This document shows, piece after piece, positions 1 through 64,000 of a stretch of 64,000 nt of DNA (the stretch's first letter is position 1; every line of letters begins with the position of its first letter). The position numbers and the translations under genes are program-made. The notes below the pieces were generated by a model. The model searched no databases and had not been told where the DNA came from. It was given only the letters and a program-made list of their open reading frames with translations. The stretch lies in assembly GCA_964057225.1 (NCBI GenBank), contig OZ059897.1, forward strand, positions 18,600,001 through 18,664,000, in the 5' to 3' direction. Source of the stretch: Auanema rhodensis. Taxonomy: Eukaryota; Animalia; Nematoda.

Positions 1-3000
1 GTAGATGTTTTTAGATTCCATTTTTCAAGGCAAAGACGATGGACAATGTTATTCAACGAAAAAATTAATTCTTCAGGGTGAAAATCGAGGATATAAGTGT
101 GAACTTATATCAGTTGATATCTCGGTGCATTTTTAAGCTAGCGCAAATCTGATAACACAGATCGACGCAGCTTAAAAATCCGCATCGAATGCACTATACT
201 ACATTGAGAAACGCTTGATACAAAAATTAGTTATGATCGTTTGAAAAATGATGCATTAGTGTATGTTGAGTTTCCATGTACACTCAACATTGCTTCCAAA
301 AACATTTTGACAAAAATTTTTTCGAAAAATTTCAAAATAGTTTAGCAAAAAGTAGATGTTTTTAGATTCCATTTTTCAAGGCAAAGACGATGGACAATGT
401 TATTCAACGAAAAAATTAATTCTTCAGGGTGAAAATCGAGGATATAAGTGTGAACTTATATCAGTTGATATCTCGGTGCATTTTTAAGCTAGCGCAAATC
501 TGATAACACAGATCGACGCAGCTTAAAAATCCGCATCGAATGCACTATACTACATTGAGAAACGCTTGATACAAAAATTAGTTATGATCGTTTGAAAAAT
601 GATGCATTAGTGTATGTTGAGTTTCCATGTACACTCAACATTGCTTCCAAAAACATTTTGACAAAAATTTTTTCGAAAAATTTCGAAATAGTTTAGCAAA
701 AAGTAGATGTTTTTAGATTCCATTTTTCAAGGCAAAGACGATGGACAATGTTATTCAACGAAAAAATTAATTCTTCAGGGTGAAAATCGAGGATATAAGT
801 GTGAACTTATATCAGTTGATATCTCGGTGCATTTTTAAGCTAGCGCAAATCTGATAACACAGATCGACGCAGCTTAAAAATCCGCATCGAATGCACTATA
901 CTACATTGAGAAACGCTTGATACAAAAATTAGTTATGATCGTTTGAAAAATGATGCATTAGTGTATGTTGAGTTTCCATGTACACTCAACATTGCTTCCA
1001 AAAACATTTTGACAAAAATTTTTTCGAAAAATTTCAAAATAGTTTAGCAAAAAGTAGATGTTTTTAGATTCCATTTTTCAAGGCAAAGACGATGGACAAT
1101 GTTATTCAACGAAAAAATTAATTCTTCAGGGTGAAAATCGAGGATATAAGTGTGAACTTATATCAGTTGATATCTCGGTGCATTTTTAAGCTAGCGCAAA
1201 TCTGATAACACAGATCGACGCAGCTTAAAAATCCGCATCGAATGCACTATACTACATTGAGAAACGCTTGATACAAAAATTAGTTATGATCGTTTGAAAA
1301 ATGATGCATTAGTGTATGTTGAGTTTCCATGTACACTCAACATTGCTTCCAAAAACATTTTGACAAAAATTTTTTCGAAAAATTTCAAAATAGTTTAGCA
1401 AAAAGTAGATGTTTTTAGATTCCATTTTTTAAGGCAAAGACGATGGACAATGTTATTCAACGAAAAAATTAATTCTTCAGGGTGAAAATCGAGGATATAA
1501 GTGTGAACTTATATCAGTTGATATCTCCGTGCATTTTTAAGCTAGCGCAAATCTGATAACACAGATCGACGCAGCTTAAAAATCCGCATCGAATGCACTA
1601 TACTACATCGAGAAACGCTTAATACAAAAATTAGTTATAATCGTTTGAAAAATGATGCATTAGTGTATGTTGAGTTTCCATGTACACTCAACATTGCTTC
1701 CAAAAACATTTTGACAAAAATTTTTTCGAAAAATTTCAAAATAGTTTAGCAAAAAGTAGATGTTTTTAGATTCCATTTTTCAAGGCAAAGACGATGGACA
1801 ATGTTATTCAACGAAAAAATTAATTCTTCAGGGTGAAAATCGAGGATATAAGTGTGAACTTATATCAGTTGATATCTCGGTGCATTTTTAAGCTAGCGCA
1901 AATCTGATAACACAGATCGACGCAGCTTAAAAATCCGCATCGAATGCACTATACTACATTGAGAAACGCTTGATACAAAAATTAGTTATGATCGTTTGAA
2001 AAATGATGCATTAGTGTATGTTGAGTTTCCATGTACACTCAACATTGCTTCCAAAAACATTTTGACAAAAATTTTTTCGAAAAATTTCAAAATAGTTTAG
2101 CAAAAAGTAGATGTTTTTAGATTCCATTTTTCAAGGCAAAGACGATGGACAATGTTATTCAACGAAAAAATTAATTCTTCAGGGTGAAAATCGAGGATAT
2201 AAGTGTGAACTTATATCAGTTGATATCTCGGTGCATTTTTAAGCTAGCGCAAATCTGATAACACAGATCGACGCAGCTTAAAAATCCGCATCGAATGCAC
2301 TATACTACATTGAGAAACGCTTGATACAAAAATTAGTTATGATCGTTTGAAAAATGATGCATTAGTGTATGTTGAGTTTCCATGTACACTCAACATTGCT
2401 TCCAAAAACATTTTGACAAAAATTTTTTCGAAAAATTTCAAAATAGTTTAGCAAAAAGTAGATGTTTTTAGATTCCATTTTTTAAGGCAAAGACGATGGA
2501 CAATGTTATTCAACGAAAAAATTAATTCTTCAGGGTGAAAATCGAGGATATAAGTGTGAACTTATATCAGTTGATATCTCGGTGCATTTTTAAGCTAGCG
2601 CAAATCTGATAACACAGATCGACGCAGCTTAAAAATCCGCATCGAATGCACTATACTACATCGAGAAACGCTTAATACAAAAATTAGTTATAATCGTTTG
2701 AAAAATGATGCATTAGTGTATGTTGAGTTTCCATGTACACTCAACATTGCTTCCGAAAACATTTTGACAAAAATTTTTTCGAAAAATTTCAAAATAATTT
2801 AGCAAAAAGTAGATGTTTTTAGATTCCATTTTTCAAGGCAAAGACGATGGACAATGTTATTCAACGAAAAAATTAATTCTTCAGGGTGAAAATCGAGGAT
2901 ATAAGTGTGAACTTATATCAGTTGATATCTCGGTGCATTTTTAAGCTAGCGCAAATCTGATAACACAGATCGACGCAGCTTAAAAATCCGCATCGAATGC

Positions 3001-6000
3001 ACTATACCACATCGAGAAACGCTTAATACAAAAATTAGTTATAATCGTTTGAAAAATGATGCATTAGTGTATGTTGAGTTTCCATGTACACTCAACATTG
3101 CTTCCAAAAACATTTTGACAAAAATTTTTTCGAAAAATTTCAAAATAGTTTAGCAAAAAGTAGATGTTTTTAGATTCCATTTTTCAAGGCAAAGACGATG
3201 GACAATGTTATTCAACGAAAAAATTAATTCTTCAGGGTGAAAATCGAGGATATAAGTGTGAACTTATATCAGTTGATATCTCGGTGCATTTTTAAGCTAG
3301 CGCAAATCTGATAACACAGATCGACGCAGCTTAAAAATCCGCATCGAATGCACTATGCTACATTAAGAAACGCTTAATACAAAAATTAGTTATGATCGTT
3401 TGAAAAATGATGCATTAGTGTATGTTGAGTTTCCATGTACACTCAACATTGCTTCCAAAAACATTTTGACAAAAATTTTTTCGAAAAATTTCAAAATAGT
3501 TTAGCAAAAAGTAGATGTTTTTAGATTCCATTTTTCAAGGCAAAGACGATGGACAATGTTATTCAACGAAAAAATTAATTCTTCAGGGTGAAAATCGAGG
3601 ATATAAGTGTGAACTTATATCAGTTGATATCTCGGTGCATTTTTAAGCTAGCGCAAATCTGATAACACAGATCGACGCAGCTTAAAAATCCGCATCGAAT
3701 GCACTATACTACATTGAGAAACGCTTGATACAAAAATTAGTTATGATCGTTTGAAAAATGATGCATTAGTGTATGTTGAGTTTCCATGTACACTCAACAT
3801 TGCTTCCAAAAACATTTTGACAAAAATTTTTTCGAAAAATTTCAAAATAATTTAGCAAAAAGTAGATGTTTTTAGATTCCATTTTTTAAGGCAAAGACGA
3901 TGGACAATGTTATTCAACGAAAAAATTAATTCTTCAGGGTGAAAATTGAGGATATAAGTGTGAACTTATATCAGTTGATATCTCGGTGCATTTTTAAGCT
4001 AGCGCAAATCTGATAACACAGATCGACGCAGCTTAAAAATCCGCATCGAATGCACTATACTACATTGAGAAACGCTTGATACAAAAATTAGTTATGATCG
4101 TTTGAAAAATGATGCATTAGTGTATGTTGAGTTTCCATGTACACTCAACATTGCTTCCAAAAACATTTTGACAAAAATTTTTTCGAAAAATTTCAAAATA
4201 GTTTAGCAAAAAGTAGATGTTTTTAGATTCCATTTTTCAAGGCAAAGACGATGGACAATGTTATTCAACGAAAAAATTAATTCTTCAGGGTGAAAATCGA
4301 GGATATAAGTGTGAACTTATATCAGTTGATATCTCGGTGCATTTTTAAGCTAGCGCAAATCTGATAACACAGATCGACGCAGCTTAAAAATCCGCATCGA
4401 ATGCACTATACTACATCGAGAAACGCTCAATACAAAAATTAGTTATAATCGTTTGAAAAATGATGCATTAGTGTATGTTGAGTTTCCATGTACACTCAAC
4501 ATTGCTTCCGAAAACATTTTGACAAAAATTTTTTCGAAAAATTTCAAAATAATTTAGCAAAAAGTAGATGTTTTCAAATTCCATTTTCCAAGGCAAAGAC
4601 GATGGACAATGTTATTCAACGAAAAAATTAATTCTTCAGGGTGAAAATCGAGGATATAAGTGTGAACTTATATCAGTTGATATCTCGGTGCATTTTTAAG
4701 CTAGCGCAAATCTGATAACACAGATCGACGCAGCTTAAAAATCCGCATCGAATGCACTATACTACATTGAGAAACGCTTAATACAAAAATTAGTTATAAT
4801 CGTTTGAAAAATGATGCATTAGTGTATGTTGAGTTTCCATGTACACTCAACATTGCTTCCAAAAACATTTTGACAAAAATTTTTTCGAAAAATTTCAAAA
4901 TAGTTTAGCAAAAAGTAGATGTTTTTAGATTCCATTTTTCAAGGCAAAGACGATGGACAATGTTATTCAACGAAAAAATTAATTCTTCAGGGTGAAAATC
5001 GAGGATATAAGTGTGAACTTATATCAGTTGATATCTCGGTGCATTTTTAAGCTAGCGCAAATCTGATAACACAGATCGACGCAGCTTAAAAATCCGCATC
5101 GAATGCACTATACTACATCGAGAAACGCTCAATACAAAAATTAGTTATAATCGTTTGAAAAATGATGCATTAGTGTATGTTGAGTTTCCATGTACACTCA
5201 ACATTGCTTCCGAAAACATTTTGACAAAAATTTTTTCGAAAAATTTCAAAATAATTTAGCAAAAAGTAGATGTTTTCAAATTCCATTTTCCAAGGCAAAG
5301 ACGATGGACAATGTTATTCAACGAAAAAATTAATTCTTCAGGGTGAAAATCGAGGATATAAGTGTGAACTTATATCAGTTGATATCTCGGTGCATTTTTA
5401 AGCTAGCGCAAATCTGATAACACAGATCGACGCAGCTTAAAAATCCGCATCGAATGCACTATACTACATTGAGAAACGCTTAATACAAAAATTAGTTATA
5501 ATCGTTTGAAAAATGATGCATTAGTGTATGTTGAGTTTCCATGTACACTCAACATTGCTTCCAAAAACATTTTGACAAAAATTTTTTCGAAAAATTTCAA
5601 AATAGTTTAGCAAAAAGTAGATGTTTTTAGATTCCATTTTTCAAGGCAAAGACGATGGACAATGTTATTCAACGAAAAAATTAATTCTTCAGGGTGAAAA
5701 TCGAGGATATAAGTGTGAACTTATATCAGTTGATATCTCGGTGCATTTTTAAGCTAGCGCAAATCTGATAACACAGATCGACGCAGCTTAAAAATCCGCA
5801 TCGAATGCACTATACTACATCGAGAAACGCTCAATACAAAAATTAGTTATAATCGTTTGAAAAATGATGCATTAGTGTATGTTGAGTTTCCATGTACACT
5901 CAACATTGCTTCCGAAAACATTTTGACAAAAATTTTTTCGAAAAATTTCAAAATAATTTAGCAAAAAGTAGATGTTTTCAAATTCCATTTTCCAAGGCAA

Positions 6001-9000
6001 AGACGATGGACAATGTTATTCAACGAAAAAATTAATTCTTCAGGGTGAAAATCGAGGATATAAGTGTGAACTTATATCAGTTGATATCTCGGTGCATTTT
6101 TAAGCTAGCGCAAATCTGATAACACAGATCGACGCAGCTTAAAAATCCGCATCGAATGCACTATACTACATTGAGAAACGCTTAATACAAAAATTAGTTA
6201 TAATCGTTTGAAAAATGATGCATTAGTGTATGTTGAGTTTCCATGTACACTCAACATTGCTTCCAAAAACATTTTGACAAAAATTTTTTCGAAAAATTTC
6301 AAAATAGTTTAGCAAAAAGTAGATGTTTTTAGATTCCATTTTTCAAGGCAAAGACGATGGACAATGTTATTCAACGAAAAAATTAATTCTTCAGGGTGAA
6401 AATCGAGGATATAAGTGTGAACTTATATCAGTTGATATCTCGGTGCATTTTTAAGCTAGCGCAAATCTGATAACACAGATCGACGCAGCTTAAAAATCCG
6501 CATCGAATGCACTATACTACATCGAGAAACGCTCAATACAAAAATTAGTTATAATCGTTTGAAAAATGATGCATTAGTGTATGTTGAGTTTCCATGTACA
6601 CTCAACATTGCTTCCGAAAACATTTTGACAAAAATTTTTTCGAAAAATTTCAAAATAATTTAGCAAAAAGTAGATGTTTTCAAATTCCATTTTCCAAGGC
6701 AAAGACGATGGACAATGTTATTCAACGAAAAAATTAATTCTTCAGGGTGAAAATCGAGGATATAAGTGTGAACTTATATCAGTTGATATCTCGGTGCATT
6801 TTTAAGCTAGCGCAAATCTGATAACACAGATCGACGCAGCTTAAAAATCCGCATCGAATGCACTATACTACATTGAGAAACGCTTAATACAAAAATTAGT
6901 TATAATCGTTTGAAAAATGATGCATTAGTGTATGTTGAGTTTCCATGTACACTCAACATTGCTTCCAAAAACATTTTGACAAAAATTTTTTCGAAAAATT
7001 TCAAAATAGTTTAGCAAAAAGTAGATGTTTTTAGATTCCATTTTTCAAGGCAAAGACGATGGACAATGTTATTCAACGAAAAAATTAATTCTTCAGGGTG
7101 AAAATCGAGGATATAAGTGTGAACTTATATCAGTTGATATCTCGGTGCATTTTTAAGCTAGCGCAAATCTGATAACACAGATCGACGCAGCTTAAAAATC
7201 CGCATCGAATGCACTATACCACATCGAGAAACGCTTAATACAAAAATTAGTTATGATCGTTTGAAAAATGATGCATTAGTGTATGTTGAGTTTCCATGTA
7301 CACTCAACATTGCTTCCAAAAACATTTTGACAAAAATTTTTTCGAAAAATTTCAAAATAATTTAGCAAAAAGTAGATGTTTTTAGATTCCATTTTTTAAG
7401 GCAAAGACGATGGACAATGTTATTCAATGAAAAAATTAATTCTTCAGGGTGAAAATTGAGGATATAAGTGTGAACTTATATCAGTTGATATCTCGGTGCA
7501 TTTTTAAGCTAGCGCAAATCTGATAACACAGATCGACGCAGCTTAAAAATCCGCATCGAATGCACTATACTACATTGAGAAACGCTTGATACAAAAATTA
7601 GTTATGATCGTTTGAAAAATGATGCATTAGTGTATGTTGAGTTTCTATGTACACTCAACATTGCTTCCAAAAACATTTTGACAAAAATTTTTTCGAAAAA
7701 TTTCAAAATAGTTTAGCAAAAAGTAGATGTTTTTAGATTCCATTTTTCAAGGCAAAGACGATGGACAATGTTATTCAACGAAAAAATTAATTCTTCAGGG
7801 TGAAAATCGAGGATATAAGTGTGAACTTATATCAGTTGATATCTCGGTGCATTTTTAAGCTAGCGCAAATCTGATAACACAGATCGACGCAGCTTAAAAA
7901 TCCGCATCGAATGCACTATACTACATTCAGAAACGCTTGATACAAAAATTAGTTATGATCGTTTGAAAAATGATGCATTAGTGTATGTTGAGTTTCCATG
8001 TACACTCAACATTGCTTCCAAAAACATTTTGACAAAAATTTTTTCGAAAAATTTCAAAATAGTTTAGCAAAAAGTAGATGTTTTTAGATTCCATTTTTCA
8101 AGGCAAAGACGATGGACAATGTTATTCAACGAAAAAATTAATTCTTCAGGGTGAAAATCGAGGATATAAGTGTGAACTTATATCAGTTGATATCTCGGTG
8201 CATTTTTAAGCTAGCGCAAATCTGATAACACAGATCGACGCAGCTTAAAAATCCGCATCGAATGCACTATACTACATCGAGAAACGCTCAATACAAAAAT
8301 TAGTTATAATCGTTTGAAAAATGATGCATTAGTGTATGTTGAGTTTCCATGTACACTCAACATTGCTTCCGAAAACATTTTGACAAAAATTTTTTCGAAA
8401 AATTTCAAAATAATTTAGCAAAAAGTAGATGTTTTCAAATTCCATTTTCCAAGGCAAAGACGATGGACAATGTTATTCAACGAAAAAATTAATTCTTCAG
8501 GGTGAAAATCGAGGATATAAGTGTGAACTTATATCAGTTGATATCTCGGTGCATTTTTAAGCTAGCGCAAATCTGATAACACAGATCGACGCAGCTTAAA
8601 AATCCGCATCGAATGCACTATACTACATTGAGAAACGCTTAATACAAAAATTAGTTATAATCGTTTGAAAAATGATGCATTAGTGTATGTTGAGTTTCCA
8701 TGTACACTCAACATTGCTTCCAAAAACATTTTGACAAAAATTTTTTCGAAAAATTTCAAAATAGTTTAGCAAAAAGTAGATGTTTTTAGATTCCATTTTT
8801 CAAGGCAAAGACGATGGACAATGTTATTCAACGAAAAAATTAATTCTTCAGGGTGAAAATCGAGGATATAAGTGTGAACTTATATCAGTTGATATCTCGG
8901 TGCATTTTTAAGCTAGCGCAAATCTGATAACACAGATCGACGCAGCTTAAAAATCCGCATCGAATGCACTATACCACATCGAGAAACGCTTAATACAAAA

Positions 9001-12000
9001 ATTAGTTATGATCGTTTGAAAAATGATGCATTAGTGTATGTTGAGTTTCCATGTACACTCAACATTGCTTCCAAAAACATTTTGACAAAAATTTTTTCGA
9101 AAAATTTCAAAATAATTTAGCAAAAAGTAGATGTTTTTAGATTCCATTTTTTAAGGCAAAGACGATGGACAATGTTATTCAATGAAAAAATTAATTCTTC
9201 AGGGTGAAAATTGAGGATATAAGTGTGAACTTATATCAGTTGATATCTCGGTGCATTTTTAAGCTAGCGCAAATCTGATAACACAGATCGACGCAGCTTA
9301 AAAATCCGCATCGAATGCACTATACTACATTGAGAAACGCTTGATACAAAAATTAGTTATGATCGTTTGAAAAATGATGCATTAGTGTATGTTGAGTTTC
9401 TATGTACACTCAACATTGCTTCCAAAAACATTTTGACAAAAATTTTTTCGAAAAATTTCAAAATAGTTTAGCAAAAAGTAGATGTTTTTAGATTCCATTT
9501 TTCAAGGCAAAGACGATGGACAATGTTATTCAACGAAAAAATTAATTCTTCAGGGTGAAAATCGAGGATATAAGTGTGAACTTATATCAGTTGATATCTC
9601 GGTGCATTTTTAAGCTAGCGCAAATCTGATAACACAGATCGACGCAGCTTAAAAATCCGCATCGAATGCACTATACTACATTCAGAAACGCTTGATACAA
9701 AAATTAGTTATGATCGTTTGAAAAATGATGCATTAGTGTATGTTGAGTTTCCATGTACACTCAACATTGCTTCCAAAAACATTTTGACAAAAATTTTTTC
9801 GAAAAATTTCAAAATAGTTTAGCAAAAAGTAGATGTTTTTAGATTCCATTTTTCAAGGCAAAGACGATGGACAATGTTATTCAACGAAAAAATTAATTCT
9901 TCAGGGTGAAAATCGAGGATATAAGTGTGAACTTATATCAGTTGATATCTCGGTGCATTTTTAAGCTAGCGCAAATCTGATAACACAGATCGACGCAGCT
10001 TAAAAATCCGCATCGAATGCACTATACCACATCGAGAAACGCTTAATACAAAAATTAGTTATAATCGTTTGAAAAATGATGCATTAGTGTATGTTGAGTT
10101 TCCATGTACACTCAACATTGCTTTCAAAAACATTTTGACAAAAATTTTTTCGAAAAATTTCAAAATAGTTTAGCAAAAAGTAGATGTTTTTAGATTCCAT
10201 TTTTCAAGGCAAAGACGATGGACAATGTTATTCAACGAAAAAATTAATTCTTCAGGGTGAAAATCGAGGATATAAGTGTGAACTTATATCAGTTGATATC
10301 TCGGTGCATTTTTAAGCTAGCGCAAATCTGATAACACAGATCGACGCAGCTTAAAAATCCGCATCGAATGCACTATACTACATTGAGAAACGCTTGATAC
10401 AAAAATTAGTTATGATCGTTTGAAAAATGATGCATTAGTGTATGTTGAGTTTCCATGTACACTCAACATTGCTTCCAAAAACATTTTGACAAAAATTTTT
10501 TCGAAAAATTTCAAAATAATTTAGCAAAAAGTAGATGTTTTTAGATTCCATTTTTTAAGGCAAAGACGATGGACAATGTTATTCAACAAAAAAATTAATT
10601 CTTCAGGGTGAAAATTGAGGATATAAGTGTGAACTTATATCAGTTGATATCTCGGTGCATTTTTAAGCTAGCGCAAATCTGATAACACAGATCGACGCAG
10701 CTTAAAAATCCGCATCGAATGCACTATACTACATTGAGAAACGCGTGATACAAAAATTAGTTATGATCGTTTGAAAAATGATGCATTAGTGTATGTTGAG
10801 TTTCCATGTACACTCAACATTGCTTCCAAAAACATTTTGACAAAAATTTTTTCGAAAAATTTCGAAATAGTTTAGCAAAAAGTAGATGTTTTTAGATTCC
10901 ATTTTTCAAGGCAAAGACGATGGACAATGTTATTCAACGAAAAAATTAATTCTTCAGGGTGAAAATCGAGGATATAAGTGTGAACTTATATCAGTTGATA
11001 TCTCGGTGCATTTTTAAGCTAGCGCAAATCTGATAACACAGATCGACGCAGCTTAAAAATCCGCATCGAATGCACTATACTACATTGAGAAACGCTTGAT
11101 ACAAAAATTAGTTATGATCGTTTGAAAAATGATGCATTAGTGTATGTTGAGTTTCCATGTACACTCAACATTGCTTCCAAAAACATTTTGACAAAAATTT
11201 TTTCGAAAAATTTCAAAATAATTTAGCAAAAAGTAGATGTTTTTAGATTCCATTTTTTAAGGCAAAGACGATGGACAATGTTATTCAACAAAAAAATTAA
11301 TTCTTCAGGGTGAAAATTGAGGATATAAGTGTGAACTTATATCAGTTGATATCTCGGTGCATTTTTAAGCTAGCGCAAATCTGATAACACAGATCGACGC
11401 AGCTTAAAAATCCGCATCGAATGCACTATACTACATTGAGAAACGCGTGATACAAAAATTAGTTATGATCGTTTGAAAAATGATGCATTAGTGTATGTTG
11501 AGTTTCCATGTACACTCAACATTGCTTCCAAAAACATTTTGACAAAAATTTTTTCGAAAAATTTCAAAATAGTTTAGCAAAAAGTAGATGTTTTTAGATT
11601 CCATTTTTCAAGGCAAAGACGATGGACAATGTTATTCAACGAAAAAATTAATTCTTCAGGGTGAAAATCGAGGATATAAGTGTGAACTTATATCAGTTGA
11701 TATCTCGGTGCATTTTTAAGCTAGCGCAAATCTGATAACACAGATCGACGCAGCTTAAAAATCCGCATCGAATGCACTATACCACATCGAGAAACGCTTA
11801 ATACAAAAATTAGTTATGATCGTTTGAAAAATGATGCATTAGTGTATGTTGAGTTTCCATGTACACTCAACATTGCTTCCAAAAACATTTTGACAAAAAT
11901 TTTTTCGAAAAATTTCAAAATAATTTAGCAAAAAGTAGATGTTTTTAGATTCCATTTTTTAAGGCAAAGACGATGGACAATGTTATTCAATGAAAAAATT

Positions 12001-15000
12001 AATTCTTCAGGGTGAAAATTGAGGATATAAGTGTGAACTTATATCAGTTGATATCTCGGTGCATTTTTAAGCTAGCGCAAATCTGATAACACAGATCGAC
12101 GCAGCTTAAAAATCCGCATCGAATGCACTATACTACATTGAGAAACGCTTGATACAAAAATTAGTTATGATCGTTTGAAAAATGATGCATTAGTGTATGT
12201 TGAGTTTCTATGTACACTCAACATTGCTTCCAAAAACATTTTGACAAAAATTTTTTCGAAAAATTTCAAAATAGTTTAGCAAAAAGTAGATGTTTTTAGA
12301 TTCCATTTTTCAAGGCAAAGACGATGGACAATGTTATTCAACGAAAAAATTAATTCTTCAGGGTGAAAATCGAGGATATAAGTGTGAACTTATATCAGTT
12401 GATATCTCGGTGCATTTTTAAGCTAGCGCAAATCTGATAACACAGATCGACGCAGCTTAAAAATCCGCATCGAATGCACTATACTACATTCAGAAACGCT
12501 TGATACAAAAATTAGTTATGATCGTTTGAAAAATGATGCATTAGTGTATGTTGAGTTTCCATGTACACTCAACATTGCTTCCAAAAACATTTTGACAAAA
12601 ATTTTTTCGAAAAATTTCAAAATAGTTTAGCAAAAAGTAGATGTTTTTAGATTCCATTTTTCAAGGCAAAGACGATGGACAATGTTATTCAACGAAAAAA
12701 TTAATTCTTCAGGGTGAAAATCGAGGATATAAGTGTGAACTTATATCAGTTGATATCTCGGTGCATTTTTAAGCTAGCGCAAATCTGATAACACAGATCG
12801 ACGCAGCTTAAAAATCCGCATCGAATGCACTATACCACATCGAGAAACGCTTAATACAAAAATTAGTTATAATCGTTTGAAAAATGATGCATTAGTGTAT
12901 GTTGAGTTTCCATGTACACTCAACATTGCTTTCAAAAACATTTTGACAAAAATTTTTTCGAAAAATTTCAAAATAGTTTAGCAAAAAGTAGATGTTTTTA
13001 GATTCCATTTTTCAAGGCAAAGACGATGGACAATGTTATTCAACGAAAAAATTAATTCTTCAGGGTGAAAATCGAGGATATAAGTGTGAACTTATATCAG
13101 TTGATATCTCGGTGCATTTTTAAGCTAGCGCAAATCTGATAACACAGATCGACGCAGCTTAAAAATCCGCATCGAATGCACTATACTACATTGAGAAACG
13201 CTTGATACAAAAATTAGTTATGATCGTTTGAAAAATGATGCATTAGTGTATGTTGAGTTTCCATGTACACTCAACATTGCTTCCAAAAACATTTTGACAA
13301 AAATTTTTTCGAAAAATTTCAAAATAATTTAGCAAAAAGTAGATGTTTTTAGATTCCATTTTTTAAGGCAAAGACGATGGACAATGTTATTCAACAAAAA
13401 AATTAATTCTTCAGGGTGAAAATTGAGGATATAAGTGTGAACTTATATCAGTTGATATCTCGGTGCATTTTTAAGCTAGCGCAAATCTGATAACACAGAT
13501 CGACGCAGCTTAAAAATCCGCATCGAATGCACTATACTACATTGAGAAACGCGTGATACAAAAATTAGTTATGATCGTTTGAAAAATGATGCATTAGTGT
13601 ATGTTGAGTTTCCATGTACACTCAACATTGCTTCCAAAAACATTTTGACAAAAATTTTTTCGAAAAATTTCAAAATAGTTTAGCAAAAAGTAGATGTTTT
13701 TAGATTCCATTTTTCAAGGCAAAGACGATGGACAATGTTATTCAACGAAAAAATTAATTCTTCAGGGTGAAAATCGAGGATATAAGTGTGAACTTATATC
13801 AGTTGATATCTCGGTGCATTTTTAAGCTAGCGCAAATCTGATAACACAGATCGACGCAGCTTAAAAATCCGCATCGAATGCACTATACTACATCGAGAAA
13901 CGCTTAATACAAAAATTAGTTATAATCGTTTGAAAAATGATGCATTAGTGTATGTTGAGTTTCCATGTACACTCAACATTGCTTCCGAAAACATTTTGAC
14001 AAAAATTTTTTCGAAAAATTTCAAAATAATTTAGCAAAAAGTAGATGTTTTCAAATTCCATTTTCCAAGGCAAAGACGATGGACAATGTTATTCAACGAA
14101 AAAATTAATTCTTCAGGGTGAAAATCGAGGATATAAGTGTGAACTTATATCAGTTGATATCTCGGTGCATTTTTAAGCTAGCGCAAATCTGATAACACAG
14201 ATCGACGCAGCTTAAAAATCCGCATCGAATGCACTATACTACATTGAGAAACGCTTAATACAAAAATTAGTTATAATCGTTTGAAAAATGATGCATTAGT
14301 GTATGTTGAGTTTCCATGTACACTCAACATTGCTTCCAAAAACATTTTGACAAAAATTTTTTCGAAAAATTTCAAAATAATTTAGCAAAAAGTAGATGTT
14401 TTTAGATTCCATTTTTTAAGGCAAAGACGATGGACAATGTTATTCAACGAAAAAATTAATTCTTCAGGGTGAAAATTAAGGATATAAGTGTGAACTTATA
14501 TCAGTTGATATCTCGGTGCATTTTTAAGCTAGCGCAAATCTGATAACACAGATCGACGCAGCTTAAAAATCCGCATCGAATGCACTATACTACATTGAGA
14601 AACGCTTGATACAAAAATTAGTTATGATCGTTTGAAAAATGATGCATTAGTGTATGTTGAGTTTCCATGTACACTCAACATTGCTTCCAAAAACATTTTG
14701 ACAAAAATTTTTTCGAAAAATTTCAAAATAGTTTAGCAAAAAGTAGATGTTTTTAGATTCCATTTTTCAAGGCAAAGACGATGGACAATGTTATTCAACG
14801 AAAAAATTAATTCTTCAGGGTGAAAATCGAGGATATAAGTGTGAACTTATATCAGTTGATATCTCGGTGCATTTTTAAGCTAGCGCAAATCTGATAACAC
14901 AGATCGACGCAGCTTAAAAATCCGCATCGAATGCACTATACTACATTGAGAAACGCTTGATACAAAAATTAGTTATGATCGTTTGAAAAATGATGCATTA

Positions 15001-18000
15001 GTGTATGTTGAGTTTCCATGTACACTCAACATTGCTTCCAAAAACATTTTGACAAAAATTTTTTCGAAAAATTTCAAAATAATTTAGCAAAAAGTAGATG
15101 TTTTTAGATTCCATTTTTTAAGGCAAAGACGATGGACAATGTTATTCAACGAAAAAATTAATTCTTCAGGGTGAAAATTGAGGATATAAGTGTGAACTTA
15201 TATCAGTTGATATCTCGGTGCATTTTTAAGCTAGCGCAAATCTGATAACACAGATCGACGCAGCTTAAAAATCCGCATCGAATGCACTATACTACATTGA
15301 GAAACGCTTAATACAAAAATTAGTTATAATCGTTTGAAAAATGATGCATTAGTGTATGTTGAGTTTCCATGTACACTCAACATTGCTTCCAAAAACATTT
15401 TGACAAAAATTTTTTCGAAAAATTTCAAAATAATTTAGCAAAAAGTAGATGTTTTCAAATTCCATTTTCCAAGGCAAAGACGATGGACAATGTTATTCAA
15501 CGAAAAAATTAATTCTTCAGGGTGAAAATCGAGGATATAAGTGTGAACTTATATCAGTTGATATCTCGGTGCATTTTTAAGCTAGCGCAAATCTGATAAC
15601 ACAGATCGACGCAGCTTAAAAATCCGCATCGAATGCACTATACTACATCAAGAAACGCTTAATACAAAAATTAGTTATAATCGTTCGAAAAATGATGCAT
15701 TAGTGTATGTTGAGTTTCCATGTACACTCAACATTGCTTCCAAAAACATTTTGACAAAAATTTTTTCGAAAAATTTCAAAATAATTTAGCAAAAAGTAGA
15801 TGTTTTTAGATTCCATTTTTCAAGGCAAAGACGATGGACAATGTTATTCAACGAAAAAATTAATTCTTCAGGGTGAAAATCGAGGATATAAGTGTGAACT
15901 TATATCAGTTGATATCTCGGTGCATTTTTAAGCTAGCGCAAATCTGATAACACAGATCGACGCAGCTTAAAAATCCGCATCGAATGCACTATACTACATT
16001 AAGAAACGCTTGATACAAAAATTAGTTATGATCGTTTGAAAAATGATGCATTAGTGTATGTTGAGTTTCCATGTACACTCAACATTGCTTCCAAAAACAT
16101 TTTGACAAAAATTTTTTCGAAAAATTTCAAAATAATTTAGCAAAAAGTAGATGTTTTTAGATTCCATTTTTTAAGGCAAAGACGATAGACAATGTTATTC
16201 AACGAAAAAATTAATTCTTCAGGGTGAAAATTGAGGATATAAGTGTGAACTTATATCAGTTGATATCTCGGTGCATTTTTAAGCTAGCGCAAATCTGATA
16301 ACACAGATCGACGCAGCTTAAAAATCCGCATCGAATGCACTATACTACATTGAGAAACGCTTGATACAAAAATTAGTTATGATCGTTTGAAAAATGATGC
16401 ATTAGTGTATGTTGAGTTTCCATGTACACTCAACATTGCTTCCAAAAACATTTTGACAAAAATTTTTTCGAAAAATTTCAAAATAGTTTAGCAAAAAGTA
16501 GATGTTTTTAGATTCCATTTTTCAAGGCAAAGACGATGGACAATGTTATTCAACGAAAAAATTAATTCTTCAGGGTGAAAATCAAGGATATAAGTGTGAA
16601 CTTATATCAGTTGATATCTCGGTGCATTTTTAAGCTAGCGCAAATCTGATAACACAGATCGACGCAGCTTAAAAATTCGCATCGAATGCACTATACTACA
16701 TTGAGAAACGCTTGATACAAAAATTAGTTATGATCGTTTGAAAAATGATGCATTAGTGTATGTTGAGTTTCCATGTACACTCAACTTTGCTTCCAAAAAC
16801 ATTTTGACAAAAATTTTTTCGAAAAATTTCAAGATAATTTAGCAAAAAGTAGATGTTTTTAGATTCCATTTTTTAAGGCAAAGACGATGGACAATGTTAT
16901 TCAACGAAAAAATTAATTCTTCAGGGTGAAAATTGAGGATATAAGTGTGAACTTATATCAGTTGATATCTCGGTGCATTTTTAAGCTAGCGCAAATCTGA
17001 TAACACAGATCGACGCAGCTTAAAAATCCGCATCGAATGCACTATACTACATTGAGAAACGCTTGATACAAAAATTAGTTATGATCGTTTGAAAAATGAT
17101 GCATTAGTGTATGTTGAGTTTCCATGTACACTCAACATTGCTTCCAAAAACATTTTGACAAAAATTTTTTCGAAAAATTTCAAAATAGTTTAGCAAAAAG
17201 TAGATGTTTTTAGATTCCATTTTTCAAGGCAAAGACGATGGACAATGTTATTCAACGAAAAAATTAATTCTTCAGGGTGAAAATCGAGGATATAAGTGTG
17301 AAATTATATCAGTTGATATCTCGGTGCATTTTTAAGCTAGCGCAAATCTGATAACACAGATCGACGCAGCTTAAAAATCCGCATCGAATGCACTATACTA
17401 CATCGAGAAACGCTTAATACAAAAATTAGTTATAATCGTTCGAAAAATGATGCATTAGTGTATGTTGAGTTTCCATGTACACTCAACATTGCTTCCAAAA
17501 ACATTTTGACAAAAATTTTTTCGAAAAATTTCAAAATAATTTAGCAAAAAGTAGATGTTTTTAGATTCCATTTTTCAAGGCAAAGACGATGGACAATGTT
17601 ATTCAACGAAAAAATTAATTCTTCAGGGTGAAAATCGAGGATATAAGTGTGAACTTATATCAGTTGATATCTCGGTGCATTTTTAAGCTAGCGCAAATCT
17701 GATAACACAGATCGACGCAGCTTAAAAATCCGCATCGAATGCACTATACTACATTAAGAAACGCTTGATACAAAAATTAGTTATGATCGTTTGAAAAATG
17801 ATGCATTAGTGTATGTTGAGTTTCCATGTACACTCAACATTGCTTCCAAAAACATTTTGACAAAAATTTTTTCGAAAAATTTCAAAATAATTTAGCAAAA
17901 AGTAGATGTTTTTAGATTCCATTTTTTAAGGCAAAGACGATGGACAATGTTATTCAACGAAAAAATTAATTCTTCAGGGTGAAAATTGAGGATATAAGTG

Positions 18001-21000
18001 TGAACTTATATCAGTTGATATCTCGGTGCATTTTTAAGCTAGCGCAAATCTGATAACACAGATCGACGCAGCTTAAAAATCCGCATCGAATGCACTATAC
18101 TACATTGAGAAACGCTTAATACAAAAATTAGTTATAATCGTTCGAAAAATGATGCATTAGTGTATGTTGAGTTTCCATGTACACTCAACATTGCTTCCAA
18201 AAACATTTTGACAAAAATTTTTTCGAAAAATTTCAAAATAATTTAGCAAAAAGTAGATGTTTTTAGATTCCATTTTTCAAGGCAAAGACGATGGACAATG
18301 TTATTCAACGAAAAAATTAATTCTTCAGGGTGAAAATCGAGGATATAAGTGTGAACTTATATCAGTTGATATCTCGGTGCATTTTTAAGCTAGCGCAAAT
18401 CTGATAACACAGATCGACGCAGCTTAAAAATCCGCATCGAATGCACTATACTACATTAAGAAACGCTTGATACAAAAATTAGTTATGATCGTTTGAAAAA
18501 TGATGCATTAGTGTATGTTGAGTTTCCATGTACACTCAACATTGCTTCCAAAAACATTTTGACAAAAATTTTTTCGAAAAATTTCAAAATAATTTAGCAA
18601 AAAGTAGATGTTTTTAGATTCCATTTTTTAAGGCAAAGACGATGGACAATGTTATTCAACGAAAAAATTAATTCTTCAGGGTGAAAATTGAGGATATAAG
18701 TGTGAACTTATATCAGTTGATATCTCGGTGCATTTTTAAGCTAGCGCAAATCTGATAACACAGATCGACGCAGCTTAAAAATCCGCATCGAATGCACTAT
18801 ACTACATTGAGAAACGCTTGATACAAAAATTAGTTATGATCGTTTGAAAAATGATGCATTAGTGTATGTTGAGTTTCCATGTACACTCAACATTGCTTCC
18901 AAAAACATTTTGACAAAAATTTTTTCGAAAAATTTCAAAATAATTTAGCAAAAAGTAGATGTTTTTAGATTCCATTTTTCAAGGCAAAGACGATGGACAA
19001 TGTTATTCAACGAAAAAATTAATTCTTCAGGGTGAAAATCGAGGATATAAGTGTGAACTTATATCAGTTGATATCTCGGTGCATTTTTAAGCTAGCGCAA
19101 ATCTGATAACACAGATCGACGCAGCTTAAAAATCCGCATCGAATGCACTATACCACATCGAGAAACGCTTAATACAAAAATTAGTTATAATCGTTTGAAA
19201 AATGATGCATTAGTGTATGTTGAGTTTCCATGTACACTCAACATTGCTTCCAAAAACATTTTGACAAAAATTTTTTCGAAAAATTTCAAAATAATTTAGC
19301 AAAAAGTAGATGTTTTTAGATTCCATTTTTCAAGGCAAAGACGATGGACAATGTTATTCAACGAAAAAATTAATTCTTCAGGGTGAAAATCGAGGATATA
19401 AGTGTGAACTTATATCAGTTGATATCTCGGTGCATTTTTAAGCTAGCGCAAATCTGATAACACAGATCGACGCAGCTTAAAAATCCGCATCGAATGCACT
19501 ATACTACATTGAGAAACGCTTGATACAAAAATTAGTTATGATCGTTTGAAAAATGATGCATTAGTGTATGTTGAGTTTCCATGTACACTCAACATTGCTT
19601 CCAAAAACATTTTGACAAAAATTTTTTCGAAAAATTTCAAAATAATTTAGCAAAAAGTAGATGTTTTTAGATTCCATTTTTTAAGGCAAAGACGATGGAC
19701 AATGTTATTCAACGAAAAAATTAATTCTTCAGGGTGAAAATTGAGGATATAAGTGTGAACTTATATCAGTTGATATCTCGGTGCATTTTTAAGCTAGCGC
19801 AAATCTGATAACACAGATCGACGCAGCTTAAAAATCCGCATCGAATGCACTATACTACATTGAGAAACGCTTGATACAAAAATTAGTTATGATCGTTTGA
19901 AAAATGATGCATTAGTGTATGTTGAGTTTCCATGTACACTCAACATTGCTTCCAAAAACATTTTGACAAAAATTTTTTCGAAAAATTTCAAAATAGTTTA
20001 GCAAAAAGTAGATGTTTTTAGATTCCATTTTTCAAGGCAAAGACGATGGACAATGTTATTCAACGAAAAAATTAATTCTTCAGGGTGAAAATCGAGGATA
20101 TAAGTGTGAACTTATATCAGTTGATATCTCGGTGCATTTTTAAGCTAGCGCAAATCTGATAACACAGATCGACGCAGCTTAAAAATCCGCATCGAATGCA
20201 CTATACTACATCGAGAAACGCTTAATACAAAAATTAGTTATAATCGTTCGAAAAATGATGCATTAGTGTATGTTGAGTTTCCATGTACACTCAACATTGC
20301 TTCCAAAAACATTTTGACAAAAATTTTTTCGAAAAATTTCAAAATAATTTAGCAAAAAGTAGATGTTTTTAGATTCCATTTTTCAAGGCAAAGACGATGG
20401 ACAATGTTATTCAACGAAAAAATTAATTCTTCAGGGTGAAAATCGAGGATATAAGTGTGAACTTATATCAGTTGATATCTCGGTGCATTTTTAAGCTAGC
20501 GCAAATCTGATAACACAGATCGACGCAGCTTAAAAATCCGCATCGAATGCACTATACTACATTAAGAAACGCTTGATACAAAAATTAGTTATGATCGTTT
20601 GAAAAATGATGCATTAGTGTATGTTGAGTTTCCATGTACACTCAACATTGCTTCCAAAAACATTTTGACAAAAATTTTTTCGAAAAATTTCAAAATAATT
20701 TAGCAAAAAGTAGATGTTTTTAGATTCCATTTTTTAAGGCAAAGACGATGGACAATGTTATTCAACGAAAAAATTAATTCTTCAGGGTGAAAATTGAGGA
20801 TATAAGTGTGAACTTATATCAGTTGATATCTCGGTGCATTTTTAAGCTAGCGCAAATCTGATAACACAGATCGACGCAGCTTAAAAATCCGCATCGAATG
20901 CACTATACTACATTGAGAAACGCTTGATACAAAAATTAGTTATGATCGTTTGAAAAATGATGCATTAGTGTATGTTGAGTTTCCATGTACACTCAACATT

Positions 21001-24000
21001 GCTTCCAAAAACATTTTGACAAAAATTTTTTCGAAAAATTTCAAAATAATTTAGCAAAAAGTAGATGTTTTTAGATTCCATTTTTTAAGGCAAAGACGAT
21101 GGACAATGTTATTCAACGAAAAAATTAATTCTTCAGGGTGAAAATTGAGGATATAAGTGTGAACTTATATCAGTTGATATCTCGGTGCATTTTTAAGCTA
21201 GCGCAAATCTGATAACACAGATCGACGCAGCTTAAAAATCCGCATCGAATGCACTATACTACATTAAGAAACGCTTGATACAAAAATTAGTTATGATCGT
21301 TTGAAAAATGATGCATTAGTGTATGTTGAGTTTCCATGTACACTCAACATTGCTTCCAAAAACATTTTGACAAAAATTTTTTCGAAAAATTTCAAAATAG
21401 TTTAGCAAAAAGTAGATGTTTTTAGATTCCATTTTTTAAGGCAAAGACGATGGACAATGTTATTCAACGAAAAAATTAATTCTTCAGGGTGAAAATTGAG
21501 GATATAAGTGTGAACTTATATCAGTTGATATCTCGGTGCATTTTTAAGCTAGCGCAAATCTGATAACACAGATCGACGCAGCTTAAAAATCCGCATCGAA
21601 TGCACTATACTACATTGAGAAACGCTTAATACAAAAATTAGTTATAATCGTTCGAAAAATGATGCATTAGTGTATGTTGAGTTTCCATGTACACTCAACA
21701 TTGCTTCCAAAAACATTTTGACAAAAATTTTTTCGAAAAATTTCAAAATAATTTAGCAAAAAGTAGATGTTTTTAGATTCCATTTTTTAAGGCAAAGACG
21801 ATGGACAATGTTATTCAACGAAAAAATTAATTCTTCAGGGTGAAAATCGAGGATATAAGTGTGAACTTATATCAGTTGATATCTCGGTGCATTTTTAAGC
21901 TAGCGCAAATCTGATAACACAGATCGACGCAGCTTAAAAATCCGCATCGAATGCACTATACTACATTAAGAAACGCTTGATACAAAAATTAGTTATGATC
22001 GTTTGAAAAATGATGCATTAGTGTATGTTGAGTTTCCATGTACACTCAACATTGCTTCCAAAAACATTTTGACAAAAATTTTTTCGAAAAATTTCAAAAT
22101 AATTTAGCAAAAAGTAGATGTTTTTAGATTCCATTTTTCAAGGCAAAGACGATGGACAATGTTATTCAACGAAAAAATTAATTCTTCAGGGTGAAAATTG
22201 AGGATATAAGTGTGAACTTATATCAGTTGATATCTCGGTGCATTTTTAAGCTAGCGCAAATCTGATAACACAGATCGACGCAGCTTAAAAATCCGCATCG
22301 AATGCACTATACTACATTGAGAAACGCTTGATACAAAAATTAGTTATGATCGTTTGAAAAATGATGCATTAGTGTATGTTGAGTTTCCATGTACACTCAA
22401 CATTGCTTCCAAAAACATTTTGACAAAAATTTTTTCGAAAAATTTCAAAATAGTTTAGCAAAAAGTAGATGTTTTTAGATTCCATTTTTCAAGGCAAAGA
22501 CGATGGACAATGTTATTCAACGAAAAAATTAATTCTTCAGGGTGAAAATCGAGGATATAAGTGTGAACTTATATCAGTTGATATCTCGGTGCATTTTTAA
22601 GCTAGCGCAAATCTGATAACACAGATCGACGCAGCTTAAAAATCCGCATCGAATGCACTATACTACATCGAGAAACGCTTAATACAAAAATTAGTTATAA
22701 TCGTTCGAAAAATGATGCATTAGTGTATGTTGAGTTTCCATGTACACTCAACATTGCTTCCAAAAACATTTTGACAAAAATTTTTTCGAAAAATTTCAAA
22801 ATAATTTAGCAAAAAGTAGATGTTTTTAGATTCCATTTTTCAAGGCAAAGACGATGGACAATGTTATTCAACGAAAAAATTAATTCTTCAGGGTGAAAAT
22901 CGAGGATATAAGTGTGAACTTATATCAGTTGATATCTCGGTGCATTTTTAAGCTAGCGCAAATCTGATAACACAGATCGACGCAGCTTAAAAATCCGCAT
23001 CGAATGCACTATACTACATTAAGAAACGCTTGATACAAAAATTAGTTATGATCGTTTGAAAAATGATGCATTAGTGTATGTTGAGTTTCCATGTACACTC
23101 AACATTGCTTCCAAAAACATTTTGACAAAAATTTTTTCGAAAAATTTCAAAATAATTTAGCAAAAAGTAGATGTTTTTAGATTCCATTTTTTAAGGCAAA
23201 GACGATGGACAATGTTATTCAACGAAAAAATTAATTCTTCAGGGTGAAAATTGAGGATATAAGTGTGAACTTATATCAGTTGATATCTCGGTGCATTTTT
23301 AAGCTAGCGCAAATCTGATAACACAGATCGACGCAGCTTAAAAATCCGCATCGAATGCACTATACTACATTGAGAAACGCTTGATACAAAAATTAGTTAT
23401 GATCGTTTGAAAAATGATGCATTAGTGTATGTTGAGTTTCCATGTACACTCAACATTGCTTCCAAAAACATTTTGACAAAAATTTTTTCGAAAAATTTCA
23501 AAATAATTTAGCAAAAAGTAGATGTTTTTAGATTCCATTTTTTAAGGCAAAGACGATGGACAATGTTATTCAACGAAAAAATTAATTCTTCAGGGTGAAA
23601 ATTGAGGATATAAGTGTGAACTTATATCAGTTGATATCTCGGTGCATTTTTAAGCTAGCGCAAATCTGATAACACAGATCGACGCAGCTTAAAAATCCGC
23701 ATCGAATGCACTATACTACATTGAGAAACGCTTGATACAAAAATTAGTTATGATCGTTTGAAAAATGATGCATTAGTGTATGTTGAGTTTCCATGTACAC
23801 TCAACATTGCTTCCAAAAACATTTTGACAAAAATTTTTTCGAAAAATTTCAAAATAGTTTAGCAAAAAGTAGATGTTTTTAGATTCCATTTTTCAAGGCA
23901 AAGACGATGGACAATGTTATTCAACGAAAAAATTAATTCTTCAGGGTGAAAATCGAGGATATAAGTGTGAACTTATATCAGTTGATATCTCGGTGCATTT

Positions 24001-27000
24001 TTAAGCTAGCGCAAATCTGATAACACAGATCGACGCAGCTTAAAAATCCGCATCGAATGCACTATACTACATCGAGAAACGCTTAATACAAAAATTAGTT
24101 ATAATCGTTCGAAAAATGATGCATTAGTGTATGTTGAGTTTCCATGTACACTCAACATTGCTTCCAAAAACATTTTGACAAAAATTTTTTCGAAAAATTT
24201 CAAAATAATTTAGCAAAAAGTAGATGTTTTTAGATTCCATTTTTCAAGGCAAAGACGATGGACAATGTTATTCAACGAAAAAATTAATTCTTCAGGGTGA
24301 AAATCGAGGATATAAGTGTGAACTTATATCAGTTGATATCTCGGTGCATTTTTAAGCTAGCGCAAATCTGATAACACAGATCGACGCAGCTTAAAAATCC
24401 ACATCGAATGCACTATACTACATTAAGAAACGCTTGATACAAAAATTAGTTATGATCGTTTGAAAAATGATGCATTAGTGTATGTTGAGTTTCCATGTAC
24501 ACTCAACATTGCTTCCAAAAACATTTTGACAAAAATTTTTTCGAAAAATTTCAAAATAGTTTAGCAAAAAGTAGATGTTTTTAGATTCCATTTTTTAAGG
24601 CAAAGACGATGGACAATGTTATTCAACGAAAAAATTAATTCTTCAGGGTGAAAATTGAGGATATAAGTGTGAACTTATATCAGTTGATATCTCGGTGCAT
24701 TTTTAAGCTAGCGCAAATCTGATAACACAGATCGACGCAGCTTAAAAATCCGCATCGAATGCACTATACTACATTGAGAAACGCTTAATACAAAAATTAG
24801 TTATAATCGTTCGAAAAATGATGCATTAGTGTATGTTGAGTTTCCATGTACACTCAACATTGCTTCCAAAAACATTTTGACAAAAATTTTTTCGAAAAAT
24901 TTCAAAATAATTTAGCAAAAAGTAGATGTTTTTAGATTCCATTTTTTAAGGCAAAGACGATGGACAATGTTATTCAACGAAAAAATTAATTCTTCAGGGT
25001 GAAAATCGAGGATATAAGTGTGAACTTATATCAGTTGATATCTCGGTGCATTTTTAAGCTAGCGCAAATCTGATAACACAGATCGACGCAGCTTAAAAAT
25101 CCGCATCGAATGCACTATACTACATTAAGAAACGCTTGATACAAAAATTAGTTATGATCGTTTGAAAAATGATGCATTAGTGTATGTTGAGTTTCCATGT
25201 ACACTCAACATTGCTTCCAAAAACATTTTGACAAAAATTTTTTCGAAAAATTTCAAAATAATTTAGCAAAAAGTAGATGTTTTTAGATTCCATTTTTTAA
25301 GGCAAAGACGATGGACAATGTTATTCAACGAAAAAATTAATTCTTCAGGGTGAAAATCGAGGATATAAGTGTGAACTTATATCAGTTGATATCTCGGTGC
25401 ATTTTCAAGCTAGCGCAAATCTGATAACACAGATCGACGCAGCTTAAAAATCCGCATCGAATGCACTATACTACATTGAGAAACGCTTGATACAAAAATT
25501 AGTTATGATCGTTTGAAAAATGATGCATTAGTGTATGTTGAGTTTCCATGTACACTCAACATTGCTTCCAAAAACATTTTGACAAAAATTTTTTCGAAAA
25601 ATTTCAAAATAGTTTAGCAAAAAGTAGATGTTTTTAGATTCCATTTTTCAAGGCAAAGACGATGGACAATGTTATTCAACGAAAAAATTAATTCTTCAGG
25701 GTGAAAATCGAGGATATAAGTGTGAACTTATATCAGTTGATATCTCGGTGCATTTTTAAGCTAGCGCAAATCTGATAACACAGATCGACGCAGCTTAAAA
25801 ATCCGCATCGAATGCACTATACTACATCGAGAAACGCTTAATACAAAAATTAGTTATAATCGTTCGAAAAATGATGCATTAGTGTATGTTGAGTTTCCAT
25901 GTACACTCAACATTGCTTCCAAAAACATTTTGACAAAAATTTTTTCGAAAAATTTCAAAATAATTTAGCAAAAAGTAGATGTTTTTAGATTCCATTTTTC
26001 AAGGCAAAGACGATGGACAATGTTATTCAACGAAAAAATTAATTCTTCAGGGTGAAAATCGAGGATATAAGTGTGAACTTATATCAGTTGATATCTCGGT
26101 GCATTTTTAAGCTAGCGCAAATCTGATAACACAGATCGACGCAACTTAAAAATCCGCATCGAATGCACTATACTACATTAAGAAACGCTTGATACAAAAA
26201 TTAGTTATGATCGTTTGAAAAATGATGCATTAGTGTATGTTGAGTTTCCATGTACACTCAACATTGCTTCCAAAAACATTTTGACAAAAATTTTTTCGAA
26301 AAATTTCAAAATAATTTAGCAAAAAGTAGATGTTTTTAGATTCCATTTTTTAAGGCAAAGACGATGGACAATGTTATTCAACGAAAAAATTAATTCTTCA
26401 GGGTGAAAATTGAGGATATAAGTGTGAACTTATATCAGTTGATATCTCGGTGCATTTTTAAGCTAGCGCAAATCTGATAACACAGATCGACGCAGCTTAA
26501 AAATCCGCATCGAATGCACTATACTACATTGAGAAACGCTTAATACAAAAATTAGTTATAATCGTTCGAAAAATGATGCATTAGTGTATGTTGAGTTTCC
26601 ATGTACACTCAACATTGCTTCCAAAAACATTTTGACAAAAATTTTTTCGAAAAATTTCAAAATAATTTAGCAAAAAGTAGATGTTTTTAGATTCCATTTT
26701 TCAAGGCAAAGACGATGGACAATGTTATTCAACGAAAAAATTAATTCTTCAGGGTGAAAATCGAGGATATAAGTGTGAACTTATATCAGTTGATATCTCG
26801 GTGCATTTTTAAGCTAGCGCAAATCTGATAACACAGATCGACGCAGCTTAAAAATCCGCATCGAATGCACTATACTACATTAAGAAACGCTTGATACAAA
26901 AATTAGTTATGATCGTTTGAAAAATGATGCATTAGTGTATGTTGAGTTTCCATGTACACTCAACATTGCTTCCAAAAACATTTTGACAAAAATTTTTTCG

Positions 27001-30000
27001 AAAAATTTCAAAATAATTTAGCAAAAAGTAGATGTTTTTAGATTCCATTTTTTAAGGCAAAGACGATGGACAATGTTATTCAACGAAAAAATTAATTCTT
27101 CAGGGTGAAAATTGAGGATATAAGTGTGAACTTATATCAGTTGATATCTCGGTGCATTTTTAAGCTAGCGCAAATCTGATAACACAGATCGACGCAGCTT
27201 AAAAATCCGCATCGAATGCACTATACTACATTGAGAAACGCTTAATACAAAAATTAGTTATAATCGTTCGAAAAATGATGCATTAGTGTATGTTGAGTTT
27301 CCATGTACACTCAACATTGCTTCCAAAAACATTTTGACAAAAATTTTTTCGAAAAATTTCAAAATAATTTAGCAAAAAGTAGATGTTTTTAGATTCCATT
27401 TTTCAAGGCAAAGACGATGGACAATGTTATTCAACGAAAAAATTAATTCTTCAGGGTGAAAATCGAGGATATAAGTGTGAACTTATATCAGTTGATATCT
27501 CGGTGCATTTTTAAGCTAGCGCAAATCTGATAACACAGATCGACGCAGCTTAAAAATCCGCATCGAATGCACTATACTACATTAAGAAACGCTTGATACA
27601 AAAATTAGTTATGATCGTTTGAAAAATGATGCATTAGTGTATGTTGAGTTTCCATGTACACTCAACATTGCTTCCAAAAACATTTTGACAAAAATTTTTT
27701 CGAAAAATTTCAAAATAATTTAGCAAAAAGTAGATGTTTTTAGATTCCATTTTTTAAGGCAAAGACGATGGACAATGTTATTCAACGAAAAAATTAATTC
27801 TTCAGGGTGAAAATTGAGGATATAAGTGTGAACTTATATCAGTTGATATCTCGGTGCATTTTTAAGCTAGCGCAAATCTGATAACACAGATCGACGCAGC
27901 TTAAAAATCCGCATCGAATGCACTATACTACATTGAGAAACGCTTGATACAAAAATTAGTTATGATCGTTTGAAAAATGATGCATTAGTGTATGTTGAGT
28001 TTCCATGTACACTCAACATTGCTTCCAAAAACATTTTGACAAAAATTTTTTCGAAAAATTTCAAAATAATTTAGCAAAAAGTAGATGTTTTTAGATTCCA
28101 TTTTTCAAGGCAAAGACGATGGACAATGTTATTCAACGAAAAAATTAATTCTTCAGGGTGAAAATCGAGGATATAAGTGTGAACTTATATCAGTTGATAT
28201 CTCGGTGCATTTTTAAGCTAGCGCAAATCTGATAACACAGATCGACGCAGCTTAAAAATCCGCATCGAATGCACTATACCACATCGAGAAACGCTTAATA
28301 CAAAAATTAGTTATAATCGTTTGAAAAATGATGCATTAGTGTATGTTGAGTTTCCATGTACACTCAACATTGCTTCCAAAAACATTTTGACAAAAATTTT
28401 TTCGAAAAATTTCAAAATAATTTAGCAAAAAGTAGATGTTTTTAGATTCCATTTTTCAAGGCAAAGACGATGGACAATGTTATTCAACGAAAAAATTAAT
28501 TCTTCAGGGTGAAAATCGAGGATATAAGTGTGAACTTATATCAGTTGATATCTCGGTGCATTTTTAAGCTAGCGCAAATCTGATAACAGAGATCGACGCA
28601 GCTTAAAAATCCGCATCGAATGCACTATACTACATTGAGAAACGCTTGATACAAAAATTAGTTATGATCGTTTGAAAAATGATGCATTAGTGTATGTTGA
28701 GTTTCCATGTACACTCAACATTGCTTCCAAAAACATTTTGACAAAAATTTTTTCGAAAAATTTCAAAATAATTTAGCAAAAAGTAGATGTTTTTAGATTC
28801 CATTTTTTAAGGCAAAGACGATGGACAATGTTATTCAACGAAAAAATTAATTCTTCAGGGTGAAAATTGAGGATATAAGTGTGAACTTATATCAGTTGAT
28901 ATCTCGGTGCATTTTTAAGCTAGCGCAAATCTGATAACACAGATCGACGCAGCTTAAAAATCCGCATCGAATGCACTATACTACATTGAGAAACGCTTGA
29001 TACAAAAATTAGTTATGATCGTTTGAAAAATGATGCATTAGTGTATGTTGAGTTTCCATGTACACTCAACATTGCTTCCAAAAACATTTTGACAAAAATT
29101 TTTTCGAAAAATTTCAAAATAGTTTAGCAAAAAGTAGATGTTTTTAGATTCCATTTTTCAAGGCAAAGACGATGGACAATGTTATTCAACGAAAAAATTA
29201 ATTCTTCAGGGTGAAAATCGAGGATATAAGTGTGAACTTATATCAGTTGATATCTCGGTGCATTTTTAAGCTAGCGCAAATCTGATAACACAGATCGACG
29301 CAGCTTAAAAATCCGCATCGAATGCACTATACTACATCGAGAAACGCTTAATACAAAAATTAGTTATAATCGTTCGAAAAATGATGCATTAGTGTATGTT
29401 GAGTTTCCATGTACACTCAACATTGCTTCCAAAAACATTTTGACAAAAATTTTTTCGAAAAATTTCAAAATAATTTAGCAAAAAGTAGATGTTTTTAGAT
29501 TCCATTTTTCAAGGCAAAGACGATGGACAATGTTATTCAACGAAAAAATTAATTCTTCAGGGTGAAAATCGAGGATATAAGTGTGAACTTATATCAGTTG
29601 ATATCTCGGTGCATTTTTAAGCTAGCGCAAATCTGATAACACAGATCGACGCAGCTTAAAAATCCGCATCGAATGCACTATACCACATCGAGAAACGCTT
29701 AATACAAAAATTAGTTATAATCGTTTGAAAAATGATGCATTAGTGTATGTTGAGTTTCCATGTACACTCAACATTGCTTCCAAAAACATTTTGACAAAAA
29801 TTTTTTCGAAAAATTTCAAAATAATTTAGCAAAAAGTAGATGTTTTTAGATTCCATTTTTTAAGGCAAAGACGATGGACAATGTTATTCAACGAAAAAAT
29901 TAATTCTTCAGGGTGAAAATTGAGGATATAAGTGTGAACTTATATCAGTTGATATCTCGGTGCATTTTTAAGCTAGCGCAAATCTGATAACACAGATCGA

Positions 30001-33000
30001 CGCAGCTTAAAAATCCGCATCGAATGCACTATACTACATTGAGAAACGCTTGATACAAAAATTAGTTATGATCGTTTGAAAAATGATGCATTAGTGTATG
30101 TTGAGTTTCCATGTACACTCAACATTGCTTCCAAAAACATTTTGACAAAAATTTTTTCGAAAAATTTCAAAATAATTTAGCAAAAAGTAGATGTTTTTAG
30201 ATTCCATTTTTCAAGGCAAAGACGATGGACAATGTTATTCAACGAAAAAATTAATTCTTCAGGGTGAAAATCGAGGATATAAGTGTGAACTTATATCAGT
30301 TGATATCTCGGTGCATTTTTAAGCTAGCGCAAATCTGATAACACAGATCGACGCAGCTTAAAAATCCGCATCGAATGCACTATACCACATCGAGAAACGC
30401 TTAATACAAAAATTAGTTATAATCGTTTGAAAAATGATGCATTAGTGTATGTTGAGTTTCCATGTACACTCAACATTGCTTCCAAAAACATTTTGACAAA
30501 AATTTTTTCGAAAAATTTCAGAATAATTTAGCAAAAAGTAGATGTTTTTAGATTCCATTTTTCAAGGCAAAGACGATGGACAATGTTATTCAACGAAAAA
30601 ATTAATTCTTCAGGGTGAAAATCGAGGATATAAGTGTGAACTTATATCAGTTGATATCTCGGTGCATTTTTAAGCTAGCGCAAATCTGATAACAGAGATC
30701 GACGCAGCTTAAAAATCCGCATCGAATGCACTATACTACATTGAGAAACGCTTGATACAAAAATTAGTTATGATCGTTTGAAAAATGATGCATTAGTGTA
30801 TGTTGAGTTTCCATGTACACTCAACATTGCTTCCAAAAACATTTTGACAAAAATTTTTTCGAAAAATTTCAAAATAATTTAGCAAAAAGTAGATGTTTTT
30901 AGATTCCATTTTTTAAGGCAAAGACGATGGACAATGTTATTCAACGAAAAAATTAATTCTTCAGGGTGAAAATTGAGGATATAAGTGTGAACTTATATCA
31001 GTTGATATCTCGGTGCATTTTTAAGCTAGCGCAAATCTGATAACACAGATCGACGCAGCTTAAAAATCCGCATCGAATGCACTATACTACATTGAGAAAC
31101 GCTTGATACAAAAATTAGTTATGATCGTTTGAAAAATGATGCATTAGTGTATGTTGAGTTTCCATGTACACTCAACATTGCTTCCAAAAACATTTTGACA
31201 AAAATTTTTTCGAAAAATTTCAAAATAGTTTAGCAAAAAGTAGATGTTTTTAGATTCCATTTTTCAAGGCAAAGACGATGGACAATGTTATTCAACGAAA
31301 AAATTAATTCTTCAGGGTGAAAATCGAGGATATAAGTGTGAACTTATATCAGTTGATATCTCGGTGCATTTTTAAGCTAGCGCAAATCTGATAACACAGA
31401 TCGACGCAGCTTAAAAATCCGCATCGAATGCACTATACTACATCGAGAAACGCTTAATACAAAAATTAGTTATAATCGTTCGAAAAATGATGCATTAGTG
31501 TATGTTGAGTTTCCATGTACACTCAACATTGCTTCCAAAAACATTTTGACAAAAATTTTTTCGAAAAATTTCAAAATAATTTAGCAAAAAGTAGATGTTT
31601 TTAGATTCCATTTTTCAAGGCAAAGACGATGGACAATGTTATTCAACGAAAAAATTAATTCTTCAGGGTGAAAATCGAGGATATAAGTGTGAACTTATAT
31701 CAGTTGATATCTCGGTGCATTTTTAAGCTAGCGCAAATCTGATAACACAGATCGACGCAGCTTAAAAATCCGCATCGAATGCACTATACTACATAAAGAA
31801 ACGCTTGATACAAAAATTAGTTATGATCGTTTGAAAAATGATGCATTAGTGTATGTTGAGTTTCCATGTACACTCAACATTGCTTCCAAAAACATTTTGA
31901 CAAAAATTTTTTCGAAAAATTTCAAAATAATTTAGCAAAAAGTAGATGTTTTTAGATTCCATTTTTTAAGGCAAAGACGATGGACAATGTTATTCAACGA
32001 AAAAATTAATTCTTCAGGGTGAAAATCGAGGATATAAGTGTGAACTTATATCAGTTGATATCTCGGTGCATTTTCAAGCTAGCGCAAATCTGATAACACA
32101 GATCGACGCAGCTTAAAAATCCGCATCGAATGCACTATACTACATTGAGAAACGCTTGATACAAAAATTAGTTATGATCGTTTGAAAAATGATGCATTAG
32201 TGTATGTTGAGTTTCCATGTACACTCAACATTGCTTCCAAAAACATTTTGACAAAAATTTTTTCGAAAAATTTCAAAATAATTTAGCAAAAAGTAGATGT
32301 TTTTAGATTCCATTTTTTAAGGCAAAGACGATGGACAATGTTATTCAACGAAAAAATTAATTCTTCAGGGTGAAAATTGAGGATATAAGTGTGAACTTAT
32401 ATCAGTTGATATCTCGGTGCATTTTTAAGCTAGCGCAAATCTGATAACACAGATCGACGCAGCTTAAAAATCCGCATCGAATGCACTATACTACATCGAG
32501 AAACGCTTGATACAAAAATTAGTTATGATCGTTTGAAAAATGATGCATTAGTGTATGTTGAGTTTCCATGTACACTCAACATTGCTTCCAAAAACATTTT
32601 GACAAAAATTTTTTCGAAAAATTTCAAAATAATTTAGCAAAAAGTAGATGTTTTTAGATTCCATTTTTCAAGGCAAAGACGATGGACAATGTTATTCAAC
32701 GAAAAAATTAATTCTTCAGGGTGAAAATTGAGGATATAAGTGTGAACTTATATCAGTTGATATCTCGGTGCATTTTTAAGCTAGCGCAAATCTGATAACA
32801 CAGATCGACGCAGCTTAAAAATCCGCATCGAATGCACTATACTACATTGAGAAACGCTTGATACAAAAATTAGTTATGATCGTTTGAAAAATGATGCATT
32901 AGTGTATGTTGAGTTTCCATGTACACTCAACATTGCTTCCAAAAACATTTTGACAAAAATTTTTTCGAAAAATTTCAAAATAGTTTAGCAAAAAGTAGAT

Positions 33001-36000
33001 GTTTTTAGATTCCATTTTTCAAGGCAAAGACGATGGACAATGTTATTCAACGAAAAAATTAATTCTTCAGGGTGAAAATCGAGGATATAAGTGTGAACTT
33101 ATATCAGTTGATATCTCGGTGCATTTTTAAGCTAGCGCAAATCTGATAACACAGATCGACGCAGTTTAAAAATCCGCATCGAATGCACTATACTACATTG
33201 AGAAACGCTTGATACAAAAATTAGTTATGATCGTTTGAAAAATGATGCATTAGTGTATGTTGAGTTTCCATGTACACTCAACATTGCTTCCAAAAACATT
33301 TTGACAAAAATTTTTTCGAAAAATTTCAAAATAATTTAGCAAAAAGTAGATGTTTTTAGATTCCATTTTTTAAGGCAAAGACGATGGACAATGTTATTCA
33401 ACGAAAAAATTAATTCTTCAGGGTGAAAATTGAGGATATAAGTGTGAACTTATATCAGTTGATATCTCGGTGCATTTTTAAGCTAGCGCAAATCTGATAA
33501 CACAGATCGACGCAGCTTAAAAATCCGCATCGAATGCACTATACTACATTGAGAAACGCTTGATACAAAAATTAGTTATGATCGTTTGAAAAATGATGCA
33601 TTAGTGTATGTTGAGTTTCCATGTACACTCAACATTGCTTCCAAAAACATTTTGACAAAAATTTTTTCGAAAAATTTCAAAATAATTTAGCAAAAAGTAG
33701 ATGTTTTTAGATTCCATTTTTTAAGGCAAAGACGATGGACAATGTTATTCAACGAAAAAATTAATTCTTCAGGGTGAAAATTGAGGATATAAGTGTGAAC
33801 TTATATCAGTTGATATCTCGGTGCATTTTTAAGCTAGCGCAAATCTGATAACACAGATCGACGCAGCTTAAAAATCCGCATCGAATGCACTATACTACAT
33901 CGAGAAACGCTTGATACAAAAATTAGTTATGATCGTTTGAAAAATGATGCATTAGTGTATGTTGAGTTTCCATGTACACTCAACATTGCTTCCAAAAACA
34001 TTTTGACAAAAATTTTTTCGAAAAATTTCAAAATAATTTAGCAAAAAGTAGATGTTTTTAGATTCCATTTTTCAAGGCAAAGACGATGGACAATGTTATT
34101 CAACGAAAAAATTAATTCTTCAGGGTGAAAATTGAGGATATAAGTGTGAACTTATATCAGTTGATATCTCGGTGCATTTTTAAGCTAGCGCAAATCTGAT
34201 AACACAGATCGACGCAGCTTAAAAATCCGCATCGAATGCACTATACTACATTGAGAAACGCTTGATACAAAAATTAGTTATGATCGTTTGAAAAATGATG
34301 CATTAGTGTATGTTGAGTTTCCATGTACACTCAACATTGCTTCCAAAAACATTTTGACAAAAATTTTTTCGAAAAATTTCAAAATAGTTTAGCAAAAAGT
34401 AGATGTTTTTAGATTCCATTTTTCAAGGCAAAGACGATGGACAATGTTATTCAACGAAAAAATTAATTCTTCAGGGTGAAAATCGAGGATATAAGTGTGA
34501 ACTTATATCAGTTGATATCTCGGTGCATTTTTAAGCTAGCGCAAATCTGATAACACAGATCGACGCAGTTTAAAAATCCGCATCGAATGCACTATACTAC
34601 ATTGAGAAACGCTTGATACAAAAATTAGTTATGATCGTTTGAAAAATGATGCATTAGTGTATGTTGAGTTTCCATGTACACTCAACATTGCTTCCAAAAA
34701 CATTTTGACAAAAATTTTTTCGAAAAATTTCAAAATAATTTAGCAAAAAGTAGATGTTTTTAGATTCCATTTTTCAAGGCAAAGACGATGGACAATGTTA
34801 TTCAACGAAAAAATTAATTCTTCAGGGTGAAAATTGAGGATATAAGTGTGAACTTATATCAGTTGATATCTCGGTGCATTTTTAAGCTAGCGCAAATCTG
34901 ATAACACAGATCGACGCAGCTTAAAAATCCGCATCGAATGCACTATACTACATTGAGAAACGCTTGATACAAAAATTAGTTATGATCGTTTGAAAAATGA
35001 TGCATTAGTGTATGTTGAGTTTCCATGTACACTCAACATTGCTTCCAAAAACATTTTGACAAAAATTTTTTCGAAAAATTTCAAAATAGTTTAGCAAAAA
35101 GTAGATGTTTTTAGATTCCATTTTTCAAGGCAAAGACGATGGACAATGTTATTCAACGAAAAAATTAATTCTTCAGGGTGAAAATCGAGGATATAAGTGT
35201 GAACTTATATCAGTTGATATCTCGGTGCATTTTTAAGCTAGCGCAAATCTGATAACACAGATCGACGCAGCTTAAAAATCCGCATCGAATGCACTATACT
35301 ACATCGAGAAACGCTTAATACAAAAATTAGTTATAATCGTTCGAAAAATGATGCATTAGTGTATGTTGAGTTTCCATGTACACTCAACATTGCTTCCAAA
35401 AACATTTTGACAAAAATTTTTTCGAAAAATTTCAAAATAATTTAGCAAAAAGTAGATGTTTTTAGATTCCATTTTTCAAGGCAAAGACGATGGACAATGT
35501 TATTCAACGAAAAAATTAATTCTTCAGGGTGAAAATCGAGGATATAAGTGTGAACTTATATCAGTTGATATCTCGGTGCATTTTTAAGCTAGCGCAAATC
35601 TGATAACACAGATCGACGCAGCTTAAAAATCCGCATCGAATGCACTATACTACATTAAGAAACGCTTGATACAAAAATTAGTTATGATCGTTTGAAAAAT
35701 GATGCATTAGTGTATGTTGAGTTTCCATGTACACTCAACATTGCTTCCAAAAACATTTTGACAAAAATTTTTTCGAAAAATTTCAAAATAATTTAGCAAA
35801 AAGTAGATGTTTTTAGATTCCATTTTTTAAGGCAAAGACGATGGACAATGTTATTCAACGAAAAAATTAATTCTTCAGGGTGAAAATTGAGGATATAAGT
35901 GTGAACTTATATCAGTTGATATCTCGGTGCATTTTTAAGCTAGCGCAAATCTGATAACACAGATCGACGCAGCTTAAAAATCCGCATCGAATGCACTATA

Positions 36001-37115
36001 CTACATTGAGAAACGCTTGATACAAAAATTAGTTATGATCGTTTGAAAAATGATGCATTAGTGTATGTTGAGTTTCCATGTACACTCAACATTGCTTCCA
36101 AAAACATTTTGACAAAAATTTTTTCGAAAAATTTCAAAATAGTTTAGCAAAAAGTAGATGTTTTTAGATTCCATTTTTCAGGGCAAAGACGATGGACAAT
36201 GTTATTCAACGAAAAAATTAATTCTTCAGGGTGAAAATCGAGGATATAAGTGTGAACTTATATCAGTTGATATCTCGGTGCATTTTTAAGCTAGCGCAAA
36301 TCTGATAACACAGATCGACGCAGCTTAAAAATCCGCATCGAATGCACTATACTACATTGAGAAACGCTTGATACAAAAATTAGTTATGATCGTTTGAAAA
36401 ATGATGCATTAGTGTATGTTGAGTTTCCATGTACACTCAACATTGCTTCCAAAAACATTTTGACAAAAATTTTTTCGAAAAATTTCAAAATAGTTTAGCA
36501 AAAAGTAGATGTTTTTAGATTCCATTTTTCAAGGCAAAGACGATGGACAATGTTATTCAACGAAAAAATTAATTCTTCAGGGTGAAAATCGAGGATATAA
36601 GTGTGAACTTATATCAGTTGATATCTCGGTGCATTTTTAAGCTAGCGCAAATCTGAAAACACAGATCGACGCAGCTTAAAAATCCGCATCGAATGCACTA
36701 TACTACATTGAGAAACGTTTGATACAAAAATTAGTTATGATCGTTTGAAAAATGATGCATTAGTGTATGTTGAGTTTCCATGTACACTCAACATTGCTTC
36801 CAAAAACATTTTGACAAAAATTTTTTCGAAAAATTTCAAAATAGTTTAGCAAAAAGTAGATGTTTTTAGATTCCATTTTTCAAGGCAAAGACGATGGACA
36901 ATGTTATTCAACGAAAAAATTAATTCTTCAGGGTGAAAATCGAGGATATAAGTGTGAACTTATATCAGTTGATATCTCGGTGCATTTTCAAGCTAGCGCA
37001 AATCTGATAACACAGATCGACGCAGCTTAAAAATCCGCATCGAATGCACTATACTACATTAAGAAACGCTTAATACAAAAATTAGTTATGATCGTTTGAA
37101 AAATGATGCATTAGT
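1..37115. repeat. Satellite array, 351-bp monomer (left arm; 105 full monomers plus 260 bp)
   Basis: GTAGATGTTTTTAGATTCC... recurs at 1, 352, 703 and so on. The register is exact every 7020 bp (7021, 14041, 21061, 28081, 35101). Monomers differ by only a few substitutions. Confidence 0.99.
37111..37115 (+). repeat. Target-site duplication TTAGT (left copy)
   Basis: The empty monomer reads GATGCA-TTAGT-GTATG. Here it reads GATGCA-TTAGT-[TGTTC...]. Confidence 0.95.
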
Positions 37116-37346
37116 TGTTCTGATCTAATCAGAAATTGAAGATAATTAATGAAGAACATGAATAATCTTTACCATTTTTGAATCAATATTATAAAACACG
37201 TGAAAGTTCACGTGAGAGTCATTTTTCATTGTTTTTGTTATTAACATTTTTTATTCTTCGAGTTAACACTTATAATAATCGGTCGTTGCCAATTATTTAT
37301 AATAAATAGTTATAATATATTTTGTGTTCTTTGTTTATTCAAGACA
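37116..37346 (+). repeat. 5' LTR (231 bp)
   Basis: Begins TGTTCTGATC and ends TCAAGACA. No difference from 45588-45818 found by base-by-base reading. Confidence 0.97.
37190..37196 (+). promoter_or_regulatory. Putative LTR TATA box (TATAAAA)
   Basis: Canonical TATAAAA in the U3-like part of the LTR. The AT-rich background lowers specificity. Confidence 0.5.
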
Positions 37347-37353
37347 TAAAAAG

Positions 37354-37395
37354 TGGTGCATCGGCCGGGAATCGAACCCGGGTCGCCCGCGTGGC
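37354..37395 (-). pseudogene. 3' half of mature tRNA-Gly(GCC) including CCA (extended primer-binding site), 42 nt
   Basis: The minus strand reads GCC AC GCGGG CGAC CCGGG TTCGATT CCCGG CCGATGC A CCA. This is anticodon, 3' anticodon stem, variable loop, T arm, acceptor strand, discriminator and CCA. No 5' half or D arm is present. Confidence 0.93.
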
Positions 37396-39783
37396 TTTGA
37401 CAATCAATTCTTCAATGACAGCTAAAGGCCATTTATGTCTTTTTACGTTATTCTCTTTACAAAGGACAATTTCACCAACTACAGGAGTTGCTTTTGAATA
37501 GCTTTTACTCAAACTTTTCTTATTTGATAGATTCCTTAGTTCTTCAAGGTATGTTTCACTCCAAGCTCTCCAAAACTGATTTATGTTCGAAGTACATGAG
37601 TTTAAATACTCAATTATATCGTTTTTATTATTTATTACGTTTTTTTCCTTGTTGTCGATGTTAAATTGACAGATTAAATTTTCTGGATGAAATATTTCTA
37701 AACTCTTTGGAGTAATAATGCTATCAAAATCGTTATTTATATATGAAATTGGTCTTGAATTGATGATATTTTCAATCTCTGATAATATGACCAGTAATTC
37801 GTTATATTTCAATTTTTTCCCTTCGATATTTTTTATCAAATATTTCTTTGTTAAACCAATTAATCTTTCATAAAAACCTCCTTTCCACGGGGAATACGGA
37901 GTGATCATTTTCCATTGTATTTTCTTATTTTCGAGAAAGTTTTGAAAAATTTTCTCGGTCTTACAGAATTGAGAACCATTATCTGATATAATTTTACTTG
38001 GTATTCTCTTTCGATCAAAAAATTTTCTCAGATTATTCATTAATTCCTTGCTAGAGCTATCATTAGCGACATCTAAGTATACTGCTCGTGTACATAGACA
38101 AGTAATTAGCATAATCCAAACTTTTTTATCAGCGTTGGTTTCATTTTTCACAATTAATGGGCCGGCGTAGTCAATGCCTATGTTTTCATATGGTTTAAAT
38201 TTTAAAACTCTTTCAACTGGTAATTGAGGAAAATCTGGATACTTATAAGGTCTGTTGTTAGCTTTTTTGCATTTCATACATTGGGAAATTGTTACATTTA
38301 TACAGCTTTTCAGTTTTATAATGAAAAATTGTTTACGTATTATCGCCATCATTGTTTCTCTGTTAGCATGAAGTGAAATTTCATGCATATACTTAATCAT
38401 GAGATTTGTGAAAAATTTTTTCCCATATAATAATACTGGATAACTGTTATTCAACTTATTTGCGTTACCTAATCGGCCTCGTACTCTTAAAATACCATCT
38501 TCATCTTGAACAATGTCTAATTTTTTAAATTTTTCTTTTTTCAATTCATTACAATTCTGCAATTGATGTGCTTTTATCATAATTTTTTCACAAATTATGT
38601 TTCTTTTCGAACTATCCGATTTTTCAAAATCTTCTATCAATTTCTTAAAACATCCTTTTGAGGTTTTTCTAAGTTTAGATATGAATATCAAAATATTTTT
38701 CACAATTCTTAATAATTTTGGATATGAAGATACTTTTTGAGCTAGGAAGTCCAAATCTTGGCTTTCCTTTGTTAAGTTCTCGTTTTTTATTAGAAAATTA
38801 ATGATTTTTGATTCTGCATTACTGTTTTCTTGTCCTACAACTTCTTTTAACGTTTTAATATTATTTTGTCGTTGAATTTCATCTTTGTACCATATTGGAC
38901 CTTTCAACCATTCTTTGTATTTTTCTTCCTGAGGTTCTAGACCTCTTGTTGGTACGTCAGCTGGATTTTTCTTGGTATTCACGTAAAAATATTCTATTTT
39001 TCCGTTTTCTTTTTCCAAGTCGTCTGTTAGATGTTTGATTTTCTCCAATCTGTTTCTAACATAGACTCTTTTTGTGGGACTTTTAAAAATCCAGCATAAA
39101 ACTACTTGGGAATCAGAAAATATTTTAATATTTTGTATGTTTATATTTATTTCTTTTATATTTTCTTTCATCATCTTAACACCTAAAAGAACTGCAGACA
39201 ATTCTTTCATTGGAATTGATCCTTCAATCATTGTGGAAGATTTTACGCAAAGAAGTTCAATTTCTTCAATAATTCCGTTTTTGACATATGCTAAATAGCC
39301 TGTTGCAGCAATTACGTCTCTAGATGCGTCTGTGAACAATAAATATTCCACATATTCATTACTTTTCAATATGGATCTATCTATTTCAATTTTTTGATTT
39401 TCGATTTTACTGTATATTTCTTTCCATTCTTCTATCAAATTTTCTGACAATTCATCATCCCATTTTATTTGACTTTCCCACAGTTTTTTGAGGAAAAGTC
39501 GTGATTTCAATGTTATAGGATGAGTTATACCTATTGGATCAAAAATCGCGTTTATGAAACTCAGAATATTTCTTTTCGTTGTCTGTTTTTCTTTCCATTC
39601 TGGAATTTTCACTTCCAATTTATCTGTTACTGTATTGTAATTCATTCCTAATATTTTAAAACTTGTTTCTTTTATTTTATCTTTTTCTGGGATTTTACTA
39701 TTTTCTGATCCACAGTTTGTATAAAATTCTCTTATATTCATTCCGATTTTTGAAAATAAATTTTTTACTTCTGCGTATAACTT
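37396..39783 (-). pseudogene. pol: Captured inverted pol fragment of a second BEL/Pao family (RT C-terminus/connection, RNase H, integrase truncated in its C-terminal domain)
   Basis: Core of ORF 37339..39741(-). Homology extends upstream of the ATG (KLYAEVKNLFSKIGMNIREFY vs host KLYEEIKNLFSKVNMNVREFY) and ends at ...EELIVK. Motifs: FTDAS, FSDSQ, NPAD, HHCC, DYAGP, SDNG, GGFYE. 796 codons with no stop. The last 18 aa of the listed ORF come from tRNA and LTR sequence. Confidence 0.92.
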
Positions 39784-39794
39784 GGTGCATCGGC
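39783..39794 (+). promoter_or_regulatory. Second (native) primer-binding site TGGTGCATCGGC, tRNA-Gly
   Basis: Identical to 37354-37365, followed by an AT-rich leader and the gag ATG 120 nt later. Confidence 0.9.
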
Positions 39795-39913
39795 AAAACT
39801 AAGTAAAACAAATAAATAAGTAAATAAGTGAATATATATATATTTATTTTATTGCTTATATAAAAAAAAAAAACCGAATTAATTAATATTATTGATAATC
39901 ATATAACTCAAAA

Positions 39914-41851
39914 ATGAGTTCAAAATCAGAAACAATCAGATTAAGTAAACAAGGATGCCAAAGCAGAATAAATGGTAATGCTCCTAAAAGAGAAGTTATG
40001 TTGAAAGTCATAGAAAAAGTTGATAACGGAACACACTTAAATACAAACGATATGGATGTAATAAGTGGATACATTGAAAATCTAAGAAATGTATGTGAGC
40101 ATATTTTAATTATGAAAGCTGATGAAGACTATGACATAGTCAAAGAAATAATTGAAAATTCTCATCTAGTGGAGGAAAATAACGAAATTAGAGAAGAGTT
40201 AAACGATTTGAAAAAAATCATAAATGATGAAAACCAAAATGATAGAAAATTGAAAATCAAGTTTAATATGATATATAAACAATTACTAGAAACTTTACCT
40301 GAATGTACTGATTTGAAAACCAAAACTCTGTTCAAATTTGAGCAGAATAAACAAATAGAAACTTCGTCAACAGTATCTTCAAGTTCTGAAACAGAAGAAT
40401 TAAGTGGTTACACTAAAAAACTAAGACGTAGTGCAGAAAGTTCAAAAAGTAATCAAAAACGTAATAACATAAATTGTAAACTTGAAAAAGTACTGGAAAG
40501 ATTAAACTTTTTAGAGGAAAAATTTGACTCAGAAAGCGATAGAGAAATTAAATATATAAATGATAAATCTTTAAAAAAGAGAATCAATAAATCAAATCAC
40601 GAAACATCAGACAGACATGAAAATAATCTATATATCCCAAGACCAAAAATAAAATTAACCACGTTTGATGGAAATATCACGGAATACCCAGAATTTATGA
40701 GTATTTTTGAATTACTCATTGATAGTAACCGTAATATGTCAGAAACCGAAAAATTTTATCATTTAAAATCGAGTTTGAGTGGTAATGCTGAACATTTATT
40801 GAAATCAATTACTTTAACAGCAGAAAATTATAAAAAAGCATTGTTTCTACTTAAGAAAACATATGATAAACCTCAAGAACGAAAGAAAGTATTAAAACAA
40901 AGACTAAGAGATTTGCCAAAAGCATATAAAAATGCAGTAAATATGCAAGAAATTTATAATGAAATTCAATCCATTATAACGGGATTAAGGGAGCATAGAG
41001 ACATTGACAATGAAGAAATAATTGAAACTATAATAGAAAAATTCCCAGAACATATACAAAGAGAAATCTTCAATATAGAAAGTAATGATGGCATAGAATT
41101 GAACATTGATGAAATCATAGAAATAATCGGTAACTCAATTAAATGCGAAAAAATGATACAAAATAAAAGAGAAAACTACAACAGCACGTTGAACTTTTTA
41201 ATGAATAACAGAAACTATCAAAATTATAATAGAAAACCTTATAACTATCAGAATGATCATGAAACAAGAAGAAAAAACGATAGATTTTCTAATGGTTTTC
41301 AAAATTTGAAATATAATAATGAGAATAATGATAGAAATAGACATCAAACACAGTATGCAAACAAATTTCAAGCAATAACAAGTAAAAACAATGATTCATT
41401 AGAAAACAAAAACTGTGTATTCTGTAATAGAAATAATCATAGCAGTTTAAATTGTAAAATTATCATGGATATCAGAGAAAAAAGGAACATCATCAAGCAA
41501 AATAGTCTTTGCTGGATTTGTTACAGTAAAAATCATAATTCTTTTCAATGTAATCTTGAAAGATGTCAAAATTGTATGGAACACCATAATTCAAAAATTT
41601 GCATGAAAAATCATTATAAAAATAACGCCAAGGACGTAATTAGCATAAATTCTCAATATGCTAATCACCCTACAAGCAACAATCACATGCAATCTCAATA
41701 TGCTAATGAGGTCGGTACTCCTCAAAATACAGTAAACGGAAGAAATAAAGCAGGAAATGAATATAAATGGAAACCCAATTTAACAGGAGGTAATAATGAG
41801 CCAATTGGACAAAATTTTCGATTGGAATCAAGAATAACAGAGAAAGGGTAA
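39914..41851 (+). CDS. gag: BEL/Pao Gag (645 aa)
   Basis: DUF1759-like capsid region (PKIKLTTFDGNITEYPEF...EKFYHLKSSLSGNA). Three CCHC knuckles: CVFC-H-C, CWIC-H-C, CQNC-H-C. Confidence 0.92.
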   Translation: MSSKSETIRLSKQGCQSRINGNAPKREVMLKVIEKVDNGTHLNTNDMDVISGYIENLRNVCEHILIMKADEDYDIVKEIIENSHLVEENNEIREELNDLKKIINDENQNDRKLKIKFNMIYKQLLETLPECTDLKTKTLFKFEQNKQIETSSTVSSSSETEELSGYTKKLRRSAESSKSNQKRNNINCKLEKVLERLNFLEEKFDSESDREIKYINDKSLKKRINKSNHETSDRHENNLYIPRPKIKLTTFDGNITEYPEFMSIFELLIDSNRNMSETEKFYHLKSSLSGNAEHLLKSITLTAENYKKALFLLKKTYDKPQERKKVLKQRLRDLPKAYKNAVNMQEIYNEIQSIITGLREHRDIDNEEIIETIIEKFPEHIQREIFNIESNDGIELNIDEIIEIIGNSIKCEKMIQNKRENYNSTLNFLMNNRNYQNYNRKPYNYQNDHETRRKNDRFSNGFQNLKYNNENNDRNRHQTQYANKFQAITSKNNDSLENKNCVFCNRNNHSSLNCKIIMDIREKRNIIKQNSLCWICYSKNHNSFQCNLERCQNCMEHHNSKICMKNHYKNNAKDVISINSQYANHPTSNNHMQSQYANEVGTPQNTVNGRNKAGNEYKWKPNLTGGNNEPIGQNFRLESRITEKG

Positions 41852-43932
41852 TAAGAGAAAAAGATGATAATCATTTTAATAACGAAATTGAAATTTTTAA
41901 TGAACCAAATACATTTTTTATATCTTTTTACAAAGCAAAAAGCTCTAATTTAGTAATTTTGTATGACTCTTGCTCAAATAAGTCATTTATCAAAAAACAA
42001 ACCGCAGAAAAGTTGAATTTACCAATATTAAGCAATAAAATGTTGCCAATAGGTACTATTGGTGATAAAGAAGAAATACTTAAATCAAAAGAAGTAATTT
42101 GGGGTATACCTGAGATAAAAGAAAATATAAATCTATTAGCTATTGAGAAAATAACAGATTTTGTGAATATGCCTTCAATACATGAGACGGAAATGAGAAA
42201 AATTGAGCAATATAGCAAGAAAAACATGAAATTAATTTTCGAAAAGGGCAATATTGAACCAGATATATTAATAGGAATGGATCAATTTTGGAAATTAGTT
42301 CCTAAAACATTTGAAAGCATTGATTTGAAAAACGGATTAGTAGTAATTCCAACAAAATTGAACCCTATCATATCAAAACATAAAACGTTTGATGAAATAT
42401 CAGATAGTGAAAACGATGAAACCGAATGTGGTTCAGATCTGAAATGTTTCCTAATAGGAAATAAACTGAAAGATGAGAATAAAAAACTGAATAAAGATGA
42501 AATGAGAAAATACGAAGATGATTTAGCTTGGAAACAATTTCACGAAAATGTAAAAATGAAAAATGGAAGAATTAATGTAAAATTTCCCATAAAACCAAAT
42601 ATTCAGTCAATTAACGATAATTATGGTAAAAGTATAAGGTTTACTAGGATACCTTTCGGTGTCAATAGTTCACCATTCTTATTAGCAGCAAGTATAATAT
42701 ATTTTTTAAATAAGGAAAAAAGAGATATTAATGAAGATATAATGAAAAATATTTATGTTGATAATATTATGCTGAAAGTAAGTAATGTCAATCAAAATTT
42801 AAAACTATATGAAGAAATAAAAAATCTTTTCTCAAAGGTTAATATGAATGTAAGAGAATTCTATAGTAATAACCCAAATATTATGCAAATGATCCCACAA
42901 AAAGATAAAATGAAGGAAGGAAGCATGAAAATCTTGGGAATGAACTATGAGAAAGAAAGTGATGAATTCATTATTGAATTCCCAAATTGGAAAGCTAATA
43001 ACCTAACAAGAAAAAATGTTTTGAGCTTCATTAATTCAGTTTTTGATCCTATAGGTATATCTCAACCTATCATGCTGAAAGCAAAACTATTTATGAAAAA
43101 ATTATGGGATTTAAAAAACGATTGGAACGATGAAATCACTGAAAAAGATTTGATTAATGAATGGTTAAATATAACCGAAAAACTAAGAAATAAGTTTTTA
43201 AAATTTCCAAGACAAATCCTAAGAAATCAAAATCCAGTAAAATTAGAATATTGTTTATTCACTGACGCATCTAAAGATGTGATAGCTGCAGTAGCATATA
43301 TAATTGAATACAATGATCAAAATAATATAATTAATATCCAATTTTTAAATTCTAAATCTTCAACAATGATAGAAGGTACAATTCCGATGAAAGAATTATC
43401 AGCAATGGTACTAGGATTTAAATTAATTAGAGAAAATTTTAAAGAAATGAACGTTAATATAAGAAATATTAAAATTTTCACTGATTCACAAGTCGTACTT
43501 CATTGGATATCAAAGAATCCTCAGAAAAAATTATATATTCGAAATAGAATAGAAAAAATAAACGAAATCAGTCAAGAAATGAAAGAAAAAGATAAAGTAA
43601 TAGAATATTTTTATGTTAAATCAGAAGCAAACCCTGCAGATATTCCTACAAGAGGAGCAGATATAGATGAAGCTAAATTTGAAATGTGGAAAAATGGTCC
43701 TTATTGGATGAAAGAGGAAAATTTATTTAAAGCCAATGTTATAACACAGCAAAACATTATTAATCCAGAAATTAGTAAAAGTAAAATCATAAATCTATTG
43801 ATAAATACAAAACGAAACAATTTATATGAAAATTTTGAAAGTTTAGCAGGAAAATATTCTTCCTTTTCCGAATATATGTCTATTATTAAAGTAATAGTTA
43901 TGTTTGCATGCAAACTAAGAAAAGAAAAATAG
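41800..43932 (+). pseudogene. pol: Pol, 5' part: aspartic protease, internally deleted RT, RNase H
   Basis: The frame opens at 41800; the listed 41959 start is only a TTG. Protease: ILYDSCSNKSFI...PDILIGMD. RT: RFTRIPFGVNSSPFLL and YVDN (42754-42765). RNase H: FTDAS, FTDSQ, NPAD. Ends in TAG at 43930-43932. Confidence 0.88.
41812..41818 (+). promoter_or_regulatory. Putative -1 ribosomal frameshift heptamer A AAT TTT
   Basis: Correctly phased X XXY YYZ in the gag frame, inside the gag/pol overlap (41800-41851). Pol is in the -1 frame. Confidence 0.7.
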
Positions 43933-45468
43933 ATGAATTCGAATAAAATCATGGAAGAACTCAGAGATGCAAAATCTGAAGGCATAAAAAATAAATTAAT
44001 CGAGAAATTGATAATAAAAATGCATCAAGAACAGAATATAAATAGCCTAGAAAAGAAAAAATATAAAAGTCTGGATATCATAAAGGATGAATATAATATT
44101 CTAAGAGTAAGAGGCAGAATGGGTAATGATAATAAGAGTATTGATGAATATCCGATACTATTATTTGGAAAAACAAATTATTCTAATTTATTTTTGAACT
44201 ATATGCATGGTATCATGTTACATCCTGCAAGAAACACATTCATATCAATGATAAGAAAGAATTTTTTTATAATAAAATTGAAGAATATAGTAAACACAAT
44301 CAATTCAAGATGCTTAAAATGTAAAAAATTAAATAACAGACCGTATAAATATCCAGATTTTCCACAGTTACCTATACATAGAATTAATAAATTCAAACCA
44401 TATGAAAATATTGGTGTTGATTTTGCTGGACCATTATACGTCAAAAAAGAAAATGAAACTAAAAAAGTGTGGATTATGCTTATAACATGTTTATGCACGA
44501 GAGCTATATATATTGATTTAGTTCATGATTGTACATCCAAAGAATTCATTTTGGTACTAAGAAAATTTTTTGCAAGAAAAAGAATACCGAAAATAATATA
44601 TAGTGATAACGGCTCACAATTTATTAAAGGAGAAAAAATTTTGAAAGAATTTTCGAGCAAGAACTTTATTCAATGGAAGTTCATAACTCCACATTCTCCC
44701 TGGAAAGGAGGTTTTTATGAAAAAATGATCGGAATCACTAAAAAATATCTAATGAAAAACTTAGATGTAAGAATAATAGAACTGAGAGAACTTGAAACAA
44801 TTTTAGCTGAGATAGAAACTGTAATAAATAACCGACCTCTCACTAATATTGAAACAGATTTTGATAAAATTATAACTCCAATGAGCTTAGAAATTTATCA
44901 TCCAAGTAATATATTACCATGTTATATGGGAAATGAAAATAAAACTAATTTAGAGAATAAAAGAGAAATTAAAGAATGGATGGAAATTTGCAATGAAAAA
45001 GTAGAAAAATTTTGGCTTGAATGGACAGGTCATTATCTTGAAGAATTAAGAGCTAATAATATTAAGTATAGAAATATGAAAAACTATTCAAAAAACATTC
45101 CGAAAGTAGGAGATATAGTATTGTGCGAAAAAATTGGCACCAAAAGAAATAAATGGCCTATGGTTCTTATAAAAGAATTGATCATATCTCCAGATAAACA
45201 GATAAGAACGGCCATTATAAAAAATTCTGAAGGAAATTTATTAAGAAAAAGTATAAAACAATTAATTCCTCTTGAAATTAACCAACAATACGATGAAAAT
45301 CATAAGGAAACGGAAGATGAAACCAAAGATGAAGAATCAGAACCAAAATCAGAAATTCACCAAAAACAACAAGATTGTATATCAAATACAATAATTCCAA
45401 GAGGTACTGAACAATGGAACCATCGCTTGAGACCAATAGCTAGAATAAACTATAAAGAATATTTATGA
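43933..45468 (+). CDS. pol: Pol, 3' part: integrase (same frame as the upstream pol)
   Basis: HHCC (H-x4-H...CLKC), catalytic D (GVDFAGP), D (SDNG), E (GGFYE). Pao C-terminal domain (KVGDIVL...KWP...IRTA...LIPLE) followed by an acidic tail. Confidence 0.9.
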   Translation: MNSNKIMEELRDAKSEGIKNKLIEKLIIKMHQEQNINSLEKKKYKSLDIIKDEYNILRVRGRMGNDNKSIDEYPILLFGKTNYSNLFLNYMHGIMLHPARNTFISMIRKNFFIIKLKNIVNTINSRCLKCKKLNNRPYKYPDFPQLPIHRINKFKPYENIGVDFAGPLYVKKENETKKVWIMLITCLCTRAIYIDLVHDCTSKEFILVLRKFFARKRIPKIIYSDNGSQFIKGEKILKEFSSKNFIQWKFITPHSPWKGGFYEKMIGITKKYLMKNLDVRIIELRELETILAEIETVINNRPLTNIETDFDKIITPMSLEIYHPSNILPCYMGNENKTNLENKREIKEWMEICNEKVEKFWLEWTGHYLEELRANNIKYRNMKNYSKNIPKVGDIVLCEKIGTKRNKWPMVLIKELIISPDKQIRTAIIKNSEGNLLRKSIKQLIPLEINQQYDENHKETEDETKDEESEPKSEIHQKQQDCISNTIIPRGTEQWNHRLRPIARINYKEYL

Positions 45469-45577
45469 AATTAATGTTTTGGTCGTTGGGAGCCATCACG
45501 TAACAAAAACGTGAAAAAGATGTAAAGAAACAAAATAATAATAAAAATCAAATTAAGGAATCAAATACGTCTTCTTT

Positions 45578-45587
45578 GAGGCGGGAA
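45578..45587 (+). promoter_or_regulatory. Polypurine tract GAGGCGGGAA
   Basis: Purine-rich run abutting the TG of the 3' LTR. Confidence 0.85.
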
Positions 45588-45818
45588 TGTTCTGATCTAA
45601 TCAGAAATTGAAGATAATTAATGAAGAACATGAATAATCTTTACCATTTTTGAATCAATATTATAAAACACGTGAAAGTTCACGTGAGAGTCATTTTTCA
45701 TTGTTTTTGTTATTAACATTTTTTATTCTTCGAGTTAACACTTATAATAATCGGTCGTTGCCAATTATTTATAATAAATAGTTATAATATATTTTGTGTT
45801 CTTTGTTTATTCAAGACA
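45588..45818 (+). repeat. 3' LTR (231 bp)
   Basis: Identical to the 5' LTR and immediately preceded by the PPT. Confidence 0.97.
45773..45778 (+). terminator. Putative polyadenylation signal AATAAA in the 3' LTR (copy at 37301-37306)
   Basis: AATAAA lies 40 nt before the LTR end and is followed by a GT/T-rich tract (TTTTGTGTTCTTTGTTT). Confidence 0.5.
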
Positions 45819-45823
45819 TTAGT
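45819..45823 (+). repeat. Target-site duplication TTAGT (right copy)
   Basis: [...AAGACA]-TTAGT-GTATG. Confidence 0.95.
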
Positions 45824-48800
45824 GTATGTTGAGTTTCCATGTACACTCAACATTGCTTCCAAAAACATTTTGACAAAAATTTTTTCGAAAAATTTCAAAA
45901 TAGTTTAGCAAAAAGTAGATGTTTTTAGATTCCATTTTTCAAGGCAAAGACGATGGACAATGTTATTCAACGAAAAAATTAATTCTTCAGGGTGAAAATC
46001 GAGGATATAAGTGTGAACTTATATCAGTTGATATCTCGGTGCATTTTTAAGCTAGCGCAAATCTGATAACACAGATCGACGCAGCTTAAAAATCCGCATC
46101 GAATGCACTATACTACATTAAGAAACGCTTAATACAAAAATTAGTTATGATCGTTTGAAAAATGATGCATTAGTGTATGTTGAGTTTCCATGTACACTCA
46201 ACATTGCTTCCAAAAACATTTTGACAAAAATTTTTTCGAAAAATTTCAAAATAGTTTAGCAAAAAGTAGATGTTTTTAGATTCCATTTTTCAAGGCAAAG
46301 ACGATGGACAATGTTATTCAACGAAAAAATTAATTCTTCAGGGTGAAAATCGAGGATATAAGTGTGAACTTATATCAGTTGATATCTCGGTGCATTTTTA
46401 AGCTAGCGCAAATCTGATAACACAGATCGACGCAGCTTAAAAATCCGCATCGAATGCACTATACTACATTGAGAAACGCTTGATACAAAAATTAGTTATG
46501 AGCGTTTGAAAAATGATGCATTAGTGTATGTTGAGTTTCCATGTACACTCAACATTGCTTCCAAAAACATTTTGACAAAAATTTTTTCGAAAAATTTCAA
46601 AATAGTTTAGCAAAAAGTAGATGTTTTTAGATTCCATTTTTCAAGGCAAAGACGATGGACAATGTTATTCAACGAAAAAATTAATTCTTCAGGGTGAAAA
46701 TCGAGGATATAAGTGTGAACTTATATCAGTTGATATCTCGGTGCATTTTTAAGCTAGCGCAAATCTGATAACACAGATCGACGCAGCTTAAAAATCCGCA
46801 TCGAATGCACTATACTACATTGAGAAACGCTTGATACAAAAATTAGTTATGAGCGTTTGAAAAATGATGCATTAGTGTATGTTGAGTTTCCATGTACACT
46901 CAACATTGCTTCCAAAAACATTTTGACAAAAATTTTTTCGAAAAATTTCAAAATAGTTTAGCAAAAAGTAGATGTTTTTAGATTCCATTTTTCAAGGCAA
47001 AGACGATGGACAATGTTATTCAACGAAAAAATTAATTCTTCAGGGTGAAAATCGAGGATATAAGTGTGAACTTATATCAGTTGATATCTCGGTGCATTTT
47101 CAAGCTAGCGCAAATCTGATAACACAGATCGACGCAGCTTAAAAATCCGCATCGAATGCACTATACTACATTAAGAAACGCTTAATACAAAAATTAGTTA
47201 TGATCGTTTGAAAAATGATGCATTAGTGTATGTTGAGTTTCCATGTACACTCAACATTGCTTCCAAAAACATTTTGACAAAAATTTTTTCGAAAAATTTC
47301 AAAATAGTTTAGCAAAAAGTAGATGTTTTTAGATTCCATTTTTCAAGGCAAAGACGATGGACAATGTTATTCAACGAAAAAATTAATTCTTCAGGGTGAA
47401 AATCGAGGATATAAGTGTGAACTTATATCAGTTGATATCTCGGTGCATTTTTAAGCTAGCGCAAATCTGATAACACAGATCGACGCAGCTTAAAAATCCG
47501 CATCGAATGCACTATACTACATTAAGAAACGCTTAATACAAAAATTAGTTATAATCGTTCGAAAAATGATGCATTAGTGTATGTTGAGTTTCCATGTACA
47601 CTCAACATTGCTTCCAAAAACATTTTGACAAAAATTTTTTCGAAAAATTTCAAAATAATTTAGCAAAAAGTAGAGGTTTTTAGATTCCATTTTTCAAGGC
47701 AAAGACGATGGACAATGTTATTCAACGAAAAAATTAATTCTTCAGGGTGAAAATCGAGGATATAAGTGTGAACTTATATCAGTTGATATCTCGGTGCATT
47801 TTTAAGCTAGCGCAAATCTGATAACACAGATCGACGCAGCTTAAAAATCCGCATCGAATGCACTATACTACATTAAGAAACGCTTGATACAAAAATTAGT
47901 TATGATCGTTTGAAAAATGATGCATTAGTGTATGTTGAGTTTCCATGTACACTCAACATTGCTTCCAAAAACATTTTGACAAAAATTTTTTCGAAAAATT
48001 TCAAAATAATTTAGCAAAAAGTAGATGTTTTTAGATTCCATTTTTTAAGGCAAAGACGATGGACAATGTTATTCAACGAAAAAATTAATTCTTCAGGGTG
48101 AAAATTGAGGATATAAGTGTGAACTTATATCAGTTGATATCTCGGTGCATTTTTAAGCTAGCGCAAATCTGATAACACAGATCGACGCAGCTTAAAAATC
48201 CGCATCGAATGCACTATACTACATTGAGAAACGCTTGATACAAAAATTAGTTATGATCGTTTGAAAAATGATGCATTAGTGTATGTTGAGTTTCCATGTA
48301 CACTCAACATTGCTTCCAAAAACATTTTGACAAAAATTTTTTCGAAAAATTTCAAAATAGTTTAGCAAAAAGTAGATGTTTTTAGATTCCATTTTTCAGG
48401 GCAAAGACGATGGACAATGTTATTCAACGAAAAAATTAATTCTTCAGGGTGAAAATCGAGGATATAAGTGTGAACTTATATCAGTTGATATCTCGGTGCA
48501 TTTTTAAGCTAGCGCAAATCTGATAACACAGATCGACGCAGCTTAAAAATCCGCATCGAATGCACTATACTACATTGAGAAACGCTTGATACAAAAATTA
48601 GTTATGATCGTTTGAAAAATGATGCATTAGTGTATGTTGAGTTTCCATGTACACTCAACATTGCTTCCAAAAACATTTTGACAAAAATTTTTTCGAAAAA
48701 TTTCAAAATAGTTTAGCAAAAAGTAGATGTTTTTAGATTCCATTTTTCAGGGCAAAGACGATGGACAATGTTATTCAACGAAAAAATTAATTCTTCAGGG

Positions 48801-51800
48801 TGAAAATCGAGGATATAAGTGTGAACTTATATCAGTTGATATCTCGGTGCATTTTTAAGCTAGCGCAAATCTGATAACACAGATCGACGCAGCTTAAAAA
48901 TCCGCATCGAATGCACTATACTACATTGAGAAACGCTTGATACAAAAATTAGTTATGATCGTTTGAAAAATGATGCATTAGTGTATGTTGAGTTTCCATG
49001 TACACTCAACATTGCTTCCAAAAACATTTTGACAAAAATTTTTTCGAAAAATTTCAAAATAGTTTAGCAAAAAGTAGATGTTTTTAGATTCCATTTTTCA
49101 AGGCAAAGACGATGGACAATGTTATTCAACGAAAAAATTAATTCTTCAGGGTGAAAATCGAGGATATAAGTGTGAACTTATATCAGTTGATATCTCGGTG
49201 CATTTTTAAGCTAGCGCAAATCTGAAAACACAGATCGACGCAGCTTAAAAATCCGCATCGAATGCACTATACTACATTGAGAAACGTTTGATACAAAAAT
49301 TAGTTATGATCGTTTGAAAAATGATGCATTAGTGTATGTTGAGTTTCCATGTACACTCAACATTGCTTCCAAAAACATTTTGACAAAAATTTTTTCGAAA
49401 AATTTCAAAATAGTTTAGCAAAAAGTAGATGTTTTTAGATTCCATTTTTCAAGGCAAAGACGATGGACAATGTTATTCAACGAAAAAATTAATTCTTCAG
49501 GGTGAAAATCGAGGATATAAGTGTGAACTTATATCAGTTGATATCTCGGTGCATTTTCAAGCTAGCGCAAATCTGATAACACAGATCGACGCAGCTTAAA
49601 AATCCGCATCGAATGCACTATACTACATTAAGAAACGCTTAATACAAAAATTAGTTATGATCGTTTGAAAAATGATGCATTAGTGTATGTTGAGTTTCCA
49701 TGTACACTCAACATTGCTTCCAAAAACATTTTGACAAAAATTTTTTCGAAAAATTTCAAAATAGTTTAGCAAAAAGTAGATGTTTTTAGATTCCATTTTT
49801 CAAGGCAAAGACGATGGACAATGTTATTCAACGAAAAAATTAATTCTTCAGGGTGAAAATCGAGGATATAAGTGTGAACTTATATCAGTTGATATCTCGG
49901 TGCATTTTTAAGCTAGCGCAAATCTGATAACACAGATCGACGCAGCTTAAAAATCCGCATCGAATGCACTATACTACATTAAGAAACGCTTAATACAAAA
50001 ATTAGTTATGATCGTTTGAAAAATGATGCATTAGTGTATGTTGAGTTTCCATGTACACTCAACATTGCTTCCAAAAACATTTTGACAAAAATTTTTTCGA
50101 AAAATTTCAAAATAGTTTAGCAAAAAGTAGATGTTTTTAGATTTCATTTTTCAAGGCAAAGACGATGGACAATGTTATTCAACGAAAAAATTAATTCTTC
50201 AGGGTGAAAATCGAGGATATAAGTGTGAACTTATATCAGTTGATATCTCGGTGCATTTTTAAGCTAGCGCAAATCTGATAACACAGATCGACGCAGCTTA
50301 AAAATCCGCATCGAATGCACTATACTACATTAAGAAACGCTTAATACAAAAATTAGTTATGATCGTTTGAAAAATGATGCATTAGTGTATGTTGAGTTTC
50401 CATGTACACTCAACATTGCTTCCAAAAACATTTTGACAAAAATTTTTTCGAAAAATTTCAAAATAGTTTAGCAAAAAGTAGATGTTTTTAGATTTCATTT
50501 TTCAAGGCAAAGACGATGGACAATGTTATTCAACGAAAAAATTAATTCTTCAGGGTGAAAATCGAGGATATAAGTGTGAACTTATATCAGTTGATATCTC
50601 GGTGCATTTTTAAGCTAGCGCAAATCTGATAACACAGATCGACGCAGCTTAAAAATCCGCATCGAATGCACTATACTACATTGAGAAACGCTTGATACAA
50701 AAATTAGTTATGATCGTTTGAAAAATGATGCATTAGTGTATGTTGAGTTTCCATGTACACTCAACATTGCTTCCAAAAACATTTTGACAAAAATTTTTTC
50801 GAAAAATTTCAAAATAGTTTAGCAAAAAGTAGATGTTTTTAGATTCCATTTTTCAAGGCAAAGACGATGGACAATGTTATTCAACGAAAAAATTAATTCT
50901 TCAGGGTGAAAATCGAGGATATAAGTGTGAACTTATATCAGTTGATATCTCGGTGCATTTTCAAGCTAGCGCAAATCTGATAACACAGATCGACGCAGCT
51001 TAAAAATCCGCATCGAATGCACTATACTACATTAAGAAACGCTTAATACAAAAATTAGTTATGATCGTTTGAAAAATGATGCATTAGTGTATGTTGAGTT
51101 TCCATGTACACTCAACATTGCTTCCAAAAACATTTTGACAAAAATTTTTTCGAAAAATTTCAAAATAGTTTAGCAAAAAGTAGATGTTTTTAGATTCCAT
51201 TTTTCAAGGCAAAGACGATGGACAATGTTATTCAACGAAAAAATTAATTCTTCAGGGTGAAAATCGAGGATATAAGTGTGAACTTATATCAGTTGATATC
51301 TCGGTGCATTTTTAAGCTAGCGCAAATCTGATAACACAGATCGACGCAGCTTAAAAATCCGCATCGAATGCACTATACTACATTAAGAAACGCTTAATAC
51401 AAAAATTAGTTATGATCGTTTGAAAAATGATGCATTAGTGTATGTTGAGTTTCCATGTACACTCAACATTGCTTCCAAAAACATTTTGACAAAAATTTTT
51501 TCGAAAAATTTCAAAATAGTTTAGCAAAAAGTAGATGTTTTTAGATTTCATTTTTCAAGGCAAAGACGATGGACAATGTTATTCAACGAAAAAATTAATT
51601 CTTCAGGGTGAAAATCGAGGATATAAGTGTGAACTTATATCAGTTGATATCTCGGTGCATTTTTAAGCTAGCGCAAATCTGATAACACAGATCGACGCAG
51701 CTTAAAAATCCGCATCGAATGCACTATACTACATTGAGAAACGCTTGATACAAAAATTAGTTATGATCGTTTGAAAAATGATGCATTAGTGTATGTTGAG

Positions 51801-54800
51801 TTTCCATGTACACTCAACATTGCTTCCAAAAACATTTTGACAAAAATTTTTTCGAAAAATTTCAAAATAGTTTAGCAAAAAGTAGATGTTTTTAGATTCC
51901 ATTTTTCAAGGCAAAGACGATGGACAATGTTATTCAACGAAAAAATTAATTCTTCAGGGTGAAAATCGAGGATATAAGTGTGAACTTATATCAGTTGATA
52001 TCTCGGTGCATTTTCAAGCTAGCGCAAATCTGATAACACAGATCGACGCAGCTTAAAAATCCGCATCGAATGCACTATACTACATTAAGAAACGCTTAAT
52101 ACAAAAATTAGTTATGATCGTTTGAAAAATGATGCATTAGTGTATGTTGAGTTTCCATGTACACTCAACATTGCTTCCAAAAACATTTTGACAAAAATTT
52201 TTTCGAAAAATTTCAAAATAGTTTAGCAAAAAGTAGATGTTTTTAGATTCCATTTTTCAAGGCAAAGACGATGGACAATGTTATTCAACGAAAAAATTAA
52301 TTCTTCAGGGTGAAAATCGAGGATATAAGTGTGAACTTATATCAGTTGATATCTCGGTGCATTTTTAAGCTAGCGCAAATCTGATAACACAGATCGACGC
52401 AGCTTAAAAATCCGCATCGAATGCACTATACTACATTAAGAAACGCTTAATACAAAAATTAGTTATAATCGTTCGAAAAATGATGCATTAGTGTATGTTG
52501 AGTTTCCATGTACACTCAACATTGCTTCCAAAAACATTTTGACAAAAATTTTTTCGAAAAATTTCAAAATAATTTAGCAAAAAGTAGATGTTTTTAGATT
52601 CCATTTTTCAAGGCAAAGACGATGGACAATGTTATTCAACGAAAAAATTAATTCTTCAGGGTGAAAATCGAGGATATAAGTGTGAACTTATATCAGTTGA
52701 TATCTCGGTGCATTTTTAAGCTAGCGCAAATCTGATAACACAGATCGACGCAGCTTAAAAATCCGCATCGAATGCACTATACTACATTAAGAAACGCTTG
52801 ATACAAAAATTAGTTATGATCGTTTGAAAAATGATGCATTAGTGTATGTTGAGTTTCCATGTACACTCAACATTGCTTCCAAAAACATTTTGACAAAAAT
52901 TTTTTCGAAAAATTTCAGAATAATTTAGCAAAAAGTAGATGTTTTTAGATTCCATTTTTTAAGGCAAAGACGATGGACAATGTTATTCAACGAAAAAATT
53001 AATTCTTCAGGGTGAAAATTGAGGATATAAGTGTGAACTTATATCAGTTGATATCTCGGTGCATTTTTAAGCTAGCGCAAATTTGATAACACAGATCGAC
53101 GCAGCTTAAAAATCCGCATCGAATGCACTATACTACATTGAGAAACGCTTGATACAAAAATTAGTTATGATCATTTGAAAAATGATGCATTAGTGTATGT
53201 TGAGTTTCCATGTACACTCAACATTGCTTCCAAAAACATTTTGACAAAAATTTTTTCGAAAAATTTCAAAATAGTTTAGCAAAAAGTAGATGTTTTTAGA
53301 TTCCATTTTTCAGGGCAAAGACGATGGACAATGTTATTCAACGAAAAAATTAATTCTTCAGGGTGAAAATCGAGGATATAAGTGTGAACTTATATCAGTT
53401 GATATCTCGGTGCATTTTTAAGCTAGCGCAAATCTGATAACACAGATCGACGCAGCTTAAAAATCCGCATCGAATGCACTATACTACATTGAGAAACGCT
53501 TAATACAAAAATTAGTTATGATCGTTTGAAAAATGATGCATTAGTGTATGTTGAGTTTCCATGTACACTCAACATTGCTTCCAAAAACATTTTGACAAAA
53601 ATTTTTTCGAAAAATTTCAAAATAGTTTAGCAAAAAGTAGATGTTTTTAGATTCCATTTTTCAAGGCAAAGACGATGGACAATGTTATTCAACGAAAAAA
53701 TTAATTCTTCAGGGTGAAAATCGAGGATATAAGTGTGAACTTATATCAGTTGATATCTCGGTGCATTTTTAAGCTAGCGCAAATCTGATAACACAGATCG
53801 ACGCAGCTTAAAAATCCGCATCGAATGCACTATACTACATTAAGAAACGCGTGATACAAAAATTAGTTATGATCGTTTGAAAAATGATGCATTAGTGTAT
53901 GTTGAGTTTCCATGTACACTCAACATTGCTTCCAAAAACATTTTGACAAAAATTTTTTCGAAAAATTTCAAAATAATTTAGCAAAAAGTAGATGTTTTTA
54001 GATTCCATTTTTTAAGGCAAAGACGATGGACAATGTTATTCAACGAAAAAATTAATTCTTCAGGGTGAAAATTGAGGATATAAGTGTGAACTTATATCAG
54101 TTGATATCTCGGTGCATTTTTAAGCTAGCGCAAATCTGATAACACAGATCGACGCAGCTTAAAAATCCGCATCGAATGCACTATACTACATTGAGAAACG
54201 CTTGATACAAAAATTAGTTATGATCGTTTGAAAAATGATGCATTAGTGTATGTTGAGTTTCCATGTACACTCAACATTGCTTCCAAAAACATTTTGACAA
54301 AAATTTTTTCGAAAAATTTCATAATAGTTTAGCAAAAAGTAGATGTTTTTAGATTCCATTTTTCAGGGCAAAGACGATGGACAATGTTATTCAACGAAAA
54401 AATTAATTCTTCAGGGTGAAAATCGAGGATATAAGTGTGAACTTATATCAGTTGATATCTCGGTGCATTTTTAAGCTAGCGCAAATCTGATAACACAGAT
54501 CGACGCAGCTTAAAAATCCGCATCGAATGCACTATACTACATTGAGAAACGCTTGATACAAAAATTAGTTATGATCGTTTGAAAAATGATGCATTAGTGT
54601 ATGTTGAGTTTCCATGTACACTCAACATTGCTTCCAAAAACATTTTGACAAAAATTTTTTCGAAAAATTTCAAAATAGTTTAGCAAAAAGTAGATGTTTT
54701 TAGATTCCATTTTTCAAGGCAAAGACGATGGACAATGTTATTCAACGAAAAAATTAATTCTTCAGGGTGAAAATCGAGGATATAAGTGTGAACTTATATC

Positions 54801-57800
54801 AGTTGATATCTCGGTGCATTTTTAAGCTAGCGCAAATCTGAAAACACAGATCGACGCAGCTTAAAAATCCGCATCGAATGCACTATACTACATTGAGAAA
54901 CGTTTGATACAAAAATTAGTTATGATCGTTTGAAAAATGATGCATTAGTGTATGTTGAGTTTCCATGTACACTCAACATTGCTTCCAAAAACATTTTGAC
55001 AAAAATTTTTTCGAAAAATTTCAAAATAGTTTAGCAAAAAGTAGATGTTTTTAGATTCCATTTTTCAGGGCAAAGACGATGGACAATGTTATTCAACGAA
55101 AAAATTAATTCTTCAGGGTGAAAATCGAGGATATAAGTGTGAACTTATATCAGTTGATATCTCGGTGCATTTTTAAGCTAGCGTAAATCTGATAACACAG
55201 ATCGACGCAGCTTAAAAATCCGCATCGAATGCACTATACTACATTGAGAAACGCTTGATACAAAAATTAGTTATGATCGTTTGAAAAATGATGCATTAGT
55301 GTATGTTGAGTTTCCATGTACACTCAACATTGCTTCCAAAAACATTTTGACAAAAATTTTTTCGAAAAATTTCAAAATAGTTTAGCAAAAAGTAGATGTT
55401 TTTAGATTCCATTTTTCAAGGCAAAGACGATGGACAATGTTATTCAACGAAAAAATTAATTCTTCAGGGTGAAAATTGAGGATATAAGTGTGAACTTATA
55501 TCAGTTGATATCTCGGTGCATTTTTAAGCTAGCGCAAATCTGATAACACAGATCGACGCAGCTTAAAAATCCGCATCGAATGCACTATACTACATTGAGA
55601 AACGCTTGATACAAAAATTAGTTATGATCGTTTGAAAAATGATGCATTAGTGTATGTTGAGTTTCCATGTACACTCAACATTGCTTCCAAAAACATTTTG
55701 ACAAAAATTTTTTCGAAAAATTTCAAAATAGTTTAGCAAAAAGTAGATGTTTTTAGATTCCATTTTTCAGGGCAAAGACGATGGACAATGTTATTCAACG
55801 AAAAAATTAATTCTTCAGGGTGAAAATCGAGGATATAAGTGTGAACTTATATCAGTTGATATCTCGGTGCATTTTTAAGCTAGCGTAAATCTGATAACAC
55901 AGATCGACGCAGCTTAAAAATCCGCATCGAATGCACTATACTACATTGAGAAACGCTTGATACAAAAATTAGTTATGATCGTTTGAAAAATGATGCATTA
56001 GTGTATGTTGAGTTTCCATGTACACTCAACATTGCTTCCAAAAACATTTTGACAAAAATTTTTTCGAAAAATTTCAAAATAGTTTAGCAAAAAGTAGATG
56101 TTTTTAGATTCCATTTTTCAAGGCAAAGACGATGGACAATGTTATTCAACGAAAAAATTAATTCTTCAGGGTGAAAATTGAGGATATAAGTGTGAACTTA
56201 TATCAGTTGATATCTCGGTGCATTTTTAAGCTAGCGCAAATCTGATAACACAGATCGACGCAGCTTAAAAATCCGCATCGAATGCACTATACTACATTGA
56301 GAAACGCTTGATACAAAAATTAGTTATGATCGTTTGAAAAATGATGCATTAGTGTATGTTGAGTTTCCATGTACACTCAACATTGCTTCCAAAAACATTT
56401 TGACAAAAATTTTTTCGAAAAATTTCAAAATAGTTTAGCAAAAAGTAGATGTTTTTAGATTCCATTTTTCAGGGCAAAGACGATGGACAATGTTATTCAA
56501 CGAAAAAATTAATTCTTCAGGGTGAAAATCGAGGATATAAGTGTGAACTTATATCAGTTGATATCTCGGTGCATTTTTAAGCTAGCGTAAATCTGATAAC
56601 ACAGATCGACGCAGCTTAAAAATCCGCATCGAATGCACTATACTACATTGAGAAACGCTTGATACAAAAATTAGTTATGATCGTTTGAAAAATGATGCAT
56701 TAGTGTATGTTGAGTTTCCATGTACACTCAACATTGCTTCCAAAAACATTTTGACAAAAATTTTTTCGAAAAATTTCAAAATAGTTTAGCAAAAAGTAGA
56801 TGTTTTTAGATTCCATTTTTCAAGGCAAAGACGATGGACAATGTTATTCAACGAAAAAATTAATTCTTCAGGGTGAAAATCGAGGATATAAGTGTGAACT
56901 TATATCAGTTGATATCTCGGTGCATTTTTAAGCTAGCGCAAATCTGAAAACACAGATCGACGCAGCTTAAAAATCCGCATCGAATGCACTATACTACATT
57001 GAGAAACGTTTGATACAAAAATTAGTTATGATCGTTTGAAAAATGATGCATTAGTGTATGTTGAGTTTCCATGTACACTCAACATTGCTTCCAAAAACAT
57101 TTTGACAAAAATTTTTTCGAAAAATTTCAAAATAGTTTAGCAAAAAGTAGATGTTTTTAGATTCCATTTTTCAAGGCAAAGACGATGGACAATGTTATTC
57201 AACGAAAAAATTAATTCTTCAGGGTGAAAATCGAGGATATAAGTGTGAACTTATATCAGTTGATATCTCGGTGCATTTTCAAGCTAGCGCAAATCTGATA
57301 ACACAGATCGACGCAGCTTAAAAATCCGCATCGAATGCACTATACTACATTAAGAAACGCTTAATACAAAAATTAGTTATGATCGTTTGAAAAATGATGC
57401 ATTAGTGTATGTTGAGTTTCCATGTACACTCAACATTGCTTCCAAAAACATTTTGACAAAAATTTTTTCGAAAAATTTCAAAATAGTTTAGCAAAAAGTA
57501 GATGTTTTTAGATTCCATTTTTCAAGGCAAAGACGATGGACAATGTTATTCAACGAAAAAATTAATTCTTCAGGGTGAAAATCGAGGATATAAGTGTGAA
57601 CTTATATCAGTTGATATCTCGGTGCATTTTTAAGCTAGCGCAAATCTGATAACACAGATCGACGCAGCTTAAAAATCCGCATCGAATGCACTATACTACA
57701 TTAAGAAACGCTTAATACAAAAATTAGTTATGATCGTTTGAAAAATGATGCATTAGTGTATGTTGAGTTTCCATGTACACTCAACATTGCTTCCAAAAAC

Positions 57801-60800
57801 ATTTTGACAAAAATTTTTTCGAAAAATTTCAAAATAGTTTAGCAAAAAGTAGATGTTTTTAGATTCCATTTTTCAAGGCAAAGACGATGGACAATGTTAT
57901 TCAACGAAAAAATTAATTCTTCAGGGTGAAAATCGAGGATATAAGTGTGAACTTATATCAGTTGATATCTCGGTGCATTTTTAAGCTAGCGTAAATCTGA
58001 TAACACAGATCGACGCAGCTTAAAAATCCGCATCGAATGCACTATACTACATTGAGAAACGCTTGATACAAAAATTAGTTATGATCGTTTGAAAAATGAT
58101 GCATTAGTGTATGTTGAGTTTCCATGTACACTCAACATTGCTTCCAAAAACATTTTGACAAAAATTTTTTCGAAAAATTTCAAAATAGTTTAGCAAAAAG
58201 TAGATGTTTTTAGATTCCATTTTTCAAGGCAAAGACGATGGACAATGTTATTCAACGAAAAAATTAATTCTTCAGGGTGAAAATCGAGGATATAAGTGTG
58301 AACTTATATCAGTTGATATCTCGGTGCATTTTTAAGCTAGCGCAAATCTGAAAACACAGATCGACGCAGCTTAAAAATCCGCATCGAATGCACTATACTA
58401 CATTGAGAAACGTTTGATACAAAAATTAGTTATGATCGTTTGAAAAATGATGCATTAGTGTATGTTGAGTTTCCATGTACACTCAACATTGCTTCCAAAA
58501 ACATTTTGACAAAAATTTTTTCGAAAAATTTCAAAATAGTTTAGCAAAAAGTAGATGTTTTTAGATTCCATTTTTCAAGGCAAAGACGATGGACAATGTT
58601 ATTCAACGAAAAAATTAATTCTTCAGGGTGAAAATCGAGGATATAAGTGTGAACTTATATCAGTTGATATCTCGGTGCATTTTCAAGCTAGCGCAAATCT
58701 GATAACACAGATCGACGCAGCTTAAAAATCCGCATCGAATGCACTATACTACATTAAGAAACGCTTAATACAAAAATTAGTTATGATCGTTTGAAAAATG
58801 ATGCATTAGTGTATGTTGAGTTTCCATGTACACTCAACATTGCTTCCAAAAACATTTTGACAAAAATTTTTTCGAAAAATTTCAAAATAGTTTAGCAAAA
58901 AGTAGATGTTTTTAGATTCCATTTTTCAAGGCAAAGACGATGGACAATGTTATTCAACGAAAAAATTAATTCTTCAGGGTGAAAATCGAGGATATAAGTG
59001 TGAACTTATATCAGTTGATATCTCGGTGCATTTTTAAGCTAGCGCAAATCTGATAACACAGATCGACGCAGCTTAAAAATCCGCATCGAATGCACTATAC
59101 TACATTAAGAAACGCTTAATACAAAAATTAGTTATGATCGTTTGAAAAATGATGCATTAGTGTATGTTGAGTTTCCATGTACACTCAACATTGCTTCCAA
59201 AAACATTTTGACAAAAATTTTTTCGAAAAATTTCAAAATAGTTTAGCAAAAAGTAGATGTTTTTAGATTCCATTTTTCAAGGCAAAGACGATGGACAATG
59301 TTATTCAACGAAAAAATTAATTCTTCAGGGTGAAAATCGAGGATATAAGTGTGAACTTATATCAGTTGATATCTCGGTGCATTTTTAAGCTAGCGCAAAT
59401 CTGATAACACAGATCGACGCAGCTTAAAAATCCGCATCGAATGCACTATACTACATTAAGAAACGCTTAATACAAAAATTAGTTATGATCGTTTGAAAAA
59501 TGATGCATTAGTGTATGTTGAGTTTCCATGTACACTCAACATTGCTTCCAAAAACATTTTGACAAAAATTTTTTCGAAAAATTTCAAAATAGTTTAGCAA
59601 AAAGTAGATGTTTTTAGATTCCATTTTTCAAGGCAAAGACGATGGACAATGTTATTCAACGAAAAAATTAATTCTTCAGGGTGAAAATTGAGGATATAAG
59701 TGTGAACTTATATCAGTTGATATCTCGGTGCATTTTTAAGCTAGCGCAAATCTGATAACACAGATCGACGCAGCTTAAAAATCCGCATCGAATGCACTAT
59801 ACTACATTGAGAAACGCTTGATACAAAAATTAGTTATGATCGTTTGAAAAATGATGCATTAGTGTATGTTGAGTTTCCATGTACACTCAACATTGCTTCC
59901 AAAAACATTTTGACAAAAATTTTTTCGAAAAATTTCAAAATAGTTTAGCAAAAAGTAGATGTTTTTAGATTCCATTTTTCAGGGCAAAGACGATGGACAA
60001 TGTTATTCAACGAAAAAATTAATTCTTCAGGGTGAAAATCGAGGATATAAGTGTGAACTTATATCAGTTGATATCTCGGTGCATTTTTAAGCTAGCGTAA
60101 ATCTGATAACACAGATCGACGCAGCTTAAAAATCCGCATCGAATGCACTATACTACATTGAGAAACGCTTGATACAAAAATTAGTTATGATCGTTTGAAA
60201 AATGATGCATTAGTGTATGTTGAGTTTCCATGTACACTCAACATTGCTTCCAAAAACATTTTGACAAAAATTTTTTCGAAAAATTTCAAAATAGTTTAGC
60301 AAAAAGTAGATGTTTTTAGATTCCATTTTTCAAGGCAAAGACGATGGACAATGTTATTCAACGAAAAAATTAATTCTTCAGGGTGAAAATCGAGGATATA
60401 AGTGTGAACTTATATCAGTTGATATCTCGGTGCATTTTTAAGCTAGCGCAAATCTGAAAACACAGATCGACGCAGCTTAAAAATCCGCATCGAATGCACT
60501 ATACTACATTGAGAAACGTTTGATACAAAAATTAGTTATGATCGTTTGAAAAATGATGCATTAGTGTATGTTGAGTTTCCATGTACACTCAACATTGCTT
60601 CCAAAAACATTTTGACAAAAATTTTTTCGAAAAATTTCAAAATAGTTTAGCAAAAAGTAGATGTTTTTAGATTCCATTTTTCAAGGCAAAGACGATGGAC
60701 AATGTTATTCAACGAAAAAATTAATTCTTCAGGGTGAAAATCGAGGATATAAGTGTGAACTTATATCAGTTGATATCTCGGTGCATTTTCAAGCTAGCGC

Positions 60801-63800
60801 AAATCTGATAACACAGATCGACGCAGCTTAAAAATCCGCATCGAATGCACTATACTACATTAAGAAACGCTTAATACAAAAATTAGTTATGATCGTTTGA
60901 AAAATGATGCATTAGTGTATGTTGAGTTTCCATGTACACTCAACATTGCTTCCAAAAACATTTTGACAAAAATTTTTTCGAAAAATTTCAAAATAGTTTA
61001 GCAAAAAGTAGATGTTTTTAGATTCCATTTTTCAAGGCAAAGACGATGGACAATGTTATTCAACGAAAAAATTAATTCTTCAGGGTGAAAATCGAGGATA
61101 TAAGTGTGAACTTATATCAGTTGATATCTCGGTGCATTTTTAAGCTAGCGCAAATCTGATAACACAGATCGACGCAGCTTAAAAATCCGCATCGAATGCA
61201 CTATACTACATTAAGAAACGCTTAATACAAAAATTAGTTATGATCGTTTGAAAAATGATGCATTAGTGTATGTTGAGTTTCCATGTACACTCAACATTGC
61301 TTCCAAAAACATTTTGACAAAAATTTTTTCGAAAAATTTCAAAATAGTTTAGCAAAAAGTAGATGTTTTTAGATTCCATTTTTCAAGGCAAAGACGATGG
61401 ACAATGTTATTCAACGAAAAAATTAATTCTTCAGGGTGAAAATCGAGGATATAAGTGTGAACTTATATCAGTTGATATCTCGGTGCATTTTTAAGCTAGC
61501 GCAAATCTGATAACACAGATCGACGCAGCTTAAAAATCCGCATCGAATGCACTATACTACATTAAGAAACGCTTAATACAAAAATTAGTTATGATCGTTT
61601 GAAAAATGATGCATTAGTGTATGTTGAGTTTCCATGTACACTCAACATTGCTTCCAAAAACATTTTGACAAAAATTTTTTCGAAAAATTTCAAAATAGTT
61701 TAGCAAAAAGTAGATGTTTTTAGATTCCATTTTTCAAGGCAAAGACGATGGACAATGTTATTCAACGAAAAAATTAATTCTTCAGGGTGAAAATCGAGGA
61801 TATAAGTGTGAACTTATATCAGTTGATATCTCGGTGCATTTTTAAGCTAGCGCAAATCTGATAACACAGATCGACGCAGCTTAAAAATCCGCATCGAATG
61901 CACTATACTACATTGAGAAACGCTTGATACAAAAATTAGTTATGATCGTTTGAAAAATGATGCATTAGTGTATGTTGAGTTTCCATGTACACTCAACATT
62001 GCTTCCAAAAACATTTTGACAAAAATTTTTTCGAAAAATTTCAAAATAATTTAGCAAAAAGTAGATGTTTTTAGATTCCATTTTTTAAGGCAAAGACGAT
62101 GGACAATGTTATTCAACGAAAAAATTAATTCTTCAGGGTGAAAATTGAGGATATAAGTGTGAACTTATATCAGTTGATATCTCGGTGCATTTTTAAGCTA
62201 GCGCAAATCTGATAACACAGATCGACGCAGCTTAAAAATCCGCATCGAATGCACTATACTACATCGAGAAACGCTTGATACAAAAATTAGTTATGATCGT
62301 TTGAAAAATGATGCATTAGTGTATGTTGAGTTTCCATGTACACTCAACATTGCTTCCAAAAACATTTTGACAAAAATTTTTTCGAAAAATTTCAAAATAA
62401 TTTAGCAAAAAGTAGATGTTTTTAGATTCCATTTTTCAAGGCAAAGACGATGGACAATGTTATTCAACGAAAAAATTAATTCTTCAGGGTGAAAATTGAG
62501 GATATAAGTGTGAACTTATATCAGTTGATATCTCGGTGCATTTTTAAGCTAGCGCAAATCTGATAACACAGATCGACGCAGCTTAAAAATCCGCATCGAA
62601 TGCACTATACTACATTGAGAAACGCTTGATACAAAAATTAGTTATGATCGTTTGAAAAATGATGCATTAGTGTATGTTGAGTTTCCATGTACACTCAACA
62701 TTGCTTCCAAAAACATTTTGACAAAAATTTTTTCGAAAAATTTCAAAATAGTTTAGCAAAAAGTAGATGTTTTTAGATTCCATTTTTCAAGGCAAAGACG
62801 ATGGACAATGTTATTCAACGAAAAAATTAATTCTTCAGGGTGAAAATCGAGGATATAAGTGTGAACTTATATCAGTTGATATCTCGGTGCATTTTTAAGC
62901 TAGCGCAAATCTGATAACACAGATCGACGCAGCTTAAAAATCCGCATCGAATGCACTATACTACATTGAGAAACGCTTGATACAAAAATTAGTTATGATC
63001 GTTTGAAAAATGATGCATTAGTGTATGTTGAGTTTCCATGTACACTCAACATTGCTTCCAAAAACATTTTGACAAAAATTTTTTCGAAAAATTTCAAAAT
63101 AATTTAGCAAAAAGTAGATGTTTTTAGATTCCATTTTTTAAGGCAAAGACGATGGACAATGTTATTCAACGAAAAAATTAATTCTTCAGGGTGAAAATTG
63201 AGGATATAAGTGTGAACTTATATCAGTTGATATCTCGGTGCATTTTTAAGCTAGCGCAAATCTGATAACACAGATCGACGCAGCTTATAAATCCGCATCG
63301 AATGCACTATACTACATCGAGAAACGCTTGATACAAAAATTAGTTATGATCGTTTGAAAAATGATGCATTAGTGTATGTTGAGTTTCCATGTACACTCAA
63401 CATTGCTTCCAAAAACATTTTGACAAAAATTTTTTCGAAAAATTTCAAAATAATTTAGCAAAAAGTAGATGTTTTTAGATTCCATTTTTCAAGGCAAAGA
63501 CGATGGACAATGTTATTCAACGAAAAAATTAATTCTTCAGGGTGAAAATTGAGGATATAAGTGTGAACTTATATCAGTTGATATCTCGGTGCATTTTTAA
63601 GCTAGCGCAAATCTGATAACACAGATCGACGCAGCTTAAAAATCCGCATCGAATGCACTATACTACATTGAGAAACGCTTGATACAAAAATTAGTTATGA
63701 TCGTTTGAAAAATGATGCATTAGTGTATGTTGAGTTTCCATGTACACTCAACATTGCTTCCAAAAACATTTTGACAAAAATTTTTTTGGAAAAATTTCAA

Positions 63801-64000
63801 AATAGTTTAGCAAAAAGTAGATGTTTTTAGATTCCATTTTTCAAGGCAAAGACGATGGACAATGTTATTCAACGAAAAAATTAATTCTTCAGGGTGAAAA
63901 TCGAGGATATAAGTGTGAACTTATATCAGTTGATATCTCGGTGCATTTTTAAGCTAGCGCAAATCTGATAACACAGATCGACGCAGTTTAAAAATCCGCA
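45819..64000. repeat. Satellite array, 351-bp monomer (right arm; ~52 monomers, same orientation)
   Basis: The array resumes exactly where it was interrupted. Monomer start 48021 minus 8708 (element plus TSD) equals 1+351x112, so the register is preserved. Confidence 0.99.

Follow-up and report, generated by a model that had tools for sequence, protein, structure and literature searches.

How does a retrotransposon come to carry, directly behind its 5′ LTR, a copy of half a tRNA, a pol fragment in reverse orientation and a second primer-binding site (PBS)? Judged from its sequence, the element that raises this question (37116-45818) is a defective BEL/Pao hybrid whose parents are two related families, here called A and B. 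The rest of the window (the whole 64-kb stretch of DNA that was analysed), around the element, is a 351-bp satellite. The order of parts is LTR, 7-nt spacer, 42-nt complement of tRNA-Gly(GCC), TTT, 2,384 nt of antisense pol, 12-nt PBS, leader and gag (Table 1). A first-pass annotation of this DNA had named the LTR, spacer, tRNA half, inverted pol, second PBS, leader and gag, and all lie where it placed them. Its insert was, however, slightly too long, at 2,388 bp: 2,387 nt (37396-39782) separate the tRNA copy from the second PBS (PBS2), of which 2,384 nt match the donor.

Integration and coding content of the element

The element has the hallmarks of BEL/Pao: two TG...CA LTRs, a PBS, a polypurine tract and a short target duplication. 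Its Pfam order (PF03564, PF05585, PF05380, PF17921, PF00665, PF18701) is that of a BEL-type gag followed by PR-RT-RH-IN. The LTRs are identical at 231 of 231 positions, and in the satellite the left flank stops at unit position 260 and the right flank begins at 256. The identical LTRs and the single 5-bp target duplication indicate that the whole structure integrated as one piece. Together with a CCA-bearing tRNA copy behind the LTR, they bear out the earlier proposal that it originated in reverse transcription.

This copy is non-autonomous, with a gap in RT at 42635-42640 and a stop in pol at 43930-43932, and RT is truncated in both pol pieces (the insert and the sense pol). It is a young, broken retrotransposon copy, likely of an invertebrate germ-line element, and the insertion is apparently polymorphic. 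Nothing in the sequence of this single broken insertion suggests spread, expression or function. The nearest protein in a search that gave 15 matches (437-1393 aa long) was from a nematode and 56% identical, so that no near-identical donor protein was among them.

Table 1. Parts of the element and its target site, with positions in the window.
Feature	Position	Strand	Evidence
Target-site duplication, left copy, TTAGT	37111..37115	+	Sequence, inside 351-bp satellite
5′ LTR, family B, 231 nt, TG...CA	37116..37346	+	Identical to 3′ LTR
U5-PBS spacer TAAAAAG, family B	37347..37353	+	Sequence; LTR contigs traverse it (X1, X3; ends 37352, 37364)
DNA copy of 3′ half of mature tRNA-Gly(GCC), CCA end to G34, 42 nt	37354..37395	-	tRNA-gene contigs
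TTT, matching neither tRNA nor adjoining donor flank	37396..37398	+	Donor loose end at 37399 (X9 only)
Family-A pol fragment in antisense (RT end, RNase H and most of integrase), 2,384 nt	37399..39782	-	Donor contigs, Pfam
PBS2, 12 nt, assigned to family A through its link to the leader	39783..39794	+	Sequence; junction contigs (X1, X3)
Family-A leader	39795..39913	+	Colinear with gag in X3 record 23
Family-A gag	39914..41851	+	PF03564
Family-A protease and RT start, overlapping frame	41800..42640	+	PF05585; A contigs
A/B switch, 6-nt microhomology TAAGGT	42635..42640	+	Contigs; sequence
Family-B 3′ pol, stop at 43930-43932	42635..45468	+	B contigs
Polypurine tract, family B	45578..45587	+	Sequence
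3′ LTR, family B	45588..45818	+	Sequence
Target-site duplication, right copy, TTAGT	45819..45823	+	Sequence

Parent families and junctions

Families A and B are about 65% identical by contig comparison. PBS2, the leader, gag, 5′ pol and the insert are family A, whereas 3′ pol and the LTRs are family B. Contigs of both parents exist separately in all three runs (3/3), each matching one part of the element. Family-A contigs align up to 42640 in X1 and X5, and X9 has a joint at 42640. One of them (X1 record 3) covers 39862-42640, continues for 606 other letters and then matches 39782-39706 reversed, that is, A gag joined in sense to the pol of the insert; the same joint was found in X9. Family-B contigs are 99.6% identical to the element, carry other sequence upstream of 42635 in 3/3 runs and continue from pol into the start of the LTR (records 4, 10 and 21).

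The insert had been described as pol from another family. It is in fact pol from the same family as the gag downstream of it, and differs only from the LTRs and the 3′ pol (65.6% identity to the window's own 3′ pol). The nearly identical donor that had been predicted does exist, as contigs 99.3-99.5% identical to the insert. These continue as pol at both ends and hold neither the tRNA half nor a PBS, the presence of which in the donor the first-pass annotation had named as a finding that would count against it. The insert contains no stop codon and matches PF05380, PF17921, PF00665 and PF18701. All of it corresponds to A sequence left unused by the minus strand of the hybrid, beginning 606 nt past the switch. 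Differences from the contigs were mostly synonymous in the pol frame, both in the insert (10/14, 0.30 expected, p=0.002) and in B pol (8/9, p=0.0002, two sites left out), which indicates that the source RNAs of both had recently been coding and that neither part has decayed much. Compared with X5, the gag part had 9 differences in 2,779 nt and the insert 16 in 2,384 (p=0.11), a difference that does not show whether gag and insert came from different A copies.

At the A/B switch, at least six shared letters would occur by chance with a probability of 0.6%. The switch is out of register, with a net loss from RT of 444 nt relative to A and 483 nt relative to B, and leaves a gap of about 140 residues against P0001. 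Among the matches listed, contigs bridged this junction in 0/3 runs. Joints from the A 3′ flank to LTR B, or from LTR B to the A leader, were likewise absent among the matches listed, in a comparison that skipped the repeat at 39797-39858; family A may thus have an LTR different from that of B.

The tRNA copy ends at tRNA position 34, assigned by eye from the anticodon stem-loop. ARAGORN names a near-identical stretch tRNA-Gly(gcc), and it made zero tRNA calls in the 64-kb window. Contigs of tRNA genes align to 37357-37395 and then enter the 5′ half of the tRNA exactly at 37395/37396, which shows that the match is not due to chance. They lack TGG, with loose ends at 37357 in 3/4 runs (X2, X3 and X9); the CCA of the copy is therefore not gene-encoded. 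Contigs of the LTR family (B) depart from the tRNA after 11 nt (37364; X1 and X3). As the PBS match of family B is thus 11 nt, 31 of the 42 nt are extra, and the primer-tRNA sequence directly after the 5′ LTR exceeds the element's own PBS (42 vs 11 nt). The first 11 nt of the copy could also be family B's inherited PBS. A different LTR-like end joins TGG and the tRNA complement at 37349 in X2 and X3. An Rfam tmRNA match on the T-arm was below threshold (17.4 bits vs 47) and was rejected as reflecting tRNA-like ends.

The TTT that follows may be untemplated, a remnant of an A-tail, or copied from a TTTGAC in the donor 30 nt onward, with a 27-nt slip on GAC. The hexamer would occur within 30 nt by chance with a probability of about 1-2%. 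The slip reading depends on one contig end in one run (X9).

PBS2 and the first PBS have exactly 12 nt in common, and both start with TGG. In half-tRNA priming of the copia/Ty5 type the PBS pairs with the anticodon arm and not with the CCA end, so this mode was ruled out. That PBS2 starts at TGG without the spacer had been taken as significant, but the comparison was with the spacer of the wrong family (B). The donor pol match stops at 39782 and has 0 letters in common with PBS2, which excludes homology at the right junction on the pol side only. The end of the insert has no homology of note to the LTR-B end and spacer.

The junctions were to be confirmed in independent data, and this succeeded for one of the two. 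Contigs bridge the right junction (39782/39783) in 2/5 runs, X1 and X3, with at least 31 letters on each side; these runs belong to two different studies, and X1 may be the source of the window. In X2 the right side comprised only 14 aligned letters, and the junction was not seen among the matches listed for X5 or X9 contigs. Its depth was 8-12, and it was seen in three of the five runs, fully bridged in two. The left junction (37395/37396) was bridged in 0/4 runs among the contig matches listed. An 819-codon open frame spans both junctions and reaches a stop in the LTR after 19 extra codons; as a candidate gene it was set aside as a by-product, no start signal having been shown.

Routes to the antisense insert

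The structure probably arose when plus-strand synthesis read through the tRNA primer and jumped onto a co-packaged family-A RNA, either in the cycle that made the hybrid or in an earlier one. Minus-strand synthesis would have begun on B RNA, moved to A RNA at 42635-42640 and stopped at the 5′ edge of A's PBS, the start of the primed RNA once RNase H had removed R-U5. Plus strong-stop DNA would have passed A58 and halted at G34, where the anticodon loop was likely nicked, before jumping to the 3′ end of a piece of A RNA in the integrase tail and copying 2.4 kb backwards. A 27-nt slip on the GAC repeat could have followed the jump, and synthesis would have run off the A-RNA piece at 39782. As the plus-strand end no longer had a PBS, a blunt join to the minus strand at family A's PBS would have replaced the normal second transfer, leaving two PBSs. 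Plus-strand synthesis begins long before the minus strand arrives at the PBS, so timing favours the plus strand. According to a passage of PMC3187697, template switches without homology occur at a rate at least 1000-fold below that of homologous ones, which counts against this route. Parts of PMC3035444 describe RTs, including that of Tf1, that clamp onto acceptors with 2-nt overhangs, as HIV-1 RT does also after untemplated addition. An additional RNA break is required by the 606 nt that separate the switch from the insert, three odd joins are needed, and the left and A/B junctions rest on the assembly of the window; these points also count against the proposed route.

That all steps took place inside one A/B particle can be suggested only tentatively. 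Another variant of the same explanation, which we consider rather doubtful, has two steps. Capture in a particle containing only A RNA would first have produced an A element that had an LTR of its own as well as the tRNA half, antisense pol and PBS2; a B RNA would then have supplied LTRs and 3′ pol in a later cycle. Consistent with this, the junction contigs of X1 and X3 run unbroken across PBS2 and leader without branching towards a native A 5′ end, and the X3 contig and the window disagree at positions 39984 and 40368. The depths in X1 (junction 11.9, gag 16.3, pol 25.2, as depth and not copy number) resemble one element with pol present twice, and the different LTR-like end on TGG and the tRNA complement would also fit. 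However, the window element plus a 5′-truncated A copy explains the same contigs; two of the three A-part differences in X1 were located, both in the last 515 nt (42126 and 42466), as from merging copies; and the position of the insert in the part of A replaced by B would be a coincidence.

It had been argued that antisense cargo necessarily implies a sense RNA copied in plus-strand synthesis. This is too strong, as a minus strand copying family-A minus DNA yields the same product. The strand that made a join cannot be read from finished DNA. Along such a route, a finished minus strand would run off the PBS edge, take a stalled family-A minus DNA as template from its 3′ end, copy 2.4 kb of it and finally move onto the tRNA-extended end of plus strong-stop DNA. 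The final sequence is identical, a break in A RNA near 39782 accounts for both the stall and the free DNA end, and the right junction shares 0 letters with donor pol. Even so we regard it as unlikely: the template would be left mid-sequence without homology, an available 12-bp PBS match would be passed up, and the short slipped patch beside the tRNA copy seems easier to reconcile with unstable synthesis at its start than with the close of a long run. Host end joining (NHEJ or polymerase theta) of abortive double-stranded products before integration, from an LTR with its tRNA copy, a pol piece and a PBS-to-LTR piece, is similarly improbable. The joins are blunt or near-blunt, free ends at G34 and the PBS edge are those that RT intermediates provide, and an insert templated at most 30 nt from the break is like the short patches, templated near the break, that polymerase theta leaves. 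Yet three DNA pieces would have to be joined in the correct order with both outer ends integrase-competent, and random orientation would be expected where the reverse-transcription route predicts antisense.

Rearrangement after insertion, in which break repair exchanged the 5′ interior of a B provirus for A DNA in rearranged form and part of a tRNA gene, is very unlikely. Satellite arrays, such as that in which the element sits, recombine frequently, the A/B switch shows microhomology (6 nt), and 8 nt are common to tRNA genes and the B PBS. Nevertheless, the PBS extension, the anticodon and the PBS edge, at which three of the breakpoints lie, are all landmarks of reverse transcription, the flanking satellite is in register apart from the 5-bp duplication, and no cryptic tRNA-binding site was found in the insert (longest match 7 nt, shuffles 6-8). 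We give still less weight to misassembly or an amplification chimera at the left or A/B junction, where bridging contigs were absent among the matches listed, even though whole-genome amplification generates inversions. The right junction is bridged at the identical base in two studies, the letters shared at the left and A/B junctions (8-11, 3 and 6 nt) are far below what assemblers join on, and contig cleaning likely drops low-depth links beside tRNA genes and B pol (147 vs 12). Scarcely probable is a pre-ligated primer, also raised by the first-pass annotation, in which a piece of A RNA was ligated to the tRNA 3′ half before priming and RT copied one RNA. RNA ligation precedes the formation of U6/L1 chimeras. 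On the other hand, RNase H ends have the wrong chemistry for RtcB-type ligation, and as TTT is not the donor's next sequence, a tail or slip would still be required. The break does lie precisely within the anticodon loop, the place at which halves are cut, and tRNA-Gly-GCC halves are present in C. elegans sperm, according to sections of PMC13136342.

Precedents and related copies

Each step, tRNA read-through, template-switch hybrids and inversions, has precedent; their combination was not reported in the literature that we searched. Sun et al. (2001), Colicelli and Goff (1986) and Dunn et al. (1992) reportedly found inserts of tRNA plus foreign sequence in retroviral vectors. There too, a primer-tRNA copy is joined to the sequence of another RNA beside the LTR, and a misplaced PBS copy flanks cell-derived cargo. 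Those cases came from single-cycle cell culture with short cargo, whereas here a natural chromosomal copy carries kilobase cargo from its co-parent. Passages of PMC4997597 describe 'patch repair' by a third template.

In HIV-1, Hardy et al. (2025) found 44 proviruses in which 7-54 nt of tRNA sequence had been inserted behind the PBS (main text of PMC12657518). As here, the LTR and PBS are followed by a copy of the primer tRNA past the normal stop, and a jump leads to an integrated, defective provirus. The likeness covers the first step only. The HIV-1 jumps go forward on the minus strand and delete sequence, and the word 'inversion' is absent from that main text; here 2.4 kb was copied from a template of opposite polarity, with return at a second PBS, so that the PBS is duplicated with no loss there, in a BEL/Pao element. 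Inter-element recombinants of LTR retrotransposons (Drost and Sanchez 2019; Sabot and Schulman 2007) arise in reverse transcription, and those between distant families are said to be rare, in parts of PMC6894440 and PMC1950507. They share with our element two parents, matching outer LTRs and one target duplication; no tRNA copy, inversion or second PBS is described in those parts, and here the out-of-register switch deletes much of RT. Antisense extra ORFs in plant LTR elements (Retand and others) likewise are open frames within an LTR element, but, from sections of PMC7264820 and PMC11963269, are kept across many copies, whereas the present frame is a recent pol fragment 5′ of gag, at low depth and in some samples.

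To our knowledge, BEL/Pao replication has received little biochemical study. If the proposed route is correct, plus-strand synthesis in BEL/Pao can copy the primer tRNA beyond A58 to the anticodon, RNAs of families about 65% identical are likely co-packaged and recombine, and a failed second strand transfer can nonetheless finish as an integrase-made insertion. If transcribed, the insert would give a 2.4-kb RNA antisense to family A. Genomes could be scanned for the signature of LTR, over-long PBS, cargo and second PBS. The Ty3 PBS is not inherited from the tRNA (a passage of PMC5371799), so LTR elements cannot all be expected to copy their primer.

An insert-free sibling (LTR-spacer-PBS-AAAACTAAG) had been predicted; the matches listed contain none, and the LTR's own family has a different leader. 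Other CCA-bearing copies of tRNA-Gly numbered 0 in viral contigs and three in metagenome contigs. Two of the three represent one palindromic element without LTR or long ORF (ORFs checked in L002 only), the third looks like a tRNA-like gene, and we accepted neither as a sibling. A scan for bacterial promoters gave no signal above shuffles.

Long tRNA-Gly matches occur in C. elegans Cer elements, and a literature search on Cer7 returned nothing relevant. It is improbable that BEL/Pao elements of this lineage are routinely primed by anticodon-nicked tRNA-Gly, with run-off at G34, end-to-end jumps onto any co-packaged RNA, fixation of long PBSs, LTR-driven antisense cargo and trans-silencing loci. 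Were this route a recurring one, such loci would be founded against the captured family, and long tRNA copies would become fixed as PBSs; the LTR-like end at 37349 may represent a second type of LTR with such a long match.

Element anatomy and setting

The window is a 351-bp satellite with a single interruption, an LTR element whose gag and pol belong to the BEL/Pao group (Pfam) and whose closest protein found, of nematode origin, is 56% identical, making a nematode host likely. Integration as a single piece is directly evident: TTAGT is duplicated, one copy on each side, and the satellite is otherwise in register. The two LTRs are identical in sequence, which bounds divergence at 1.3% (95%), and pol on the + strand is broken twice. 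The element is real, young and defective, and is an inter-family recombinant. The order of parts described in the first-pass annotation was borne out by the sequence, while the length between the two PBSs, given there as 2,388 nt, measured 2,387 nt.

Parts of the element and its surroundings (window coordinates)
Feature	Position	Description
Satellite	1-37115; 45819-64000	351-bp repeat
LTR element	37116-45818	
5' LTR	37116-37346	231 nt
Spacer		TAAAAAG
tRNA complement		42 nt, complementary to the tRNA 3' half
Left junction	~37395-37399	TTT
Insert	37399-39782	antisense pol without stops
Right junction	39782/39783	
Second PBS	from 39783	12 nt; leader and gag follow
Gag-pol overlap	41782-41820	39-nt stretch
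A/B junction	42635-42640	TAAGGT
Gap in RT	~42635	
Stop in pol	43930-43932	
3' LTR		231 nt

The satellite is very uniform (the copies shown are 98-100% identical, with nothing else there) and is possibly centromeric or otherwise recently homogenised. LTR depth relative to internal family-A sequence (family A is defined below) ranged from ~30 (run X9) to ~4,000 (X2), which may reflect copy-number change or library bias. The letter at 37186 is the same in both LTRs and unlike the contigs in four of four runs.

Parentage and age of the parts

Thirteen runs from three studies were listed, nine of them holding half or more of the window's words. Five were compared, as contigs only: X1, X2, X3 and X9 in a first comparison (32 of 306 pieces and 24 of 79 loose ends listed), and X1, X5 and X9 in a second, on family parentage (24 of 77 pieces and 18 of 49 loose ends listed). 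X1 is perhaps the source of the window; X3 is from a separate study.

The parentage of each part is read directly from contigs. A 3,462-nt X1 contig matched 39862-42640 (+) with three differences, continued through 606 letters absent from the window and then entered the insert in sense from 39782. An identical gag-to-insert-pol joint was present in X9, and X5 contigs extended past both points. Thus gag, 5' pol and the insert all come from one family (A), which likely has its own LTR. Contigs of a second family (B; 6,097 nt in X1 and X5, two in X9) matched 42635-45587 at 99.6% and entered the LTR, but carried other sequence upstream of 42635. The two families overlap there by six letters, an overlap that a random junction reaches in 0.6% of cases, and their pol sequences share 65.6% DNA identity and 50-56% protein identity. 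The insert had been described as foreign pol; it is native to the adjoining gag, and it is the LTRs that are foreign. An insert-free sibling had also been predicted, and none was seen among the contig matches listed. Over the gag-pol overlap A and B are alike at 32 of 39 letters, with flanks unaligned at the threshold used; judged by sequence, a conserved frameshift signal is likely here. The insert departs from its donor contigs mostly at 39043-39736, where 700 nt hold 12 of the 16 listed sites, compared to 4 over the initial 1,600 nt; this hints that family-A copies may themselves be mosaics.

Counting positions at which the contigs of each of the three runs depart from the window, and excluding the stop site plus one position that X9 lacks, most changes were synonymous in the pol frame: 10 of 14 for the insert and 8 of 9 for B pol (~0.3 expected in each case). 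Most of the differences are therefore ones that separate coding lineages, and there has been hardly any decay of the captured piece. Given the low depth of the junction and its presence in three of five runs (X2 with 14 letters only), this is a young insertion that is likely polymorphic. No multiplication of the insertion was seen in the contig data of the five runs.

The tRNA half and the junctions

Contigs of tRNA genes matched 37357-37395 and then entered the tRNA 5' half exactly where the window departs. At 37357, rows from three of four runs showed letters other than TGG, and the tRNA genes therefore do not encode the CCA; the copy of a CCA-bearing tRNA is thus seen directly. Read by eye, the loose letters complete the anticodon stem-loop and place the last copied base at G34 of a GCC anticodon, and ARAGORN called a near-identical stretch tRNA-Gly(gcc). 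A58 of the tRNA was copied as A; stops in primer tRNA are set by A58 and U54 methylation (PMC8599865). Contigs with this LTR (X1, X3) depart from the tRNA after 11 nt into a different leader, so that 31 of the 42 nt are extra.

At 37349, X2 and X3 contigs carried a different, related LTR-like end followed by TGG and a tRNA-Gly complement, and mixed consensus rows at 37395 (X1, X2, X3) suggest a contig tracking the tRNA ~9 nt further, then an A-rich stretch. These two ends, between which no link was found, possibly belong to a third family in which a long PBS (~51 nt) is the natural state, or to an A-only precursor at its 5' end. A scan of metagenome contigs for CCA-bearing tRNA-Gly copies returned a ~170-bp palindromic, MITE-like element (L002:1905-2070, also in L001) with such 3' ends as both arms and no LTR or long ORF seen nearby; it too appears to have been copied from mature tRNA, and has no relation to the window.

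The right junction was spanned by contigs from X1 (39706-39873) and X3 (39680-40400), with just 14 aligned letters beyond it in X2 and none seen in X5 or X9 among the matches listed. For the left junction, no spanning contig was among the matches listed for the five runs, and in all five the donor contig continued into its own flank at 37399; cleaning of contigs beside high-depth tRNA nodes would account for the missing contigs. The donor match stops at 39782 with no letters common to donor and PBS (donor pol side compared). On the left, TTT is unlike both the tRNA and the donor's next letters. A second copy of the insert's opening hexamer, TTTGAC, lies 30 nt deeper in the donor flank (X9 only; chance 1-2%). 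RT may have started there and then slipped by 27 nt at GAC; alternatively, the TTT may be an A-tail remnant or have been added without a template. No cryptic tRNA-binding site was found in the insert.

Routes to the present structure

We propose that the minus strand would have started with B RNA as its template, crossed over at the microhomology to A RNA and stopped at A's PBS. The plus strand, begun much earlier, would have copied the primer as far as G34, then transferred to a remaining fragment of A RNA and copied that as well, its end then being joined bluntly to that of the minus strand. Capture by the plus strand, in one particle or in two steps, is moderately probable. The insert lies wholly within the part of A unused by the minus strand, which fits a single A/B particle, a version we hold tentatively. 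Capture in an earlier cycle with A alone, with the LTRs swapped later, would yield an identical product and is equally consistent with the X1 depths and with the contigs that run unbroken from junction to leader; we regard it as a lesser possibility. The first-pass annotation held that copying a sense RNA necessarily gave antisense DNA on the + strand, which is too strong, as the finished product does not reveal the strand of synthesis; a minus-strand route is unlikely, and host end joining is equally so. Rearrangement of the DNA after insertion is improbable, misassembly is very improbable, and a pre-ligated primer is the least credible of these routes.

The combination of LTR, tRNA half, antisense cargo and second PBS in a retrotransposon was not found in the literature covered, which included few subscription papers. 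Older vector cases of tRNA plus foreign inserts were reportedly described by Sun (2001), Colicelli and Goff (1986) and Dunn (1992). Hardy et al. (PMC12657518) describe 44 HIV-1 proviruses in which the PBS is followed by 7-54 nt of primer tRNA, caused by delayed second-strand transfer; the present element would work alike but does not belong to the HIV deletion type, and their figure alignments may hold closer cases. Third-template patches and host-RNA capture are covered in a review (PMC4997597), proviral segments have been found inverted (PMC9278108), and RTs, Tf1's included, clamp on 2-nt overhangs in vitro (PMC3035444). Distant LTR families are known to recombine, an event described as rare (PMC6894440; PMC1950507), the Ty3 PBS is not inherited from tRNA (PMC5371799), and C. 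elegans sperm contains tRNA-Gly-GCC halves (PMC13136342). That a nicked-primer route recurs and gives rise to antisense silencing loci is unlikely; the single hint of it comes from the X2 and X3 loose ends, where a second type of LTR has a long tRNA match.

Follow-up and report, generated by a model that had tools for sequence, protein, structure and literature searches.

A 42-nucleotide complement of tRNA-Gly(GCC) at the primer binding site of a chimeric BEL/Pao insertion in the nematode Auanema rhodensis

The BEL/Pao elements (Belpaoviridae, Semotivirus) are LTR retrotransposons of 4.2-10 kb, with LTRs of 0.2-1.2 kb, in which gag and pol, the latter in the order protease-RT-RNase H-integrase, lie between a primer binding site (PBS) following the 5' LTR and a polypurine tract (PPT) of ~10 nt. 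The PBS matches tRNA-Arg or tRNA-Gly and is given as 18 nt long in the ICTV profile of the group, whose replication is poorly understood (PMC8742986).

How far the tRNA primer itself is copied has been described for other retroelements. The original prediction for the locus reported here took it as established that copying halts after about 18 nt, at m1A58. This is indeed the retrovirus rule in the available part of PMC13191261, but Ty3 stops after 12 nt and the primer copy is not inherited in either Ty1 or Ty3, according to the available parts of PMC5371799 and PMC7472051, so that BEL/Pao elements need not follow the 18-nt rule. For HIV-1, the same part of PMC13191261 describes over-run past A58 to the anticodon loop as a minor product, mostly unfit for normal transfer, and the copying of unmodified tRNA to its 5' end. 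The 3' fragments of tRNAs are usually discussed as inhibitors of LTR elements in what is available of PMC7472051.

We report a BEL/Pao insertion in which the tRNA complement at the PBS is 42 nt long. The window, by which we mean the whole stretch of 64,000 nucleotides analysed, is made up of a 351-bp satellite in ~157 units, broken once by an 8.7-kb element. The features of the element, in window coordinates, are as follows:

37111..37115, + strand: left copy (TTAGT) of the target site duplication (TSD), 5 bp, within the 351-bp satellite
37116..37346, + strand: 5' LTR, 231 bp, TG..CA, of the high-depth family 'A'; identical to the 3' LTR and seen in run contigs
37347..37353, + strand: spacer of 7 nt from the LTR end to the tRNA complement, read from the sequence
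37354..37395, + strand: 42-nt complement of tRNA-Gly(GCC) from CCA to G34, made up of a 12-nt PBS (37354-37365) and a 30-nt over-copy
37396..37398, + strand: three T, outside both the tRNA match and the matches of the donor contigs; likely non-templated
37399..39782, - strand: fragment 'B', inverted pol sequence from a related BEL/Pao family (RT end, RNase H region, integrase, part of DUF5641)
39783..39794, + strand: second PBS, 12 nt, tRNA-Gly, with no LTR before it; belongs to the captured donor piece
39899..41851, + strand: gag of the low-depth family 'C' (DUF1759, three Cys/His knuckles), separated from the second PBS by a leader
41800..43932, + strand: pol frame with protease (DUF1758), RT broken by the C/A junction and Peptidase_A17 region; in-frame stop at its end
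42635..42640, + strand: 6-nt overlap between the end of donor 'C' and the resumption of family 'A' (microhomology junction)
43933..45468, + strand: integrase part of family 'A' (Integrase_H2C2, rve, DUF5641)
45578..45587, + strand: PPT
45588..45818, + strand: 3' LTR, identical to the 5' LTR
45819..45823, + strand: right copy of the TSD, after which the satellite is back in register

The satellite that received this BEL/Pao insertion (1-37115 and 45819-64000) is highly homogeneous, with 98-100% identity, and has very high depth in all four of the sequencing runs considered below. The empty target site is present in 156 copies within the window.

By structure and domains the element belongs to BEL/Pao, with part of its RT missing. 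Its span (37116-45818, 8703 bp) and its LTRs are within the range of the group. DUF1759, DUF1758, Peptidase_A17 (Pao), Integrase_H2C2, rve and DUF5641 occur in that order (Pfam), the gag carries three Cys/His knuckles, and the protein relatives of the element have the same Pfam set. It resembles the described members (PMC8742986) in its gag and pol, in the order of the pol domains, in its tRNA-Gly PBS, at 37354, and in its PPT; it differs from them in the length of the PBS, which is 12 nt at two places here and 42 nt at one, and in holding an inverted pol piece, a second PBS inside the element and a broken RT. The insertion is recent, as its identical LTRs and its 5-bp target duplication attest, and these two features, together with the return of the satellite in register, identify it as the product of an integrase. 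About 139 aa of the RT are missing at the C/A junction when compared with P0001 and an in-frame stop stands at 43930, so that this copy was presumably mobilised in trans. The spacer between LTR and PBS is usually 2-3 nt long; the 7 nt found here are longer, and are seemingly shared by a related contig with a joint at 37365.

The original prediction had described 37354-37395 as complementary to tRNA-Gly(GCC) over 42 nt, from CCA to G34, and this is borne out by an exact match to a tRNA-Gly(GCC) gene plus CCA. Without the CCA part, the remaining 39 nt correspond to positions 33-71 of a 71-nt tRNA-Gly(GCC) gene called by ARAGORN (L002), in which position 33 is the first anticodon base. The match also stops where it was said to stop, being broken by the T at 37396, and position 58 was copied without a mismatch as claimed, 37372 being the correct T opposite A58. 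An exact match of 42 nt with 74% GC, in surroundings of 26-28% GC, is not a matter of chance. The argument that the CCA indicates a mature tRNA template needs a correction: the CCA is inside an ordinary 12-nt PBS and is therefore no proof by itself that the extra 30 nt were copied from mature tRNA.

A gene that matches the copy exists. The 39 gene-encoded nucleotides have exact matches in seven metagenome stretches, which in six of the seven make up the 3' portion of a tRNA-Gly(GCC) gene called by ARAGORN, with the match of L001 lying at the locus edge, and in none of the seven is the match followed by CCA. In addition, 3-5 contigs per run continue behind 37395 in each of four sequencing runs (X1, X6, X7 and X9; three studies), and their majority line starts with bases complementary to U33 and to the anticodon stem, that is with the tRNA 5' half. 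As the contigs run from 37395 into the 5' half, the matching gene is present in organisms with this element family, which answers the question of a host tRNA on which the prediction had hung. In the window itself ARAGORN finds no tRNA genes.

Two other identities for the copy were considered and rejected. A match to tmRNA in Rfam is below threshold and covers the T-arm and CCA end only, which is the tRNA-like part of that molecule; a bacterial tRNA or tmRNA origin fits neither the metagenome tRNA-Gly matches, which do not encode CCA, nor the runs, which contain the matching gene. As a separate observation, a single contig of 1490 bp carries a variant tRNA-Gly(GCC) gene with changes in the D-arm, which has a standard copy on either side (L001 280-350, L002 6-76).

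The element is a chimera, in which the LTRs and 3' half of family A surround a 5.2-kb donor piece (37399-42640). The run-contig tables on which this and later comparisons draw (X1, X6, X7 and X9) give figures among the matches listed, that is 32 of 52170 pieces, 15 of 84 joints and 24 of 325 loose ends. Among these, the contigs of donor B match from 37399 only and then run on for 352, 352 and 225 letters (X1, X6 and X7, respectively); in X9 no piece among the matches listed extends to 37399. Contigs of C match up to 42640 and then run on for 683, 673 and 203 letters, and for the high-depth A contigs the match begins at 42635, with a further 3114 (X1) and 1410 (X9) letters running on, in both cases among the matches listed. 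In X1 (39706-39873) and in X7 (39680-40414) individual contigs span the joint that unites B, the second PBS and C. Taken together, the run-on contigs of B, C and A and the bridged joint imply that 37399-42640 was one pre-existing locus apart from family A, and that the element is recombinant. Among the matches listed in the four runs, no contig bridges 37395-37399 or the C/A junction, so that outside the window the chimera lacks support from reads; the contigs listed pass both junction points without a break in the runs that show them, which argues that the runs are without this chimera.

It follows that the second PBS, which had been described as the element's other PBS of 12 nt, was given its correct length, at 39783, but not its correct owner, for it arrived with the captured 5.2-kb piece. 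The DNA of fragment B is ~65% identical to the sense pol, and the best protein relative of its frame, from Auanema sp., has 57% identity over the scored region; it is one of 64 relatives found and is not the donor itself. No loci with relatives were found in viral contigs. A nested insertion of B into C or A was rejected, since neither end of B is bordered by an LTR or by a target duplication.

The parents themselves offer some further observations. The depth of family A (42635-45585) and that of the donor are uneven, at ~148 against 16-25 in X1, 320-445 against 8 in X7 and 23-30 against 6-13 in X9, which suggests a recent, uneven amplification of family A, depth not being the same as copy number. 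In the donor locus (39782-39794) the antisense pol fragment abuts the PBS at its first base, with no LTR, in an arrangement bridged in two runs from two studies; this joint has the look of a second-strand transfer that had failed earlier and independently. The inverted pol frame (37339-39798, minus strand) is open for 819 codons, interrupted neither by the second PBS nor by the three T or the tRNA copy, and this is probably a coincidence combined with a young donor.

The anatomy of the insertion, its two parents and its three junctions are read directly from the DNA and the contigs, and the order of events that we propose to connect them is a probable one: over-run plus-strand strong-stop DNA was joined end to end after the normal strand transfer had failed, and the resulting chimera was inserted by integrase. 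Family-A RNA would first have been primed by tRNA-Gly. The minus strand would then have left A at 42635, by way of the 6-nt microhomology, for a co-packaged transcript of the donor locus, and have copied the donor gag, the PBS and the inverted B as far as 37399, 2.4 kb past the donor PBS. A minus strand ending beyond the donor PBS has a 3' end without the PBS complement. Meanwhile, plus-strand DNA started from the PPT would have copied the LTR, the spacer and the tRNA, past A58 to G34. Next, the two free 3' ends may have been linked directly to each other, three untemplated bases being added between them, and integrase would have put the product into the satellite. Ordinary transfer would hide such an over-copy, and its failure may have preserved this one. 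The reverse-transcription route gains support from the over-copy being in register with the tRNA that fits both PBS.

Why the copy ends at G34 is a narrower question. Given the reverse-transcription route, the simplest view, for one event, is run-off at a nick in the anticodon loop, and we regard the chances of this as evenly balanced. If not, the stop at G34 would reflect RT leaving an intact, A58-undermodified tRNA. Beyond nt 19, 7 of the 55 possible end points (13%) are in the anticodon loop, so that coincidence is not remote. The missing 5' piece of the tRNA would be 32 nt long, which falls inside the 31-36 nt of the tRNA halves found in males of C. elegans, where fragments of Gly-GCC stand out; it counts against a nick that these fragments are mostly 5' and not 3' (PMC13136342, in the part available). 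In the available part of PMC9942843, human cut sites yield 5' pieces of 34-35 or 30-31 nt, not 32, and are thus 1-3 nt off, a further point against a nick. In its favour, the same part has it that nicks in the anticodon loops of tRNA-Gly(GCC) block RT, and yeast RNase T2 gives both halves of tRNA-Gly(GCC) (PMC12140624, available part). Since the copying of an intact tRNA-Gly can proceed almost to the 5' end, falling 4-5 nt short of it (PMC12220202, likewise), the stop at G34 calls for an explanation. The junction of tRNA copy and donor resembles two physical ends, which counts for the nick. We know of no blocking base at G34 of tRNA-Gly. A stop at the modified base 37, as in HIV, was rejected, because copying went on beyond 37 as far as 34. 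The same copy would be left by a whole tRNA with a nick as by a free 3' half, and it does not tell the two apart.

It is a tentative suggestion, less probable than its contrary, that the insertion preserves, as a fossil in the germline, an LTR retrotransposon whose tRNA-Gly primer had a nick between U33 and G34 and no block at A58, and that failed transfers in this BEL/Pao clade record the ends and modification state of their primers. On this reading, failed strand transfer is seen twice in the element, in the 42-nt copy and in the LTR-less second PBS.

The most durable of the other explanations, though an unlikely one, dispenses with an RNA template. A family-A element would have broken, after its insertion, at the end of the 12-nt PBS, invaded a tRNA-Gly gene by 9 shared nt, copied 30 nt and then the donor, and rejoined A through the 6-nt microhomology. 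The position of the CCA complement within an ordinary 12-nt PBS allows this, a DNA template would account for the lack of a misread at A58, and both the donor and tRNA genes with this sequence exist as DNA. Microhomology and short untemplated inserts are signatures of repair as well, and fit here too. Repair nevertheless requires that the break fell precisely where the PBS ends and that two ectopic templates were used, whereas the tRNA register follows from reverse transcription with nothing further to be assumed; moreover, what the runs list behind 37115 are empty sites (36-364 contigs per run) and not a plain A insertion.

Slightly less probable still is that an earlier chimera was re-copied as a non-autonomous element, the 42 nt being inherited in a small sub-lineage and uninformative on the last priming. 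Compared with the run contigs, the window has 11 differing letters out of 2337 in B and 12 out of 2951 in A with its LTRs identical, and both LTRs share one letter that the runs read otherwise, as a re-copied element might; strain differences explain these substitutions equally well, and 37399, 42635 and 42640 are passed unbroken by the contigs listed (three studies), with no sign of sister copies.

The original prediction went on to propose that tRNA halves may prime this family. A regular use of 3' tRNA-Gly halves or nicked tRNAs by this BEL/Pao family, with long PBS common, would agree with the end point inside the anticodon loop, but the evidence comes from one aberrant, chimeric copy, and the proposal is very improbable in that form. 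Whether the 42 nt are fixed in the family can be answered in the negative: a related contig departs from the window after 37365, that is after a 12-nt PBS (X1 and X6, among the matches listed), and the PBS of the donor ends likewise after 12 nt, at 39794. Among the matches listed, the majority line behind 37395 is mixed, with a non-tRNA tail in X1, X6 and X7, and three contigs of X9 have a match starting at 37354 with other sequence before it. These mixed lines near 37395 and 37354 hint at other genomic partial copies of tRNA-Gly, which would favour regular priming by halves, but they could be tRNA pseudogenes. The 5' end of a primer is, besides, traceless in normal copies, so that one aberrant copy cannot show a rule.

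Donor microhomology, the other source that had been envisaged for the GCC, apparently played no part, as the donor contigs match only from 37399 in three runs; this is read from alignment end points, and 1-3 nt are possible. With the donor alignments starting at 37399, the three bases before it are explained by neither template.

A false join of family A with the donor locus and a tRNA gene during assembly, which the two private junctions without a bridging contig among the matches listed and the position inside a long satellite might invite, is hardly credible, given that the exact TSD in satellite register, the in-register extension of the PBS, the three extra bases and the 6-nt microhomology are unlike mis-joins and that the runs need not stem from the source strain.

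The 42-nt copy is thus likely to be an unusual, integrated reverse-transcription error, of a kind whose long tRNA-Gly copies beside LTRs are already known (MMLV, HIV). Being one defective copy, it counts as a curiosity and not as a new system. If the reverse-transcription route holds, the RT of a BEL/Pao element is able to get past A58 of tRNA-Gly in vivo, and co-packaging across families followed by end-to-end rescue can still yield an integrated product. Should the G34 end recur in independent copies, this would be genomic evidence for nicked-tRNA priming; and if the nicked-primer reading is true, a survey of broken copies could show nicked tRNAs or 3' halves priming nematode retrotransposition.

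Among known systems, priming by half a tRNA is the mark of the copia/Ty5 type, in which the 5' part of the tRNA primes and the PBS matches the anticodon arm. The present case resembles it in having a tRNA end in the anticodon arm; both of its PBS start at the CCA complement, however, and it is a different thing. A literature search with partial coverage turned up no BEL/Pao element described with a PBS as long as a 3' tRNA half; the Cer7 element of C. elegans is said to have a long tRNA-like primer sequence, a possible precedent. The over-extended plus-strand strong-stop DNA of HIV-1 (PMC13191261, available part) is closer, in that the primer is copied past A58 to give a minor product that ends in the anticodon loop and does not undergo normal transfer, but it stops at the bulky ms2t6A37 of tRNA-Lys3, whereas the present copy stops at G34 of tRNA-Gly and became part of an integrated product. 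Closest in appearance are an MMLV circle junction (Colicelli and Goff) and an HIV provirus, in which, as described in the available part of PMC12220202, mature tRNA-Gly with its CCA was copied far beyond 18 nt and adjoins an LTR in a rearranged genome. Those copies are nearly of full length (4-5 nt short) and come from a non-cognate tRNA; the present copy differs from them in deriving from the cognate primer, in lying at the PBS position, in ending in the anticodon loop and in being part of a germline insertion with a TSD.
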